A DNA stretch of 49,849 nt, taken from Eubacteriales bacterium (lineage in GTDB: Bacteria; Bacillota; Clostridia; Oscillospirales; CAG-382). The stretch spans positions 1 to 49,849 of the forward strand of contig JAZRKT010000048.1 in the NCBI GenBank assembly GCA_045646465.1, given 5' to 3'. The position numbers and the translations under genes are program-made. The notes under the pieces are model-generated. The model saw only the letters and a list, made by a program, of their open reading frames with translations, did no database searches and was not told the DNA's origin. Positions 1 to 49,849 of the stretch are shown here, one piece after another (within the stretch, counting starts at the first letter, position 1; the number at the start of each line of letters is the position of its first letter).

Positions 1-1
1 C

Positions 2-445
2 TATGAAAGATATCTTGAAGGATTCAAAGATCTTCCGGTTAAGATGAATCCGATTGCTGACGAAACTGAGCCGAATTATTGGCTTTCTGCAATGATTATC
101 GATAAAGAATATATGTGTCCGCAGGTCAGGGATGATTCAAAGGCACTCTATGTCAAAGAAAAAGGTAAGACTTGTCCGACGGAGATTCTCGAAAAACTTG
201 CAAGCTATAACGCTGAAGGCAGACCTATCTGGAAGCCGATGCATATGCAGCCTATCTTCCGCATGAATCCTTTTGTTACAAAAAGCGGCAACGGACGAGG
301 CAGAACAAACGCTTACATAGCTGGCGGTGCCGAGGACGTAGGTGCGGACATATTTGCAAGAGGCTTGTGCCTGCCAAGCGATAACAAGATGACTGCAGAG
401 CAGCAGGATAAAATTATTGAGATTATAAAAAATTGCTTCAGATAA
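2..445 (+). CDS. DegT/DnrJ/EryC1/StrS family sugar aminotransferase, C-terminal part (5' end outside window)
   Basis: Frame is open from base 2 (YERYLEGFKDLPVKMNP...). C-terminal motifs EGRPIWKPMHMQP and RGLCLPS are typical of this family. Confidence 0.85.
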   Translation, partial: YERYLEGFKDLPVKMNPIADETEPNYWLSAMIIDKEYMCPQVRDDSKALYVKEKGKTCPTEILEKLASYNAEGRPIWKPMHMQPIFRMNPFVTKSGNGRGRTNAYIAGGAEDVGADIFARGLCLPSDNKMTAEQQDKIIEIIKNCFR

Positions 446-464
446 GCAGATTAGAGGTTTTTTG

Positions 465-1142
465 ATGTACGCTTCATTCTTTAAAAGAGGCATAGACTTT
501 GTGCTCTCATTTCTTGCACTGACGGTGCTTTCCCCCATTCTTCTGATACTCATAATCTTGGGTGCTGTGATGATGAAAGGTAATCCTTTCTTTACTCAGC
601 TAAGACCCGGTAAGAATGAAAAAATATTCAAGCTTATAAAATTCCGTACCATGACGTGTGAAACAGACGAAAACGGGAAGTTACTTCCCGATGAAGTAAG
701 ACTTGTTCCTTACGGCAAGTTTTTAAGAAGTACAAGCCTTGACGAATTGCCTGAGCTTATAAATATTCTCAAAGGCGATATGGCGGTGGTAGGTCCAAGA
801 CCTCAGCTTGTAAGAGATATGGTGTTCATGTCAGACGAGGTAAGACGTCGCCACATGGTACGCCCCGGACTTACGGGACTTGCACAGTGCAGCGGAAGAA
901 ACAATATGAGCTGGGAGAAGAAGTTTGAATATGACCTTGAGTACATAAAGAAAATCACCTTTTTGGGTGATGTGAAGATTATATTCAAAACTGTTTTTAA
1001 GGTTCTGAAGCGTGACGGAATAACTGAGGACGGTATGGCAACGGCAATGGATTTGGGCGATTATCTGCTGTCTAAGGGTGAGGTTGAAGAACAAGAGTAT
1101 CAATTAAAGCAATCACAGGCAAAAGAGCTTATGGGGGTTTAG
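465..1142 (+). CDS. Initiating phosphoglycosyltransferase (Bac_transf, PglC/EpsL-like)
   Basis: KRGIDF, single hydrophobic helix, FKLIKFRTM, LRSTSLDELPEL, VGPRP, RPGLTGLAQ. ATG at 465 follows GAGG. Confidence 0.93.
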   Translation: MYASFFKRGIDFVLSFLALTVLSPILLILIILGAVMMKGNPFFTQLRPGKNEKIFKLIKFRTMTCETDENGKLLPDEVRLVPYGKFLRSTSLDELPELINILKGDMAVVGPRPQLVRDMVFMSDEVRRRHMVRPGLTGLAQCSGRNNMSWEKKFEYDLEYIKKITFLGDVKIIFKTVFKVLKRDGITEDGMATAMDLGDYLLSKGEVEEQEYQLKQSQAKELMGV

Positions 1143-1143
1143 T

Positions 1144-1677
1144 ATGCGTTTGCTGAAGTGGATATATGAAAAAATACATAAGAAGCCTGCACCGTATTAC
1201 TATAACTACTCACTGATTACCGTCTTTACAAAGCCTCTCAGAAAATGGCTTACAAATGTTGTTGCGGCTAACTGTCCGTTCAATGTTGTAAGAATACTCA
1301 TATACCGCTTATGCGGCTTTAAAATCGGTAAAAATACGTTTATCGGTATGAGATGTTATCTTGATGATATGTGTTACAAAAATCTGATTATCGGAAACAA
1401 TGTTACAATTTCTTACGGTGTCTATTTTACATGTCACAGTCCGTTCCAGAAAAGAGCAAATATTGTCATAAAGGACGGAGCGTATATCGGCATGAGGGCA
1501 AATATACTGAGCCGAAATTCCGACCCCGAGTTTCTTAATACAGGTGTTGTGATTGGTGAAAAATCCATTGTGGGGGCTTGTTCTTTGGTTAATAAGAATG
1601 TTCCCGAAGATGCAACTGCAGTGGGTGTGCCGTGTAGAATTATTCTTTCACATAATAAGAACAAGCATGATGACTGA
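1144..1677 (+). CDS. Left-handed beta-helix (hexapeptide) O-acetyltransferase
   Basis: Hexapeptide repeats KIGKNTFIG, IGNNVTIS, IGEKSIVGACSLVNKNVP...VGVPCR. Confidence 0.85.
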   Translation: MRLLKWIYEKIHKKPAPYYYNYSLITVFTKPLRKWLTNVVAANCPFNVVRILIYRLCGFKIGKNTFIGMRCYLDDMCYKNLIIGNNVTISYGVYFTCHSPFQKRANIVIKDGAYIGMRANILSRNSDPEFLNTGVVIGEKSIVGACSLVNKNVPEDATAVGVPCRIILSHNKNKHDD

Positions 1678-1694
1678 TAACGGAGGGGTTGCGT

Positions 1695-2456
1695 ATGGGC
1701 GAGCTTGTATCAATTATAATGCCGTCATATAACACGGCAAAATTTATATCAGATACAATAAACAGCGTTCTGACCCAGACACATACAAACTGGGAGCTTA
1801 TTATTGTTGACGACTGCTCGACAGATAACACAGATGAGGTTGTGGCGGCATTTAATGACGAAAGAATCAAGTACATAAAAAACGAAAAAAACAGCGGTGC
1901 TGCAGTGTCAAGAAACAGAGCACTGAGGGAAGCCAAGGGCAAGTGGATAGCTTTTCTTGACAGCGATGATTTGTGGGAAAATGACAAGCTTGAAAAACAG
2001 ATAAATTTCATGCTTGAAAAACAGTGCCATTTTTCTTACACAAATTATATTGAGGTTGATGAGGATTCCGTTCCCAACGGAAAAACCGTGACAGGACCTC
2101 GCAAAATCACAAGACACGGCATGTATAACTACTGCTATATGGGATGCCTTACGGTAATGTACAATGCCGAAAAGGTCGGTCTTGTACAGATTGAGGACAT
2201 AAAGAAAAATAATGACTATGCAATGTGGTTAAAGGTTTGTAGGAAAGCCGACTGCTATCTTCTTGATGAAATACTTGGAAAATACAGAATAAGAGGCGGT
2301 TCTATAAGCCGTCACGGATATACCGCACTTATAAAATGGCACTACAGGCTGTACAGGCACGCCGAAAAGAAAAATCCCGTTTCCGCATGTGTTTTAACGG
2401 TGAGAAATCTGTTTTTCGGAGTTTTGAAGAAGCTGTTTTACGTCAAGAAAAAATAA
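1695..2456 (+). CDS. Glycosyltransferase family 2 (TuaG-like)
   Basis: LVSIIMPSYN, WELIIVDDCSTD, IAFLDSDDLW. ATG at 1695 follows GGAGGGG. Confidence 0.93.
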   Translation: MGELVSIIMPSYNTAKFISDTINSVLTQTHTNWELIIVDDCSTDNTDEVVAAFNDERIKYIKNEKNSGAAVSRNRALREAKGKWIAFLDSDDLWENDKLEKQINFMLEKQCHFSYTNYIEVDEDSVPNGKTVTGPRKITRHGMYNYCYMGCLTVMYNAEKVGLVQIEDIKKNNDYAMWLKVCRKADCYLLDEILGKYRIRGGSISRHGYTALIKWHYRLYRHAEKKNPVSACVLTVRNLFFGVLKKLFYVKKK

Positions 2457-2477
2457 TTAACGGAATAAGGTGTAATT

Positions 2478-3377
2478 TTGGAAAGAGAGTCTTTTAAATA
2501 CAAGCTCAGAAGAAAGCTTCAGGCGGCGGCTGGAAGAATTTTGCCAAAGGAGTTCCTGTCGAAGGTGTATTTTAAAATTGTTTTGGGCAAAGACCTGAGT
2601 TTTAAAGATCCCAAGACCTTTAATGAAAAGCTTCAATGGTATAAGCTCTATTATTGTCCCCAAAATCCTCTTGTTGTGCAGGGTGCAGATAAGTACGCAG
2701 CGAGAGAATATGTAAAGAGCAAGGGACTTGAAGATAAGCTTGTTCCTCTTGAAGGTGTGTGGGATAAGCCGTCAGACATTGACTGGGATGTCCTTCCCGA
2801 AAAATTTGTGCTGAAATGCAATCACGGCTGTGCATACAACATAGTTTGCTCAGACAAAGCGTCTCTCGACATAAAAAGTACGAAAAAAAAACTTGCAGGC
2901 TGGCTTAAAGAGGACTTCGGCTTGTTTAATCTTGAACTTCACTACTCAAAAATCAAGAATAAAAAAATCACAGCAGAAAAGTTCCTCGGCAGTTGCATTA
3001 CCGATTACAAATTCTTCTGCTTTAACGGAAAGCCTGAGTTTGTATATGTGTCAACCGACCTTATACATGACAGACAGGCTCAGATAGGATTCTTTTACCT
3101 TGACGGAAAAAAAATGCCGTTGAAGCGTGATGATTATACCGATATAGAAAAGGTTGAGTTTCCGGCGTATTTTGAAGATATGCTGAATGATGCAAAAACT
3201 CTTTGTGGAGATTTTCCCTTTGTAAGGGTGGACTTCTTCATCACTGAAGACAGTTATTATTTTGCGGAGCTGACATTTACTCCAAGTGCCTGCATGATGC
3301 CCTTTAATCCCGATAAATATGACCTTGAATGGGGAAAAATGCTTAATTTCGACGGGTTGATTAAGAATGAAAAGTAA
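2478..3377 (+). CDS. TupA-like ATP-grasp protein (polysaccharide amino-acid ligase), copy 1
   Basis: PKTFNEKLQWYKL, ADKYAAREYV, FVLKCNHG, DYKFFCFNG, FVRVDF, FAELTFTP. Confidence 0.9.
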   Translation: MERESFKYKLRRKLQAAAGRILPKEFLSKVYFKIVLGKDLSFKDPKTFNEKLQWYKLYYCPQNPLVVQGADKYAAREYVKSKGLEDKLVPLEGVWDKPSDIDWDVLPEKFVLKCNHGCAYNIVCSDKASLDIKSTKKKLAGWLKEDFGLFNLELHYSKIKNKKITAEKFLGSCITDYKFFCFNGKPEFVYVSTDLIHDRQAQIGFFYLDGKKMPLKRDDYTDIEKVEFPAYFEDMLNDAKTLCGDFPFVRVDFFITEDSYYFAELTFTPSACMMPFNPDKYDLEWGKMLNFDGLIKNEK

Positions 3378-4416
3378 AAAAAATGTAGCAATAATCGGTC
3401 ATTTCGGCGGGAAAGAAAATATTCTTGACGGTCAGACCGTGAAAACAAAAATACTGTATGACGAGTTAAAGTCGGCATCTGATTTTAATATAATCAGAGT
3501 TGATACATATTACAAAAGCAAAAATCCTGTAAAGCTTATGCTTGACAGCGTTATGAGCCTTTTGCGTTGTAAGGACGTGATAGTGCTTTTGTCGGGTAAC
3601 GGCATGAGCTTTTACTTCCCGCTATTGTGCATTTTTGCAAAATGCTTCAAAACACGGGTGTATCACGATGTAATCGGTGGCAACCTTGACAGCTATGTAG
3701 AAAAGCAGCTAAAATTCAAAAAGTATCTGAATTCCTTCATGGTGAACTGGGTCGAAACTGCAAATATGGCTTGTTCTCTGGAAAAGCTTGGAATCAACAA
3801 CACTCAGGTTCTGCCGAATTTCAAGCGTCTTAACATTGTGTCAGATATTAAGACTGACTATGCAGAGCCTTACAGCTTTTGTATGTTTGCAAGGGTTATG
3901 AAGGAAAAGGGCGTTGAAGATGCAATAAATGCAATTCAGCAAATTAATGAAAAATACGGCCAAACCCTGTGCAGGCTTGATATATTCGGACGAATTGATG
4001 ACGGCTACAAAGAACGCTTTGAACAGGTTATGAAAAATGCCTCGGATGCAATTGCTTATAAAGGACAGGTTCCTTATGAAAAAAGCGTTGAGCATATAAA
4101 AGATTACTATGCCTTGCTGTTCCCTACCTATTGGAACGGAGAGGGGTTTCCGGGGACAATAGTTGATGCTTTTTCGGCAGGTCTTCCCGTTATTGCAACC
4201 GATTGGAACTGCAACAAAGAGCTAGTTGATAACGGTGTCAATGGAATGATTTATCCGTCTGATACGGCAAGAAGTCTTACGGATGCAGTGGAGTGGTTTG
4301 TAAGTAACTCTGATAAGGTAATTGACATGAAAAAAGAATGTGTGCAAAAAGCACATGAATTTATGCCTGATAAACATATAGAGAGAATTATCAGTTATAT
4401 CAAAAACTGCAAATAG
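3367..4416 (+). CDS. Glycosyltransferase family 4
   Basis: ARVMKEKGV, FPTYWNGEGFPGTIVDAFSAGLPVIATD (GT-B C-terminal motif). Confidence 0.9.
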   Translation: MKSKKNVAIIGHFGGKENILDGQTVKTKILYDELKSASDFNIIRVDTYYKSKNPVKLMLDSVMSLLRCKDVIVLLSGNGMSFYFPLLCIFAKCFKTRVYHDVIGGNLDSYVEKQLKFKKYLNSFMVNWVETANMACSLEKLGINNTQVLPNFKRLNIVSDIKTDYAEPYSFCMFARVMKEKGVEDAINAIQQINEKYGQTLCRLDIFGRIDDGYKERFEQVMKNASDAIAYKGQVPYEKSVEHIKDYYALLFPTYWNGEGFPGTIVDAFSAGLPVIATDWNCNKELVDNGVNGMIYPSDTARSLTDAVEWFVSNSDKVIDMKKECVQKAHEFMPDKHIERIISYIKNCK

Positions 4417-4491
4417 AACGGCGCTGTCAAAGAAATATGTACGTCAGATGAAAATGATACTCTCTCAATTATAAAACGTCGAGGTGGTTTT

Positions 4492-5031
4492 ATGTGGAAA
4501 CTCAATCACAAGATATTGTATCTTTTATACCTTATTTTTGCTGCAAATTTGCCTTACAGCAGACGCTCGGCATGGGCTAAATCTGTTCGAGGTTTTTTTG
4601 CAAAACATATTGTAAGGCATTTTGGACATGATGCAAATATAGAAAAAAATGCTTATTTTACTCCCGGCTTGTCAATCGGAGACTATTCGAGTATAGGACC
4701 GAGAAGCGAAATTTTCGGTGTTGTAACTATCGGAAACGATGTTATGATGGGACCTGATGTTGTAATTCAGACAAACAACCACAAACATGACAGAACCGAT
4801 ATACCAATGCGTTTGCAAGGGTTTGAAGAACCGAGAGAGGTTGTTATCGGTGACGATGTGTGGATTGGCCAGCGTGTGATTATTTTGCCGGGTGTTACTG
4901 TGGGCAAGGGATGCATAATTGCTGCAGGTGCGGTTGTGACAAAGGATGTGCCGGAGTACTCGGTGGTTGCAGGAGTTCCTGCAAGAGTTGTGAAATCAAG
5001 ATTGAGCGAAGGGACGGTTACGAAAGAGTGA
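4492..5031 (+). CDS. LbH O-acetyltransferase (maltose/galactoside acetyltransferase-like)
   Basis: TNNHKHD, VVIGDDVWIGQRVIILPGVTVGKGCIIAAGAVVTKDVP...GVPARV. Confidence 0.9.
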   Translation: MWKLNHKILYLLYLIFAANLPYSRRSAWAKSVRGFFAKHIVRHFGHDANIEKNAYFTPGLSIGDYSSIGPRSEIFGVVTIGNDVMMGPDVVIQTNNHKHDRTDIPMRLQGFEEPREVVIGDDVWIGQRVIILPGVTVGKGCIIAAGAVVTKDVPEYSVVAGVPARVVKSRLSEGTVTKE

Positions 5032-5927
5032 AGCTTTCAATATGTGTAGTGACCATAAACAGGGCTAAACAGCTTGGCGATGCGTTGGAAAGCTGTTTCA
5101 AGTGCAGCTTGCCTGCCGAAACAGAGTTTGTTGTTATAGATAATGCTTCAACAGATAATACAGAACAAATTGTGCATAAGGTTATGCAAAAATCAGGCTA
5201 CAGCTACTATTATGAAAAATTGAACGAAAACCTCGGTTGCGGAAAAGGCAGAAATTATGCGTATGAAAAAGCAAGCGGTGAATATGTATATGTGCTTGAC
5301 GATGATGCGGTAATTGATTATGAAAAACAGCCCGATTTTTTTGGAAAAGCATTGAAAATTTTGGACGGCAACAAAAAAATAATTACACTTGGCACACAGA
5401 TTTATGATACTGTATGGAAAGAAAACCGTCAGCGTATATCAGGCAGTGAAATTTCCAAGGGTGTATATAAAAGCCTTATGTTTTGCGGCGGCTCACATTT
5501 TTTAAGATGCAGCTTTTTTGAAAAAGAACCGTATTTTGCAAATCAGTACGGCTGCGAGGAGCTTCTCCCGTCATTGAGGGCGATTGATGCGGGTGGAATT
5601 AACGCTTTTTGCCCTGATTTGTTGGTGATTCACAAGCCAATTGCAGATAAGTGGGATTACAGTTGCGAAGAAAATCAGATTTATCTCATAAAGGGTATAA
5701 CTATTTTATATGCAATAAAGAAAATGATATATCCAAGAATTTTCAGTCCTGTACTGAAAGCAGCATTTAAACGCAGATGCAACATGTACCTTAAGGATTT
5801 TGTTGATTATGAGAACAAAGCACAAAAGCTGATTGATGAAACCGTGGGTGTTTTAAAAGGACATGACAGAATTAAGTTCGTTACCGTAATTAAAATGTTT
5901 AAGGATTTCGGAGTATCAATTTTTTAG
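5028..5927 (+). CDS. Glycosyltransferase family 2
   Basis: Likely start is GTG at 5028, overlapping the upstream TGA (GTGA). KLSICVVTINR, VIDNASTD, GRN, VLDDDA. Confidence 0.88.
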   Translation: MKLSICVVTINRAKQLGDALESCFKCSLPAETEFVVIDNASTDNTEQIVHKVMQKSGYSYYYEKLNENLGCGKGRNYAYEKASGEYVYVLDDDAVIDYEKQPDFFGKALKILDGNKKIITLGTQIYDTVWKENRQRISGSEISKGVYKSLMFCGGSHFLRCSFFEKEPYFANQYGCEELLPSLRAIDAGGINAFCPDLLVIHKPIADKWDYSCEENQIYLIKGITILYAIKKMIYPRIFSPVLKAAFKRRCNMYLKDFVDYENKAQKLIDETVGVLKGHDRIKFVTVIKMFKDFGVSIF

Positions 5928-6008
5928 AGTTGTTCGAAAGAGATTGAAATAACATTCATTACTTTGTTGGCATTTTGAGACGAGAACGCATATCAAAGGA
6001 GAAATAAT

Positions 6009-7112
6009 ATGGTTTTTGAAAAAACAGAAATGTGTACCGGATGTGGTCTTTGTGCATCTGTTTGTCCGGCAAAGTGTCTTGAAATAGTGCTTGATGATGA
6101 CGGATTCTATGTACCTAAGCTCATTGACACAAAAGCTTGTGTAAAGTGCGGAATATGTACAAATCTCTGCCCGCAATATATTTTGCCAAAAGAAAATAAT
6201 CCGCTTTCAATATCATCGGCTGTTACTAAGGATGATAAAACTCTTTCCACGGTATCCTCCGGTGGAGTTTGCTATGAAATTTCAAAGCTTGCTTTAGAAG
6301 AGGAAAAACGTGTTTGCGGATGCGTTTATAATTATGAAAAACACAGAGCAGAGCATAAAGTAATTGACAAAATACAAGACCTTGAAGAAACAAAGGGATC
6401 CAAATACATACAAAGCTTTACACAGGATGGTTTTTCTCAAATTTTTGATGGTAATGAATGGGTTGTATTCGGAACACCGTGCCAGATAGCAGCCATAGAT
6501 AAATATGCAAGATTCAAGCAAATCAGGGATAAATTCATTCTTGTTGACTTTTTCTGCCACGGCACACCTTCCATGGATTTGTGGAAAAAATACATCAACG
6601 AACAAGGCGGAAGAAATATTAACAAAATACACTTCCGTTCAAAAGAATTTGGTTGGCATAATTTTTCTCTTAAATTCCTCTATGCAGACGGAAGCGAAAA
6701 ATCGGATTATTTTAAAAATATGTTCTATATTTTCTTCTTCAATAATATGGTACTTACCCGTTCCTGCTATGACTGTCATTTTAAGGCTTTGAAAAGCTGC
6801 GCAGATATCAGAGTGGGAGATTATTGGGGAGAAAAGTATTCTGCAAACAATACAGGTGTTTCCTGCTGCATTGCTTTTACAGATGCAGGCGAAGAAATAG
6901 TTGAACAACTCAGGTCTGAATGTAATATCTGCGCTGAGGAAAAGAGTGATGTGCTTGAAGCACAAATGGTTTCTTCACCACCGCTGAGAAAGGAACGCAA
7001 GAAGCTGTTAAAAGAATTGAAAGGCAAAAAAACACTTAAAAAAATCTATAACACGGATATGTTTGTATACAGAGTTAAATGTAAAGTGAAGTCGATGTTG
7101 GGAGGAAAGTAA
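6009..7112 (+). CDS. Ferredoxin + FrhB/FdhB (F420 hydrogenase beta subunit-like) oxidoreductase of polysaccharide loci
   Basis: Two CxxCxxCxxxCP motifs, SSGG, GSKYIQS, GTPCQI, DFFCHGTPS, SCYDC, DIRVGDYWG. Confidence 0.88.
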   Translation: MVFEKTEMCTGCGLCASVCPAKCLEIVLDDDGFYVPKLIDTKACVKCGICTNLCPQYILPKENNPLSISSAVTKDDKTLSTVSSGGVCYEISKLALEEEKRVCGCVYNYEKHRAEHKVIDKIQDLEETKGSKYIQSFTQDGFSQIFDGNEWVVFGTPCQIAAIDKYARFKQIRDKFILVDFFCHGTPSMDLWKKYINEQGGRNINKIHFRSKEFGWHNFSLKFLYADGSEKSDYFKNMFYIFFFNNMVLTRSCYDCHFKALKSCADIRVGDYWGEKYSANNTGVSCCIAFTDAGEEIVEQLRSECNICAEEKSDVLEAQMVSSPPLRKERKKLLKELKGKKTLKKIYNTDMFVYRVKCKVKSMLGGK

Positions 7113-7115
7113 AAA

Positions 7116-8210
7116 ATGAAAATAGGTGTACTTTCCATGCAAAAGATTTTAAATTACGGTTCTTTTCTTCAGGCTTTTTCATTAAAGAAACAGTTTGAAA
7201 ACAGAGGACACGAGGTTTATTTTATAGATATCGAAGATGGAAAGCATATTGCTTCGGATGATGGAGCTGAAAAATGCGATTTATCCAAGAAATTTGACAA
7301 ATATTTTCTTAAAAGGATAGAGAATTATCTTTTATCAAAGAAAATGATGAAAATTCACATAGAAGATTATAAATCATATCTTGAAACAGACAAAAAGCTT
7401 GACAACGGTGAATGTTTCGACCTGGCTGTAATTGGAAGCGACGAAGTATTTAATTGTACTGTTCCGAGCAAGTGGGGTTTTTCCACACAGCTTTTCGGAA
7501 ATATAAAAAATGCAAAGCACATTGTTACTTATGCTGCTTCATGCGGAAGCACTGATTATGATACTGCCGACGGTTACGGAATAATAAATGAATTGCGTGA
7601 AAGCATGGGAAATTTAGAACACATATCTGTGCGGGATAAGAATACATTTGATTTCGTGGAAAGAATCACGGGATGCACTCCATGTGTAAATATTGACCCC
7701 GTGTTTTTAACTAATTTTGATGAATACATTGGCAAAGTAAATACCAAATTGCCGTATCTTCTTGTGTATGCTTACTCAAACCGTATAACAGACACAGAAG
7801 AGATAAACGCAATAAAACAGTATGCAAAAAGCAAAAATCTTGAAATTGTGTGTGTTGGTATGCAGCAGCGTTGGTGTAAAAATAACATTCCTGCAAATGC
7901 CTTTGAACTGTTAGGTTACGTTAAAAATGCGGACTGCATAGTAACAGATACATTTCATGGAACAGTTTTTTCCATAAAATACAACAAAAAGTTTGTATCA
8001 TTTGTACGCAAAAGCAATTTCAACAAACTCTACGGTCTTTTGCAAACATTCGGATTAACAAGCAGAGCAATTGATACACCGAAAAAATTGAAAGATGTAA
8101 TGGAAACACGAATTGATTTTGACGCAGTTAATGAATGTATTCACTCGGAACAGAAGAAATCATATGAATATTTAGATATGATTTGTTTGTCAGGAGCAAA
8201 AGATGAGTAA
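7116..8210 (+). CDS. Polysaccharide pyruvyl transferase family protein
   Basis: NYGSFLQA, IGSDEVFN, YAASCG, ISVRD, IDPVFL, VTDTFHGTVFSI. Confidence 0.9.
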   Translation: MKIGVLSMQKILNYGSFLQAFSLKKQFENRGHEVYFIDIEDGKHIASDDGAEKCDLSKKFDKYFLKRIENYLLSKKMMKIHIEDYKSYLETDKKLDNGECFDLAVIGSDEVFNCTVPSKWGFSTQLFGNIKNAKHIVTYAASCGSTDYDTADGYGIINELRESMGNLEHISVRDKNTFDFVERITGCTPCVNIDPVFLTNFDEYIGKVNTKLPYLLVYAYSNRITDTEEINAIKQYAKSKNLEIVCVGMQQRWCKNNIPANAFELLGYVKNADCIVTDTFHGTVFSIKYNKKFVSFVRKSNFNKLYGLLQTFGLTSRAIDTPKKLKDVMETRIDFDAVNECIHSEQKKSYEYLDMICLSGAKDE

Positions 8211-9285
8211 TATTGTTTTTATAACCAACAGTATAGGATTTGGCGGTGCGGCAAAAATGCTGTGCTTTATAGCCGAGTCTCTTTCGGAACGTGGACATAA
8301 AGTTCACATAATTAACAGAAATTCAACAACAGATGCTAACAGGAGTCAGAGAGTCTTAAACAAAGATATATCGTATCACCTGTTGGACAATTCTTCAAAA
8401 CTGCGTCAGATTACAGAAATTAAAAAGATTGCCGGCGAAGCAGGTGCTGATATAATAATTGGATTTACGGCATGGCCTAACTTTTACGCAAAAGTTGTCA
8501 GCAGCTTACTGCATATTCCTTCAATTATGAGCGAACGCGGAGATCCCGCAAGAACCACCACAAACACCTTAAAAGCAAAGTTAATTGATTTTGCGGTAAA
8601 CCGTTCCAAGGGCGGTGTGTTTCAGACTGACGGTGCCAAAGAATACTACGGTAAGGGACTTCAAAAACGAGGAATTGTTATTCCAAATCCCATTTTCGTA
8701 AAAGGTGAAATTCCGGATGTTGCTTTTGAAGTAAGAGAAAAATCCGTTGTTTCAGTAGGCAGACTTGATAATGAGCAAAAGCGTTATGATGTTATGATAG
8801 AAGCCTTCAAGCTGTTTTCTGCAAAGCATCCCGAATATGTGCTCAAGCTCTACGGCAGAGGTGAGGATGAGGAAAGAATAAAGCAGTGGGCTGTTGATGC
8901 AAGCATTGAAAATAAGGTGAAATTCATGGGTCTTACTTCTCAGCCGATGCAGGATATAGCCTGTGATGGAATGTTCCTTATAACAAGTGATTACGAGGGA
9001 ATATCCAACTCCCTTCTTGAAGCAATGGCAGTGGGGATGCCTTGTGTTTCAACCGACCACACACCCGGAGGAGCGAGACTGCTTATTACCGATCATAAAA
9101 ACGGACTGCTTGCCCCAATAGCTGACAGTGAGGCGTTGGCAAAAGCAATGTGCGAATTTGCTGAAAACCCGGTTCTTGCAAAAGAGTGCGGCGAAAAGGC
9201 AAAGGATGTGCTTAACCGCTTTGCTCCGGACAGAATTATTGATATGTGGGAAGAGTATATTGTAAAGCTTTGTACGAAAAAATAA
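8203..9285 (+). CDS. Glycosyltransferase family 4
   Basis: GGAAKM, SERGDP, VIPNP, VGRL...KRY, SDYEGISNSLLEAMAVG. Confidence 0.92.
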   Translation: MSNIVFITNSIGFGGAAKMLCFIAESLSERGHKVHIINRNSTTDANRSQRVLNKDISYHLLDNSSKLRQITEIKKIAGEAGADIIIGFTAWPNFYAKVVSSLLHIPSIMSERGDPARTTTNTLKAKLIDFAVNRSKGGVFQTDGAKEYYGKGLQKRGIVIPNPIFVKGEIPDVAFEVREKSVVSVGRLDNEQKRYDVMIEAFKLFSAKHPEYVLKLYGRGEDEERIKQWAVDASIENKVKFMGLTSQPMQDIACDGMFLITSDYEGISNSLLEAMAVGMPCVSTDHTPGGARLLITDHKNGLLAPIADSEALAKAMCEFAENPVLAKECGEKAKDVLNRFAPDRIIDMWEEYIVKLCTKK

Positions 9286-9305
9286 AGCTTTAAGGAGATT
9301 TGTTA

Positions 9306-10544
9306 ATGAATTATAAGCGTAGTGTTTTTACAATCGAGAAAATTGGATTATTGCTCTTGGGAATCTATTTGTTTTTCAGTTTCAATGCCCACGATATTGT
9401 TATTCCCACAAAATATGTCCAGCTTTCCTTGTATGCTTTGCTTGGATGGGGAGTACTGAGTGTTTTCCTTAAACGGAACGTGAAAATCAATATATATATA
9501 ATCTGGTATTTTATTTTTCTGTGTTGGTCAGTTATAACAATGATGTATTCACCCGAAACAAACATTTTCGGCGGAGAGATGCGTCTTATCATCGTCGCCT
9601 TTATAACAGCCTTTATTTTTCAGTTGTTTGTTAACGATGAGGGTGATTTCGAAAAAGTTGCATGGTTTTGTGCCATATCAGCGTTTGTTCTTGTGGCTAC
9701 TCTGCATTTCACGGGCAACCTTGTGGCTGACGCAAACAATCGCTTGGGTGGAGATATCATGGGAAACGCAAATAATTTTGCGGGCATGATTATGTATGCT
9801 GTTATGTTTGAAATATGGCTGATAGTGTATAAAAAATATGCATTACCCGTAAAAATATGTCTGTTTGCTATGATACTGGTAAATTATTATGCTCTTGTTT
9901 TGTCGGCAGGCAGAAAGTTTTTTGTATTGCCAATAATTTTTCTGTATATTTTGCTATTGTACAAGCGTGATAAAAAGGGAAGAGTTCATACAATTAAATA
10001 CACGTTGTTTATTATTGCACTTGTTGCGGTGTTGTATTATTTGTTAATGAATGTCCCTATGTTTTATGACACAATAGGGTACAGAATGGAATCCTTGATA
10101 AACGGCACACTGGGTGTTTCAGAGCATGGTTATTCCGCTGCAATACGTGAAGCAATGAGAAATCTTGCCATTGAAAAATGGATGGATAATCCAATAGTCG
10201 GTCACGGCTTTGACAGCTTTAAATATTTAGCTCGGGAAGAATTTCATCATTTCTTCTACTCACATTGTAACTACACTGAGCTTCTCTACAACGGAGGCGT
10301 AATATATTTCGTTATATATTACTGGATATATTATAAACTGATCAAGACAGTATTAGAACGAAAATATGTAGACAGCAAGTATAGAGCGTTTGCAATGGGC
10401 ATTGCGTTGAGCCTTTTGGTTTTTGATTACGGTGCAGTTACATACAGCATATCATATGTTCAATTCTTAATTGCGCTTTCTTTTGTTGTTTTGGATTTCA
10501 AAACAGATAAAGAAGATGTTTCAGTCGGAGGTAAAAATGAGTAA
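9306..10544 (+). CDS. wzy: Wzy polysaccharide polymerase / O-antigen ligase family membrane protein
   Basis: Many TM segments. RLGG...NANN, SAGRK, NPIVGHG, HCNYTELLYNGG. Located inside a GT cluster. Confidence 0.82.
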   Translation: MNYKRSVFTIEKIGLLLLGIYLFFSFNAHDIVIPTKYVQLSLYALLGWGVLSVFLKRNVKINIYIIWYFIFLCWSVITMMYSPETNIFGGEMRLIIVAFITAFIFQLFVNDEGDFEKVAWFCAISAFVLVATLHFTGNLVADANNRLGGDIMGNANNFAGMIMYAVMFEIWLIVYKKYALPVKICLFAMILVNYYALVLSAGRKFFVLPIIFLYILLLYKRDKKGRVHTIKYTLFIIALVAVLYYLLMNVPMFYDTIGYRMESLINGTLGVSEHGYSAAIREAMRNLAIEKWMDNPIVGHGFDSFKYLAREEFHHFFYSHCNYTELLYNGGVIYFVIYYWIYYKLIKTVLERKYVDSKYRAFAMGIALSLLVFDYGAVTYSISYVQFLIALSFVVLDFKTDKEDVSVGGKNE

Positions 10545-11469
10545 AATAAGTACATTTATAAAACTGTTGAAAAATGACCGCAAAAGAATATATGGTGCAT
10601 TTATACTGAATTTATCAAAAACAAGTTTTTCACATTTGATTTCCGATAAGCATTTTTTGAAAATGCAGTATAAGGCTGCATTCGGCAAAAAATTGAATCT
10701 GAACAATCCTGCAACATATAACGAAAAGCTTCAATGGCTGAAGCTTTATGACAGAAACCCCAACTATACCAAAATGGTTGATAAGTATGAAGTCAAAGAA
10801 CATGTTGCAAATTTAATCGGAGAAGAATACATAATTCCAACAATTGGTGTGTGGGACAACTTTGACGACATTGATTTTGACAAACTCCCTGAAAAATTCG
10901 TACTGAAATGCACCCATGATTCAGGCGGAATTGCCATTTGTACCGACAAAAGCACATTTGATATTGAAGAAGCGAAAAAGCTACTTGTTCCCCGTCTGAA
11001 ATACAACATGTTCTGGCACGGAAGAGAATGGCCGTACAAGAATGTCAAGCCCCGTTTCATTGTGGAAGCCTACATGGAGGATTCAAACACCAAAGAATTA
11101 AGGGACTATAAGTATTTCTGTTTTAACGGCGAGCCGAAGGCGATATTTATTGCCGCCGACAGACAGAACAAGGAAAAGGAAACAACCTTTGACTTTTTCG
11201 ATATTGAAGGAAAACACATGGCGGTACGCAACGGTCACCCCAATGCGGAAAATCCCCCTGCTTTGCCCGGTAACTTTGAAAAGATGAAGGAATTGGCATC
11301 AAAGCTGTCAAAGGACATACCTCATGTAAGAGTTGACTTTTATGAGGTTGACGGAAAGATTTATTTCGGCGAGCTTACATTCTTCCATTACAGTGGAATG
11401 GTACCCTTTGAACCGGGAGAATGGGATTATACATTCGGAAGTTGGATAAGGCTTCCCGAAAAGAAGTAA
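10537..11469 (+). CDS. TupA-like ATP-grasp protein, copy 2
   Basis: NPATYNEKLQWLKLYDR, VDKYEVK, FVLKCTHDSG, DYKYFCFNG, HVRVDFY, FGELTFF. ATG at 10537 follows GGAGG. Confidence 0.92.
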   Translation: MSKISTFIKLLKNDRKRIYGAFILNLSKTSFSHLISDKHFLKMQYKAAFGKKLNLNNPATYNEKLQWLKLYDRNPNYTKMVDKYEVKEHVANLIGEEYIIPTIGVWDNFDDIDFDKLPEKFVLKCTHDSGGIAICTDKSTFDIEEAKKLLVPRLKYNMFWHGREWPYKNVKPRFIVEAYMEDSNTKELRDYKYFCFNGEPKAIFIAADRQNKEKETTFDFFDIEGKHMAVRNGHPNAENPPALPGNFEKMKELASKLSKDIPHVRVDFYEVDGKIYFGELTFFHYSGMVPFEPGEWDYTFGSWIRLPEKK

Positions 11470-11499
11470 TTTTTGTTTCAGTCAATAAAAGGACATGTT

Positions 11500-12951
11500 A
11501 TGGATAAGAATATAGATAAAAAAATCGGTAAAGCAACCGTGTGGTCATCTGTAACAGAAATACTATCACGTATCATTTCTCCTTTAGTGAATATGGTATT
11601 GGCGAGGATCTTGGCTCCTGAAGCTTTTGGTGTCGTAACTACCATAACAATGGTGATAAGCTTTGCAGAAGTTTTCTCGGATGCAGGTTTTCAAAAATAC
11701 ATCATACAGCATGAATTTGAAAATGAAGATGAACTGAATAAGAGCACAACAGTTGCTTTTTGGACAAACTTTATTCTGTCACTGATAATTTGTGGGATAA
11801 TTTTTGTTTTCAGACATCGGATTGCTGTTATTGTCGGAAGTCCCGGCCTTGGAAATTCAATAAGCATTGCTACAATTTCAATGATATGTGTTGCGTTTTC
11901 AAGTATACAGACAGCAAGGTTTCGTAGAAGCTTTGATTTCAAGTCATTGTTTTTTGTTAGAATAGGAACAGCAATAATTCCCGTTGTAGTAACTATTCCG
12001 TTGGCACTTTTACTCAGAAACTATTGGGCTTTGTTAATTGGAATTATTTCAAGCAATATGTTCAGTGCTGTTGCACTTACTATAAAATCTAAGTGGAAAC
12101 CAACATTTTTTTACAATTTTAAATTGTTTAGGAAAATGTTCTCATTTAGTGCGTGGACTCTTCTTGAGAGTATTTCTGTTTGGTTTACGTCATATGTTGA
12201 TATATTTGTTGTTGGTACGTTCCTTTCAAGTCATCAACTTGGATTGTATAAAACTACAATGACAACTGTTAATGCCTATATGGCGATTATTACTGCGGCA
12301 ATAACACCTGTGCTGTTCTCATCTCTGTCAAGATTTCAAAACGATGACGAAAAATTCAGCAAAACATATCTTTCTTTCCAACAAAGAACAGCGATTTTTG
12401 TTATTCCAATGGGGGTTGGAATGCTGCTTTACAGTAACCTTGTGGTGAAAATTCTTCTTGGAAATCAGTGGATGGAAATAAGTCGCTTTATGGGACTTTG
12501 GGGGTTAATGAGTGCTTTTAGTATTGTTCTTTCTCACTTTTCAAGCGAGGTATATCGTAGCAAAGGAAAACCGAATGTTTCTCTTGTGATGCAGATAATA
12601 CACCTGTTGTTTCTAATTCCCACTTTACTATTGAGCATTCCGTATGGATTCGAAGCGCTTTATACCGCGCGTTCTTTTATAAGACTTCAGATGGTTGTTT
12701 CGGCACTGATCATTATGCATCTTATGTTCAGAATAAAGGTAAATGACATTTTTCGTAATTTGTTTTCAATACTTTTATCAACAGCAGTTATGACAGTAGC
12801 AGGGCTATTCCTGAAGAAAATAAGTGATGGTAGCTTTATTCTCGATATTGTTTCTATATTTATTTGTATGATAGTTTACTTTTCAACACTTTTTGCAGTT
12901 TCTCGTCAATTTAGAAAAGAGATTATAACCAATAGATTTTTTAAAAAATAA
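11500..12951 (+). CDS. wzx: Wzx flippase (polysaccharide biosynthesis exporter)
   Basis: LARILAPEAFG, FSDAGF, 12-14 TM segments. ATG at 11500 follows AAGGA. Confidence 0.9.
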   Translation: MDKNIDKKIGKATVWSSVTEILSRIISPLVNMVLARILAPEAFGVVTTITMVISFAEVFSDAGFQKYIIQHEFENEDELNKSTTVAFWTNFILSLIICGIIFVFRHRIAVIVGSPGLGNSISIATISMICVAFSSIQTARFRRSFDFKSLFFVRIGTAIIPVVVTIPLALLLRNYWALLIGIISSNMFSAVALTIKSKWKPTFFYNFKLFRKMFSFSAWTLLESISVWFTSYVDIFVVGTFLSSHQLGLYKTTMTTVNAYMAIITAAITPVLFSSLSRFQNDDEKFSKTYLSFQQRTAIFVIPMGVGMLLYSNLVVKILLGNQWMEISRFMGLWGLMSAFSIVLSHFSSEVYRSKGKPNVSLVMQIIHLLFLIPTLLLSIPYGFEALYTARSFIRLQMVVSALIIMHLMFRIKVNDIFRNLFSILLSTAVMTVAGLFLKKISDGSFILDIVSIFICMIVYFSTLFAVSRQFRKEIITNRFFKK

Positions 12952-12978
12952 ACACTATGTTCCAAAGGAGTCAACAAA

Positions 12979-13890
12979 GTGGATGCACTATCATTAGACA
13001 GAAAGCAATTTGAATTGATTAACTGCAATTTTGTCAAAACTGTGCTTATGCTGTTGGTTGTTTTATATCATAGTTGCGTGTTTTGGACAGGAAGTTGGTT
13101 CAATATTTTAGCTCCGAGTGGAAATTCTGCTGTACTCGAATTGTTTTCTAAATGGCTGAACTCTTTTCACATATACGGCTTTGCTCTTGTTTCTGGCTAC
13201 ATATTTTATTACATAAAGTACGAAAAAGAAAAGTACAACGGATTATTACCTTTTTTAGTTAATAAAGCAAACGCCTGCTTGTTCCATATGTGTTTGTTTC
13301 GGTATATTGGGTCATTCCTATAGTAGCATTTTTCTATAGTTACGGTGTGAAAACCTATGTGTTGAATTATGTTTTGGCTGTTTCACCGTCACAATTGTGG
13401 TTTTTGTTTATGCTTTTTAGCTTGTTTGTAATGTTCTATCAAATAAGCAACATAGTTCATCGCCAATATGGGAGCAGCATTTTGCGAAAAAATACCGTCA
13501 TTTATATGGATTGTTATACATATTGTGCTGTTTTTACTCACAGAATACATAAAAGACTTTGAAGGCATTTTCTTTAAGCTTTTTGGGATGGGTCTTGAGT
13601 TTATTTTAAATATAGCTGGAGCTTTAATGGCTTTTGTAGTACTTCAGAGAATTGCCGAAGCTGTAAATTGGCAGAATTCAAAAGTTTTTGGATATTTGAG
13701 TAAGAATTCAATGCCGGTATATTTGTTTCATCAACAAATAATATATTTTGTCATCTACTATCTGAACGGTATAATAAATCCCCATTTACACGCCCTGCTG
13801 AATTTTGTTGTTTCATTGTCAGTATCTTTGCTTATTTCTTGTGTTTTTATGAAGTTTAGAGTTACAAGATTTTTAATTGGCGAAAAATAA
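12979..13890 (+). pseudogene. Acyltransferase-3 (OafA-like) O-acyltransferase split over three frames
   Basis: ORFs 12979-13323, 13290-13562 and 13468-13890 carry successive family motifs (LVVLYH, FALVSGY, QLWFL, NSMPVYLFHQ). Adding one A at ~13270 restores KRLLVPY. Confidence 0.8.
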
Positions 13891-13904
13891 AAAGGAGAAT
13901 ACAG

Positions 13905-15077
13905 ATGTCGGTAAAAGAAACCTTCGAATCCATCTACCACCGTCCCCCAATAAATGTCGCCTTCACGCCCTACCGCATATGTCCCTTGGGTGCCCACAGC
14001 GACCATAACTTAGGTAAAATCACAGGCTTTGCCATAGATAAAGGCATCCATATAGCCTACGGTCCAAAACAGAACGGAGTAGTTGAAATACAGTCGGTGC
14101 AGTTTGAGGGCAGAGCACAGTGGCATGTAAATGCAGTTTCCGAGCAGAAGTGCGGCGATTGGGCAGACCATTTGAGAGGCGCAACAATTGCACTGGGTAA
14201 AAGATATCCTCTGAGAACCGGACTTTGTGCTGTTGTTGACGGAGAACTTCCTGTTGGCGGACTTTCCTCCTCGGCGGCAGTTATCATAACCTTTGTAAAT
14301 GCACTTTGTAATATGAATAATATTACCCTTACCGAACGTGAGCTTATCACAATTTCCAAGGAAGCCGAGAATAAGTACGTGGGTGTTGCCTGCGGAAAGC
14401 TGGACCAGTCCTGCGAGATTTATTGCAGAAAGAATCATCTTCTGTATATGGATATGCTTGATGATAGCTATGAGCTTATCCCGCAGAATGAAAATATGAA
14501 GCCCTATAAAATTGCAATTTTCTTTTCGGGCCTTGAAAGAAGTCTTGCAGGCTCAGCTTTCAATATGAGAGTTGATGAGTGCAGAAGTGCAGCGTATGCT
14601 CTCAAGGCTTTTGCAGGTATGGAATACGGTAAGTTTGAAGAAACAAATCTTCGTGATGTTCCGAGAGAAGTGTATGATAAGTATAAGGAAAAACTTCCCG
14701 AGAACTGGAGAAAGCGTGCAGAGCACTGGTATACCGAGTTTGAAAGAGTTGAAAAGGGTGCCGAGGCTTGGAGAAACGGAGATATTGCTGAGTTTGGCAA
14801 GCTTAGCTCTCAAAGCGGTTATTCTTCAATTTATAACTGGGAAACAGGCTCTCCCGAGCTTAAAAAGCTGTACGAAATAATGATGCATACCGACGGAATA
14901 TACGGCGGACGTTTTTCGGGTGCAGGCTTTAAGGGATGCTGTATGGCACTTATTGACCCGAATTTTGAAGACAGCATTAAAAAGAAGGTACAAAGCGAGT
15001 ATCTGAGAGAATTCCCGAATCTTGCAGAAAAGTATTCTGCTCATATCTGTGAAACAGCGGATGGTGTAAAATTATGA
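13905..15077 (+). CDS. GHMP-family sugar 1-kinase, galacturonokinase-like
   Basis: GHMP motifs GGLSSSAA, CGKLDQ and GGRFSGAGFKGC. N-terminal PYRICPLGAHSDH instead of the GalK PGRVNLIGEHTDY. Confidence 0.85.
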   Translation: MSVKETFESIYHRPPINVAFTPYRICPLGAHSDHNLGKITGFAIDKGIHIAYGPKQNGVVEIQSVQFEGRAQWHVNAVSEQKCGDWADHLRGATIALGKRYPLRTGLCAVVDGELPVGGLSSSAAVIITFVNALCNMNNITLTERELITISKEAENKYVGVACGKLDQSCEIYCRKNHLLYMDMLDDSYELIPQNENMKPYKIAIFFSGLERSLAGSAFNMRVDECRSAAYALKAFAGMEYGKFEETNLRDVPREVYDKYKEKLPENWRKRAEHWYTEFERVEKGAEAWRNGDIAEFGKLSSQSGYSSIYNWETGSPELKKLYEIMMHTDGIYGGRFSGAGFKGCCMALIDPNFEDSIKKKVQSEYLREFPNLAEKYSAHICETADGVKL

Positions 15078-15808
15078 AATGTTTGATTCTTGCGGCAGGC
15101 TATGCCACACGACTTTATCCTTTGACGGAAAATTTCCCAAAGCCTTTGTTAGAAATTGGTAATAAAACAATTCTTGACTGGCTTGTTGATGACATTGATA
15201 CTCTCGGCGTTGTTGATGAATATGTTGTAATCACAAATCATAAATTTGCCCATCACTTTGAAAGTTGGTCAAAGACAAAGAAGCAGAAAATGACGGTTGT
15301 TGATGACGGTACAAGCAGTAATGAAACACGCCTGGGTGCTGTCAAGGACATTCAGTTTGCAATGGAAAAGCTTGGTATAGATGACGATGTTCTTGTAATC
15401 GCAGGAGATAACGTGCTTGACTTCAGCCTTACAAGGTTTGTGTCTTATGCACTTGATAAAAAGGCTAGCTGTATCATGCGTTACTATGAAAAGGACGACA
15501 AACGTCTTACCAAGTGCGGTGTGTGTGAAATAGACGAAACAGATAAAATACTGTCTATGGAGGAAAAACCGCAGACTCCTAAGAGCAATTGGTGCTGTCC
15601 TCCCTTTTACTACTTTACAAAAGGGGATGTAGAGCTTGTTGGAAAGGGGATAAATGAAGGCTGCGGAACAGATGCTCCCGGCTCGTATATTGCGTGGCTT
15701 TGTAAACAGACAACTGTATTTGCTATGGAAATGCCGGGATCAAGATATGATATCGGCAATCTTGAAAGCTATGAAAAGGTAAAAAAGGAGTATAAGGGTA
15801 TATGCTGA
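15074..15808 (+). CDS. Sugar-1-phosphate nucleotidyltransferase (NTP_transferase)
   Basis: LILAAGYATRLYPLT..PKPLL, IAGDN, EEKP, YDIG. Overlaps the kinase stop (coupled). Confidence 0.9.
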   Translation: MKCLILAAGYATRLYPLTENFPKPLLEIGNKTILDWLVDDIDTLGVVDEYVVITNHKFAHHFESWSKTKKQKMTVVDDGTSSNETRLGAVKDIQFAMEKLGIDDDVLVIAGDNVLDFSLTRFVSYALDKKASCIMRYYEKDDKRLTKCGVCEIDETDKILSMEEKPQTPKSNWCCPPFYYFTKGDVELVGKGINEGCGTDAPGSYIAWLCKQTTVFAMEMPGSRYDIGNLESYEKVKKEYKGIC

Positions 15809-16881
15809 CACCTAATGTCAACCTTGAAAATAAAACCGTACTTGTTACGGGTGCTTGCGGATTTATCGGAGCAAACCTTGTGACAAAGCTGTTTGAAACA
15901 TATAAGAATATCACCGTTGTTGGCATCGACAGTATGAATGACTACTACGATGTTTCAATTAAGGAGTATAGACTTGAAGAAATAAAAAGGCTTTCATACT
16001 CCAAAGATGGAGCAAACTGGATTTTTGTAAAGGGAAATATTGCAGATAAAGAGCTTTTGACAAGCCTTTTTGAAAAATATTCCTTTACCGTTGTTGTAAA
16101 CCTTGCGGCACAGGCAGGTGTCAGGTATTCCATTACAAACCCCGATGTGTATATTGAAAGCAACATTATCGGCTTTTACAATATACTTGAGGCCTGTAGA
16201 AAGTATCCTGTTGAGCACCTTGTTTATGCAAGCTCCTCAAGCGTGTACGGCTCAAATAAGAAGGTGCCATATTCCACAGACGATAAGGTTGACAATCCCG
16301 TTTCTCTTTATGCTGCAACAAAAAAGAGTAATGAGCTTATGGCACATGCTTACTCAAAGCTGTATAATATTCCTTCAACAGGACTTCGTTTCTTTACGGT
16401 TTATGGTCCGGCAGGAAGACCTGATATGGCATACTTCGGCTTTACAAATAAGCTGATAAAGGGACAGACAATTGAAATATTCAACTACGGTAATTGCAAG
16501 AGAGATTTTACTTACGTTGACGATATAGTTACGGGCGTTATGCACGTAATGGAAAATGCACCCGATAAGAAGGATGGGGAGGACGGACTTCCGCTTCCTC
16601 CTTACAGAGTGTATAACATAGGCAATTCAAACCCCGAAAATCTTCTTGACTTTGTTACGATACTTCAGGAGGAGCTTATACGTGCAAAGGTTCTGCCGGA
16701 GGATTATGATTTTGAAGCACATAAAAAGCTTGTACCTATGCAGGCAGGAGATGTTCCCGTGACCTTTGCGGAGACAAGTGCACTTGAAGAAGACTTCGGA
16801 TTTAAGCCTTCCACAACACTCAGACAGGGACTCAGATACTTTGCCGAGTGGTACTATGATTTTTATATCAAGGAGAAATAG
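15802..16881 (+). CDS. UDP-glucuronate 4-epimerase (extended SDR, CapI/LpsL-like)
   Basis: TGACGFIG, NDYYDV, NLAAQAGVRYS, YASSSSVYG, SLYAATKKSNE, LRFFTVYGPAGRPDMA. Confidence 0.92.
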   Translation: MLTPNVNLENKTVLVTGACGFIGANLVTKLFETYKNITVVGIDSMNDYYDVSIKEYRLEEIKRLSYSKDGANWIFVKGNIADKELLTSLFEKYSFTVVVNLAAQAGVRYSITNPDVYIESNIIGFYNILEACRKYPVEHLVYASSSSVYGSNKKVPYSTDDKVDNPVSLYAATKKSNELMAHAYSKLYNIPSTGLRFFTVYGPAGRPDMAYFGFTNKLIKGQTIEIFNYGNCKRDFTYVDDIVTGVMHVMENAPDKKDGEDGLPLPPYRVYNIGNSNPENLLDFVTILQEELIRAKVLPEDYDFEAHKKLVPMQAGDVPVTFAETSALEEDFGFKPSTTLRQGLRYFAEWYYDFYIKEK

Positions 16882-16890
16882 TTTTCCCAA

Positions 16891-18054
16891 ATGACTAAGA
16901 ATGAGCTTCTGTTCTCGCTGATTTCCACGGAAATAGCAATGGACAGAACAGTAAAATTCGACAAAAAGCCAGACGAAGAAACGCTGAAAAAGCTGTATAA
17001 AACAGCAAAGGCGCATGACGTTGCTCATATTGTTTGCGAAGCCCTTGAAAAAGAGGGCTTTCTTAATGACGGTGAAACAAGTGGGAAGTTCCGCAAAAGA
17101 AAGCTTGTAGCTGTATACCGTACAGAGCAGATTGTGTTTGACTTAAATAACGTCTGCACCTGTCTTGAAGAAAACGGCGTTGACTTTATCCCCCTTAAAG
17201 GCTCGGTAATACGTAACCTGTACCCCGAAAAGTGGATGAGAACAAGCTGTGATATTGACATTCTTGTAAAAAAAGACGAGTGCGACAGAGCAACGGAGCT
17301 TCTTTGCGAAAAGCTGAAGTTTACCGTGGAAAGCGGCAAGACTCTTCACGACATTCAGCTTATGTCACCTACGGGTGTGCTGCTTGAGCTTCACTATACG
17401 CTTATGGAGAAAGACTGTCTGCCAAAGACGGCACAGTGCTTGGAAAACGTGTGGCAGGACGCAGTTCTTTGCGATGGATTTAGGCATAAGTATAAGATGT
17501 CAGATGAAATGTTTATGCTGTATAATGTTGCACATATGGCAAAACACGTAGTCCGTGGCGGATGCGGAATAAAGAGCTTTGTGGATTTGTACATACTTGA
17601 AAATAAGCTGAGCTTTGACACAGAAAAGCTGAGTGAGCTTTTGGATAAAGCAGTTATGTCGTCTTTTTACGAGGGTGCAAAAAAGCTGTGCCGTGTGTGG
17701 TTTGATAACGAAGAACACGATGAAACAAGCATTGAACTTGAAAGGTTTGTCCTTGACGGCGGAGTGTACGGAACAGCTACCAATGGTGCGGCAATAAGTG
17801 CAGGCAAGGGGCAAAGTAAAACTAAAAGCTTTCTTGAAAACGCCATTCTTTCCTATGATGCACTTTGTGTTGTGTATCCAAACCTCAAAGCACATAAGTG
17901 GAAGTATCCGTTTTATCAGATTAAGCGTTGGTTCAGAATATTTAATAAGGATAAACGGAAAAAAATCTCTGACCTTACCAATATACGTAATAAGGTGCCG
18001 GAGGAAAAGCAAAAGAAGGCTGAAAAGCTCCTTGACAGTCTGGGACTGGAATAA
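16891..18054 (+). CDS. Uncharacterised nucleotidyltransferase (NTP_transf_5/PF14907-like), copy 1
   Basis: IPLKGSVIRNLYP..WMRTSCDIDILV, LELH, HMAKH..GGCGIKSFVD. Confidence 0.85.
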   Translation: MTKNELLFSLISTEIAMDRTVKFDKKPDEETLKKLYKTAKAHDVAHIVCEALEKEGFLNDGETSGKFRKRKLVAVYRTEQIVFDLNNVCTCLEENGVDFIPLKGSVIRNLYPEKWMRTSCDIDILVKKDECDRATELLCEKLKFTVESGKTLHDIQLMSPTGVLLELHYTLMEKDCLPKTAQCLENVWQDAVLCDGFRHKYKMSDEMFMLYNVAHMAKHVVRGGCGIKSFVDLYILENKLSFDTEKLSELLDKAVMSSFYEGAKKLCRVWFDNEEHDETSIELERFVLDGGVYGTATNGAAISAGKGQSKTKSFLENAILSYDALCVVYPNLKAHKWKYPFYQIKRWFRIFNKDKRKKISDLTNIRNKVPEEKQKKAEKLLDSLGLE

Positions 18055-18079
18055 TAAAGAGAAAGCGAGGTGTGCATAA

Positions 18080-19243
18080 ATGCGGCTTGATGAAATAATG
18101 ATTTCGCTTTTAGCAAGGGAAGTTCTCCATAAAGAAGTCAACGATGCAGCCATAAAGAGAATCCTCACTGAAAATAGCAAGGCTGTGGAATTGCTTTACG
18201 AGCTGTCAAAAATGCACGACCTTTCTCATATCGTCTGCCTTGCGCTGAAAAATATCGGCGTGTGGGGAAAGGACGGAATATTTGCAAAATTCCAAAGACA
18301 GTTAAATCTTGCAGTTTACAGGTATGAACAGCTTGAATATGAGCTTGGAAGAGTAAGTAGTGCACTAGAGAGTGCAAAAATTCCGTATATGCCACTTAAA
18401 GGTGCGGTAATCCGCAGTTTTTATCCCGAAGGCTGGATGAGAACAAGCAGTGATATAGATATACTAGTTGAGGAAAAGAACAAAAAAACAGCCCAGGAGA
18501 TTTTATCAGCAATTGAAGGATATACACTGAAAGGAACATACCAAACCGAAACCACCTTTCATACAGACAAAGGTATGTGCATAGAGCTTCATCACATGAA
18601 CTCAAAGAGCAAAACACAGGAAATACCTCACGACGTCTGGACGAAGGTTGTTTCAAAAGATGGAATATACCGCAAGGCAATGAGTGGTGAAATGCTTTAT
18701 TGTCATGTTGTGGCACACTTGACAAAACACATTACAAACAATGGCTGCGGTCTGAAGCCTTTTCTTGATATGTACATACTGGAAAGGAAATTGAGTCTTG
18801 ATGCTGTTGTTTTGGAAAAAGCGTTTGAAAAGCAGGGACTTCTGAAAGCTTATAAAGCACTTCGGTCGGCTATGCTTGTATGGTTTGAAGGTAAGGACGG
18901 CGATAAGCTTACCGAAATAATACAAAGGCACGTAATGCTTTCAGGCTCCTACGGAAACACAAATACAGGCGACAGAATGCGGCACCGCAACAAAGGCGGG
19001 AAAATCCGATACATATTGTCACTGTTTTTACCCGACAGAGCCGAGATGCAACGGCGTTATCCCATACTTAAAGAGCATCCCAAAAGGCTTCCGATTTACC
19101 ACTTCAAACGCTGGGGACACCTTATTTTTCATGGCAGAATCAAAAGCTCTGCCGAGATTATCGGAAAACATATGGCGGTGCCCGACGAAGAAGTAAAAAA
19201 GCTTGAGTTTATGATAAAGAAAATGGGACTAGATAAAAAATAA
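18080..19243 (+). CDS. Uncharacterised nucleotidyltransferase (NTP_transf_5/PF14907-like), copy 2
   Basis: MPLKGAVIRSFYP..WMRTSSDIDILV, IELH, HLTKH..NGCGLKPFLD. Same length (387 aa) as copy 1. Confidence 0.85.
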   Translation: MRLDEIMISLLAREVLHKEVNDAAIKRILTENSKAVELLYELSKMHDLSHIVCLALKNIGVWGKDGIFAKFQRQLNLAVYRYEQLEYELGRVSSALESAKIPYMPLKGAVIRSFYPEGWMRTSSDIDILVEEKNKKTAQEILSAIEGYTLKGTYQTETTFHTDKGMCIELHHMNSKSKTQEIPHDVWTKVVSKDGIYRKAMSGEMLYCHVVAHLTKHITNNGCGLKPFLDMYILERKLSLDAVVLEKAFEKQGLLKAYKALRSAMLVWFEGKDGDKLTEIIQRHVMLSGSYGNTNTGDRMRHRNKGGKIRYILSLFLPDRAEMQRRYPILKEHPKRLPIYHFKRWGHLIFHGRIKSSAEIIGKHMAVPDEEVKKLEFMIKKMGLDKK

Positions 19244-19272
19244 AGCTTATAGGGCTGAGAGAAATATTAAGG

Positions 19273-19323
19273 GAGCTGTATCAAAACGATGATATCAATC
19301 GTGTTGACTACAGCTCTGATTTT
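19273..19323 (+). terminator. Stem-loop ending the polysaccharide locus
   Basis: GAGCTGTATCAAAACGAT...ATCGTGTTGACTACAGCTC imperfect inverted repeat followed by TGATTTT. Confidence 0.55.
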
Positions 19324-19529
19324 ATGCGCAAAAAATCTAAAAGCACAAAATTACTCCAAAAGAGTGCAAAGGTAAAGAGTGTACCGTCATTGCGAAAAAA
19401 CGCTTAGCTTTGAACGGATATCATATTTCTAAATCACCCATACATTTTCTCTGAATTTACAAGCATCACTTTAACAATTTTGGGATTGTAAAGTACCGTC
19501 TGCAATAGCTGAAATTACCGAATTCTCGC

Positions 19530-19558
19530 TTGTATTGTTAATAAATTTATGGTATACT
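19530..19558 (+). promoter_or_regulatory. Sigma-A promoter for elaA-pepD
   Basis: TTGTAT-N17-TATACT with extended -10 TGn. Confidence 0.55.
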
Positions 19559-19592
19559 GAAACGTACATTGAAGAAGGGTCAAAGTGAGGAT

Positions 19593-20081
19593 ATGATTTT
19601 TAATGCGAAAACCTTTGATGAGTTGATAAATTCCGAGCTATATGAAATAATAAGGTCAAGGGCAAAAGTATTTCTCCTTGAACAGAAGATAATGTGCCTT
19701 GATGCTGATGGTGTGGACTATGACAGCCTTCACTGCTTTGTTACTGACGGTAACGAGGTGACAGCATATCTTCGTGCCTTTAGCGTGGGTGACGATACAG
19801 TAAGTGTGGGACGTGTGCTGACACTTCATCACGGCAGAGGCGACGGAAAACAGCTTATGGAAAAAAGTATAAAAGCTATAAAAAAACACTTTAACTGCAA
19901 AAAAATCACACTTCACGCCCAGAAGCATGTACAAGGCTTTTATAAAAAGCTTGGCTTTAAAACTGTCTCGGATGAGTTTATGGAAGAGGGCGTGGTTCAC
20001 GTCATAATGGAAATTGAAATTAAGGGAAAGGAAGAAAATAATGAAAATTCTAGAGGGCTTGAAGCCACAAAAAGTGTTTGA
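19593..20081 (+). CDS. elaA: GNAT N-acetyltransferase, ElaA family
   Basis: ELYEIIRSRAKVFLLEQ, DADGVD, VGRV, LHAQ, FYKKLGF, EEGVVH. ATG at 19593 follows GAGG. Confidence 0.8.
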   Translation: MIFNAKTFDELINSELYEIIRSRAKVFLLEQKIMCLDADGVDYDSLHCFVTDGNEVTAYLRAFSVGDDTVSVGRVLTLHHGRGDGKQLMEKSIKAIKKHFNCKKITLHAQKHVQGFYKKLGFKTVSDEFMEEGVVHVIMEIEIKGKEENNENSRGLEATKSV

Positions 20082-21486
20082 ATATTTTGAAGAAATCTGC
20101 TCTGTGCCTCACGGCTCTGAAAATATGGAAAAAATCAGCGCATACTGTGTGGATTTTGCAAAAAAGCATAATCTCAGAGCTGTGCGTGATAAGGCAAATA
20201 ATGTAATCATATATAAGGACGGGTCACAGGGCTATGAAAATGCACAGCCCGTTATTCTGCAGGGGCATCTTGATATGGTGTGCCAGAAGACGCAGGACTG
20301 CAGTATTGACTTTGAAAAAAACGGACTTGATATATATGTTGACGAAGGCTATATTAAGGCAAGAGGTACAACCCTCGGAGCCGATAACGGAATAGCCGTT
20401 GCAATGATATTGTCAATTCTTGACGATACTTCTCTTTGCCATCCTCCCATAGAGGCGGTGTTTACAACAGACGAGGAAATCGGAATGATAGGCGCCTCGG
20501 CTCTTGACCACTCTTTGCTTTTGGGTAAAAGAATGATAAATATAGACTCTGAGGATGCAAGTGTTGTTACCGTTTCCTGTGCAGGTGGAAGCGATTTTCG
20601 TGTAAATATCCCCGTTGTACGTCAAGAAAAGCAGGGAAAGTGCATAACTTTTTCCGTAAAAGGACTTAAAGGCGGACATTCTGGCGTTGAAATAAACAGC
20701 GGAAGAATCAATGCAAATATGCTTATGGGAAGAATACTTAACCACGCTCTGACACAGTATGAGTTTGAACTTGTAAGCATAGACGGCGGAGATAAGGCAA
20801 ACGCTATTCCCACAAGCTGTACTGTAAGGCTTGTATCAGCTGATGCAGAGCAGCTTTGCCTTATGCTTGAAGAATACTGCGCACAGATAAAGGCGGAAAT
20901 TTCAGCAAGAGAAGGCGGATTTTTCACGGAAATAAAAGTTTCTGATGAAGACAGCGCGCCTCCGTTGGGTAAGAAATTTACAAAACAGCTTGTTTATATG
21001 CTTCTTTGTGCACCCGGAGGAGTTGTGCAGATGAGTGCTGAAATTGATGGTCTCGTGGAAACAAGTCTTAATATGGGAATACTTAAAACGGACGACAAGG
21101 AAATAACGTGTGCCTATGCCCTTCGAAGCAATAAAAAAACGGCGCTTGTGTTCCTTGAAGAAAAGCTTGAAGCCTTCTATGGCTATATGGATTGCAGAAT
21201 AACAAAAAGCGGACATTATCCACCGTGGGAGTATAATCCAAGCTCGCTTATGCGTGATTTGTATATCAAAAAATACGCCGAGCACTTCGGAAAAGAGCCT
21301 TCTGTTGAGGCAATTCACGCAGGACTTGAATGCGGTGTGTTTGCTTCGGCAAAGGACGGCTTTGACTGCATTTCAGTAGGGCCTGAAATGCACGATATTC
21401 ATACCGTAAACGAAAGACTTAGCATTGCTTCAACTGCTGATGTATATGATATAATTGTTGATATCTTAAGGGAGTTGAAGAATTAG
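20041..21486 (+). CDS. pepD: Aminoacyl-histidine dipeptidase (M20C)
   Basis: LQGHLDMV, TTLGADNGI, TTDEEIGM, INIDSED, GGHSG, IHAGLECG, IHTVNE. Confidence 0.93.
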   Translation: MKILEGLKPQKVFEYFEEICSVPHGSENMEKISAYCVDFAKKHNLRAVRDKANNVIIYKDGSQGYENAQPVILQGHLDMVCQKTQDCSIDFEKNGLDIYVDEGYIKARGTTLGADNGIAVAMILSILDDTSLCHPPIEAVFTTDEEIGMIGASALDHSLLLGKRMINIDSEDASVVTVSCAGGSDFRVNIPVVRQEKQGKCITFSVKGLKGGHSGVEINSGRINANMLMGRILNHALTQYEFELVSIDGGDKANAIPTSCTVRLVSADAEQLCLMLEEYCAQIKAEISAREGGFFTEIKVSDEDSAPPLGKKFTKQLVYMLLCAPGGVVQMSAEIDGLVETSLNMGILKTDDKEITCAYALRSNKKTALVFLEEKLEAFYGYMDCRITKSGHYPPWEYNPSSLMRDLYIKKYAEHFGKEPSVEAIHAGLECGVFASAKDGFDCISVGPEMHDIHTVNERLSIASTADVYDIIVDILRELKN

Positions 21487-21488
21487 GC

Positions 21489-21518
21489 TTGACTTTTAAC
21501 AGGTATATATGATAAAAT
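21489..21518 (+). promoter_or_regulatory. Possible sigma-A promoter for OPT-PqqD
   Basis: TTGACT-N18-TAAAAT with extended TGn. Confidence 0.45.
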
Positions 21519-21565
21519 ATACGAAGTACGCATAGTCGCAATAAAATGCGGCGGTAAGGAGAATC

Positions 21566-23470
21566 ATGAATAATCAAAAGGAATTCAAACCGTATATTCC
21601 CGCGGAAAAGGTAACGCCTGAAATTACCGTTACCTCAATTATTATGGGAATGATTTTGTCCATTGTATTCGGCGCAGCCAATGCATATCTTGGACTTCGT
21701 GTTGGTATGACTGTTTCAGCTTCAATACCTGCGGCAGTTATTTCAATGGGGGTTATCCGTGTTATTTTGCGTAAGCAATCCATTCTTGAAAGTAACCTTG
21801 TTCAGACCATAGGCTCAGCAGGTGAATCACTTGCAGCAGGTGCAATCTTTACACTTCCCGCACTCTTTTTATGGGCAGGTGAAGGTAAAATGGATAAGCC
21901 CGATATGCTTTCAATGGCACTTATTGCACTTCTTGGCGGTCTTTTGGGCGTATTCTTTATGGTACCCCTGAGAAATGCACTTATCGTTAAGGAACACGGC
22001 GTGCTTCCTTATCCCGAAGGAACAGCCTGTGCAGAGGTTCTTCTTGCAGGCGAAAAGGGCGGAGCAAATGCCTCAACGGTATTTGCAGGTATGGGCTTTG
22101 CAGCGGTGTTCAAGTTTATTATTGATGGCTTGAAGCTTGTAGCAGGCGAGGTTTCACTCACCTTCAAGGGCTTTGCGGGCACAATCGGTACACAGATTTA
22201 CCCCGCAGTAATGAGCGTAGGTTATATCTGCGGAGCAAGAATTTCCTCATATATGTTCGCAGGCGGCGTTCTCAGCTGGATGGTAATTATTCCTCTTGTT
22301 GTAATGTTCGGTCAGAATATCGTTCTTTATCCCGGTACCGAAACAATCGGCACTATGTTTGCCGAGGGCGGTGCAAGTGCTATCTGGAGCTCTTACATAA
22401 GATATATCGGCGCAGGTGCTCTTGCAGCAGGTGGTATTATAAGCCTTATTAAATCACTTCCACTTATTGTTAAAACATTTACAGGCGCAATGAAGAGTGT
22501 GAGTGGTGCAAAGATAGACAGCTCTTCCAGAACCTCACGTGATCTAAGCTTTAAGATAGTGCTTCTTGCTATTGCTGTTCTTACACTTCTTGTATGGCTT
22601 GTTCCTGCAGTTCCCGTAAATATTGTCGGTGCAATTATTATTGTAGTTTTCGGCTTCTTCTTTGCAACCGTTTCTTCAAGAATGGTTGGTCTTGTAGGAA
22701 GCAGTAATAACCCTGTATCAGGTATGGCAATTGCAACACTTCTTATTACAACACTTATACTTAAAGCTTTGGGTATTAACGGAGTAGCAGGTATGTGCAG
22801 TGCAATTTCCATCGGTTCAATTATTTGTATAGTTTCTGCTATTGCAGGCGATACATCACAGGACCTTAAGACAGGCTTCCTTCTCGGTGCAACACCCAAG
22901 AAGCAACAGATAGGTGAAATTGTGGGCGTTGTTGCTGCAGCAGTTGCAATCAGCGGAACACTTTACCTTCTTGATTCAGCATGGGGATTTGGCTCAGAAC
23001 AGCTTGGTGCACCTCAGGCTACACTTATGAAGCTTATCATTGAGGGCGTTATGGATGGAAATCTTCCCTGGGGACTTGTATTTGTAGGCGTATGTATTGC
23101 AGTTGTTGTTGAAATTATCGGTATTCCCGTTCTTCCCTTTGCGATCGGCGTATACCTTCCCGTACAGCTTAATGCCTGCATTATGGTAGGCGGTCTTGTA
23201 AGACTTGCTCTTGACAAACTTAAGAAGGACGAGGAGCAAAAGAAGGCTATTACAAGCGACGGAATTCTCTTCTGCTCAGGTATGATAGCAGGTGAAGGTC
23301 TTGTAGGTATTCTTCTTGCACTTCTTGCGGTATTCGGACTTGATAAGACACTTGACCTTTCGTCAAAGCTTGGCATCAGCCCTGTACTCTCCAATGTCGG
23401 CGGACTTGTACTCTTTGGTATAATCATCCTCAGCGTGCTTAAGTTCTCTGTCTGGAAGAAGCGTAAGTAA
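21566..23470 (+). CDS. OPT family oligopeptide transporter
   Basis: ANAYLGLRVGMTVSASIPAAV, LPYPEGTACAEV, GLVGSSNNPVSG, SQDLKTG, APQATLM. Confidence 0.95.
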   Translation: MNNQKEFKPYIPAEKVTPEITVTSIIMGMILSIVFGAANAYLGLRVGMTVSASIPAAVISMGVIRVILRKQSILESNLVQTIGSAGESLAAGAIFTLPALFLWAGEGKMDKPDMLSMALIALLGGLLGVFFMVPLRNALIVKEHGVLPYPEGTACAEVLLAGEKGGANASTVFAGMGFAAVFKFIIDGLKLVAGEVSLTFKGFAGTIGTQIYPAVMSVGYICGARISSYMFAGGVLSWMVIIPLVVMFGQNIVLYPGTETIGTMFAEGGASAIWSSYIRYIGAGALAAGGIISLIKSLPLIVKTFTGAMKSVSGAKIDSSSRTSRDLSFKIVLLAIAVLTLLVWLVPAVPVNIVGAIIIVVFGFFFATVSSRMVGLVGSSNNPVSGMAIATLLITTLILKALGINGVAGMCSAISIGSIICIVSAIAGDTSQDLKTGFLLGATPKKQQIGEIVGVVAAAVAISGTLYLLDSAWGFGSEQLGAPQATLMKLIIEGVMDGNLPWGLVFVGVCIAVVVEIIGIPVLPFAIGVYLPVQLNACIMVGGLVRLALDKLKKDEEQKKAITSDGILFCSGMIAGEGLVGILLALLAVFGLDKTLDLSSKLGISPVLSNVGGLVLFGIIILSVLKFSVWKKRK

Positions 23471-23471
23471 T

Positions 23472-23813
23472 ATGAAAAAGCAAACAAATTATCTTGACAA
23501 AATTCCGCAGAAAAATAAAAAAATTGGCTGGTCGAAAAACGAAGAGGGACTTGTAAGCCTTGAAATTGAAAATAAAGGCATTTTCAATAAAATAGCGCAG
23601 AAGCTTCTTAAAAAGCCAAAGATAAGCTACGTTCATCTTGATGAAAACGGCTCATTTGTATGGGAGCTTATTGACGGTAAAATGAATGTTTTTCAACTTG
23701 GAGAAATGGTGGAAGAGCATTTCGGCGAAAAGGCACATCCTCTTTATGAAAGATTGGTAAAATATTTCAGAATTCTCGAAAGCTACGGCTTTATTAGCTG
23801 GAGCAAGGAATAA
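23472..23813 (+). CDS. PqqD-family / RiPP recognition element (RRE) protein
   Basis: HLDENGSFVWELIDGK..V..L...EHFG..LYERL..YF..LESYGFI (PqqD winged-helix pattern). Starts 1 nt after the OPT stop. Confidence 0.8.
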   Translation: MKKQTNYLDKIPQKNKKIGWSKNEEGLVSLEIENKGIFNKIAQKLLKKPKISYVHLDENGSFVWELIDGKMNVFQLGEMVEEHFGEKAHPLYERLVKYFRILESYGFISWSKE

Positions 23814-23823
23814 GTAATATGTT

Positions 23824-23857
23824 TTGAGCTGTACCGTACGGTATGGCTCAATTTTTT
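23824..23857 (+). terminator. Intrinsic terminator
   Basis: TTGAGCTGTACC-GTAC-GGTATGGCTCAA followed by TTTTTT. Confidence 0.75.
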
Positions 23858-23877
23858 AATTGGCGATAAGAGTTGAA

Positions 23878-24086
23878 AAGTCAATTTCCATGACGGCACT
23901 GTCCCGTATTCCCTTTGACACAACGGGCAAAGTCAGACTTGATAACGCAAGGAATTTCTAAAAATGGGCGCAACAGCCATTGCCGCAGGTGTTACCTATG
24001 TTCCTGCTGAGATGACGGATAACGATGACTGTGTGGGCATTACGGAGAATGAAAGGAATTTTGTAGCGATTGGAAAGAACGCATAA
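23878..24086 (+). pseudogene. Degenerate 3' fragment of a KDPG/KHG aldolase (eda-like)
   Basis: KSISMTALSRIPFDTTGKVRLDNA, then a -1 shift at ~23949 to KEFLKMGATAIAAGVTYVPAEMTDNDDCVGITENERNFVAIGKNA*. Resembles the Eda C-terminus (..IPFMxTGGVxLDNAxEFLKxGA..). Confidence 0.55.
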
Positions 24087-24100
24087 GCAGTAATGTTAAA

Positions 24101-24143
24101 ACAAAAAAACAGCACCACGGCTGAATACAGTCGAGGTGCGTTT
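24101..24143 (-). terminator. Intrinsic terminator downstream of Fe-ADH
   Basis: GCACCACGGCTG-AATA-CAGTCGAGGTGC hairpin with an A-run on its left (U-run on the minus strand). Confidence 0.6.
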
Positions 24144-24164
24144 CATATATTGAATTGTTTTTTA

Positions 24165-25274
24165 TTACATAAACAAATCTCTTAAAATTTCTTCAGCCAC
24201 TTTAACGTCAACAACGCCATAGCACTTTTTTAGATTCTTGTTGTCCTCAAACCTCGGTAAAAGCTCCTGCAATTTGTCCTCAGACAGCTTAACGTCAAGC
24301 TTTGGCAGATTTGAACTAATGATGGAAATAAGTCTGTCTCTGTTCATTCCTGTCTGTGAGAAAAATGCTTTCGCTTCATCCGTGGCATTACGTATGTTGT
24401 GGTCGATAAAGGCAGGTAAGTAAACCGCACACGCGTTTCCGTGAGGCACGCCGTACTGCTCCGAGAGAAAATACCCCATACCGTGAGGGAAGCAGGTTCC
24501 CGCAACACTTATGGCAAGTCCGCCGTAAATTGAGGCACAGTATAGCTTTTCTCTGTCCTCGTAGGTGAGTGAGCAAGCTTCGCACTTTGCTGTTTTTTCA
24601 AGCATTTCAATTAGTATCTGGATGCCTCTTATGGCAAAGAAACGGCAGATTTCGTTAGAGGCACGGTTGAAGTAGGCTTCTACACAATGTGCTAAAGCAT
24701 CAAGTGCTGTTGAACGTGTAAACTCTGTTGAAAGGGAAAGGGTGTGGCTGGGGTCGCCAAAGCTCACAGACGGGTAAGTGTCGTCTGTACGAAAGCTCTT
24801 TTTTAATCCTTTTGAGTTGGTAATGACTGCAACGGGCGTTACCTCGCTTCCCGTACCCGAGGTTGTGCCTACGGCAATTATAGGAAGAGGCTTTGCATCC
24901 CAGTTCATAGAATAGAGTGCTTCTTCGCTTGTATCCTTGCACGCAGTAAGTACCGCAACTGCCTTTGCCGCATCAAGAGGCGAGCCACCACCGATTCCTA
25001 TTATAAATTCGGCACCTGATTTTTTTGCAAGCTGTGATGCTTCAAGACAGGAAATGTAGGTGGGATTCTGCTCTATACCATCATAGATTTCGTATGTTAC
25101 ACCCACGGATGTCAGGGCGTTTGTCACATCATCAAGCGCACCGCACTTTTTAGCACTTGTCTTTCCCGTTACGATAAGACAGCTTTTGCCGTATTTTTTG
25201 AAAATTTTGGCGTTTTTGCCTATACAGCCCTTGCCGGTAATTATCCTGGCGGGCATAAAAAAGTTTATTTCCAT
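24165..25274 (-). CDS. Iron-containing alcohol dehydrogenase family protein
   Basis: IGIGGGSPLDAAKA, TTSGTGSEVT, DALAHCVE, PHGMGY, VPHG. Confidence 0.92.
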   Translation of the reverse strand: MEINFFMPARIITGKGCIGKNAKIFKKYGKSCLIVTGKTSAKKCGALDDVTNALTSVGVTYEIYDGIEQNPTYISCLEASQLAKKSGAEFIIGIGGGSPLDAAKAVAVLTACKDTSEEALYSMNWDAKPLPIIAVGTTSGTGSEVTPVAVITNSKGLKKSFRTDDTYPSVSFGDPSHTLSLSTEFTRSTALDALAHCVEAYFNRASNEICRFFAIRGIQILIEMLEKTAKCEACSLTYEDREKLYCASIYGGLAISVAGTCFPHGMGYFLSEQYGVPHGNACAVYLPAFIDHNIRNATDEAKAFFSQTGMNRDRLISIISSNLPKLDVKLSEDKLQELLPRFEDNKNLKKCYGVVDVKVAEEILRDLFM

Positions 25275-25316
25275 AACGTTTACTCCGATTTTTTTGAAAA
25301 ATATTCATTATAGTGC

Positions 25317-25345
25317 TTGAAAAATCTTTTAGACTATTATATACT
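25317..25345 (+). promoter_or_regulatory. Sigma-A promoter for the cupin gene
   Basis: TTGAAA-N17-TATACT. Confidence 0.5.
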
Positions 25346-25396
25346 GTTTTTAAAGAAAAAACAATACTAATTTTATAATTTAAGGAGATTGTATCA

Positions 25397-25747
25397 ATGA
25401 TTAAGAGAAATAATGAATTTACACCCGAATACCGTGAAAATATGAGAGGCGGCGAAGGCACCGTTATCGTGACGGGATTTGTTACTCCTGAGGAGCTTAA
25501 TAACAAGGGCAGACTTTTTGGCAAGATAACCCTCAAACCCGGCTGCGGTATTGGTTTTCACGTTCACGAAAAGGATAGCGAGCTGTTTTATATCGTCAAG
25601 GGAACTGCTGTTTATGACGATAACGGCACAAGGGTTACGGTTAATGCAGGGGATGTAACGGTAACACCAAAAGGCGAGGGACACTCAATAAAGAACGAAA
25701 CAAATGAGGATGTTGAGCTTGTTGCTCTTATTGTATACGCAGACTAA
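25397..25747 (+). CDS. Cupin domain protein (TM1287-like)
   Basis: MRGGEG, LKPGCGIGFHVH..E.FYIVKG, GD......GEGHSIKN. Confidence 0.85.
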   Translation: MIKRNNEFTPEYRENMRGGEGTVIVTGFVTPEELNNKGRLFGKITLKPGCGIGFHVHEKDSELFYIVKGTAVYDDNGTRVTVNAGDVTVTPKGEGHSIKNETNEDVELVALIVYAD

Positions 25748-25830
25748 AGTAGACTGAAGTACGACGGTGTGTAGGCATACCGAGAAAATTGTATAAATAT
25801 TGTAAATAATAAAAAAAAATCGGTAAAACC

Positions 25831-25859
25831 TTGACAGAAACAAAAAAATGTTGTAATAT
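25831..25859 (+). promoter_or_regulatory. Sigma-A promoter for the liv operon
   Basis: TTGACA-N17-TAATAT with an A-rich UP region. Confidence 0.6.
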
Positions 25860-25901
25860 GTTGTATATATTTATATATAAAATTTTTGGAGGTATTTTAC
25901 A

Positions 25902-27038
25902 ATGAAATTTCTCAGACATTTAGCACTTGCTCTTGCAGTTGTTCTTTGCCTTGTTGCATGCGGAACTGCAGGTTCTACAGGCGAAGCAGATAACTATGCT
26001 TCAGAAAACACAGAATTCTTTATCGGTGGTACAGGTCCTCTTACAGGCGGTGCTTCCAGCTACGGTATTTCCGTTCAGCAGGGTGCAACACTTGCAATTG
26101 AAGAAATCAATGCAAACGGCGGTCTTAACGGTGTTAACTTCAAGTTTGACATCAAGGACGACCAGGCTGCAGCCGACAAGGCTTCCACAGCTTATGACCA
26201 GCTTTTCGAAGCAGGTATGCAGGTTTCCTTCGGTTCAGTAACAAGCGGTTCTTGCGAAGCTTTCTCCGCAAAGGCTGCTGATGACAACCTTTTCTATATG
26301 ACTCCCTCTGCATCTGCAGACATCTGTATTGCACCCTCCAACGGCTTCCGTGTATGCTTCGGCGACCCCGACCAGGGTATCCTCGCAGCTAACGAGCTTG
26401 TTGCGAACTTCGAAAATATTGGTGCTATCTATGACAAGAGCGATACATATTCAACAGGCATCTACGAAGCCTTCGACGCAAGAATGGCAGAGCTTGGTGT
26501 TGAATACAAGACTCAGTCCTTTGACGCTGAAAACAAGGTAGACTTCTCTACTCAGATTGAAGCTCTTAAGGATTGCGACGTTATCTTCCTTCCTTTCTAC
26601 TACACAGAAGCAGGTCTTGTTGCCAAGGCAGCAGTTGCTAAGGGCTGCGAAGCAGTTCTCTTCGGTTGCGACGGTCTTGACGGCGTAGCAGGTCAGGTTG
26701 ACGAAACAGTTACAAACACAATCAAGTACATCACTCCCTTCGACGTTAACAGCGACGACGAGAAGGTTTCAGCATTTGTAAAGGCATACACAGAAAAGTA
26801 CGGTGCAGCTCCCGACCAGTTCGCAGCAGATGGCTATGACGTTGTTATGGTTATCTACGAAGCAATGAAGAAGGCTGGCGTTGAGGACGTTACAATTGCA
26901 CCCGACGCACTTTGCGAAATCCTCAAGGCTACAGTTACAGCAGAAGACTTTGTATTCAACGGCGTAACAGGTACTATGACATGGGATGAATCCGGTGCAG
27001 CTACAAAGGCGCCTATCATCATCGAGCTTGGCAAGTAA
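25902..27038 (+). CDS. livJ: Branched-chain amino acid ABC transporter substrate-binding lipoprotein
   Basis: Lipobox LVAC, GPLTG..SSYG, AIEEINANGG, TPSAS, FRVCFGDPDQG, DQFAADGYD. Confidence 0.9.
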   Translation: MKFLRHLALALAVVLCLVACGTAGSTGEADNYASENTEFFIGGTGPLTGGASSYGISVQQGATLAIEEINANGGLNGVNFKFDIKDDQAAADKASTAYDQLFEAGMQVSFGSVTSGSCEAFSAKAADDNLFYMTPSASADICIAPSNGFRVCFGDPDQGILAANELVANFENIGAIYDKSDTYSTGIYEAFDARMAELGVEYKTQSFDAENKVDFSTQIEALKDCDVIFLPFYYTEAGLVAKAAVAKGCEAVLFGCDGLDGVAGQVDETVTNTIKYITPFDVNSDDEKVSAFVKAYTEKYGAAPDQFAADGYDVVMVIYEAMKKAGVEDVTIAPDALCEILKATVTAEDFVFNGVTGTMTWDESGAATKAPIIIELGK

Positions 27039-27058
27039 TAAACAATAGTTGTTTAACT

Positions 27059-27096
27059 TTTTGGTTGGACATGGACAACGTGTCCAACCAAAATTT
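27059..27096 (+). terminator. Stem-loop between livJ and livH
   Basis: TTTTGGTTGGACA...TGTCCAACCAAAA inverted repeat. Confidence 0.7.
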
Positions 27097-27199
27097 GCGT
27101 TTTGACATCGGAGAACCGTTTGACTTTTGTCGGGCGGCTTTGTCCGAGTTTTGTTTTTATCTATCCTATTATTAAAAATAGAGTTAGGAGCAGTTATAT

Positions 27200-28066
27200 A
27201 TGATAACGTTAATAGACGGACTCAGCCTTGGAAGCATATATGCACTTATAGCGCTGGGATATACAATGGTTTACGGCATAGCGAAAATGCTCAATTTCGC
27301 CCACGGCGATGTAATTATGGTTGGAGCATATGCCGTAATGGTAACATTGTCTTACTCGCTGTCACCTGCAGTTGCAATAGTTGTTGCGGTTGTTTTGTGT
27401 ACGGTGCTTGGAATGACAATTGAAAAAATCGCATATAAGCCGCTGAGAGGAGCATCGCCCCTTGCCGTACTTATTACAGCAATAGGTGTCAGCTATTTTC
27501 TTCAGGGTGCGGCACAGCTTCTTTTTGGCTCACAGCCAAAGCCTGTAGGAGCTGCGTGGAAACTGCCTGATGTTCCGTTCATTAATAACCTCGGCATCAC
27601 AACAGCCGCGGCGGTTACGCTTATCTGCGGTGTTGTTATTATGATAATTCTGACTCTCTTCATCAAACGCACAAAGACAGGTAACGCAATGCGTGCTGTT
27701 TCCGAGGACAGAGGTGCGGCAACACTTATGGGTGTAAATGTCAATGGTATTATCACCGTAACCTTTGCAATCGGCTCTGCTCTTGCGGCATTTGCTGGTA
27801 TGTTCTATCTTCTGCAGATACCCAATACTCAGCCTACTCTCGGTGCAATGCCTGGTATTACGGCATTTACTGCGGCGGTTATCGGCGGTATCGGCTCAAT
27901 TCCAGGAGCGATGGTTGGCGGAATACTTCTTGGCGTAGTTGAAAAGCTTTGCCTTGCTTCGCCTCTTTCGCCTTATACTGTTGCAATTAAATTCAGCTTG
28001 CTTATTATTATTCTCCTTGTTAAGCCCACAGGTCTTCTTGGCAAGGTGTCCAGAGAGAAGGTGTAA
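27200..28066 (+). CDS. livH: Branched-chain amino acid ABC permease
   Basis: GSIYALIALGYTMVYG..MLNFAHGD, AMRAVSED, AAVIGGIGSIPGA. Confidence 0.93.
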   Translation: MITLIDGLSLGSIYALIALGYTMVYGIAKMLNFAHGDVIMVGAYAVMVTLSYSLSPAVAIVVAVVLCTVLGMTIEKIAYKPLRGASPLAVLITAIGVSYFLQGAAQLLFGSQPKPVGAAWKLPDVPFINNLGITTAAAVTLICGVVIMIILTLFIKRTKTGNAMRAVSEDRGAATLMGVNVNGIITVTFAIGSALAAFAGMFYLLQIPNTQPTLGAMPGITAFTAAVIGGIGSIPGAMVGGILLGVVEKLCLASPLSPYTVAIKFSLLIIILLVKPTGLLGKVSREKV

Positions 28067-28068
28067 CT

Positions 28069-29244
28069 GTGAAAGATAAAAAAAGAACCTTCAATTTTAA
28101 AATAAAGGGCTTAATAAACTATGCACTTGTTCTTGTGCTTATGATTTACGGTATCGTGCTTTTTATGGGAGGCGGACTCCGCCCCTCAACAGCACAGCTC
28201 TTTTCACAGATGGGCTACAGCATTATTCTTGCGGTTTCTTTAAACCTTGTAGTAGGTTTTCTGGGCGAACTTAGCCTCGGTCACGCAGGCTTTATGTGCG
28301 TAGGTGCGTATGTGGGCGGTCTTTGCGCTGTTTATCTTAAGCAGGCAATGCCTGATATGAAGCTTGCGGTACTTATTGTTTCAATGCTTATAGGCGGTAC
28401 GGTTGCGGCTGCGTTTGGATTTATTATCGGACTTCCGTCCCTGAGACTTAAGGGCGACTACCTTGCAATCGTAACACTTGCATTCGGTGAAATTGTAAGA
28501 AACGTATTTATGAATCAGCAACTTTTCGGTGGAGCAAGAGGTCTTACAACAGGTACTCTCAAGTACGATACAAGACAGTCTCCTACGCTGTTTATCGTTG
28601 TATTTGCAGTAGCTCTTATAATGCTTGCACTTGTGCAGAATCTTGTCAAGAGTAAGCACGGCAGAGCAATTACGGCAATACGTGATAATGAAATTGCGGC
28701 AAAGGCAATGGGTATAAATGTAACCTTCTATAAACTGTTTGTATTTATTGTTGCGGCATTTTTTGCGGGCTGTGCAGGTGTTATTTACGCACATACCACA
28801 ACTCCCGTTCTTTATACCTTCTTCTCGTATAACTACTCAATTGAAATTCTCGTAATGGTAGTACTCGGCGGTATGGGAAGCATCTCAGGCTCAATTATTG
28901 CGGCTGTGTTTATCACATACGTGAACTTTATGCTTCAGAGCCAGCTTTCGGGCGACCTTGCTTCGCTTAGAAATCTTGTATACGCAGTTATTCTTATAGT
29001 CGTTGTAATCTTCAGTAACGCTCCTGCTCTTAAGAACTTCAGAGAACGCTACAGCCTCGGTGCATTGTTCTCACGCTTCAGTAAGTGGGATGCTTCCAAG
29101 CGCCGTGATGATGAAGCAAAATGGGCAAGAGTTCCTACCAAAATCAAAATGGATGCTCTCCTTTCAACTGATATGAATCCCACATCCAATCAGAGCATTC
29201 ACGGAGATCTTGGCTCAGGCGATGGCAAAGGAGGAAGTAAGTAA
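28069..29244 (+). CDS. livM: Branched-chain amino acid ABC permease
   Basis: GELSLGHAGF, LRLKGDYLAIVTLAFGEI, AIRDNEIAA. Confidence 0.93.
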   Translation: MKDKKRTFNFKIKGLINYALVLVLMIYGIVLFMGGGLRPSTAQLFSQMGYSIILAVSLNLVVGFLGELSLGHAGFMCVGAYVGGLCAVYLKQAMPDMKLAVLIVSMLIGGTVAAAFGFIIGLPSLRLKGDYLAIVTLAFGEIVRNVFMNQQLFGGARGLTTGTLKYDTRQSPTLFIVVFAVALIMLALVQNLVKSKHGRAITAIRDNEIAAKAMGINVTFYKLFVFIVAAFFAGCAGVIYAHTTTPVLYTFFSYNYSIEILVMVVLGGMGSISGSIIAAVFITYVNFMLQSQLSGDLASLRNLVYAVILIVVVIFSNAPALKNFRERYSLGALFSRFSKWDASKRRDDEAKWARVPTKIKMDALLSTDMNPTSNQSIHGDLGSGDGKGGSK

Positions 29245-30014
29245 TGAGTGAAATAATGCTTAAAACCGAAAACCTCGGCATTTCCTTCGGCGGTCTTAAG
29301 GCGGCACAGGACGTAAATATTACCATAGAAAAGAAACAGCTTTACGGTCTTATCGGTCCCAATGGTGCAGGTAAAACCACAATATTCAATCTTCTTACAG
29401 GCGTATATCAGCCTACAACGGGTAAGTTTTACCTTGATGGTGAAGATTTAACGGGTAAAAAACAGGAAACTATCAACAGAAAAGGCATAGCACGCACCTT
29501 CCAGAATATCCGCCTTTTCAATAATATGACGGTTATCAGTAATGTAATGGTTGGTCTTCATAATAATCTCAAGTATAAGAGTACACCTTTTGCAAGCATG
29601 CTCAGACTTCCTGCTCACTTTGCGGCAGAAAATAAAATGAGAGAACGTGCAAAGGAGCTGCTGAGAATCTTCGGACTTGAAGAAGAAAGAAATAACCTTG
29701 CCTGCAATCTGCCTTACGGTAAGCAGAGAAAGCTTGAAATTGCAAGAGCGCTTGCAACCGATCCCAAGCTTTTGCTTCTTGATGAGCCTGCGGCAGGTAT
29801 GAATCCTCACGAAACAGAGGATTTGGAAAAGACCATTCGCTTTATCAGAGATAACTTCGATATGACAATATTGCTTATTGAGCATGATATGAAGTTTGTT
29901 GCAAGTCTTTGCGATAAAATTACGGTACTTAATTTCGGAACTGTGCTTGTTGAGGGCGACACCAGAACGGCACTTCGTGATCCTGAGGTTATCCGTGCGT
30001 ATATCGGAGGTTAA
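29244..30014 (+). CDS. livG: Branched-chain amino acid ABC ATPase
   Basis: GPNGAGKTT, ARTFQNIRLF, LPYGKQR, LLLDEPAAG. Confidence 0.95.
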   Translation: MSEIMLKTENLGISFGGLKAAQDVNITIEKKQLYGLIGPNGAGKTTIFNLLTGVYQPTTGKFYLDGEDLTGKKQETINRKGIARTFQNIRLFNNMTVISNVMVGLHNNLKYKSTPFASMLRLPAHFAAENKMRERAKELLRIFGLEEERNNLACNLPYGKQRKLEIARALATDPKLLLLDEPAAGMNPHETEDLEKTIRFIRDNFDMTILLIEHDMKFVASLCDKITVLNFGTVLVEGDTRTALRDPEVIRAYIGG

Positions 30015-30016
30015 TT

Positions 30017-30727
30017 ATGGCTTTACTTGAAGTTAGAAATTTAGAAGTATACTACGGTGTAATCAACGCACTTAAGGGCATCAGCTTTGATGTTAATGAG
30101 GGCGAAATCGTAACCCTTATCGGTGCAAACGGTGCGGGAAAATCTACAACAATGCAGAGCGTTGTGGGACTTATTCCCAAGAGAAGCGGAACTGTAATAC
30201 TTGACGGCAAGGATATTTCACATACTCCCAGCCATAAGATTGTGCACCTCGGTATGACACAGGTTCCCGAAGGAAGAAGAATTTTCCAGGAGCTTACCGT
30301 TTACGAAAACCTGCGAATGGGCGCATTTATAATGAAGGATAAGTCGGGCTTTAAGAACGATATTGAATCGGTTTACACAAGATTCCCAAGACTTGCCGAA
30401 CGTAGAAACCAGATAGCAGGAACCCTTTCAGGTGGTGAACAGCAGATGCTTGCAATGGGCCGTGCTCTTATGAGCCACCCCAGACTTCTTATGCTGGACG
30501 AGCCATCAATGGGACTTTCACCTCTGCTTGTTGACCAGGTTTTTGAAATCATCAAGGATATCAATAAGGACGGCACAACAATACTGCTTGTTGAACAGAA
30601 CGCAGGTAAGTCACTTGCAATAAGCGACCATGCCTATGTTCTTGAAAACGGCAGAATCGTTCTCAGCGGAACGGGAGCTGAGCTTATTTCCAGCGATATG
30701 GTTAAGGAAGCTTACCTCGGAGGCTGA
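30017..30727 (+). CDS. livF: Branched-chain amino acid ABC ATPase
   Basis: GANGAGKST, VPEGRRIF, LSGGEQQM, LDEPSMGL, LVEQNA. Confidence 0.95.
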   Translation: MALLEVRNLEVYYGVINALKGISFDVNEGEIVTLIGANGAGKSTTMQSVVGLIPKRSGTVILDGKDISHTPSHKIVHLGMTQVPEGRRIFQELTVYENLRMGAFIMKDKSGFKNDIESVYTRFPRLAERRNQIAGTLSGGEQQMLAMGRALMSHPRLLMLDEPSMGLSPLLVDQVFEIIKDINKDGTTILLVEQNAGKSLAISDHAYVLENGRIVLSGTGAELISSDMVKEAYLGG

Positions 30728-30735
30728 TAAATCAA

Positions 30736-30771
30736 TAAAAATTGCGGTTGCATATTTTGCAACCGCTTTTT
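30736..30771. terminator. Bidirectional intrinsic terminator between livF and the rhodanese gene
   Basis: AAAA-TT-GCGGTTGCA-TATTT-TGCAACCGC-TTTTT. Confidence 0.75.
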
Positions 30772-30807
30772 GTATAAAATGCGTATTTTGCTATAACCCA
30801 TTTTCAA

Positions 30808-31263
30808 CTATTTTACAATATCATACTTCCAGTCAATGATTCCGCCGAACTCCTTGACGTTTGTGTATCCAAGCTTTGCAAGAGCATCTGCGGCAATTTT
30901 GCTTCGCCTTCCGCTTCTGCAGTATACAAGGATAAGAGCATCCTTGTCAGGGAGCTTGTCGGGTGCAAGAAGGTGTATTTGCCCATGGGGAATGACTGTA
31001 GCACCGGGGATATGTCCTTCGTCAAATTCCTCCTGCTCTCTTACATCAAGAATTATGTGATTTTTGCCGCTATCCATAATTTCTTTTGCCTTGTCCTGCG
31101 TTATAATTTCGTAGCCGTACATTTCCTTTTCACCTTCATCCGAAGCATCAGCAACCAATATTGCAGTAGGACCGTCGGCACCGCCGATAATTCCTACAGA
31201 CTTGTTTTCCTTGCAGGAAATAAGAAAAATACTTGTCAATAATATAATTATTGCTCTTTTCAT
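30808..31263 (-). CDS. Rhodanese-domain lipoprotein with an N-terminal IIGGADGPT motif
   Basis: Lipobox LISC. LDVRE..EF..GHIPGA and active-site YCRSGRRS. Confidence 0.85.
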   Translation of the reverse strand: MKRAIIILLTSIFLISCKENKSVGIIGGADGPTAILVADASDEGEKEMYGYEIITQDKAKEIMDSGKNHIILDVREQEEFDEGHIPGATVIPHGQIHLLAPDKLPDKDALILVYCRSGRRSKIAADALAKLGYTNVKEFGGIIDWKYDIVK

Positions 31264-31272
31264 AACTGCCGA

Positions 31273-31467
31273 TCACCTTATTTTTAAGCTGTTGTTAAAT
31301 ACATTTGCAAAAGCGATGTCTCTTGCGGTAAGATACACCCAGGCAGGATGAAAGCCGCACTTTACCGCGTTCCTTACAAATTTTAAATTGCACCACGACG
31401 TGCAGTAAAATGGCACTTTGTCAAGCCTTAATATTTCAAGGGAAACCGCTGATTTTGTTAAGCTTGA
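31273..31467 (-). pseudogene. 3' fragment of a GNAT acetyltransferase
   Basis: Start-less frame SSLTKSAVSLEILRLDKVPFYCTSWCNLKFVRNAVKCGFHPAWVYLTAR...*, like the C-terminus of clostridial GNATs (..EIL..GKVPFY...WSN..S.RNA.K.GF.PAWV..). Confidence 0.55.
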
Positions 31468-32229
31468 TTATTCAGCAATAGTAACCGAGGTGATATGAGT
31501 GTTAACGCCCTCGTACCAGTAAAGGAAGCCTGTTACGTCAATAACGTCGCCTGCCTCAAGAACGGAAACTGCCTTGTAAACCTCTGTTTCAGGGTCTGTA
31601 AGATAACGCTCAACACAGAAGTCGTAGTTTGCACCGTCCTTGGAAAGTGTAACATAAATGTCGTCGCCGCCTTCGTTCTTAAAGGAGATTTCTTCAACTG
31701 TCATACCTGTAAAGTAAACAAGCTCGTTCTGATGCTTGATAAGCTCGTCTGTGCCAAGCCACGCTGTTGCATCAACAGGCTCTGCTACATAAGAGCCTTC
31801 AAGAATTTCAAATGTGCCGTCAACGATTTCAATCTCGCCTGCCCATTCAGCCTTGTAGCCTGAAACTCTTATCTTTGTACCTGTTTCGAGAAGAGCATAA
31901 TCTTCTTCGGAGCAAGCAAGCTCGTAAAGGAAGTAAGCACCGTTTTCATCCTGCGTGTAAACTGTAGCCTTGTTGTCCCACCAGGACTGCTTGCCCTGGA
32001 CGTATGCTTCAATAACAACGGGAGCGTCAATTTCGGCTGCAACATATTCTTCATATGTCATAACCTTAACTTCTTCTTCGACTGTTTCTTCAACTGCGTG
32101 AACTGTTTCTTCGATAACGTTTTCTTCGGCAACCTCACCTGTAACCTCTTCGGGTACTTCATTAGTACAGCCGATAAGAGCTGTCATTGCAAGAGCAAAA
32201 ACTAAAACCAATGTTAAAAGCTTTTTCAT
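31468..32229 (-). CDS. Acidic lipoprotein, probably two OB-fold domains
   Basis: Lipobox LIGC, E/V-rich linker, two segments ending (L.)GTKIRVSG...W.G and AGDVIDVTG..YW.G. Confidence 0.65.
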   Translation of the reverse strand: MKKLLTLVLVFALAMTALIGCTNEVPEEVTGEVAEENVIEETVHAVEETVEEEVKVMTYEEYVAAEIDAPVVIEAYVQGKQSWWDNKATVYTQDENGAYFLYELACSEEDYALLETGTKIRVSGYKAEWAGEIEIVDGTFEILEGSYVAEPVDATAWLGTDELIKHQNELVYFTGMTVEEISFKNEGGDDIYVTLSKDGANYDFCVERYLTDPETEVYKAVSVLEAGDVIDVTGFLYWYEGVNTHITSVTIAE

Positions 32230-32270
32230 AGTAATATCTCCTTAAAAATATTTTGATTTTGCTTATAAAT

Positions 32271-32298
32271 ATTATACATATTTTTGTAAATCTGTCAA
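32271..32298 (-). promoter_or_regulatory. Sigma-A promoter for the OB-fold lipoprotein
   Basis: Minus strand TTGACA-N16-TATAAT. Confidence 0.65.
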
Positions 32299-32308
32299 TA
32301 TAAACAGA

Positions 32309-33889
32309 TTATTTTTGGGATTTATTTCTTGAAATAAGTGCGTAAATACCCATAATAATCCAAATCACGGCAAGCAAAATAAGCAAAAGCCTTGCCTGGG
32401 TCGGAAGGGGACCAAGGTCCATTTTACCGTTCTGAAGAGAAGATATGTCATCAAGCCTGTAAAGGGATTTCATATCGGCAAACAGCTTTTCAAGAAAAGC
32501 TCCGTCTATCTCTGCACCGCGGCGAGAAGCTTTTACCGTTTCCTCAACAAGCTGGCCTGCGGCATTTCTCAGCGACGCTGAACCGTTGAAAACGGGGGTG
32601 ACAAAGGTGTTGTCTGTATTTTCAAGCAAAAGCCTTGATGCATCAAGCTTTACGTTGTAGTGAAGGTCGTTGTCCTTGCCGCTGGAAGAAAGATATTCTT
32701 TGTAAATATCACTGCTTTGTGCAAGAGAGGTGACGGGCACATAGCCTTCGGTCTGTGAGTATGCAATCTGAACGTCGTTTGTCAGAAGGTACTGCAAAAA
32801 TAGCCACGAAGCCATAACCTCGCCCTTATCCTCCTTGTTGAAAAGGCACACGGAGGGACCCTGGGAAATCATTACGGGCTCAGACGGGTTATATTGAGGA
32901 AGCGGCATTACGGCAGTTTCAAAGCGCACAAGATTGTCCTCACTTATGTCTATAAGAGGAGCATCACAGCCCATCCAGGTGGCACCTGCCGTTGAGTCAA
33001 CCGCAAAAATACACTGACCTGCGTTGAGAAAGTTGGCGGGATAGCCCGATATTTTAAAAGTGGAAAAGGCTCTGCTTTTTGCATAGGGTACAAGGTCCTG
33101 AAGTGTTTTTTTTGTGCCGTCCGAGAATATGCCTATGCTGCCGTCGTCCTTTGAATAAGGTAGAGCTTTCTGATAAAGCATATGAATCATCATATTGTCG
33201 GTAGACTTGTAAATAAAGGGAATCATTACCTTGCCGCCGTTGATAAGAAAATTGCCGTCGGAATCCTTTTCCATAGCCTTTTGAGAAACCTCAAATATGA
33301 AATCCCACGTAAGGGCATCGGGCATTTCAAAGCCGAGAGCTTCAACATAGGTTTTGTTTACATAGCACGCCTCGGTGGAGCGCATAAAGGGTAAGGCGTA
33401 CTGCTTTGACGAAAAACGGCATTCTTCAAGGAATTTGGGGATAATTTCGTCTTTTTTAGGAGAAACAAATTTAAGAGCACTGCCGCCAAGACCGTATTTT
33501 TTGTTATCCATAAGCTCATCAAGAGGGACGACTGTGTCCTTTCCCGTAAGATAGGTTGCAATGTGGTCGGGATAGGTGATGCAGACGTTTGGCGTTGTGT
33601 CTGTTGCGATGTTGGTGATAACATCGTTGTAAATTTTGCCGTAATCGTTGTAAAGCCGCAGAGTTACGGTAATTGACGGATAAAGCCTTTCAAAATCCTC
33701 AATTGCCTTTTTGTATATTTCGGTCTGGGTGACATTTGTGTCGTTTTTTGCCCAGAAGGAAATTTCGTACCTTGCATTTTCGTCAAATTCTGTTGGCACG
33801 GTTACGGGATTTATGTCCTTTTTGCCGTGACAGCCAAAAAAACAGACAAGCAAGGTAAGTGCAAGAATAATAGGTAACAGTCTTTTCAT
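32309..33889 (-). CDS. CUT1-type ABC transporter solute-binding lipoprotein with an extra C-terminal TM helix
   Basis: Lipobox FFGC, YPDHIATY, YALPFMRSTE.. YVNK, ISQGPS, TEGYVPV, hydrophobic C-terminus followed by a basic tail. Confidence 0.85.
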   Translation of the reverse strand: MKRLLPIILALTLLVCFFGCHGKKDINPVTVPTEFDENARYEISFWAKNDTNVTQTEIYKKAIEDFERLYPSITVTLRLYNDYGKIYNDVITNIATDTTPNVCITYPDHIATYLTGKDTVVPLDELMDNKKYGLGGSALKFVSPKKDEIIPKFLEECRFSSKQYALPFMRSTEACYVNKTYVEALGFEMPDALTWDFIFEVSQKAMEKDSDGNFLINGGKVMIPFIYKSTDNMMIHMLYQKALPYSKDDGSIGIFSDGTKKTLQDLVPYAKSRAFSTFKISGYPANFLNAGQCIFAVDSTAGATWMGCDAPLIDISEDNLVRFETAVMPLPQYNPSEPVMISQGPSVCLFNKEDKGEVMASWLFLQYLLTNDVQIAYSQTEGYVPVTSLAQSSDIYKEYLSSSGKDNDLHYNVKLDASRLLLENTDNTFVTPVFNGSASLRNAAGQLVEETVKASRRGAEIDGAFLEKLFADMKSLYRLDDISSLQNGKMDLGPLPTQARLLLILLAVIWIIMGIYALISRNKSQK

Positions 33890-34761
33890 CCCTTTGTACC
33901 TCCTCTTGCAACGCCCTGCATAATTTTGCTGCGGAATATTAAAAATAGCACTATCAGCGGAAGAGAAACGGCAACAACTGCTGCCATCATTGCAGGAATG
34001 TTTTCTCTGCCGAAGCCGTTTTCACGTATTTCCTGAATACCTACCGAAACAAGGAGCTTTGACTTGTCGTCAGTAATAAGACGGGGCCATACATAGCTGT
34101 TCCAGCACTCAATTACTTTAAGTATAGTAACTGTAATAATTGTGGGACGGCACATTGGAATCATAACCTTTTTCATATATCTGAAATCACTTGTACCGTC
34201 AACCTTTGCCGCATAGTACAGCTCGTCGGGAATCTGCTCAAACTGTTCCTTTAACAGATACATATAAAATACCGACATAACCGACGGCAGAATAAGTCCC
34301 GTAAAGGAATTGCGAAGGTCAAGATTTGTTACCGTCACGAAATTTGTGATAATAACAAGTTCACTTGGTAACATCATAAGTGCTAAAATAAGAGTAAATA
34401 GAGTGTTCTTGCCCCTGAAGTTAAGCCGTGCAAATGCAAAAGCACAGGGAATTATGACTATAAGCATAAGAGCCGTTGTAAGCAGGGTAAAAATCAAGGT
34501 GTTGAGAAAATAGCCTGCAAGGGGTACGGCGGTAAATGCCGAGGAGTAGTTTTGGAATGTGGGTGAGAGGGTGAAAAGCTTTGGGATAAATTCGTTGCTG
34601 TAAGCACCGTAGCTTTTTACCGAGGTGAGAAGCATCCAGTAAAAAGGAAACAGCACCGCAATTGCCCATATGATAAGAAACAGGTAGGTGACGGATTTAA
34701 GAACCGTGTTTAGACGGTTTTTGCGTCTTTGTGTTTTTTCAAAGGAGCTGTTTTTTGTCAT
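33886..34761 (-). CDS. Carbohydrate ABC permease (MalG/UgpE-like)
   Basis: FPFYWMLLTS, EAA-type loop QIPDELYYAAKVDG, WNSYVWP. Confidence 0.92.
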   Translation of the reverse strand: MTKNSSFEKTQRRKNRLNTVLKSVTYLFLIIWAIAVLFPFYWMLLTSVKSYGAYSNEFIPKLFTLSPTFQNYSSAFTAVPLAGYFLNTLIFTLLTTALMLIVIIPCAFAFARLNFRGKNTLFTLILALMMLPSELVIITNFVTVTNLDLRNSFTGLILPSVMSVFYMYLLKEQFEQIPDELYYAAKVDGTSDFRYMKKVMIPMCRPTIITVTILKVIECWNSYVWPRLITDDKSKLLVSVGIQEIRENGFGRENIPAMMAAVVAVSLPLIVLFLIFRSKIMQGVARGGTKG

Positions 34762-34773
34762 ATTTACACCTCC

Positions 34774-35664
34774 TCAGCCTCTTATGTGTTTTTTTCTTAC
34801 CAGAAGATTTATGCACGTAATGGTAAGCACAACAGCAAAAAGAACAATTGCCGCCGCCGAGGCAAAGGACGGATATCCGCCGCTGTCGCCGTAAAGCATA
34901 TCGTAAATGTAGCCTACGACGGTATTCATACCTGCCTCATTAAGGTCTGTGCCGAAAATGGCAACAACGTCGCTGTAAGCCTTAAAGGCACCGATAAAGC
35001 CTGTGATTACAAGATAGAAAATCATAGGCGAAATCATGGGAAGTGTGATTTTGGTAAAGGTGCGCCACTTGCCGGTGCCGTCAATTCTTGCGGCATTGTA
35101 GTAGTCGCGGTTGACACCTAAAAGTGCACTTGTAAAAATAAGGATTTTAAAGGGGAGTACTACCCATATTGTGTAAAAGCATAATACGAACATTTTTGCA
35201 GCATACGGCCCTTCAATAAAGTCAATGCTGCTGCCGCCCAAAAGGTTAATTAAAAGATTTATAAGACCGTCGCTGTAGGGTGTTTTCTTAAAAAGAATCA
35301 TAAAGACGAGCCCGACAGCAAGTGTGTTTGTAACATAAGGAAGAAAATATACAGTCTGAAACAGGCTTCGTAGTGCTTTTACAGAGCTAAGTCCCAACGA
35401 AATCACAAGAGCAAGAACAGTTGAAAAAGGCACCGTTATGATTACAAGAATAAATGTGTTTTTTAAAGCCTGAAGAAAATACGGGTCGTGAAGAATAAAG
35501 GAATAGTTGTAAAGACCTATGCCCGTGTATGTCTGCGAGGCAGAGTTGAAGCCTTCCTCAAAGGAGTATATAAAAACGTCTATAAGAGGATACACAAGAA
35601 ATGCACCGATGAAAATCAGCGCAGGAAGCAGATATAAAAATGCTGTCTTTGAATTTTTTTCCAT
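34774..35664 (-). CDS. Carbohydrate ABC permease (MalF/UgpA-like)
   Basis: YLLPAL, YFLPYV, YYNAARIDG..FTKITLPMISP. Confidence 0.92.
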   Translation of the reverse strand: MEKNSKTAFLYLLPALIFIGAFLVYPLIDVFIYSFEEGFNSASQTYTGIGLYNYSFILHDPYFLQALKNTFILVIITVPFSTVLALVISLGLSSVKALRSLFQTVYFLPYVTNTLAVGLVFMILFKKTPYSDGLINLLINLLGGSSIDFIEGPYAAKMFVLCFYTIWVVLPFKILIFTSALLGVNRDYYNAARIDGTGKWRTFTKITLPMISPMIFYLVITGFIGAFKAYSDVVAIFGTDLNEAGMNTVVGYIYDMLYGDSGGYPSFASAAAIVLFAVVLTITCINLLVRKKHIRG

Positions 35665-35667
35665 ATG

Positions 35668-36780
35668 TCAGTCCTCCGAAAAGTCATTTGCGTAAAGACG
35701 CTTTCCTGTTTCTCCATCAAAAATGAAAACCTTTTTGGGATTTACGTCAAAGCAAACTACCTTTTTTGAAGTATCAACGCTTATTTCGGAGCTTATAATG
35801 GAGCGAATTTTGGAGCTTTCACAGTGAGCGTTTTCGGAAATTATGCTTATGTCGCGCCCCATAATTTCTATTGAAGACAGCTTGCAACGAAGCGCACCGT
35901 TGTCGGAAAGAGAAAAGCCCTCAGGACGGATTGCAGCCTTTACGTCCATATCACTTATACCCTTTGCATCAAGAATACGGTCATCGCCTATATACAGCGC
36001 CCCGTCCTTTACATATCCGTCAAAGACGTTTATGGGGGGTGTGCCTAGGAACTTTGCTACAAAAAGATTTGACGGGTTGTCGTAAATTTCCTGAGGAGCA
36101 CCGATTTGCTCTGTAACACCCTCACGCATAACAACCATAATGTCGCAGATGCTCATAGCCTCGTCCTGGTCGTGGGTTACAAAAACGGTGGTTATGCCTG
36201 TTTCCTTCTGTATACGCTTAATTTCCTCACGTGTCTGGAGTCTCAGCCTTGCATCAAGGTTTGATAATGGCTCGTCGAGAAGAAGTACACTTGGCTTTTT
36301 TACAAGAGCACGTGCTATTGCCACTCTCTGCTGCTGACCGCCCGAAAGCTCGCCGGGCTTTCTGTCAAGCAGCTGCTCAATCTGAACAAGCTTTGCCGCC
36401 TCATACGCTTTTTTTAACATTTCTTCCTTTGACAGCCTGTTCTTTCCCTTTAGATTTTCAAGGGGAAAAAGAATGTTTTTCAGAACCGTAAGGTGAGGGT
36501 AGAGGGCATAGTTTTGAAAAACAAGACCTATTCCTCTGTTTTCGGCGGGAACGTCTGTGACATCCTCGTCGCCGAAGAAAATTTTACCCTCTGTGGGTTT
36601 AATCAGACCGCTGATGAGATTTAAGGTCGTACTTTTTCCGCATCCAGAAGGACCAAGAAGCCCTATAAGAGCACCGTCGGGAATTTCAAAGGAAAAATTA
36701 TTTACCGCAATTACATCGTTTTTTTCTTTTTTGTTTCGTGAAGGAAATTTTTTTGTAAGATTGTGTAAAGTTACTTTCAT
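35668..36780 (-). CDS. Carbohydrate ABC ATPase (MalK/UgpC-like)
   Basis: GPSGCGKST, VFQNYALYPH, LSGGQQQRVA, LDEPLSNLDA, VTHDQDEA. Confidence 0.95.
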   Translation of the reverse strand: MKVTLHNLTKKFPSRNKKEKNDVIAVNNFSFEIPDGALIGLLGPSGCGKSTTLNLISGLIKPTEGKIFFGDEDVTDVPAENRGIGLVFQNYALYPHLTVLKNILFPLENLKGKNRLSKEEMLKKAYEAAKLVQIEQLLDRKPGELSGGQQQRVAIARALVKKPSVLLLDEPLSNLDARLRLQTREEIKRIQKETGITTVFVTHDQDEAMSICDIMVVMREGVTEQIGAPQEIYDNPSNLFVAKFLGTPPINVFDGYVKDGALYIGDDRILDAKGISDMDVKAAIRPEGFSLSDNGALRCKLSSIEIMGRDISIISENAHCESSKIRSIISSEISVDTSKKVVCFDVNPKKVFIFDGETGKRLYANDFSED

Positions 36781-36803
36781 AGCTGTATTCCTTAAAAAGA
36801 GAG

Positions 36804-39054
<2,251 letters not shown>

Positions 39055-39056
39055 TA

Positions 39057-40289
39057 TTATTCTCCTTTGCTGTTAAGAAATGTTTCGGTGACGGTTGCCT
39101 TTGCCTTGCCGTCGTTGAAGGTGAGATTTATAACGTCTCCCTCCTTCAGCTTTTTTGCACTTGACAGCACGTTGCCCCCACAGTCAAATACCGCACTGTA
39201 GCCACGTGCAAGCACTGCCATAGGATTTAATGCGTACAGCCTTTTTGCGTTTGCCGATAAAAGAGCTTTTTTTGTCTCAATTATTCTTGTGATGCTGCCT
39301 GTGATTTTCATATCGGCGTTAAGTAAAAGCTCCTGACGCCTGTCGACATAAAACATCGGCGATTTTAAGCTTTGACGCTCTTTGAGCAATGCAAGACTTG
39401 CCGCTTTTGACATAAGCGACGTTTTGGTTTTTGTGATTATTGACTCGCCTAAAAGGGAAAGCTGTTTTTTTAAATCCTTTATATCGGGCACCGCAAGCTC
39501 TGCCGCAGCAGACGGTGTGGGAGCACGCTTGTCTGCAACAAAGTCACATATTGTAAAGTCGGTTTCGTGGCCTACGGCTGAAATTACGGGAGTGCTGCAG
39601 GCGAAAATTGTTTTGGCAAGAATTTCATCGTTAAAAGCCCATAAATCTTCTATTGAGCCTCCGCCTCTGCCGATAATGATAACGTCGCACTTTTCGTCGT
39701 TGTCAAAATGAACTATGCCCTCGCACAGCTCTTTTGGTGCAAAGGGACCTTGCACAAGGGCAGGGTAGATGTAAATTTCGCAAAGAGGAAAGCGTCGTGT
39801 AATTATGTTTTTCATATCGGCAACGGCTGCCGCTTCGGGACTTGTGATAATGCCGATGCGGCGGGGGTATTTTGGCAGAGGCTTTTTGAAGGACTCGTCA
39901 AATAAGCCCTGCGCTGAAAGGCGCTTTTTCATTTCCTCAAATTTCAAATATAAATCTCCTACGCCGAACTGCTCCATATGAGTGGCGTAAAGCTGATAGA
40001 CACCGTCACGCTCAAACACCGAGACTCTGCCGTATACAAGCACCTTCATATTGTTCTGAGGTACAAAGTTAAGGGAAGAAGCATAGGTTCTAAACATAAC
40101 TGCCTTGACAAGGGCGTTTTCGTCTTTCAAAGTAAAATATAGATGTCCTGTTTTATAGTGATTTGTGAAGTTTGATATTTCGCCCACAACGCAAATACTA
40201 CAAAGAATATCAGAGGAATCAATAAGTGCCTTGACATATTCGTTGAGCTGTGAGACGGTAAGGGTTAAGGATTTGTTCAAAGCACTCAC
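39057..40289 (-). CDS. xseA: Exodeoxyribonuclease VII large subunit
   Basis: GEISNF, GHLYFTLKD, RGGGSIEDLWAFNDE, SAVGHETD, APTPSAAAE. Confidence 0.97.
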   Translation of the reverse strand: MSALNKSLTLTVSQLNEYVKALIDSSDILCSICVVGEISNFTNHYKTGHLYFTLKDENALVKAVMFRTYASSLNFVPQNNMKVLVYGRVSVFERDGVYQLYATHMEQFGVGDLYLKFEEMKKRLSAQGLFDESFKKPLPKYPRRIGIITSPEAAAVADMKNIITRRFPLCEIYIYPALVQGPFAPKELCEGIVHFDNDEKCDVIIIGRGGGSIEDLWAFNDEILAKTIFACSTPVISAVGHETDFTICDFVADKRAPTPSAAAELAVPDIKDLKKQLSLLGESIITKTKTSLMSKAASLALLKERQSLKSPMFYVDRRQELLLNADMKITGSITRIIETKKALLSANAKRLYALNPMAVLARGYSAVFDCGGNVLSSAKKLKEGDVINLTFNDGKAKATVTETFLNSKGE

Positions 40290-41239
40290 CTTTCTTTGGT
40301 AAATTTGTCGTATGCAAGAAGCGCCGTTCCGCAGGCATTGTCGCTTGAAAGCTCGCCTGATGCAAAGTAAACGTCCTCAAGAGAAGAAAGCCTTTGTCTT
40401 ATTATGGTGTTGCCCATAACACCGCCAGCAAAAAGTAAAGGCGCATTTTTGTATGTTTCGCGTAAGGTAAGAGCGCACTTTTCAAGACTTGCAGCTATGC
40501 TTTCAAAGACAAAACGGGCAATGTCGCTTTTTTCTTCGCCGTCACATAAGAATTTCTGCACCTTGTTTTCAAGCCCCGACATTGAAAAATACGTGCCCTT
40601 TACGCTGACACATCGTGGAAGCTTTTTTGTACTGCTTTGAGACAGCGCATCAAGCTCCTTTCCACAGGGAAAAGCCATTCCCATAAGCACACCTGCTCTG
40701 TCAATAATCTGTCCGCAGGAGGCATCGTTGCTGCCGCCTTTGATGGCACAGCTGTAGCCGTTGTCGGTTTTTCTTGTGATAAGAGCCTCTGTTGTACCGC
40801 CCGAAACGTGGAAGGAAATAAACTCCCTGCCGTCAAAGTATTCCTTTTCTCTGCCGCAGGAATGAATTGCCGCACGTATGTGTCCGCATTGATGGGAAAA
40901 TTCATATAGCGGGATATGTAAAGCACCGCTTACGGCACTTGCAAAGGAAATTCCCGAAAGAAAGCACGGCATATAAGAGCCGTCTGCATCTCTCGGTGCT
41001 TTTGAAACTCCAACACTACATATTTTGCCGTCATTTATGTCAAAATTGCAAAAAAGCTCCCTTGATAACTCCGGGAGCGCTTTTGTGTGAAGAAAGACGG
41101 CGTCACTTTGGCGCAGTCCTTTTTTGCCGTTTTCCACGGGAAGAAGACGGCGGACATTTTTTATAATATTTCCGTCGCATATAAGGGCAAGACTTGTAGT
41201 ATAATTACTTGTGTCTACACCCAGAAAATATTCTTTCAT
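40286..41239 (-). CDS. Kae1/TsaD-like (peptidase M22 family) protein
   Basis: LGVDTSNYTTS, GLRQSDAVFLH, SHQCGH, HVSGGTTE, GQIIDR, GGVMGN, SSDNACG. Confidence 0.8.
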   Translation of the reverse strand: MKEYFLGVDTSNYTTSLALICDGNIIKNVRRLLPVENGKKGLRQSDAVFLHTKALPELSRELFCNFDINDGKICSVGVSKAPRDADGSYMPCFLSGISFASAVSGALHIPLYEFSHQCGHIRAAIHSCGREKEYFDGREFISFHVSGGTTEALITRKTDNGYSCAIKGGSNDASCGQIIDRAGVLMGMAFPCGKELDALSQSSTKKLPRCVSVKGTYFSMSGLENKVQKFLCDGEEKSDIARFVFESIAASLEKCALTLRETYKNAPLLFAGGVMGNTIIRQRLSSLEDVYFASGELSSDNACGTALLAYDKFTKER

Positions 41240-41252
41240 TTTTAACTACCTT

Positions 41253-41702
41253 TTATTCTTCAGCTTGTGAATTGCCTGTCCGGCTTCTTACAAAGGAGCC
41301 TAAAATTCCGTTGACAAAGGTGTAGCTGTCGTCACTGTCAAACTTCTTTGCAAGCTCAACGGCTTCGTTGATGGAAACCTGCTCGGGAATGTCATCCATA
41401 TAAATGATTTCGTATAAAGCAAGCCTTAGAATTGACTTTGAAACTCTTGAAATTCTCTTGCTTGACCATTTCTTTGAGCTCTGAGCAATAATTTCGTCAA
41501 GCTCTGTAATGTTGGAAATAACGCCGAAGTACACCTTTGTAAAATAGGCATCCTGTCTCAATTCGTCGGAAATGTTTTTCTTATCCTTGTCCTGGAAGTT
41601 GTCGAGGTATAATTCAAGCTGCTCGTTTCCGTCGGAGTCTGTGTGAAAGCTGTAGTCAAAAATCATACAAAGAGCTGCTTCTCTGATGTCACGTCTGTTC
41701 AT
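41253..41702 (-). CDS. nusB: Transcription antitermination factor NusB
   Basis: MNRRDIRE, W...RI..V...ILRLALYEI, VSINEAVELAKKF, FVNGILG. ATG at 41702. Confidence 0.95.
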   Translation of the reverse strand: MNRRDIREAALCMIFDYSFHTDSDGNEQLELYLDNFQDKDKKNISDELRQDAYFTKVYFGVISNITELDEIIAQSSKKWSSKRISRVSKSILRLALYEIIYMDDIPEQVSINEAVELAKKFDSDDSYTFVNGILGSFVRSRTGNSQAEE

Positions 41703-41776
41703 TTTTTCTGTATCCTTTCCGTGAAAAGCTGGTATTAACAAATAGGAACACGGGTGTGTAACATTCATCCATACTT

Positions 41777-41805
41777 ATTATATACTTTTCATTTCCATAT
41801 GTCAA
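41777..41805 (-). promoter_or_regulatory. Sigma-A promoter for the nusB operon
   Basis: Minus strand TTGACA-N17-TATAAT (perfect consensus). Confidence 0.75.
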
Positions 41806-41838
41806 TAATCATCGATTAAATATTTAATAGTTTGTTTA

Positions 41839-41866
41839 TTGACAAAAGAAAAAAAGAGTGTATAAT
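41839..41866 (+). promoter_or_regulatory. Sigma-A promoter for the acyl ligase-ACP-lnt operon
   Basis: TTGACA-N16-TATAAT. Confidence 0.7.
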
Positions 41867-41918
41867 TGTATTGATATATGAAGACCACTTGTGTAGTTTA
41901 AACAGGAGTGATTTAATT

Positions 41919-43634
41919 ATGAAATATGTTGCAAAAGACGTACCTTATGCTACAAGCCTGCGTGCAATAGCAAAGCATAACGCACTTGTGCGTCCCGATA
42001 GAGTTGCTTTTAAGTATGTAGGTGCAGACAAGCAAATTGTTGAAGTAACTTATTTTGAATATTCTGAAAATATTGAAAATATGATTTGCGCTCTCCGCGA
42101 CGGTGGTTTTGCCGGCAAGCGCGTAGCTATTATCGGCGAAACGTGCCCTGAATGGCTTGAAACCTATTATGCGGTAATCGGTGCAGGAGCTGTGGCAATC
42201 CCCTTTGATAAGGAATTACTTTATGACCAAATTAAGGGCTTTCTTGATGTGGCAGAAGCCAATGCCATCGTAATGAGCCCTAAGTATTCTCAGAAGTATG
42301 ACGAGCTTAAAGCGGCAGGTGTTTTTGATAATTTAGAGCTTGTTGTTAGAGTTGATGACGGAACTGAATGGACTGTTGAAGACGAAAAGCTTGTAAAGTT
42401 CAGCGAGTTTGTAAAAAGAGGCGAAGGCAAGGAAAGAGAGTCTGATTCCGATATTATGAGAAAGCCCTCAAGAGGCGATATGAGCATAATGCTCTTTACA
42501 TCGGGAACAACAGGCTCAAGCAAGTGCGTAATGCTTTCCGAAAGAAATCAGGTTTCCTGTGCAAGAGCAGCAGTTCGTGCAACAGACTTCTATGAGAACG
42601 ACGTAATGCTTTCAGTGCTTCCCATTCACCATACCTATGAGCTTACAATCAATGTTGCACTTCAGTCTCTGGGTGCACAGTGCTGTATCAATGACAGCTT
42701 AAAGAATGTTCTTAAGAACCTTCAGCTCTTTAAGCCTACGGGAATAGTTATAGTTCCTCTTTTTGCATCAACCTTCCAGAAGAAGATTCTGGATGAAGTA
42801 AGAAAAAAAGGTAAGGAAAGAACACTTAAGCTTGGCTTGGTTGCAAGCGGAGCAATGAGAAAGGTCGGCGTTGATATGCGCCGTAAGCTGTTTGCGGAAA
42901 TTTTAGGCGCCTTCGGCGGAAATCTTCAGAAGATTGTCTGCGGCGGTGCGGCAATGAAGCCTGAACTTATGAAGTTCTTTGATAACCTTGGCATTACTCT
43001 TTGTGAGGGCTACGGTATTACTGAATGTTCACCCCTTATTGCGGTAAATCCCTACTATAAGAGAAAGAATGGCTCGGTAGGACCTGCGTGCTCCTGCTGT
43101 GAAGCAAGAATTGATGCGGAGCAGACCGATGAAAACGGCAACCTTACAGGTGAAATTCAGGTAAGAGGCGAAAACGTAATGCTTGGTTACTACAATAACC
43201 CCGAAGCAAACGCAGACGCTTTTACCGAAGACGGCTGGTTCAAAACAGGCGATATTGGATATATGGATGCTGAAGGCTACCTTCACATCACGGGCAGATG
43301 TAAGAGCGTAATTGTTCTTGAAAACGGTAAAAACGTGTTCCCCGAAGAAATCGAAGAGTACCTTGGTGATATTTCCAACATAGCAGAGTGCGTGGTTGTC
43401 GGAAGAAAGAAGGAAGGCGGCGAGGAGGTAGTGCTCACAGCTGTTGTATATCCCGACTTCAACACCTATGCAAAGGACGAAAGCATTTCGGTAATCGGCG
43501 ACGATATTAAGAAGAAGATTATGGAAATGAATAAGAGACTTCCGTCCTTTAAGCAGATAAGAAATATCGAAATCCGCAAGAATGAATTTGAAAAGACAAC
43601 TACAAGAAAGATTAAACGCTTCCTTGTAAAATAA
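41919..43634 (+). CDS. AMP-binding long-chain fatty acid ligase (acyl-CoA or acyl-ACP synthetase)
   Basis: FTSGTTGSSK, LPIHHTYE, EGYGITECSP, FKTGDIG, GRCKSVIVLENGKNVFPEEIE. ATG at 41919 follows AGGAG. Confidence 0.9.
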   Translation: MKYVAKDVPYATSLRAIAKHNALVRPDRVAFKYVGADKQIVEVTYFEYSENIENMICALRDGGFAGKRVAIIGETCPEWLETYYAVIGAGAVAIPFDKELLYDQIKGFLDVAEANAIVMSPKYSQKYDELKAAGVFDNLELVVRVDDGTEWTVEDEKLVKFSEFVKRGEGKERESDSDIMRKPSRGDMSIMLFTSGTTGSSKCVMLSERNQVSCARAAVRATDFYENDVMLSVLPIHHTYELTINVALQSLGAQCCINDSLKNVLKNLQLFKPTGIVIVPLFASTFQKKILDEVRKKGKERTLKLGLVASGAMRKVGVDMRRKLFAEILGAFGGNLQKIVCGGAAMKPELMKFFDNLGITLCEGYGITECSPLIAVNPYYKRKNGSVGPACSCCEARIDAEQTDENGNLTGEIQVRGENVMLGYYNNPEANADAFTEDGWFKTGDIGYMDAEGYLHITGRCKSVIVLENGKNVFPEEIEEYLGDISNIAECVVVGRKKEGGEEVVLTAVVYPDFNTYAKDESISVIGDDIKKKIMEMNKRLPSFKQIRNIEIRKNEFEKTTTRKIKRFLVK

Positions 43635-43664
43635 ATCAATAACTTTTTTAGGAGTGCAATTGAA

Positions 43665-43889
43665 ATGTTTGAAGAAATTAAGTCTATGCTCGTTGAAGAA
43701 ATGGCAATTGAAGAGGAAGAAATCAAAGAGGATGCAGAGTTTGTAAATGACCTCGGCTTCAATTCTCTTGAAATTGCTGACCTTATTGCCCTTTGCGAAG
43801 AGAAGTACGATGTTGACCTTGAAGAAGATAAAATGAAAAGCATCGTAACAGTTGGAGATTTTGCAAATTATCTTGAGTCTATCAGATAA
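43665..43889 (+). CDS. Acyl carrier protein
   Basis: 74 aa, very acidic, DLGFNSLE (phosphopantetheine Ser), EEKYDV, TVGD. Confidence 0.9.
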   Translation: MFEEIKSMLVEEMAIEEEEIKEDAEFVNDLGFNSLEIADLIALCEEKYDVDLEEDKMKSIVTVGDFANYLESIR

Positions 43890-43892
43890 GGT

Positions 43893-45500
43893 ATGAAAAG
43901 TCTTTTTGACGGCATTACGGCAAAGGGACGGGAACAAAAGCTGTCGCTTGTTGTTTCGGCGGTGCTGTTTTCGGCAGGGTTTTCTTTTGAAGGTCTGTGG
44001 ATTTTCAGCTGGCTTGCGCTTGTACCCCTTGCGGTGAAAATTTTCTCTACAAACAAAACATTAAAGAGAGCTTACCACTCTCTTTTTTGCTTTTTCTTCG
44101 TTTTTTATGTTTGTGCCTACAGCTGGCTTGTAAGCCTGTATCCTCTTGACTTTGCAGGGCTCGGTAACGTTGAGAGCGTGCTTGTGATAGCCGCGGGACT
44201 TACGCTTGTGCCGCTTCTTCACTCGGCACAGATGTCCCTTGCGGTATGGCTGTTTTGTAAGCTTGCTTTGAGATATGACAGCCTGATACTGAAAAGCTGT
44301 GCTTTTGCTTTTGGCTATTGCTTTGGTGAGTGGTTGCAGGGAATAGGACCCCTCGGCTTTCCGTGGGCGAGGATGTATGTGTCGCAGGCGGCGATGCTTG
44401 CAAATCTTCAAAGTGCAAAAATTTTCGGCTCTTATTTTGTAACCTTTGTAGTTGTATTTGTCAACTGTCTTGTTGCAAGCGCTTTAGTGAACAAAAATAA
44501 GGCAAAAAAATATGCTTCTCTGGCACTTTCTGTTTTTGTGTTGAATTTTGCATTCGGAAGCATAACTATAGCTGTTACCGAAAACAGCTATAGCATGGAA
44601 GATGAAATTACTCCTGTGGTGCTTCAGGGAAACGTCAGCTCCTACGATAAATGGAGCTCTGTGTCGTCATCATATGAACGTTATAAAAGCCTTTCGGTGC
44701 AGGCATCTGAATATATGAAAAAGAATAATATGCAGGCTGATTTTGTCCTTACACCCGAAACAGCCTTTCCATTTACGGCAATTGAAATTTCTGACGGTGA
44801 AAGTTCTGTCAATAGCAGGATTTTAAGTGTCAATACCGAAATCGCATCACTTTTTTTCTGCCCTGCGGTTTCGGGCGTGTTTGTAAAAGAGGATGGTAAA
44901 GAGTACAACAGCCTTGTGTGCTTTGCTGAAGACGGAAGTATAATGGGAATGTACCATAAAACAAAGCTTGTTCCCTTCGGAGAATTTGTGCCGTTCAGAA
45001 GCTTTATTTCAAGCTTCCTACCGTTTCTGTCGGATATAAATATGCTTTCCTCTGACCTGTCGCAGGGAAAAATCACAGAACCTGTTGATACAGGCTCTTT
45101 TAAGACCGCTTGCCTTGTGTGCTTTGATTCGGTGTTTTCCGAGAGCTGCAGAAAACAGGTGAAAAAGGGCGCTGAGGTAATTGCAGTGTCCACCAATGAC
45201 TCGTGGTATAAAACGTCAAAGGCTCTGGAGCAACACGCTTCTCACGCTGTAATGCGTGCTATAGAAAACCATAGACCACTTGTGAGAAGCGCAAATACAG
45301 GCATTTCAATGCTTGTTGAGCCCACAGGAAAGAAGAAGGCGCAAAGCGGAGTGAATACAACCGAATTTCTCTCTGATACTCTTCATAAATCGGATTTCGT
45401 CACACCCTTTACGACTGTAGGTGACGTGACGCTTTACGCCACCTTTTGCTTTTGCGCGATTTTGGCGGCTGTCAATATGTATAAAAAAAGACGGACTTAA
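43893..45500 (+). CDS. lnt: Apolipoprotein N-acyltransferase
   Basis: N-terminal TM block with GFPW, VLQGN, and a nitrilase-fold triad: TPETAF (E), YHKTKLVPFGE (K), VCFDS (C). Also TNDSW, MRAIEN, SANTGIS. Confidence 0.88.
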   Translation: MKSLFDGITAKGREQKLSLVVSAVLFSAGFSFEGLWIFSWLALVPLAVKIFSTNKTLKRAYHSLFCFFFVFYVCAYSWLVSLYPLDFAGLGNVESVLVIAAGLTLVPLLHSAQMSLAVWLFCKLALRYDSLILKSCAFAFGYCFGEWLQGIGPLGFPWARMYVSQAAMLANLQSAKIFGSYFVTFVVVFVNCLVASALVNKNKAKKYASLALSVFVLNFAFGSITIAVTENSYSMEDEITPVVLQGNVSSYDKWSSVSSSYERYKSLSVQASEYMKKNNMQADFVLTPETAFPFTAIEISDGESSVNSRILSVNTEIASLFFCPAVSGVFVKEDGKEYNSLVCFAEDGSIMGMYHKTKLVPFGEFVPFRSFISSFLPFLSDINMLSSDLSQGKITEPVDTGSFKTACLVCFDSVFSESCRKQVKKGAEVIAVSTNDSWYKTSKALEQHASHAVMRAIENHRPLVRSANTGISMLVEPTGKKKAQSGVNTTEFLSDTLHKSDFVTPFTTVGDVTLYATFCFCAILAAVNMYKKRRT

Positions 45501-45522
45501 AATACAGTCCGTCCTGAATTTT
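45483..45522. terminator. Stem-loop between the convergent lnt and regulator genes
   Basis: GACGGACT-TAAAATAC-AGTCCGTC flanked by an A-run and a T-run. Confidence 0.55.
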
Positions 45523-46682
45523 TAAAGCAAAAAGTCCGAAAGCCTTCGGCTGTCTTTTTTTTCAATTTTCACGGGAAGTGTGGTTTTGCTGTCGACGAGC
45601 TCACAGCAGGGACTTGTAACCGAACCAAAGGAGTTGTCACGCGGGAAACGGCAGGCGTTGAAAATTTCCTGTGCTATGTAACCGGGATTGGTGTACACTC
45701 TGTCAAAACTCTCCTTGGCGTCCACACTTGAAAGGGAAATTATAGACAGCTCTTCAGGAACACTGATTTTGTAGTACTTTGCAGCCTTTATTGCGCCTCT
45801 TGCAACGTCGTCGTTAATTGTGGCAACAGCCGTAAAATTTCCTCCTGCACGGCGGATAAGCTCGGATAGCCTGTCAAAGCCGCTTTTCTCGGATTGACCG
45901 CCTGTATTGGTAAACTGTCCGATGTCGCTGTCGGGAGCACGGTTTAAAACAGCGTTGGTAAAGCGGATACGCATTTCACGCTGACAGAATGAATTTTCCT
46001 CAGAGCCTATAAATGCAATTGATGTATGACCGAGGCTAGTAAGCTTTTCTGCGGCAAGCTCACAGCTGCTTTGAATGTCAGGAATGATACATTTGTAGCC
46101 TGTTTCACGATTAAATGCAAAGCAAAGACTTATGCCGTATTTTTCCAATAAAGATATAATACTGTCGCGGGCGCTGAAAAAGATAACACAGCTGTCAATA
46201 CTGTTCTTTTTGCAGATGTCCATTATTTCCTCGGTGTCGTGAGTGCAGGCACTTGTTAGTTTTGCACCTTTTTCTTTGCACAGCTTTTCCAGATTTTCAA
46301 TAACCGCCGAGCAAACGGATAAGTTCTTTTCCTCAATACACTTTGCATCGTCGGGGAAAAGCATAAGAATACTGCTTTGATGTGATACGTTAACAGCATT
46401 GTTTTCTGACGGCACAGCACATATGCTGCAAGAATCCGTATCCATTGACAGCATCACGGGAACTTTTGATGTGACAATTGAACCTAGACCTGCCGCCTTG
46501 TTGATGTAGCCGTCTTTTCTCAAAAGCTCAAGACCTCTGCGGACGGTGGTGCGCTCAACGCCATATATTTGCATAAGGACACGCTCAGGCGGAAGCTTGC
46601 TTCCGATAGGGTAGACATCGCTTTTGATTTTGTTAAGTAAATCAAGGGCGATTTTTGAATAAACTGACTGTTTTTTCTCCAT
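45522..46682 (-). CDS. GntR-HTH / LacI-type ligand-binding transcriptional regulator (AraR-like)
   Basis: YPIGSKLPPERVL...YGVERTTVRR N-terminus. LGHTSIAFI, TAVATIND, ISVPEELSII C-terminus. Confidence 0.85.
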   Translation of the reverse strand: MEKKQSVYSKIALDLLNKIKSDVYPIGSKLPPERVLMQIYGVERTTVRRGLELLRKDGYINKAAGLGSIVTSKVPVMLSMDTDSCSICAVPSENNAVNVSHQSSILMLFPDDAKCIEEKNLSVCSAVIENLEKLCKEKGAKLTSACTHDTEEIMDICKKNSIDSCVIFFSARDSIISLLEKYGISLCFAFNRETGYKCIIPDIQSSCELAAEKLTSLGHTSIAFIGSEENSFCQREMRIRFTNAVLNRAPDSDIGQFTNTGGQSEKSGFDRLSELIRRAGGNFTAVATINDDVARGAIKAAKYYKISVPEELSIISLSSVDAKESFDRVYTNPGYIAQEIFNACRFPRDNSFGSVTSPCCELVDSKTTLPVKIEKKDSRRLSDFLL

Positions 46683-46709
46683 TTTGTACAGCCTCCCAGT
46701 GTTCAGATT

Positions 46710-47054
46710 TTAGAAGTTTGAGCCGTTCCAGCCCCATTTGTTGTATTCGTTGTAGGTGATGTAGGTGCGCTCAGGTGATGTTCCCGTAACGGAACTTATA
46801 AGAGTGCAAAGCTCACCTGTCAGAGCATCGTAATCCTTCTTTGATGCACTGCCGAAAATAGAAACGGAAAGGTAAGCTGTGTCGCCGTTTGCATTACCCT
46901 TGAAAAAAAGCCTCTTTCCGTCTTCAATGTTGACCATAAGCCAGCTCTCACTTTTTCCGGGAATACATTCAATAGCTTTGCCGAAGCCTTCCTTTAAGGT
47001 TGTGATTTTGCTTTCGTCCAATTTGCAAGAAAATTTCGCTTCAATGTACGGCAT
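46710..47054 (-). CDS. MIF/phenylpyruvate tautomerase family protein
   Basis: N-terminal Pro (MPYI), IPGKSESWLMV, SIFG, RTYITY, WGWNGSNF. Confidence 0.85.
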   Translation of the reverse strand: MPYIEAKFSCKLDESKITTLKEGFGKAIECIPGKSESWLMVNIEDGKRLFFKGNANGDTAYLSVSIFGSASKKDYDALTGELCTLISSVTGTSPERTYITYNEYNKWGWNGSNF

Positions 47055-47066
47055 AATATTTCCTCC

Positions 47067-47095
47067 TTGACTTTTGTACGTTTATAGTATATCAT
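47067..47095 (+). promoter_or_regulatory. Plus-strand sigma-A promoter
   Basis: TTGACT-N17-TATCAT. Confidence 0.5.
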
Positions 47096-47101
47096 ATATG
47101 T

Positions 47102-47130
47102 ATTATACACTATTGTTTGAAAATTTTCAA
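47102..47130 (-). promoter_or_regulatory. Sigma-A promoter for MIF-GntR, with a palindrome over the -35
   Basis: Minus strand TTGAAA-N17-TATAAT. TTGAAAATTTTCAA palindrome at 47117-47130. Confidence 0.6.
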
Positions 47131-47176
47131 TAGTTTAAGCAAAAAAAGTATACCTGTTTACATAAAAAAGCAAAAA

Positions 47177-47365
47177 AAGGAAATATGGGACGTTTGTGAC
47201 ATAAACAGAAAGAAAATTTAGTTCAGAACGTCCGTCAGAGACAGCGACGATATAAAGGATGATGAGTTTCATCTTGTTATATTCGGAATAGCCGTAACAA
47301 GTGACAGAAGGCTTATGGTAAATAAACGCAAGCCTGATAAAATGTTCGGCGGTGTGTGGAAATTT
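47177..47365 (+). pseudogene. 5' fragment of a NUDIX hydrolase
   Basis: (K)EIWDVCDINRKKI*FRTSVRDSDDIKDDEFHLVIFGIAVTSDRRLMVNKRKPDKMFGGVWKF. No start codon, internal TAG at 47219, ends before the Nudix box. Confidence 0.6.
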
Positions 47366-47404
47366 TTGAAAGTATCGAAAATTTTAAAAAAATATAAAAA
47401 AAGG

Positions 47405-47431
47405 GGAACAATAACGGCAATGCGCCGTCTA
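47405..47431 (+). promoter_or_regulatory. Possible ECF-sigma promoter
   Basis: GGAAC-N16-CGTCTA, about 60 nt upstream of the lipoprotein start. Confidence 0.4.
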
Positions 47432-47489
47432 ATGACTTGTGTAAAACCGAAAGGTTTAAAATAATACATATCTGAAAGGAAAAATCAAA

Positions 47490-48314
47490 ATGAAAAAAAT
47501 CTTAGCTTTAACACTTGCACTTGCACTCACACTTGTACTGGCTTCCTGCACAAAGGATAAAGAAGAAAATGTTGATGTAAACATCGAAAACGAAGTGGTT
47601 GACGAAATCGTAGACGAAGTAGTTGACGAAACAGTTGAAGACGAAGAACCTGCAGAACCCGAAGCTGAAGAAGATGCTCCCGAAGCTGACCCCGAAGCAG
47701 ACGTTCCTGCAACAATGCCTGAAGAGGATGTTCCTGCCACAATGCCTGAGGTTGATGATACTCCTGCAGTAATGCCCGAAGTTGACGACGCTCCTGCAAC
47801 ATTGCCTGAGGTTGAAACACCTGATGTTGAGGCTCCCGAAGTTGATTCTTCTGCAAATGAAGCAACAATCGATGACCTTTATGCAATTGCAGACAAGCTT
47901 TATGAAGGCATCAATCCCGAAGAAATGCCTATGGTAGGCACAATGGAGCTTACAGAAGAAAACTTTGAATACTCTGCATTTGTTCCCTATGACCCCTCAT
48001 ACCTTGCTGTTGAAAGCCTTCCTATGATGGGCTCAACTCCTCACTCTGTTGTAATTGTAAAGGCTGACAGCGCAGAAGCGGCAGCAGCTCTTGCACAGGA
48101 TATGAAGGCGAATGCTAACCCCAGAAAGTGGATTTGCGTAAGCGCAAGAAGCGTGAAGGCTGTATCAAAGGGCGAATATGCAATTCTTGTTATGACAAGC
48201 GTTGAGGTAATGCCCGGTGAAGGGATTGACGAAGCAAAGGCTGAAGAAATGTCCGCAGCTCAGTCCGAGGAAAGAGCAGACCTCATTATTTCAAACTTTC
48301 TTGCAGCTCTTTAA
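47490..48314 (+). CDS. Acidic lipoprotein with a Pro/Glu/Asp-rich repeat linker, upstream of an MBOAT gene
   Basis: Lipobox LASC, low-complexity linker, globular C-terminus with NANPRKWICV. Confidence 0.75.
   Translation: MKKILALTLALALTLVLASCTKDKEENVDVNIENEVVDEIVDEVVDETVEDEEPAEPEAEEDAPEADPEADVPATMPEEDVPATMPEVDDTPAVMPEVDDAPATLPEVETPDVEAPEVDSSANEATIDDLYAIADKLYEGINPEEMPMVGTMELTEENFEYSAFVPYDPSYLAVESLPMMGSTPHSVVIVKADSAEAAAALAQDMKANANPRKWICVSARSVKAVSKGEYAILVMTSVEVMPGEGIDEAKAEEMSAAQSEERADLIISNFLAAL
47706..47819 (+). repeat. In-frame tandem repeat, 4 copies of 27-30 bp
   Basis: CCTGCNACNATGCCYGARG(T/A).. units encoding PATMPEEDV / PATMPEVDDT / PAVMPEVDDA / PATLPEVET. Confidence 0.8.
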
Positions 48315-48339
48315 TTCTTGTAAATAACGGAGAATAGTA

Positions 48340-49743
48340 ATGCTTTTTTCAAGCGTAACGTTTTTATATGCTTTTTTGCCGATAGTACTTATACTGTACT
48401 TTCTGGCACCCAAAAAACTAAAAAATGCCGTATTGCTTGTTTCAAGTCTGTTCTTTTACTATTATGGTGAAAGAACATATACTGTAATTCTCTTTGTATC
48501 TTCAATAACAGACTGGACACTCAGCCTGCTTATAGAAAAGTACAGGGGACAAAAGAAGACAAAGCTGTTTCTGGCAACGTCCATACTTATAAATCTCGGA
48601 CTTCTAGGATTTTTCAAGTATGCCGACTTTTTTATCGGTAATATCAATGCACTTTTAGGAGTGAATATTCCTCTGCCTGGCGTACCGCTTCCCATAGGTA
48701 TCAGCTTTTATACCTTCCAGACAATGTCTTATACCATTGACGTTTACAGAGGAAATGCCAGGGCACAGAAAAATCTTGTGAGCTTTGCCACCTTTGTGTG
48801 TCTTTTCCCTCAGCTTATAGCGGGACCAATTGTAAGGTATACCGATCTTGAGGGCGAAATTGACGAAAGAAAGCATACCTTTGAAAACGTAAGCAAAGGT
48901 TTAAGACGCTTTACAATGGGACTTGGCAAAAAGGTAATACTTGCAAATGCAATGGGAGAGATGTGTAAAGAGCTTCTTGCTCTTAGCGAAACCAGCGTGC
49001 TTATGTATTGGCTGTATGCTGTAGGCTTTGCTCTGCAGATTTACCTTGACTTCTCGGCGTATTCCGATATGGCAATAGGTCTGGGAAAGATTTTTGGCTT
49101 CAGATTTCCTGAAAACTTTGACTATCCATTTGTTTCAAAGTCCATCACTGAATTCTGGAGAAGATGGCATATGACTCTCGGAAGCTGGTTTAGAGATTAC
49201 GTGTATTTTCCCCTTGGAGGAAGCAGAACAACAACCCTTAAGTGGCTGAGAAATATACTTGTTGTGTGGATGATAACAGGCTTCTGGCACGGAGCGGAGT
49301 GGAACTTTGTTTTGTGGGGACTGTACTTCGGACTGCTTCTTATGCTTGAAAAGCTGTTCTTGAGTAAAATTCTTAAAAAGTGCCCGACATTTGTGCAGCA
49401 TATATATGTACTGTTTACCGTGTTGATAAGCTTTGTGATATTCAGCGTTGAAAGCCTTTCGCAGATTAGTACCTTTGTAGTAGGTCTTTTCGGAGTAGGC
49501 ACTGCGGCACTTTATACAAAGCCGTTGCTTTACGTGCTTGACAGCTTTGCTGTTTTGCTTGTGCTTTGTATTGTTGCAAGCATACCTATTCCCAAAAAGC
49601 TGTATAAGCGAATTGGTGAAACAAAGGCAGGACAGTGTATTTATACGGTACTTGAACCGCTGACGGTTGGTCTTGTGCTGATAATCTGTACAGCTCTGCT
49701 TGTTGACGGCTCCTTCAATCCCTTTTTGTATTTCAGATTTTAG
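48340..49743 (+). CDS. MBOAT O-acyltransferase (AlgI/PatA-like)
   Basis: LPIGISFYTFQTMSY, FPQLIAGPI, DFSAYSDMAIG, EFWRRWHMTL, TGFWHGA, NPFLYFRF. Confidence 0.93.
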   Translation: MLFSSVTFLYAFLPIVLILYFLAPKKLKNAVLLVSSLFFYYYGERTYTVILFVSSITDWTLSLLIEKYRGQKKTKLFLATSILINLGLLGFFKYADFFIGNINALLGVNIPLPGVPLPIGISFYTFQTMSYTIDVYRGNARAQKNLVSFATFVCLFPQLIAGPIVRYTDLEGEIDERKHTFENVSKGLRRFTMGLGKKVILANAMGEMCKELLALSETSVLMYWLYAVGFALQIYLDFSAYSDMAIGLGKIFGFRFPENFDYPFVSKSITEFWRRWHMTLGSWFRDYVYFPLGGSRTTTLKWLRNILVVWMITGFWHGAEWNFVLWGLYFGLLLMLEKLFLSKILKKCPTFVQHIYVLFTVLISFVIFSVESLSQISTFVVGLFGVGTAALYTKPLLYVLDSFAVLLVLCIVASIPIPKKLYKRIGETKAGQCIYTVLEPLTVGLVLIICTALLVDGSFNPFLYFRF

Positions 49744-49755
49744 GAGGTGCGGTAA

Positions 49756-49849
49756 ATGAAAAAAGTTAAAAATATATTGACCTTTGCCGTATTCTCTCTT
49801 ATAATTGCATCCCTGTCGGTAGCTTTTGTGCTGATACCCGACGGCAAGG
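49756..49849 (+). CDS. Partial membrane-anchored protein, probably the AlgJ/DHHW-like MBOAT partner (runs off window)
   Basis: AGGAGG RBS, then MKKVKNILTFAVFSLIIASLSVAFVLIPDGK. Identity is inferred from context only. Confidence 0.5.
   Translation, partial: MKKVKNILTFAVFSLIIASLSVAFVLIPDGK

Follow-up and report, generated by a model that had tools for sequence, protein, structure and literature searches.

We have asked what three overlapping genes, encoding a GHMP-family sugar kinase, a sugar-1-phosphate nucleotidyltransferase (NTT) and a 4-epimerase, do near the end of a capsule locus in a gut bacterium of the Eubacteriales. The whole stretch of DNA analysed, 49,849 nucleotides in length, is termed the window. 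The first-pass annotation had proposed that the trio salvages free galacturonate (GalA) into nucleotide sugars for the surface polymer. That proposal is backed by gene neighbourhoods and phylogenetic profiles, and we consider it probable, from comparison of sequences, that the trio works in the cytoplasm as an activation module for uronic acids, feeding the Wzx/Wzy locus.

The trio and the surrounding capsule locus

The features of the window are collected in Table 1. The polysaccharide locus encodes an initiating sugar transferase, glycosyltransferases, a pyruvyl transferase, Wzy and a Wzx flippase. Translational coupling of the three genes was confirmed; they share a strand, the kinase and NTT genes overlap by 4 nt (ATGA, at the junction TTATGA/ATGAAA) and the NTT and epimerase genes by 7 nt (ATGCTGA). 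The trio had been taken to close the polysaccharide locus. It does lie near the end, but not at the very end, since two PF14907 genes follow after a gap of 9 nt. In several related loci, too, homologs of these follow the module.

Table 1. Position and assignment of features in the window.
Feature	Position	Strand	Remarks
Wzx/Wzy-type polysaccharide locus	462..12951	+	Pfam matches
TupA-like ATP-grasp gene	2478..3377	+	PF14305 at 3.5e-43
Second TupA-like ATP-grasp gene	10471..11469	+	PF14305 at 1.1e-70
Acyltransferase_3 gene in three overlapping ORF pieces, between flippase and kinase	12979..13890	+	
GHMP kinase, GalAK-family sugar-1-kinase	13905..15077	+	390 aa
Sugar-1-phosphate nucleotidyltransferase (NTT)	15074..15808	+	244 aa
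Extended-SDR 4-epimerase, UDP-glucuronate 4-epimerase type	15802..16881	+	359 aa
Two tandem PF14907 (NTP_transf_5), nucleotidyltransferase-like genes	16891..19243	+	387 aa each; operon continuation

Between the flippase and the kinase, the Acyltransferase_3 gene is split into pieces at 12979-13323, 13290-13562 and 13468-13890, the last of which alone matches PF01757 (profile positions 217-324). It is either a pseudogene or the result of an assembly error. A passage in PMC11800379 states that the TupA-like domain of Cj1438 amidates the C6 carboxylate of glucuronate (GlcA). The first of the two TupA-like genes in the locus is likely to encode a comparable uronate-carboxylate amidoligase, and would thus mark, on the consumer side, the presence of uronic acid in the polymer.

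Family and sugar pocket of the kinase

Is the kinase related to galactokinase (GalK) or to the galacturonokinase (GalAK) of plants? It carries the Pfam domains GalKase_gal_bdg (PF10509), GHMP_kinases_N (PF00288) and GHMP_kinases_C (PF08544). It scores 207 against TIGR00131, below the cut-off of 226.65, and 110-210 against the four remaining NCBIfam galK models, for which the cut-offs are 385-509. Identity by BLASTP is 36% to the galacturonokinase of Camellia sinensis and 28% to E. coli GalK. A quick IQ-TREE search, in which plants were represented by Camellia V9QNR1 (a galacturonokinase by its homology-derived name), gave a branch with SH-aLRT support of 100* that parts 76 rows, including the kinase and the Camellia protein, from 19 rows comprising E. 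coli GalK, the canonical GalKs of the relatives and a third class. A phylogeny had been suggested as a check that could refute the salvage proposal; it clusters the kinase with plant galacturonokinase, away from canonical GalK. The A1 profile separates the two types, giving 526-552 bits for GalAK-type kinases and at most 313 bits for GalKs with the GEHTDY motif. A phylum-wide profile search at E<=1e-60 returned 95/401, mostly canonical GalKs, and so provides no family count; the 29 loci checked from it comprised 2 of GalAK type, 26 with GEHTDY and 1 with GGHTDY.

It had been forecast that such kinases would be labelled 'galactokinase'. This is so for some relatives, but others are called 'galactokinase family protein' or 'GHMP kinase'. 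The IMG label of one relative is 'galactokinase/galacturonokinase'.

Residues 22-34 of the kinase, PYRICPLGAHSDH, were aligned by HMMER with GRVNLIGEHTDY of solved archaeal galactokinases. The Glu of GalK is replaced by Ala30 and the Tyr by His34, giving GAHSDH in place of GEHTDY. BLASTP against E. coli GalK agrees, verifying the Glu-to-Ala exchange reported earlier. Of the best 150 representatives, 95 are full length, and 78 of these carry GAHxDH. Ala30 is invariant in a 30-sequence family alignment; among 75 orthologs, 74 have it and one is gapped at this position. The ATP-binding motif LPVGGLSSSAA is intact. Arg24, Asp33 and Asp167, which serve in catalysis and sugar binding, are retained (conserved in 74-75 of the 75 orthologs), and Arg24 and Asp167 align with catalytic residues of GalK. 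The plant GalAK segments that the first-pass annotation had listed are all present, and align with Camellia V9QNR1: KRAEH (RRAEH in Camellia), EAW..G...FGKL, SG.SSI.N and RFSGAGF.GCC. The kinase is thus a candidate galacturonate 1-kinase, possibly acting on GlcA too.

One position in the sugar pocket departs from the plant enzyme. In the YNxR motif the kinase has Phe219 where Camellia has Tyr263; across the 75 orthologs the position is F in 66, Y in 7, V in 1 and L in 1, and both Y and F occur in the wider family. This Tyr is presumably Y250 of Arabidopsis GalAK, one of three residues (A41, Y250 and A368) said by Yang et al. in 2009 to have roles in that enzyme; their Y250F substitution reportedly let GlcA be phosphorylated. 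Because Phe219 replaces the plant Tyr, the specificity of the kinase may differ from that of plant GalAK, and the change hints at both GalA and GlcA as substrates.

Might D-glucuronate then be the physiological substrate of the same module, supplied, say, by host glucuronides or glycosaminoglycans, with the epimerase making UDP-GalA from UDP-GlcA? Phe219 and the reported effect of Y250F point in this direction, as does UxaC, a catabolic uronate isomerase encoded by this genome that handles both uronates. Nevertheless we regard this as unlikely. To our knowledge the sole characterised member of the GalAK clade is a GalA kinase, and the kinase retains Asp33, whose counterpart in GalK touches the galacto-configured hydroxyls. 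Moreover, plant glucuronokinase is of another GHMP family and is almost without sequence identity to GalAK, as a passage in PMC2823444 relates.

Partner enzymes and related loci

The NTT matches PF00483 at 5.9e-31, and otherwise only PF12804 and PF01128 in Pfam. The UDPGP domain (PF01704) of plant UDP-sugar pyrophosphorylase (USP) is absent from these matches, and by its domains the NTT is no relative of that family. Its best NCBIfam scores are AglF 86.6 (cut-off 400), rmlA 55.9 (360.65) and galU 50.8 (326.8), and the closest relatives in the PDB are RmlA enzymes, at only 1e-15. One tested RmlA-type enzyme was inactive on GalA-1-phosphate, according to a passage in PMC9056299. We infer that the NTT is a uronate-1-phosphate uridylyltransferase. 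In the ESM Atlas its relatives carry labels that are generic ('nucleotidyltransferase') or wrong.

The epimerase matches PF01370 at 1e-53, with GACGFIG at residue 17, the catalytic Ser145 and a YxxxK motif (Y170AATK174). Its best PDB match is 5u4q (2.3e-108, 366 bits), labelled there 'dTDP-glucose 4,6-dehydratase', which we take to be of the Klebsiella Uge/GlaKP type. The UDP-HexNAc 4-epimerase WbgU matches at 138 bits, the characterised BcUGAepi (6zl6) at 125.8 bits (2.6e-35) and MoeE5 at 115.7 bits (3e-32). The sequence ASSSSVYG, containing S145-S146-S147, aligns to SSSATVYG (S-A-T) of E. coli GalE. In BcUGAepi the corresponding residues are T126-S127-S128, of which the two Ser bind the C5 carboxylate, and decarboxylases have Glu, as described in a section of PMC7984243. 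Matched by position, the epimerase appears to have the same carboxylate-binding Ser-Ser pair. In genomes that lack the kinase, orthologs of the epimerase adjoin the gene for UDP-glucose dehydrogenase (Ugd), and this supports its assignment as a UDP-GlcA epimerase. The names given to its relatives are only generic or wrong, for example 'GDP-mannose 4,6-dehydratase'.

A survey of 80 related loci bore out the association of the genes. The NTT gene lies immediately 3' of the kinase gene in 74 of them, or 74 of the 77 with downstream room; the other six comprise three without room, two without an NTT and one with the NTT upstream of the kinase. Such recurrence indicates that the arrangement did not arise by chance, and genome G672 retains the pairing at 42% identity. 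Near the kinase there is an ortholog of the UDP-GlcA 4-epimerase in 55/80 loci, Ugd in 25/80 and a TupA-like gene in 12/80. With K, N, E and U for kinase, NTT, epimerase and Ugd, the gene orders are KNE (23), KN (21), KNEU (15), EKN (8) and EUKN (4). Neither epimerase nor Ugd is nearby in 11 of the 39 loci with full flanks.

Six apparent kinase fusions (P0123, P0124, P0176, P0197, P0136 and P0137) were rejected as such. In these proteins a truncated kinase runs into unrelated domains, namely AAA_25, recombinase, SIS, NTT and the C-terminal part of Ugd, and P0176 (570 aa) lacks the GHMP C-terminal domain. The long fusions look like assembly chimeras, not Rosetta-stone fusions.

Does the module take the place of Ugd? 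We compared 31 epimerase-bearing genomes of the order. Eleven have neither kinase nor NTT, and all of these encode an NDP-sugar dehydrogenase (Ugd), which in ten is full length and mostly adjoins the epimerase; in G413 its start lies at a contig edge. Conversely, in eleven genomes, this one included, no Ugd was found, and every one of them has the kinase and/or the NTT. The association has a Fisher p = 0.002, which is overstated as related genomes are not independent. It became sharper when the NTT and the contig-edge Ugd of G413 were included. For the kinase, the absence of Ugd from 9/18 positive vs 3/13 negative genomes gives a weak p = 0.16. Across the order the NTT is found in 23/401 genomes, 21 of which have the kinase. 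Two genomes of one genus (G234 and G338) have the NTT and epimerase without a GalAK-type kinase or Ugd, and three of genus g24 have the kinase without an NTT, with the epimerase in G045 and G072 but not in G093. No match to PF03721 or TIGR03026 was found in our genome, which is 84.8% complete. The suggestion that uronic acids are supplied without Ugd therefore stands for this genome and 10 others, but not for the 25 of 80 related loci in which Ugd adjoins the module.

These data also bear on the idea that a different sugar, perhaps galactose, L-arabinose or an amino sugar, is activated for the capsule by the kinase-NTT pair, and that nothing but shared residence in capsule loci links the pair to the uronate genes. 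The kinase-NTT pair stands alone in the 21 KN loci, and 11 of the 39 fully flanked loci have no epimerase or Ugd. In addition, the Glu-to-Ala exchange would also fit a sugar without a C6-OH, the closest named NTT profiles are those of glucose-1-phosphate transferases, and no GalU was found above cut-off in this genome. We nevertheless think this improbable: the kinase shares a clade with plant GalAK, the stop/start overlaps extend to a UDP-GlcA-epimerase-type gene, Ugd is complementary in the epimerase-bearing genomes, and this genome has a separate, bona fide GalE (448 bits). Finally, an ordinary Leloir galactokinase of galactose catabolism, mislabelled through divergence, would explain the galactose-binding signature in Pfam and the relatives named 'galactokinase', but this canonical identity was rejected and is very improbable, given scores below every galK cut-off, GAHSDH instead of GEHTDY, a 100* branch that divides it from E. 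coli GalK and from the canonical GalKs of its relatives, a patchy distribution (24/401 genomes of the order) always within polysaccharide loci, and an NTT gene, not galT, after the kinase.

A proposed salvage pathway and its relation to known systems

The uronic-acid activation module that we favour would operate as follows. Free uronates would be imported from the gut lumen. This genome encodes UxaC, in keeping with such uptake, but a search for GH28 and pectinesterase found neither, so that any GalA would come from other members of the community and pectin would be an indirect source. By homology, the kinase is predicted to phosphorylate free D-galacturonate at C1 with ATP; it may also take D-glucuronate, since the sugar-pocket Tyr is Phe. 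As the tight coupling of the genes suggests, the NTT would then join uronate-1-phosphate and an NTP to give NDP-uronate. Both the enzyme that follows and the Ugd of sister loci use UDP-sugars, which makes UTP the likeliest donor. The epimerase, from its family membership, would equilibrate UDP-GalA and UDP-GlcA, and the UDP-uronates would supply the glycosyltransferases of the adjoining Wzx/Wzy locus, after which the two TupA-like ligases may amidate uronate carboxylates. Since no Ugd was found in this genome (84.8% complete), the module would be the sole supplier of its UDP-uronates. In related genomes it would operate alongside Ugd or in its stead.

On balance we lean towards a wider view, in which the trio is a mobile, self-contained salvage cassette of gut and rumen Clostridia and, by transfer, of some Bacteroidales and other phyla. 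The cassette would make uronic-acid capsules straight from the free galacturonate or glucuronate of neighbours or host, acting as a functional replacement of Ugd. Its small uronate-1-phosphate uridylyltransferase, which is not related to plant USP, would represent a class that has so far gone unrecognised, and plant GalAK would be one twig of a mainly bacterial family.

A salvage pathway from free uronic acid directly to UDP-uronates has so far been shown only in plants, and we found no bacterial precedent for uronic-acid salvage into nucleotide sugars in the literature searched. If correct, this would be the first such route in bacteria. It would link uronates of dietary or host origin directly to the making of capsules in gut and rumen Clostridia, which are abundant and for the most part uncultured, and explain the source of substrate in genomes that have a UDP-GlcA epimerase without Ugd. 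It would also correct a systematic error of annotation, affecting 'galactokinase', 'GHMP kinase', 'GDP-mannose 4,6-dehydratase' and generic 'nucleotidyltransferase' entries. A section of PMC7984243 relates that its authors found plant GalA kinase to be unstable and of poor activity, and that GalA-1-phosphate is no longer on sale; a robust bacterial kinase-NTT pair could thus give a one-pot route to UDP-GalA.

How does the module compare with known systems? It shares with canonical GalK (TIGR00131; E. coli b0757) the GHMP fold, the catalytic Arg and Asp and the ATP-binding PxGGLSSSA, and differs in its 28% identity, the change from GEHTDY to GAHSDH, its sub-cut-off scores, its separate clade and a context free of galT and galM. 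With the de novo route through Ugd and a UDP-glucuronate 4-epimerase of the Cap1J/GlaKP/BcUGAepi type it has the epimerase family and end products in common. However, the kinase and/or NTT replace Ugd, which was not found here or in 10 further genomes, and both routes are present in 25/80 loci.

Bacteroides Fkp, an L-fucokinase/GDP-fucose pyrophosphorylase, salvages fucose into the capsule. Again a gut bacterium activates a free monosaccharide for surface glycans by means of a GHMP kinase and a nucleotidyltransferase, but Fkp is one fused protein making GDP-fucose, whereas the kinase and NTT of the trio are separate ORFs, the kinase is of another GHMP clade, and the proposed sugar is a uronic acid.

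In Arabidopsis, GalAK (EC 2.7.1.44) and USP reportedly convert salvaged GalA to UDP-GalA, as described by Yang et al. in 2009. The bacterial kinase is of the same GHMP clade as the plant enzyme, the two-step logic of kinase followed by nucleotidyltransferase is the same, and PYRICPLGAHxDH, RAEH and the three longer segments noted above are common to both kinases. Yet identity is just 36%, and the bacterial kinase has Phe for the plant Tyr and lacks an insertion of ~20 residues that follows the sugar-binding motif in plants. Where plants employ the ~600 aa USP family, the second step in the bacterium would fall to a dedicated PF00483 protein of 244 aa, and, unlike those of the plant pathway, the bacterial genes are operonic, lie inside a capsule locus and are coupled to an epimerase.

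The three-gene module and its polysaccharide locus

The candidate galacturonokinase (GalAK)-family kinase, the small sugar-1-phosphate nucleotidyltransferase (NTT) and the epimerase were described in the first-pass annotation as three coupled genes with overlapping stop/start junctions. The ORF list, which shows them co-oriented, and the junction sequence bear this out. The ATG of the NTT overlaps the TGA stop of the kinase by 4 nt (TTATGA/ATGAAA), and the NTT and epimerase overlap by 7 nt (ATGCTGA). On Pfam annotation, a Wzx/Wzy polysaccharide locus lies 5′ of the trio. The split Acyl_transf_3 gene within the window has a PF01757 match in its last piece only (profile positions 217-324); it represents either a pseudogene broken by frameshift or a fault in the assembly. 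Other loci too, e.g., in genomes G022 and G490 and at L039, have homologs of the PF14907 genes 3′ of the module. In a further capsule locus, L122, a 505-aa ORF lacking a Pfam match stands between the genes for a nitroreductase-like protein and a pyruvyl transferase.

Genes of the trio and of the surrounding locus, with positions in the window
Feature	Position	Placement	Pfam match or content
FrhB/FdhB-like Fe-S protein and polysaccharide pyruvyl transferase	6009-8210	capsule locus, Fe-S protein directly 5′ of the pyruvyl transferase	PF04432, PF04422, 4Fe-4S (Fe-S protein)
Wzx/Wzy locus content		5′ of kinase	Bac_transf (initiating), hexapeptide acyltransferase, GT2, GT4
Wzx/Wzy locus, further content		5′ of kinase	FrhB-like gene + pyruvyl transferase, Wzy, Wzx, two TupA-like ATP-grasp genes
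Acyl_transf_3 gene, three overlapping ORF pieces (114, 90, 140 aa)	12979-13890	between flippase and kinase	
Kinase, 390 aa	13905-15077	co-oriented with NTT and epimerase	GalKase_gal_bdg, GHMP_kinases_N, GHMP_kinases_C
NTT, 244 aa	15074-15808	co-oriented with kinase	NTP_transferase (PF00483)
Epimerase, 359 aa	15802-16881	co-oriented with NTT	NAD-dependent epimerase/dehydratase (PF01370)
Two tandem paralogous genes	16891-18054 and 18080-19243	9 nt 3′ of epimerase	PF14907 (NTP_transf_5, uncharacterised nucleotidyltransferase)

Family placement of the kinase

Judged by its sequence, the trio kinase is not a galactokinase. It falls under the cut-off of all five NCBIfam galK equivalogs (207 vs 226.65 for TIGR00131), and its identity to E. 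coli GalK is 28% by BLASTP. The closest solved structures are galactokinases, with E = 1e-35 or weaker. Aligned with these, GRVNLIGEHTDY of the kinase corresponds to YRICPLGAHSDH, the Glu and Tyr of GalK being replaced by Ala30 and His34, with retention of Arg24, Asp33 and Asp167.

HMMER, run exhaustively against 1.84 billion cluster representatives, gave 9175 matches at E ≤ 1e-3. Of the best 150, 95 reach 340 aa or more, and the signature P[YL]R..P.GAH.DH is present in 78 of the 95. Signature-bearing representatives include P0213, the Camellia sinensis 'galacturonokinase' (UniRef V9QNR1), which is 36% identical to the kinase over 409 columns (BLASTP); every segment of the plant enzyme named in the first-pass annotation is common to the two proteins. 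In six library proteins (P0123, P0124, P0136, P0137, P0176 and P0197), a P0121-like kinase breaks off after its first 240-310 residues and runs on into an unrelated domain (AAA_25, recombinase, SIS, a C-terminal section of UDP-glucose dehydrogenase (Ugd), or NTT); their probable origin is a chimeric assembly or a chimeric gene call.

A quick IQ-TREE phylogeny was calculated for 95 rows, comprising the query, 21 ORFs from the loci and 73 representatives. The representatives were restricted to those fitting the motif pattern at a length of 355-440 aa, to the exclusion of fragments, long chimeras and rows without a match. The kinase groups with plant GalAK and apart from E. coli GalK, across a 100* branch that divides 76 rows from 19. 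On the larger side are the query with its four orthologs and 71 representatives, the Camellia enzyme among them; the smaller side holds E. coli GalK together with five canonical GalKs from relatives, two G..Y representatives and a third class of 11 rows. That class of GalK-like proteins (~430 aa, motif PGRSEISGNHTDH, GNHTDH) forms its own 100* clade, distinct from canonical GalK and the GalAK family. It occurs in most of the order's genomes that were examined, and includes the other GalK-like gene of the window's own genome (L002, G000:C34:11670-12773).

A profile built from 30 members of the kinase family was run on a phylum-wide sample. GalAK-type proteins scored 526-552 bits and the next matches at most 313 bits; on checking the motif in 29 loci, the lower-scoring ones had GEHTDY in 26 and GGHTDY in one.

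Candidate substrates of the three enzymes

The Tyr of the YNxR motif of GalK and GalAK (Tyr263 in Camellia, and also Tyr in E. coli GalK) is Phe219 in the trio kinase; of 75 orthologs, 66 have F at this position, 7 have Y, one has V and one L. Yang and colleagues reportedly found in 2009 that A41E abolished GalAK activity, while Y250F let glucuronate (GlcA) be phosphorylated. If the reported effect of Y250F is correct, the kinase clade may accept both uronates. According to PMC2823444, plant glucuronokinase has almost no identity to GalAK, and homologs of it exist in 'a few bacteria'.

For the NTT, the best named profiles all score far under cut-off, the best solved relatives are RmlA enzymes (1e-15), and relatives in the ESM Atlas carry generic names only. 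UTP is proposed as the donor for a single reason, that the epimerase and Ugd both use UDP-sugars. An excerpt of PMC9056299 describes one RmlA-type enzyme as inactive on GalA-1-P, so the NTT family would need a carboxylate-adapted pocket.

The best solved relative of the epimerase is 5u4q (2.3e-108). Characterised UDP-GlcA 4-epimerases match less closely (BcUGAepi, 6zl6, 2.6e-35; MoeE5, 3e-32), and WbgU scores slightly above both (4e-39), so sequence distance to characterised enzymes is not decisive. The epimerase segment ASSSSVYG aligns with SSSATVYG of E. coli GalE. According to PMC7984243, BcUGAepi binds the substrate carboxylate via Thr126, Ser127, Ser128 and Thr178; GalE has Ser124 in the place of Thr126, and in decarboxylases Ser128 is replaced by Glu. 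Judged by position, Ser145-Ser146-Ser147 of our epimerase fit the epimerase pattern. The occurrence of Ugd next to epimerase orthologs also supports this reading. Since a bona fide GalE is encoded elsewhere in the genome (448 bits), the trio epimerase is not needed for UDP-Glc/Gal.

Distribution of the module and the proposed supply of UDP-uronates

The first-pass annotation proposed that free galacturonate (GalA) is converted via GalA-1-P to UDP-GalA, interconverted with UDP-GlcA, and used in the capsule with no requirement for Ugd, and it called for a survey of the gene neighbourhood and a check for ugd. Scanning one genome per species gave 80 loci with a kinase of 67-81% identity, mostly in Clostridia MAGs from gut or rumen. 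The NTT ortholog immediately follows the kinase in 74 and lies 5′ of it in one (L112); it is missing despite room in L078 and L088, and in three the contig ends too early. An epimerase ortholog is inside the locus in 55/80, a dehydrogenase in 25 (616 bits on the Ugd model NF011631, and passing TIGR03026) and TupA-like ATP-grasp genes in 12. With K, N, E and U for kinase, NTT, epimerase and Ugd, the gene orders are KNE (23), KN (21), KNEU (15), EKN (8), EUKN (4) and others (9). Where at least 9 kb is available on both sides (39 loci), 27 have the epimerase, 11 Ugd and 11 neither.

The kinase-NTT pairing persists through divergence and transfer. In genome G672 a 42%-identity kinase is followed by a 42%-identity NTT, and G490, from another order, has the full kinase-NTT-epimerase-Ugd-PF14907 string at 69-78% identity. 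Nine of the 80 loci (L071, L081, L096, L098, L099, L102, L104, L107 and L108; kinase identity 69-76%) are labelled Bacteroidales, Bacteroidaceae, Prevotellaceae, Muribaculaceae, Abditibacteriota or Opitutales, which suggests that the module has moved horizontally between gut phyla, or else that contigs were misbinned. The NTT is also present in seven of the eight of these with downstream room.

The window's own assembly (1.73 Mb, 148 contigs) is 84.8% complete, and neither PF03721 nor TIGR03026 found a Ugd match within it. UxaC is present (625 bits), implying that hexuronates reach the cytoplasm. In the same 84.8% no GH28 or pectinesterase was found, and no GalU over cut-off (best 36 bits).

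Phylogenetic profiles were compiled for 401 genomes of the order, all at least 90% complete save the window's own. Of these, 24 carry the kinase, 23 the NTT and 31 the epimerase, and the NTT is accompanied by the kinase in 21 of its 23 genomes; in genus g24 the kinase is present without the NTT. Eleven of the 31 epimerase-bearing genomes have neither kinase nor NTT, and all 11 have an NDP-sugar dehydrogenase, ten by TIGR03026 search, mostly adjoining the epimerase, and the eleventh (G413) as the first residues of Ugd at a contig edge directly after the epimerase. Conversely, all 11 without a dehydrogenase have kinase and/or NTT: both in G000 (the window's own), G022, G207, G256, G308, G313, G349 and G357, the kinase only in G045, and the NTT only in G234 and G338. 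The remaining nine have both routes. Fisher's test (11/0 vs 9/11) gives p = 0.002, a value that overstates the case since related genomes are not independent, and we therefore treat the result as a pattern: wherever an epimerase ortholog occurs, one or more candidate genes for supplying UDP-uronate are also present. In G338:C71 (L121) and G234:C43 (L122), from one genus, the NTT and epimerase lie in a capsule locus, and neither a GalAK-type kinase nor an NDP-sugar dehydrogenase was found in these 96-97% complete assemblies.

In Campylobacter, the TupA-like ATP-grasp domain of Cj1438 amidates capsule GlcA at its C6 carboxylate (PMC11800379). Two TupA-like genes in the window locus, and three directly 5′ of the kinase in G045, argue that the polymer would contain uronic acids.

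Family placement, synteny and phylogenetic profiles thus support the proposed pathway and make the trio a well-founded candidate for a uronate salvage module, in which the enzyme activities, the sugar and nucleotide used and the polymer composition are inferred. Full-text literature searches, with subscription papers and supplements outside their scope, yielded no bacterial GalA kinase or bacterial uronate salvage to UDP-sugars, and found GalAK in plant papers and chemoenzymatic contexts only. Compared with the plant system, the trio kinase lacks an insertion of ~20 residues present in Camellia V9QNR1, and the NTT is unrelated to the plant USP family.
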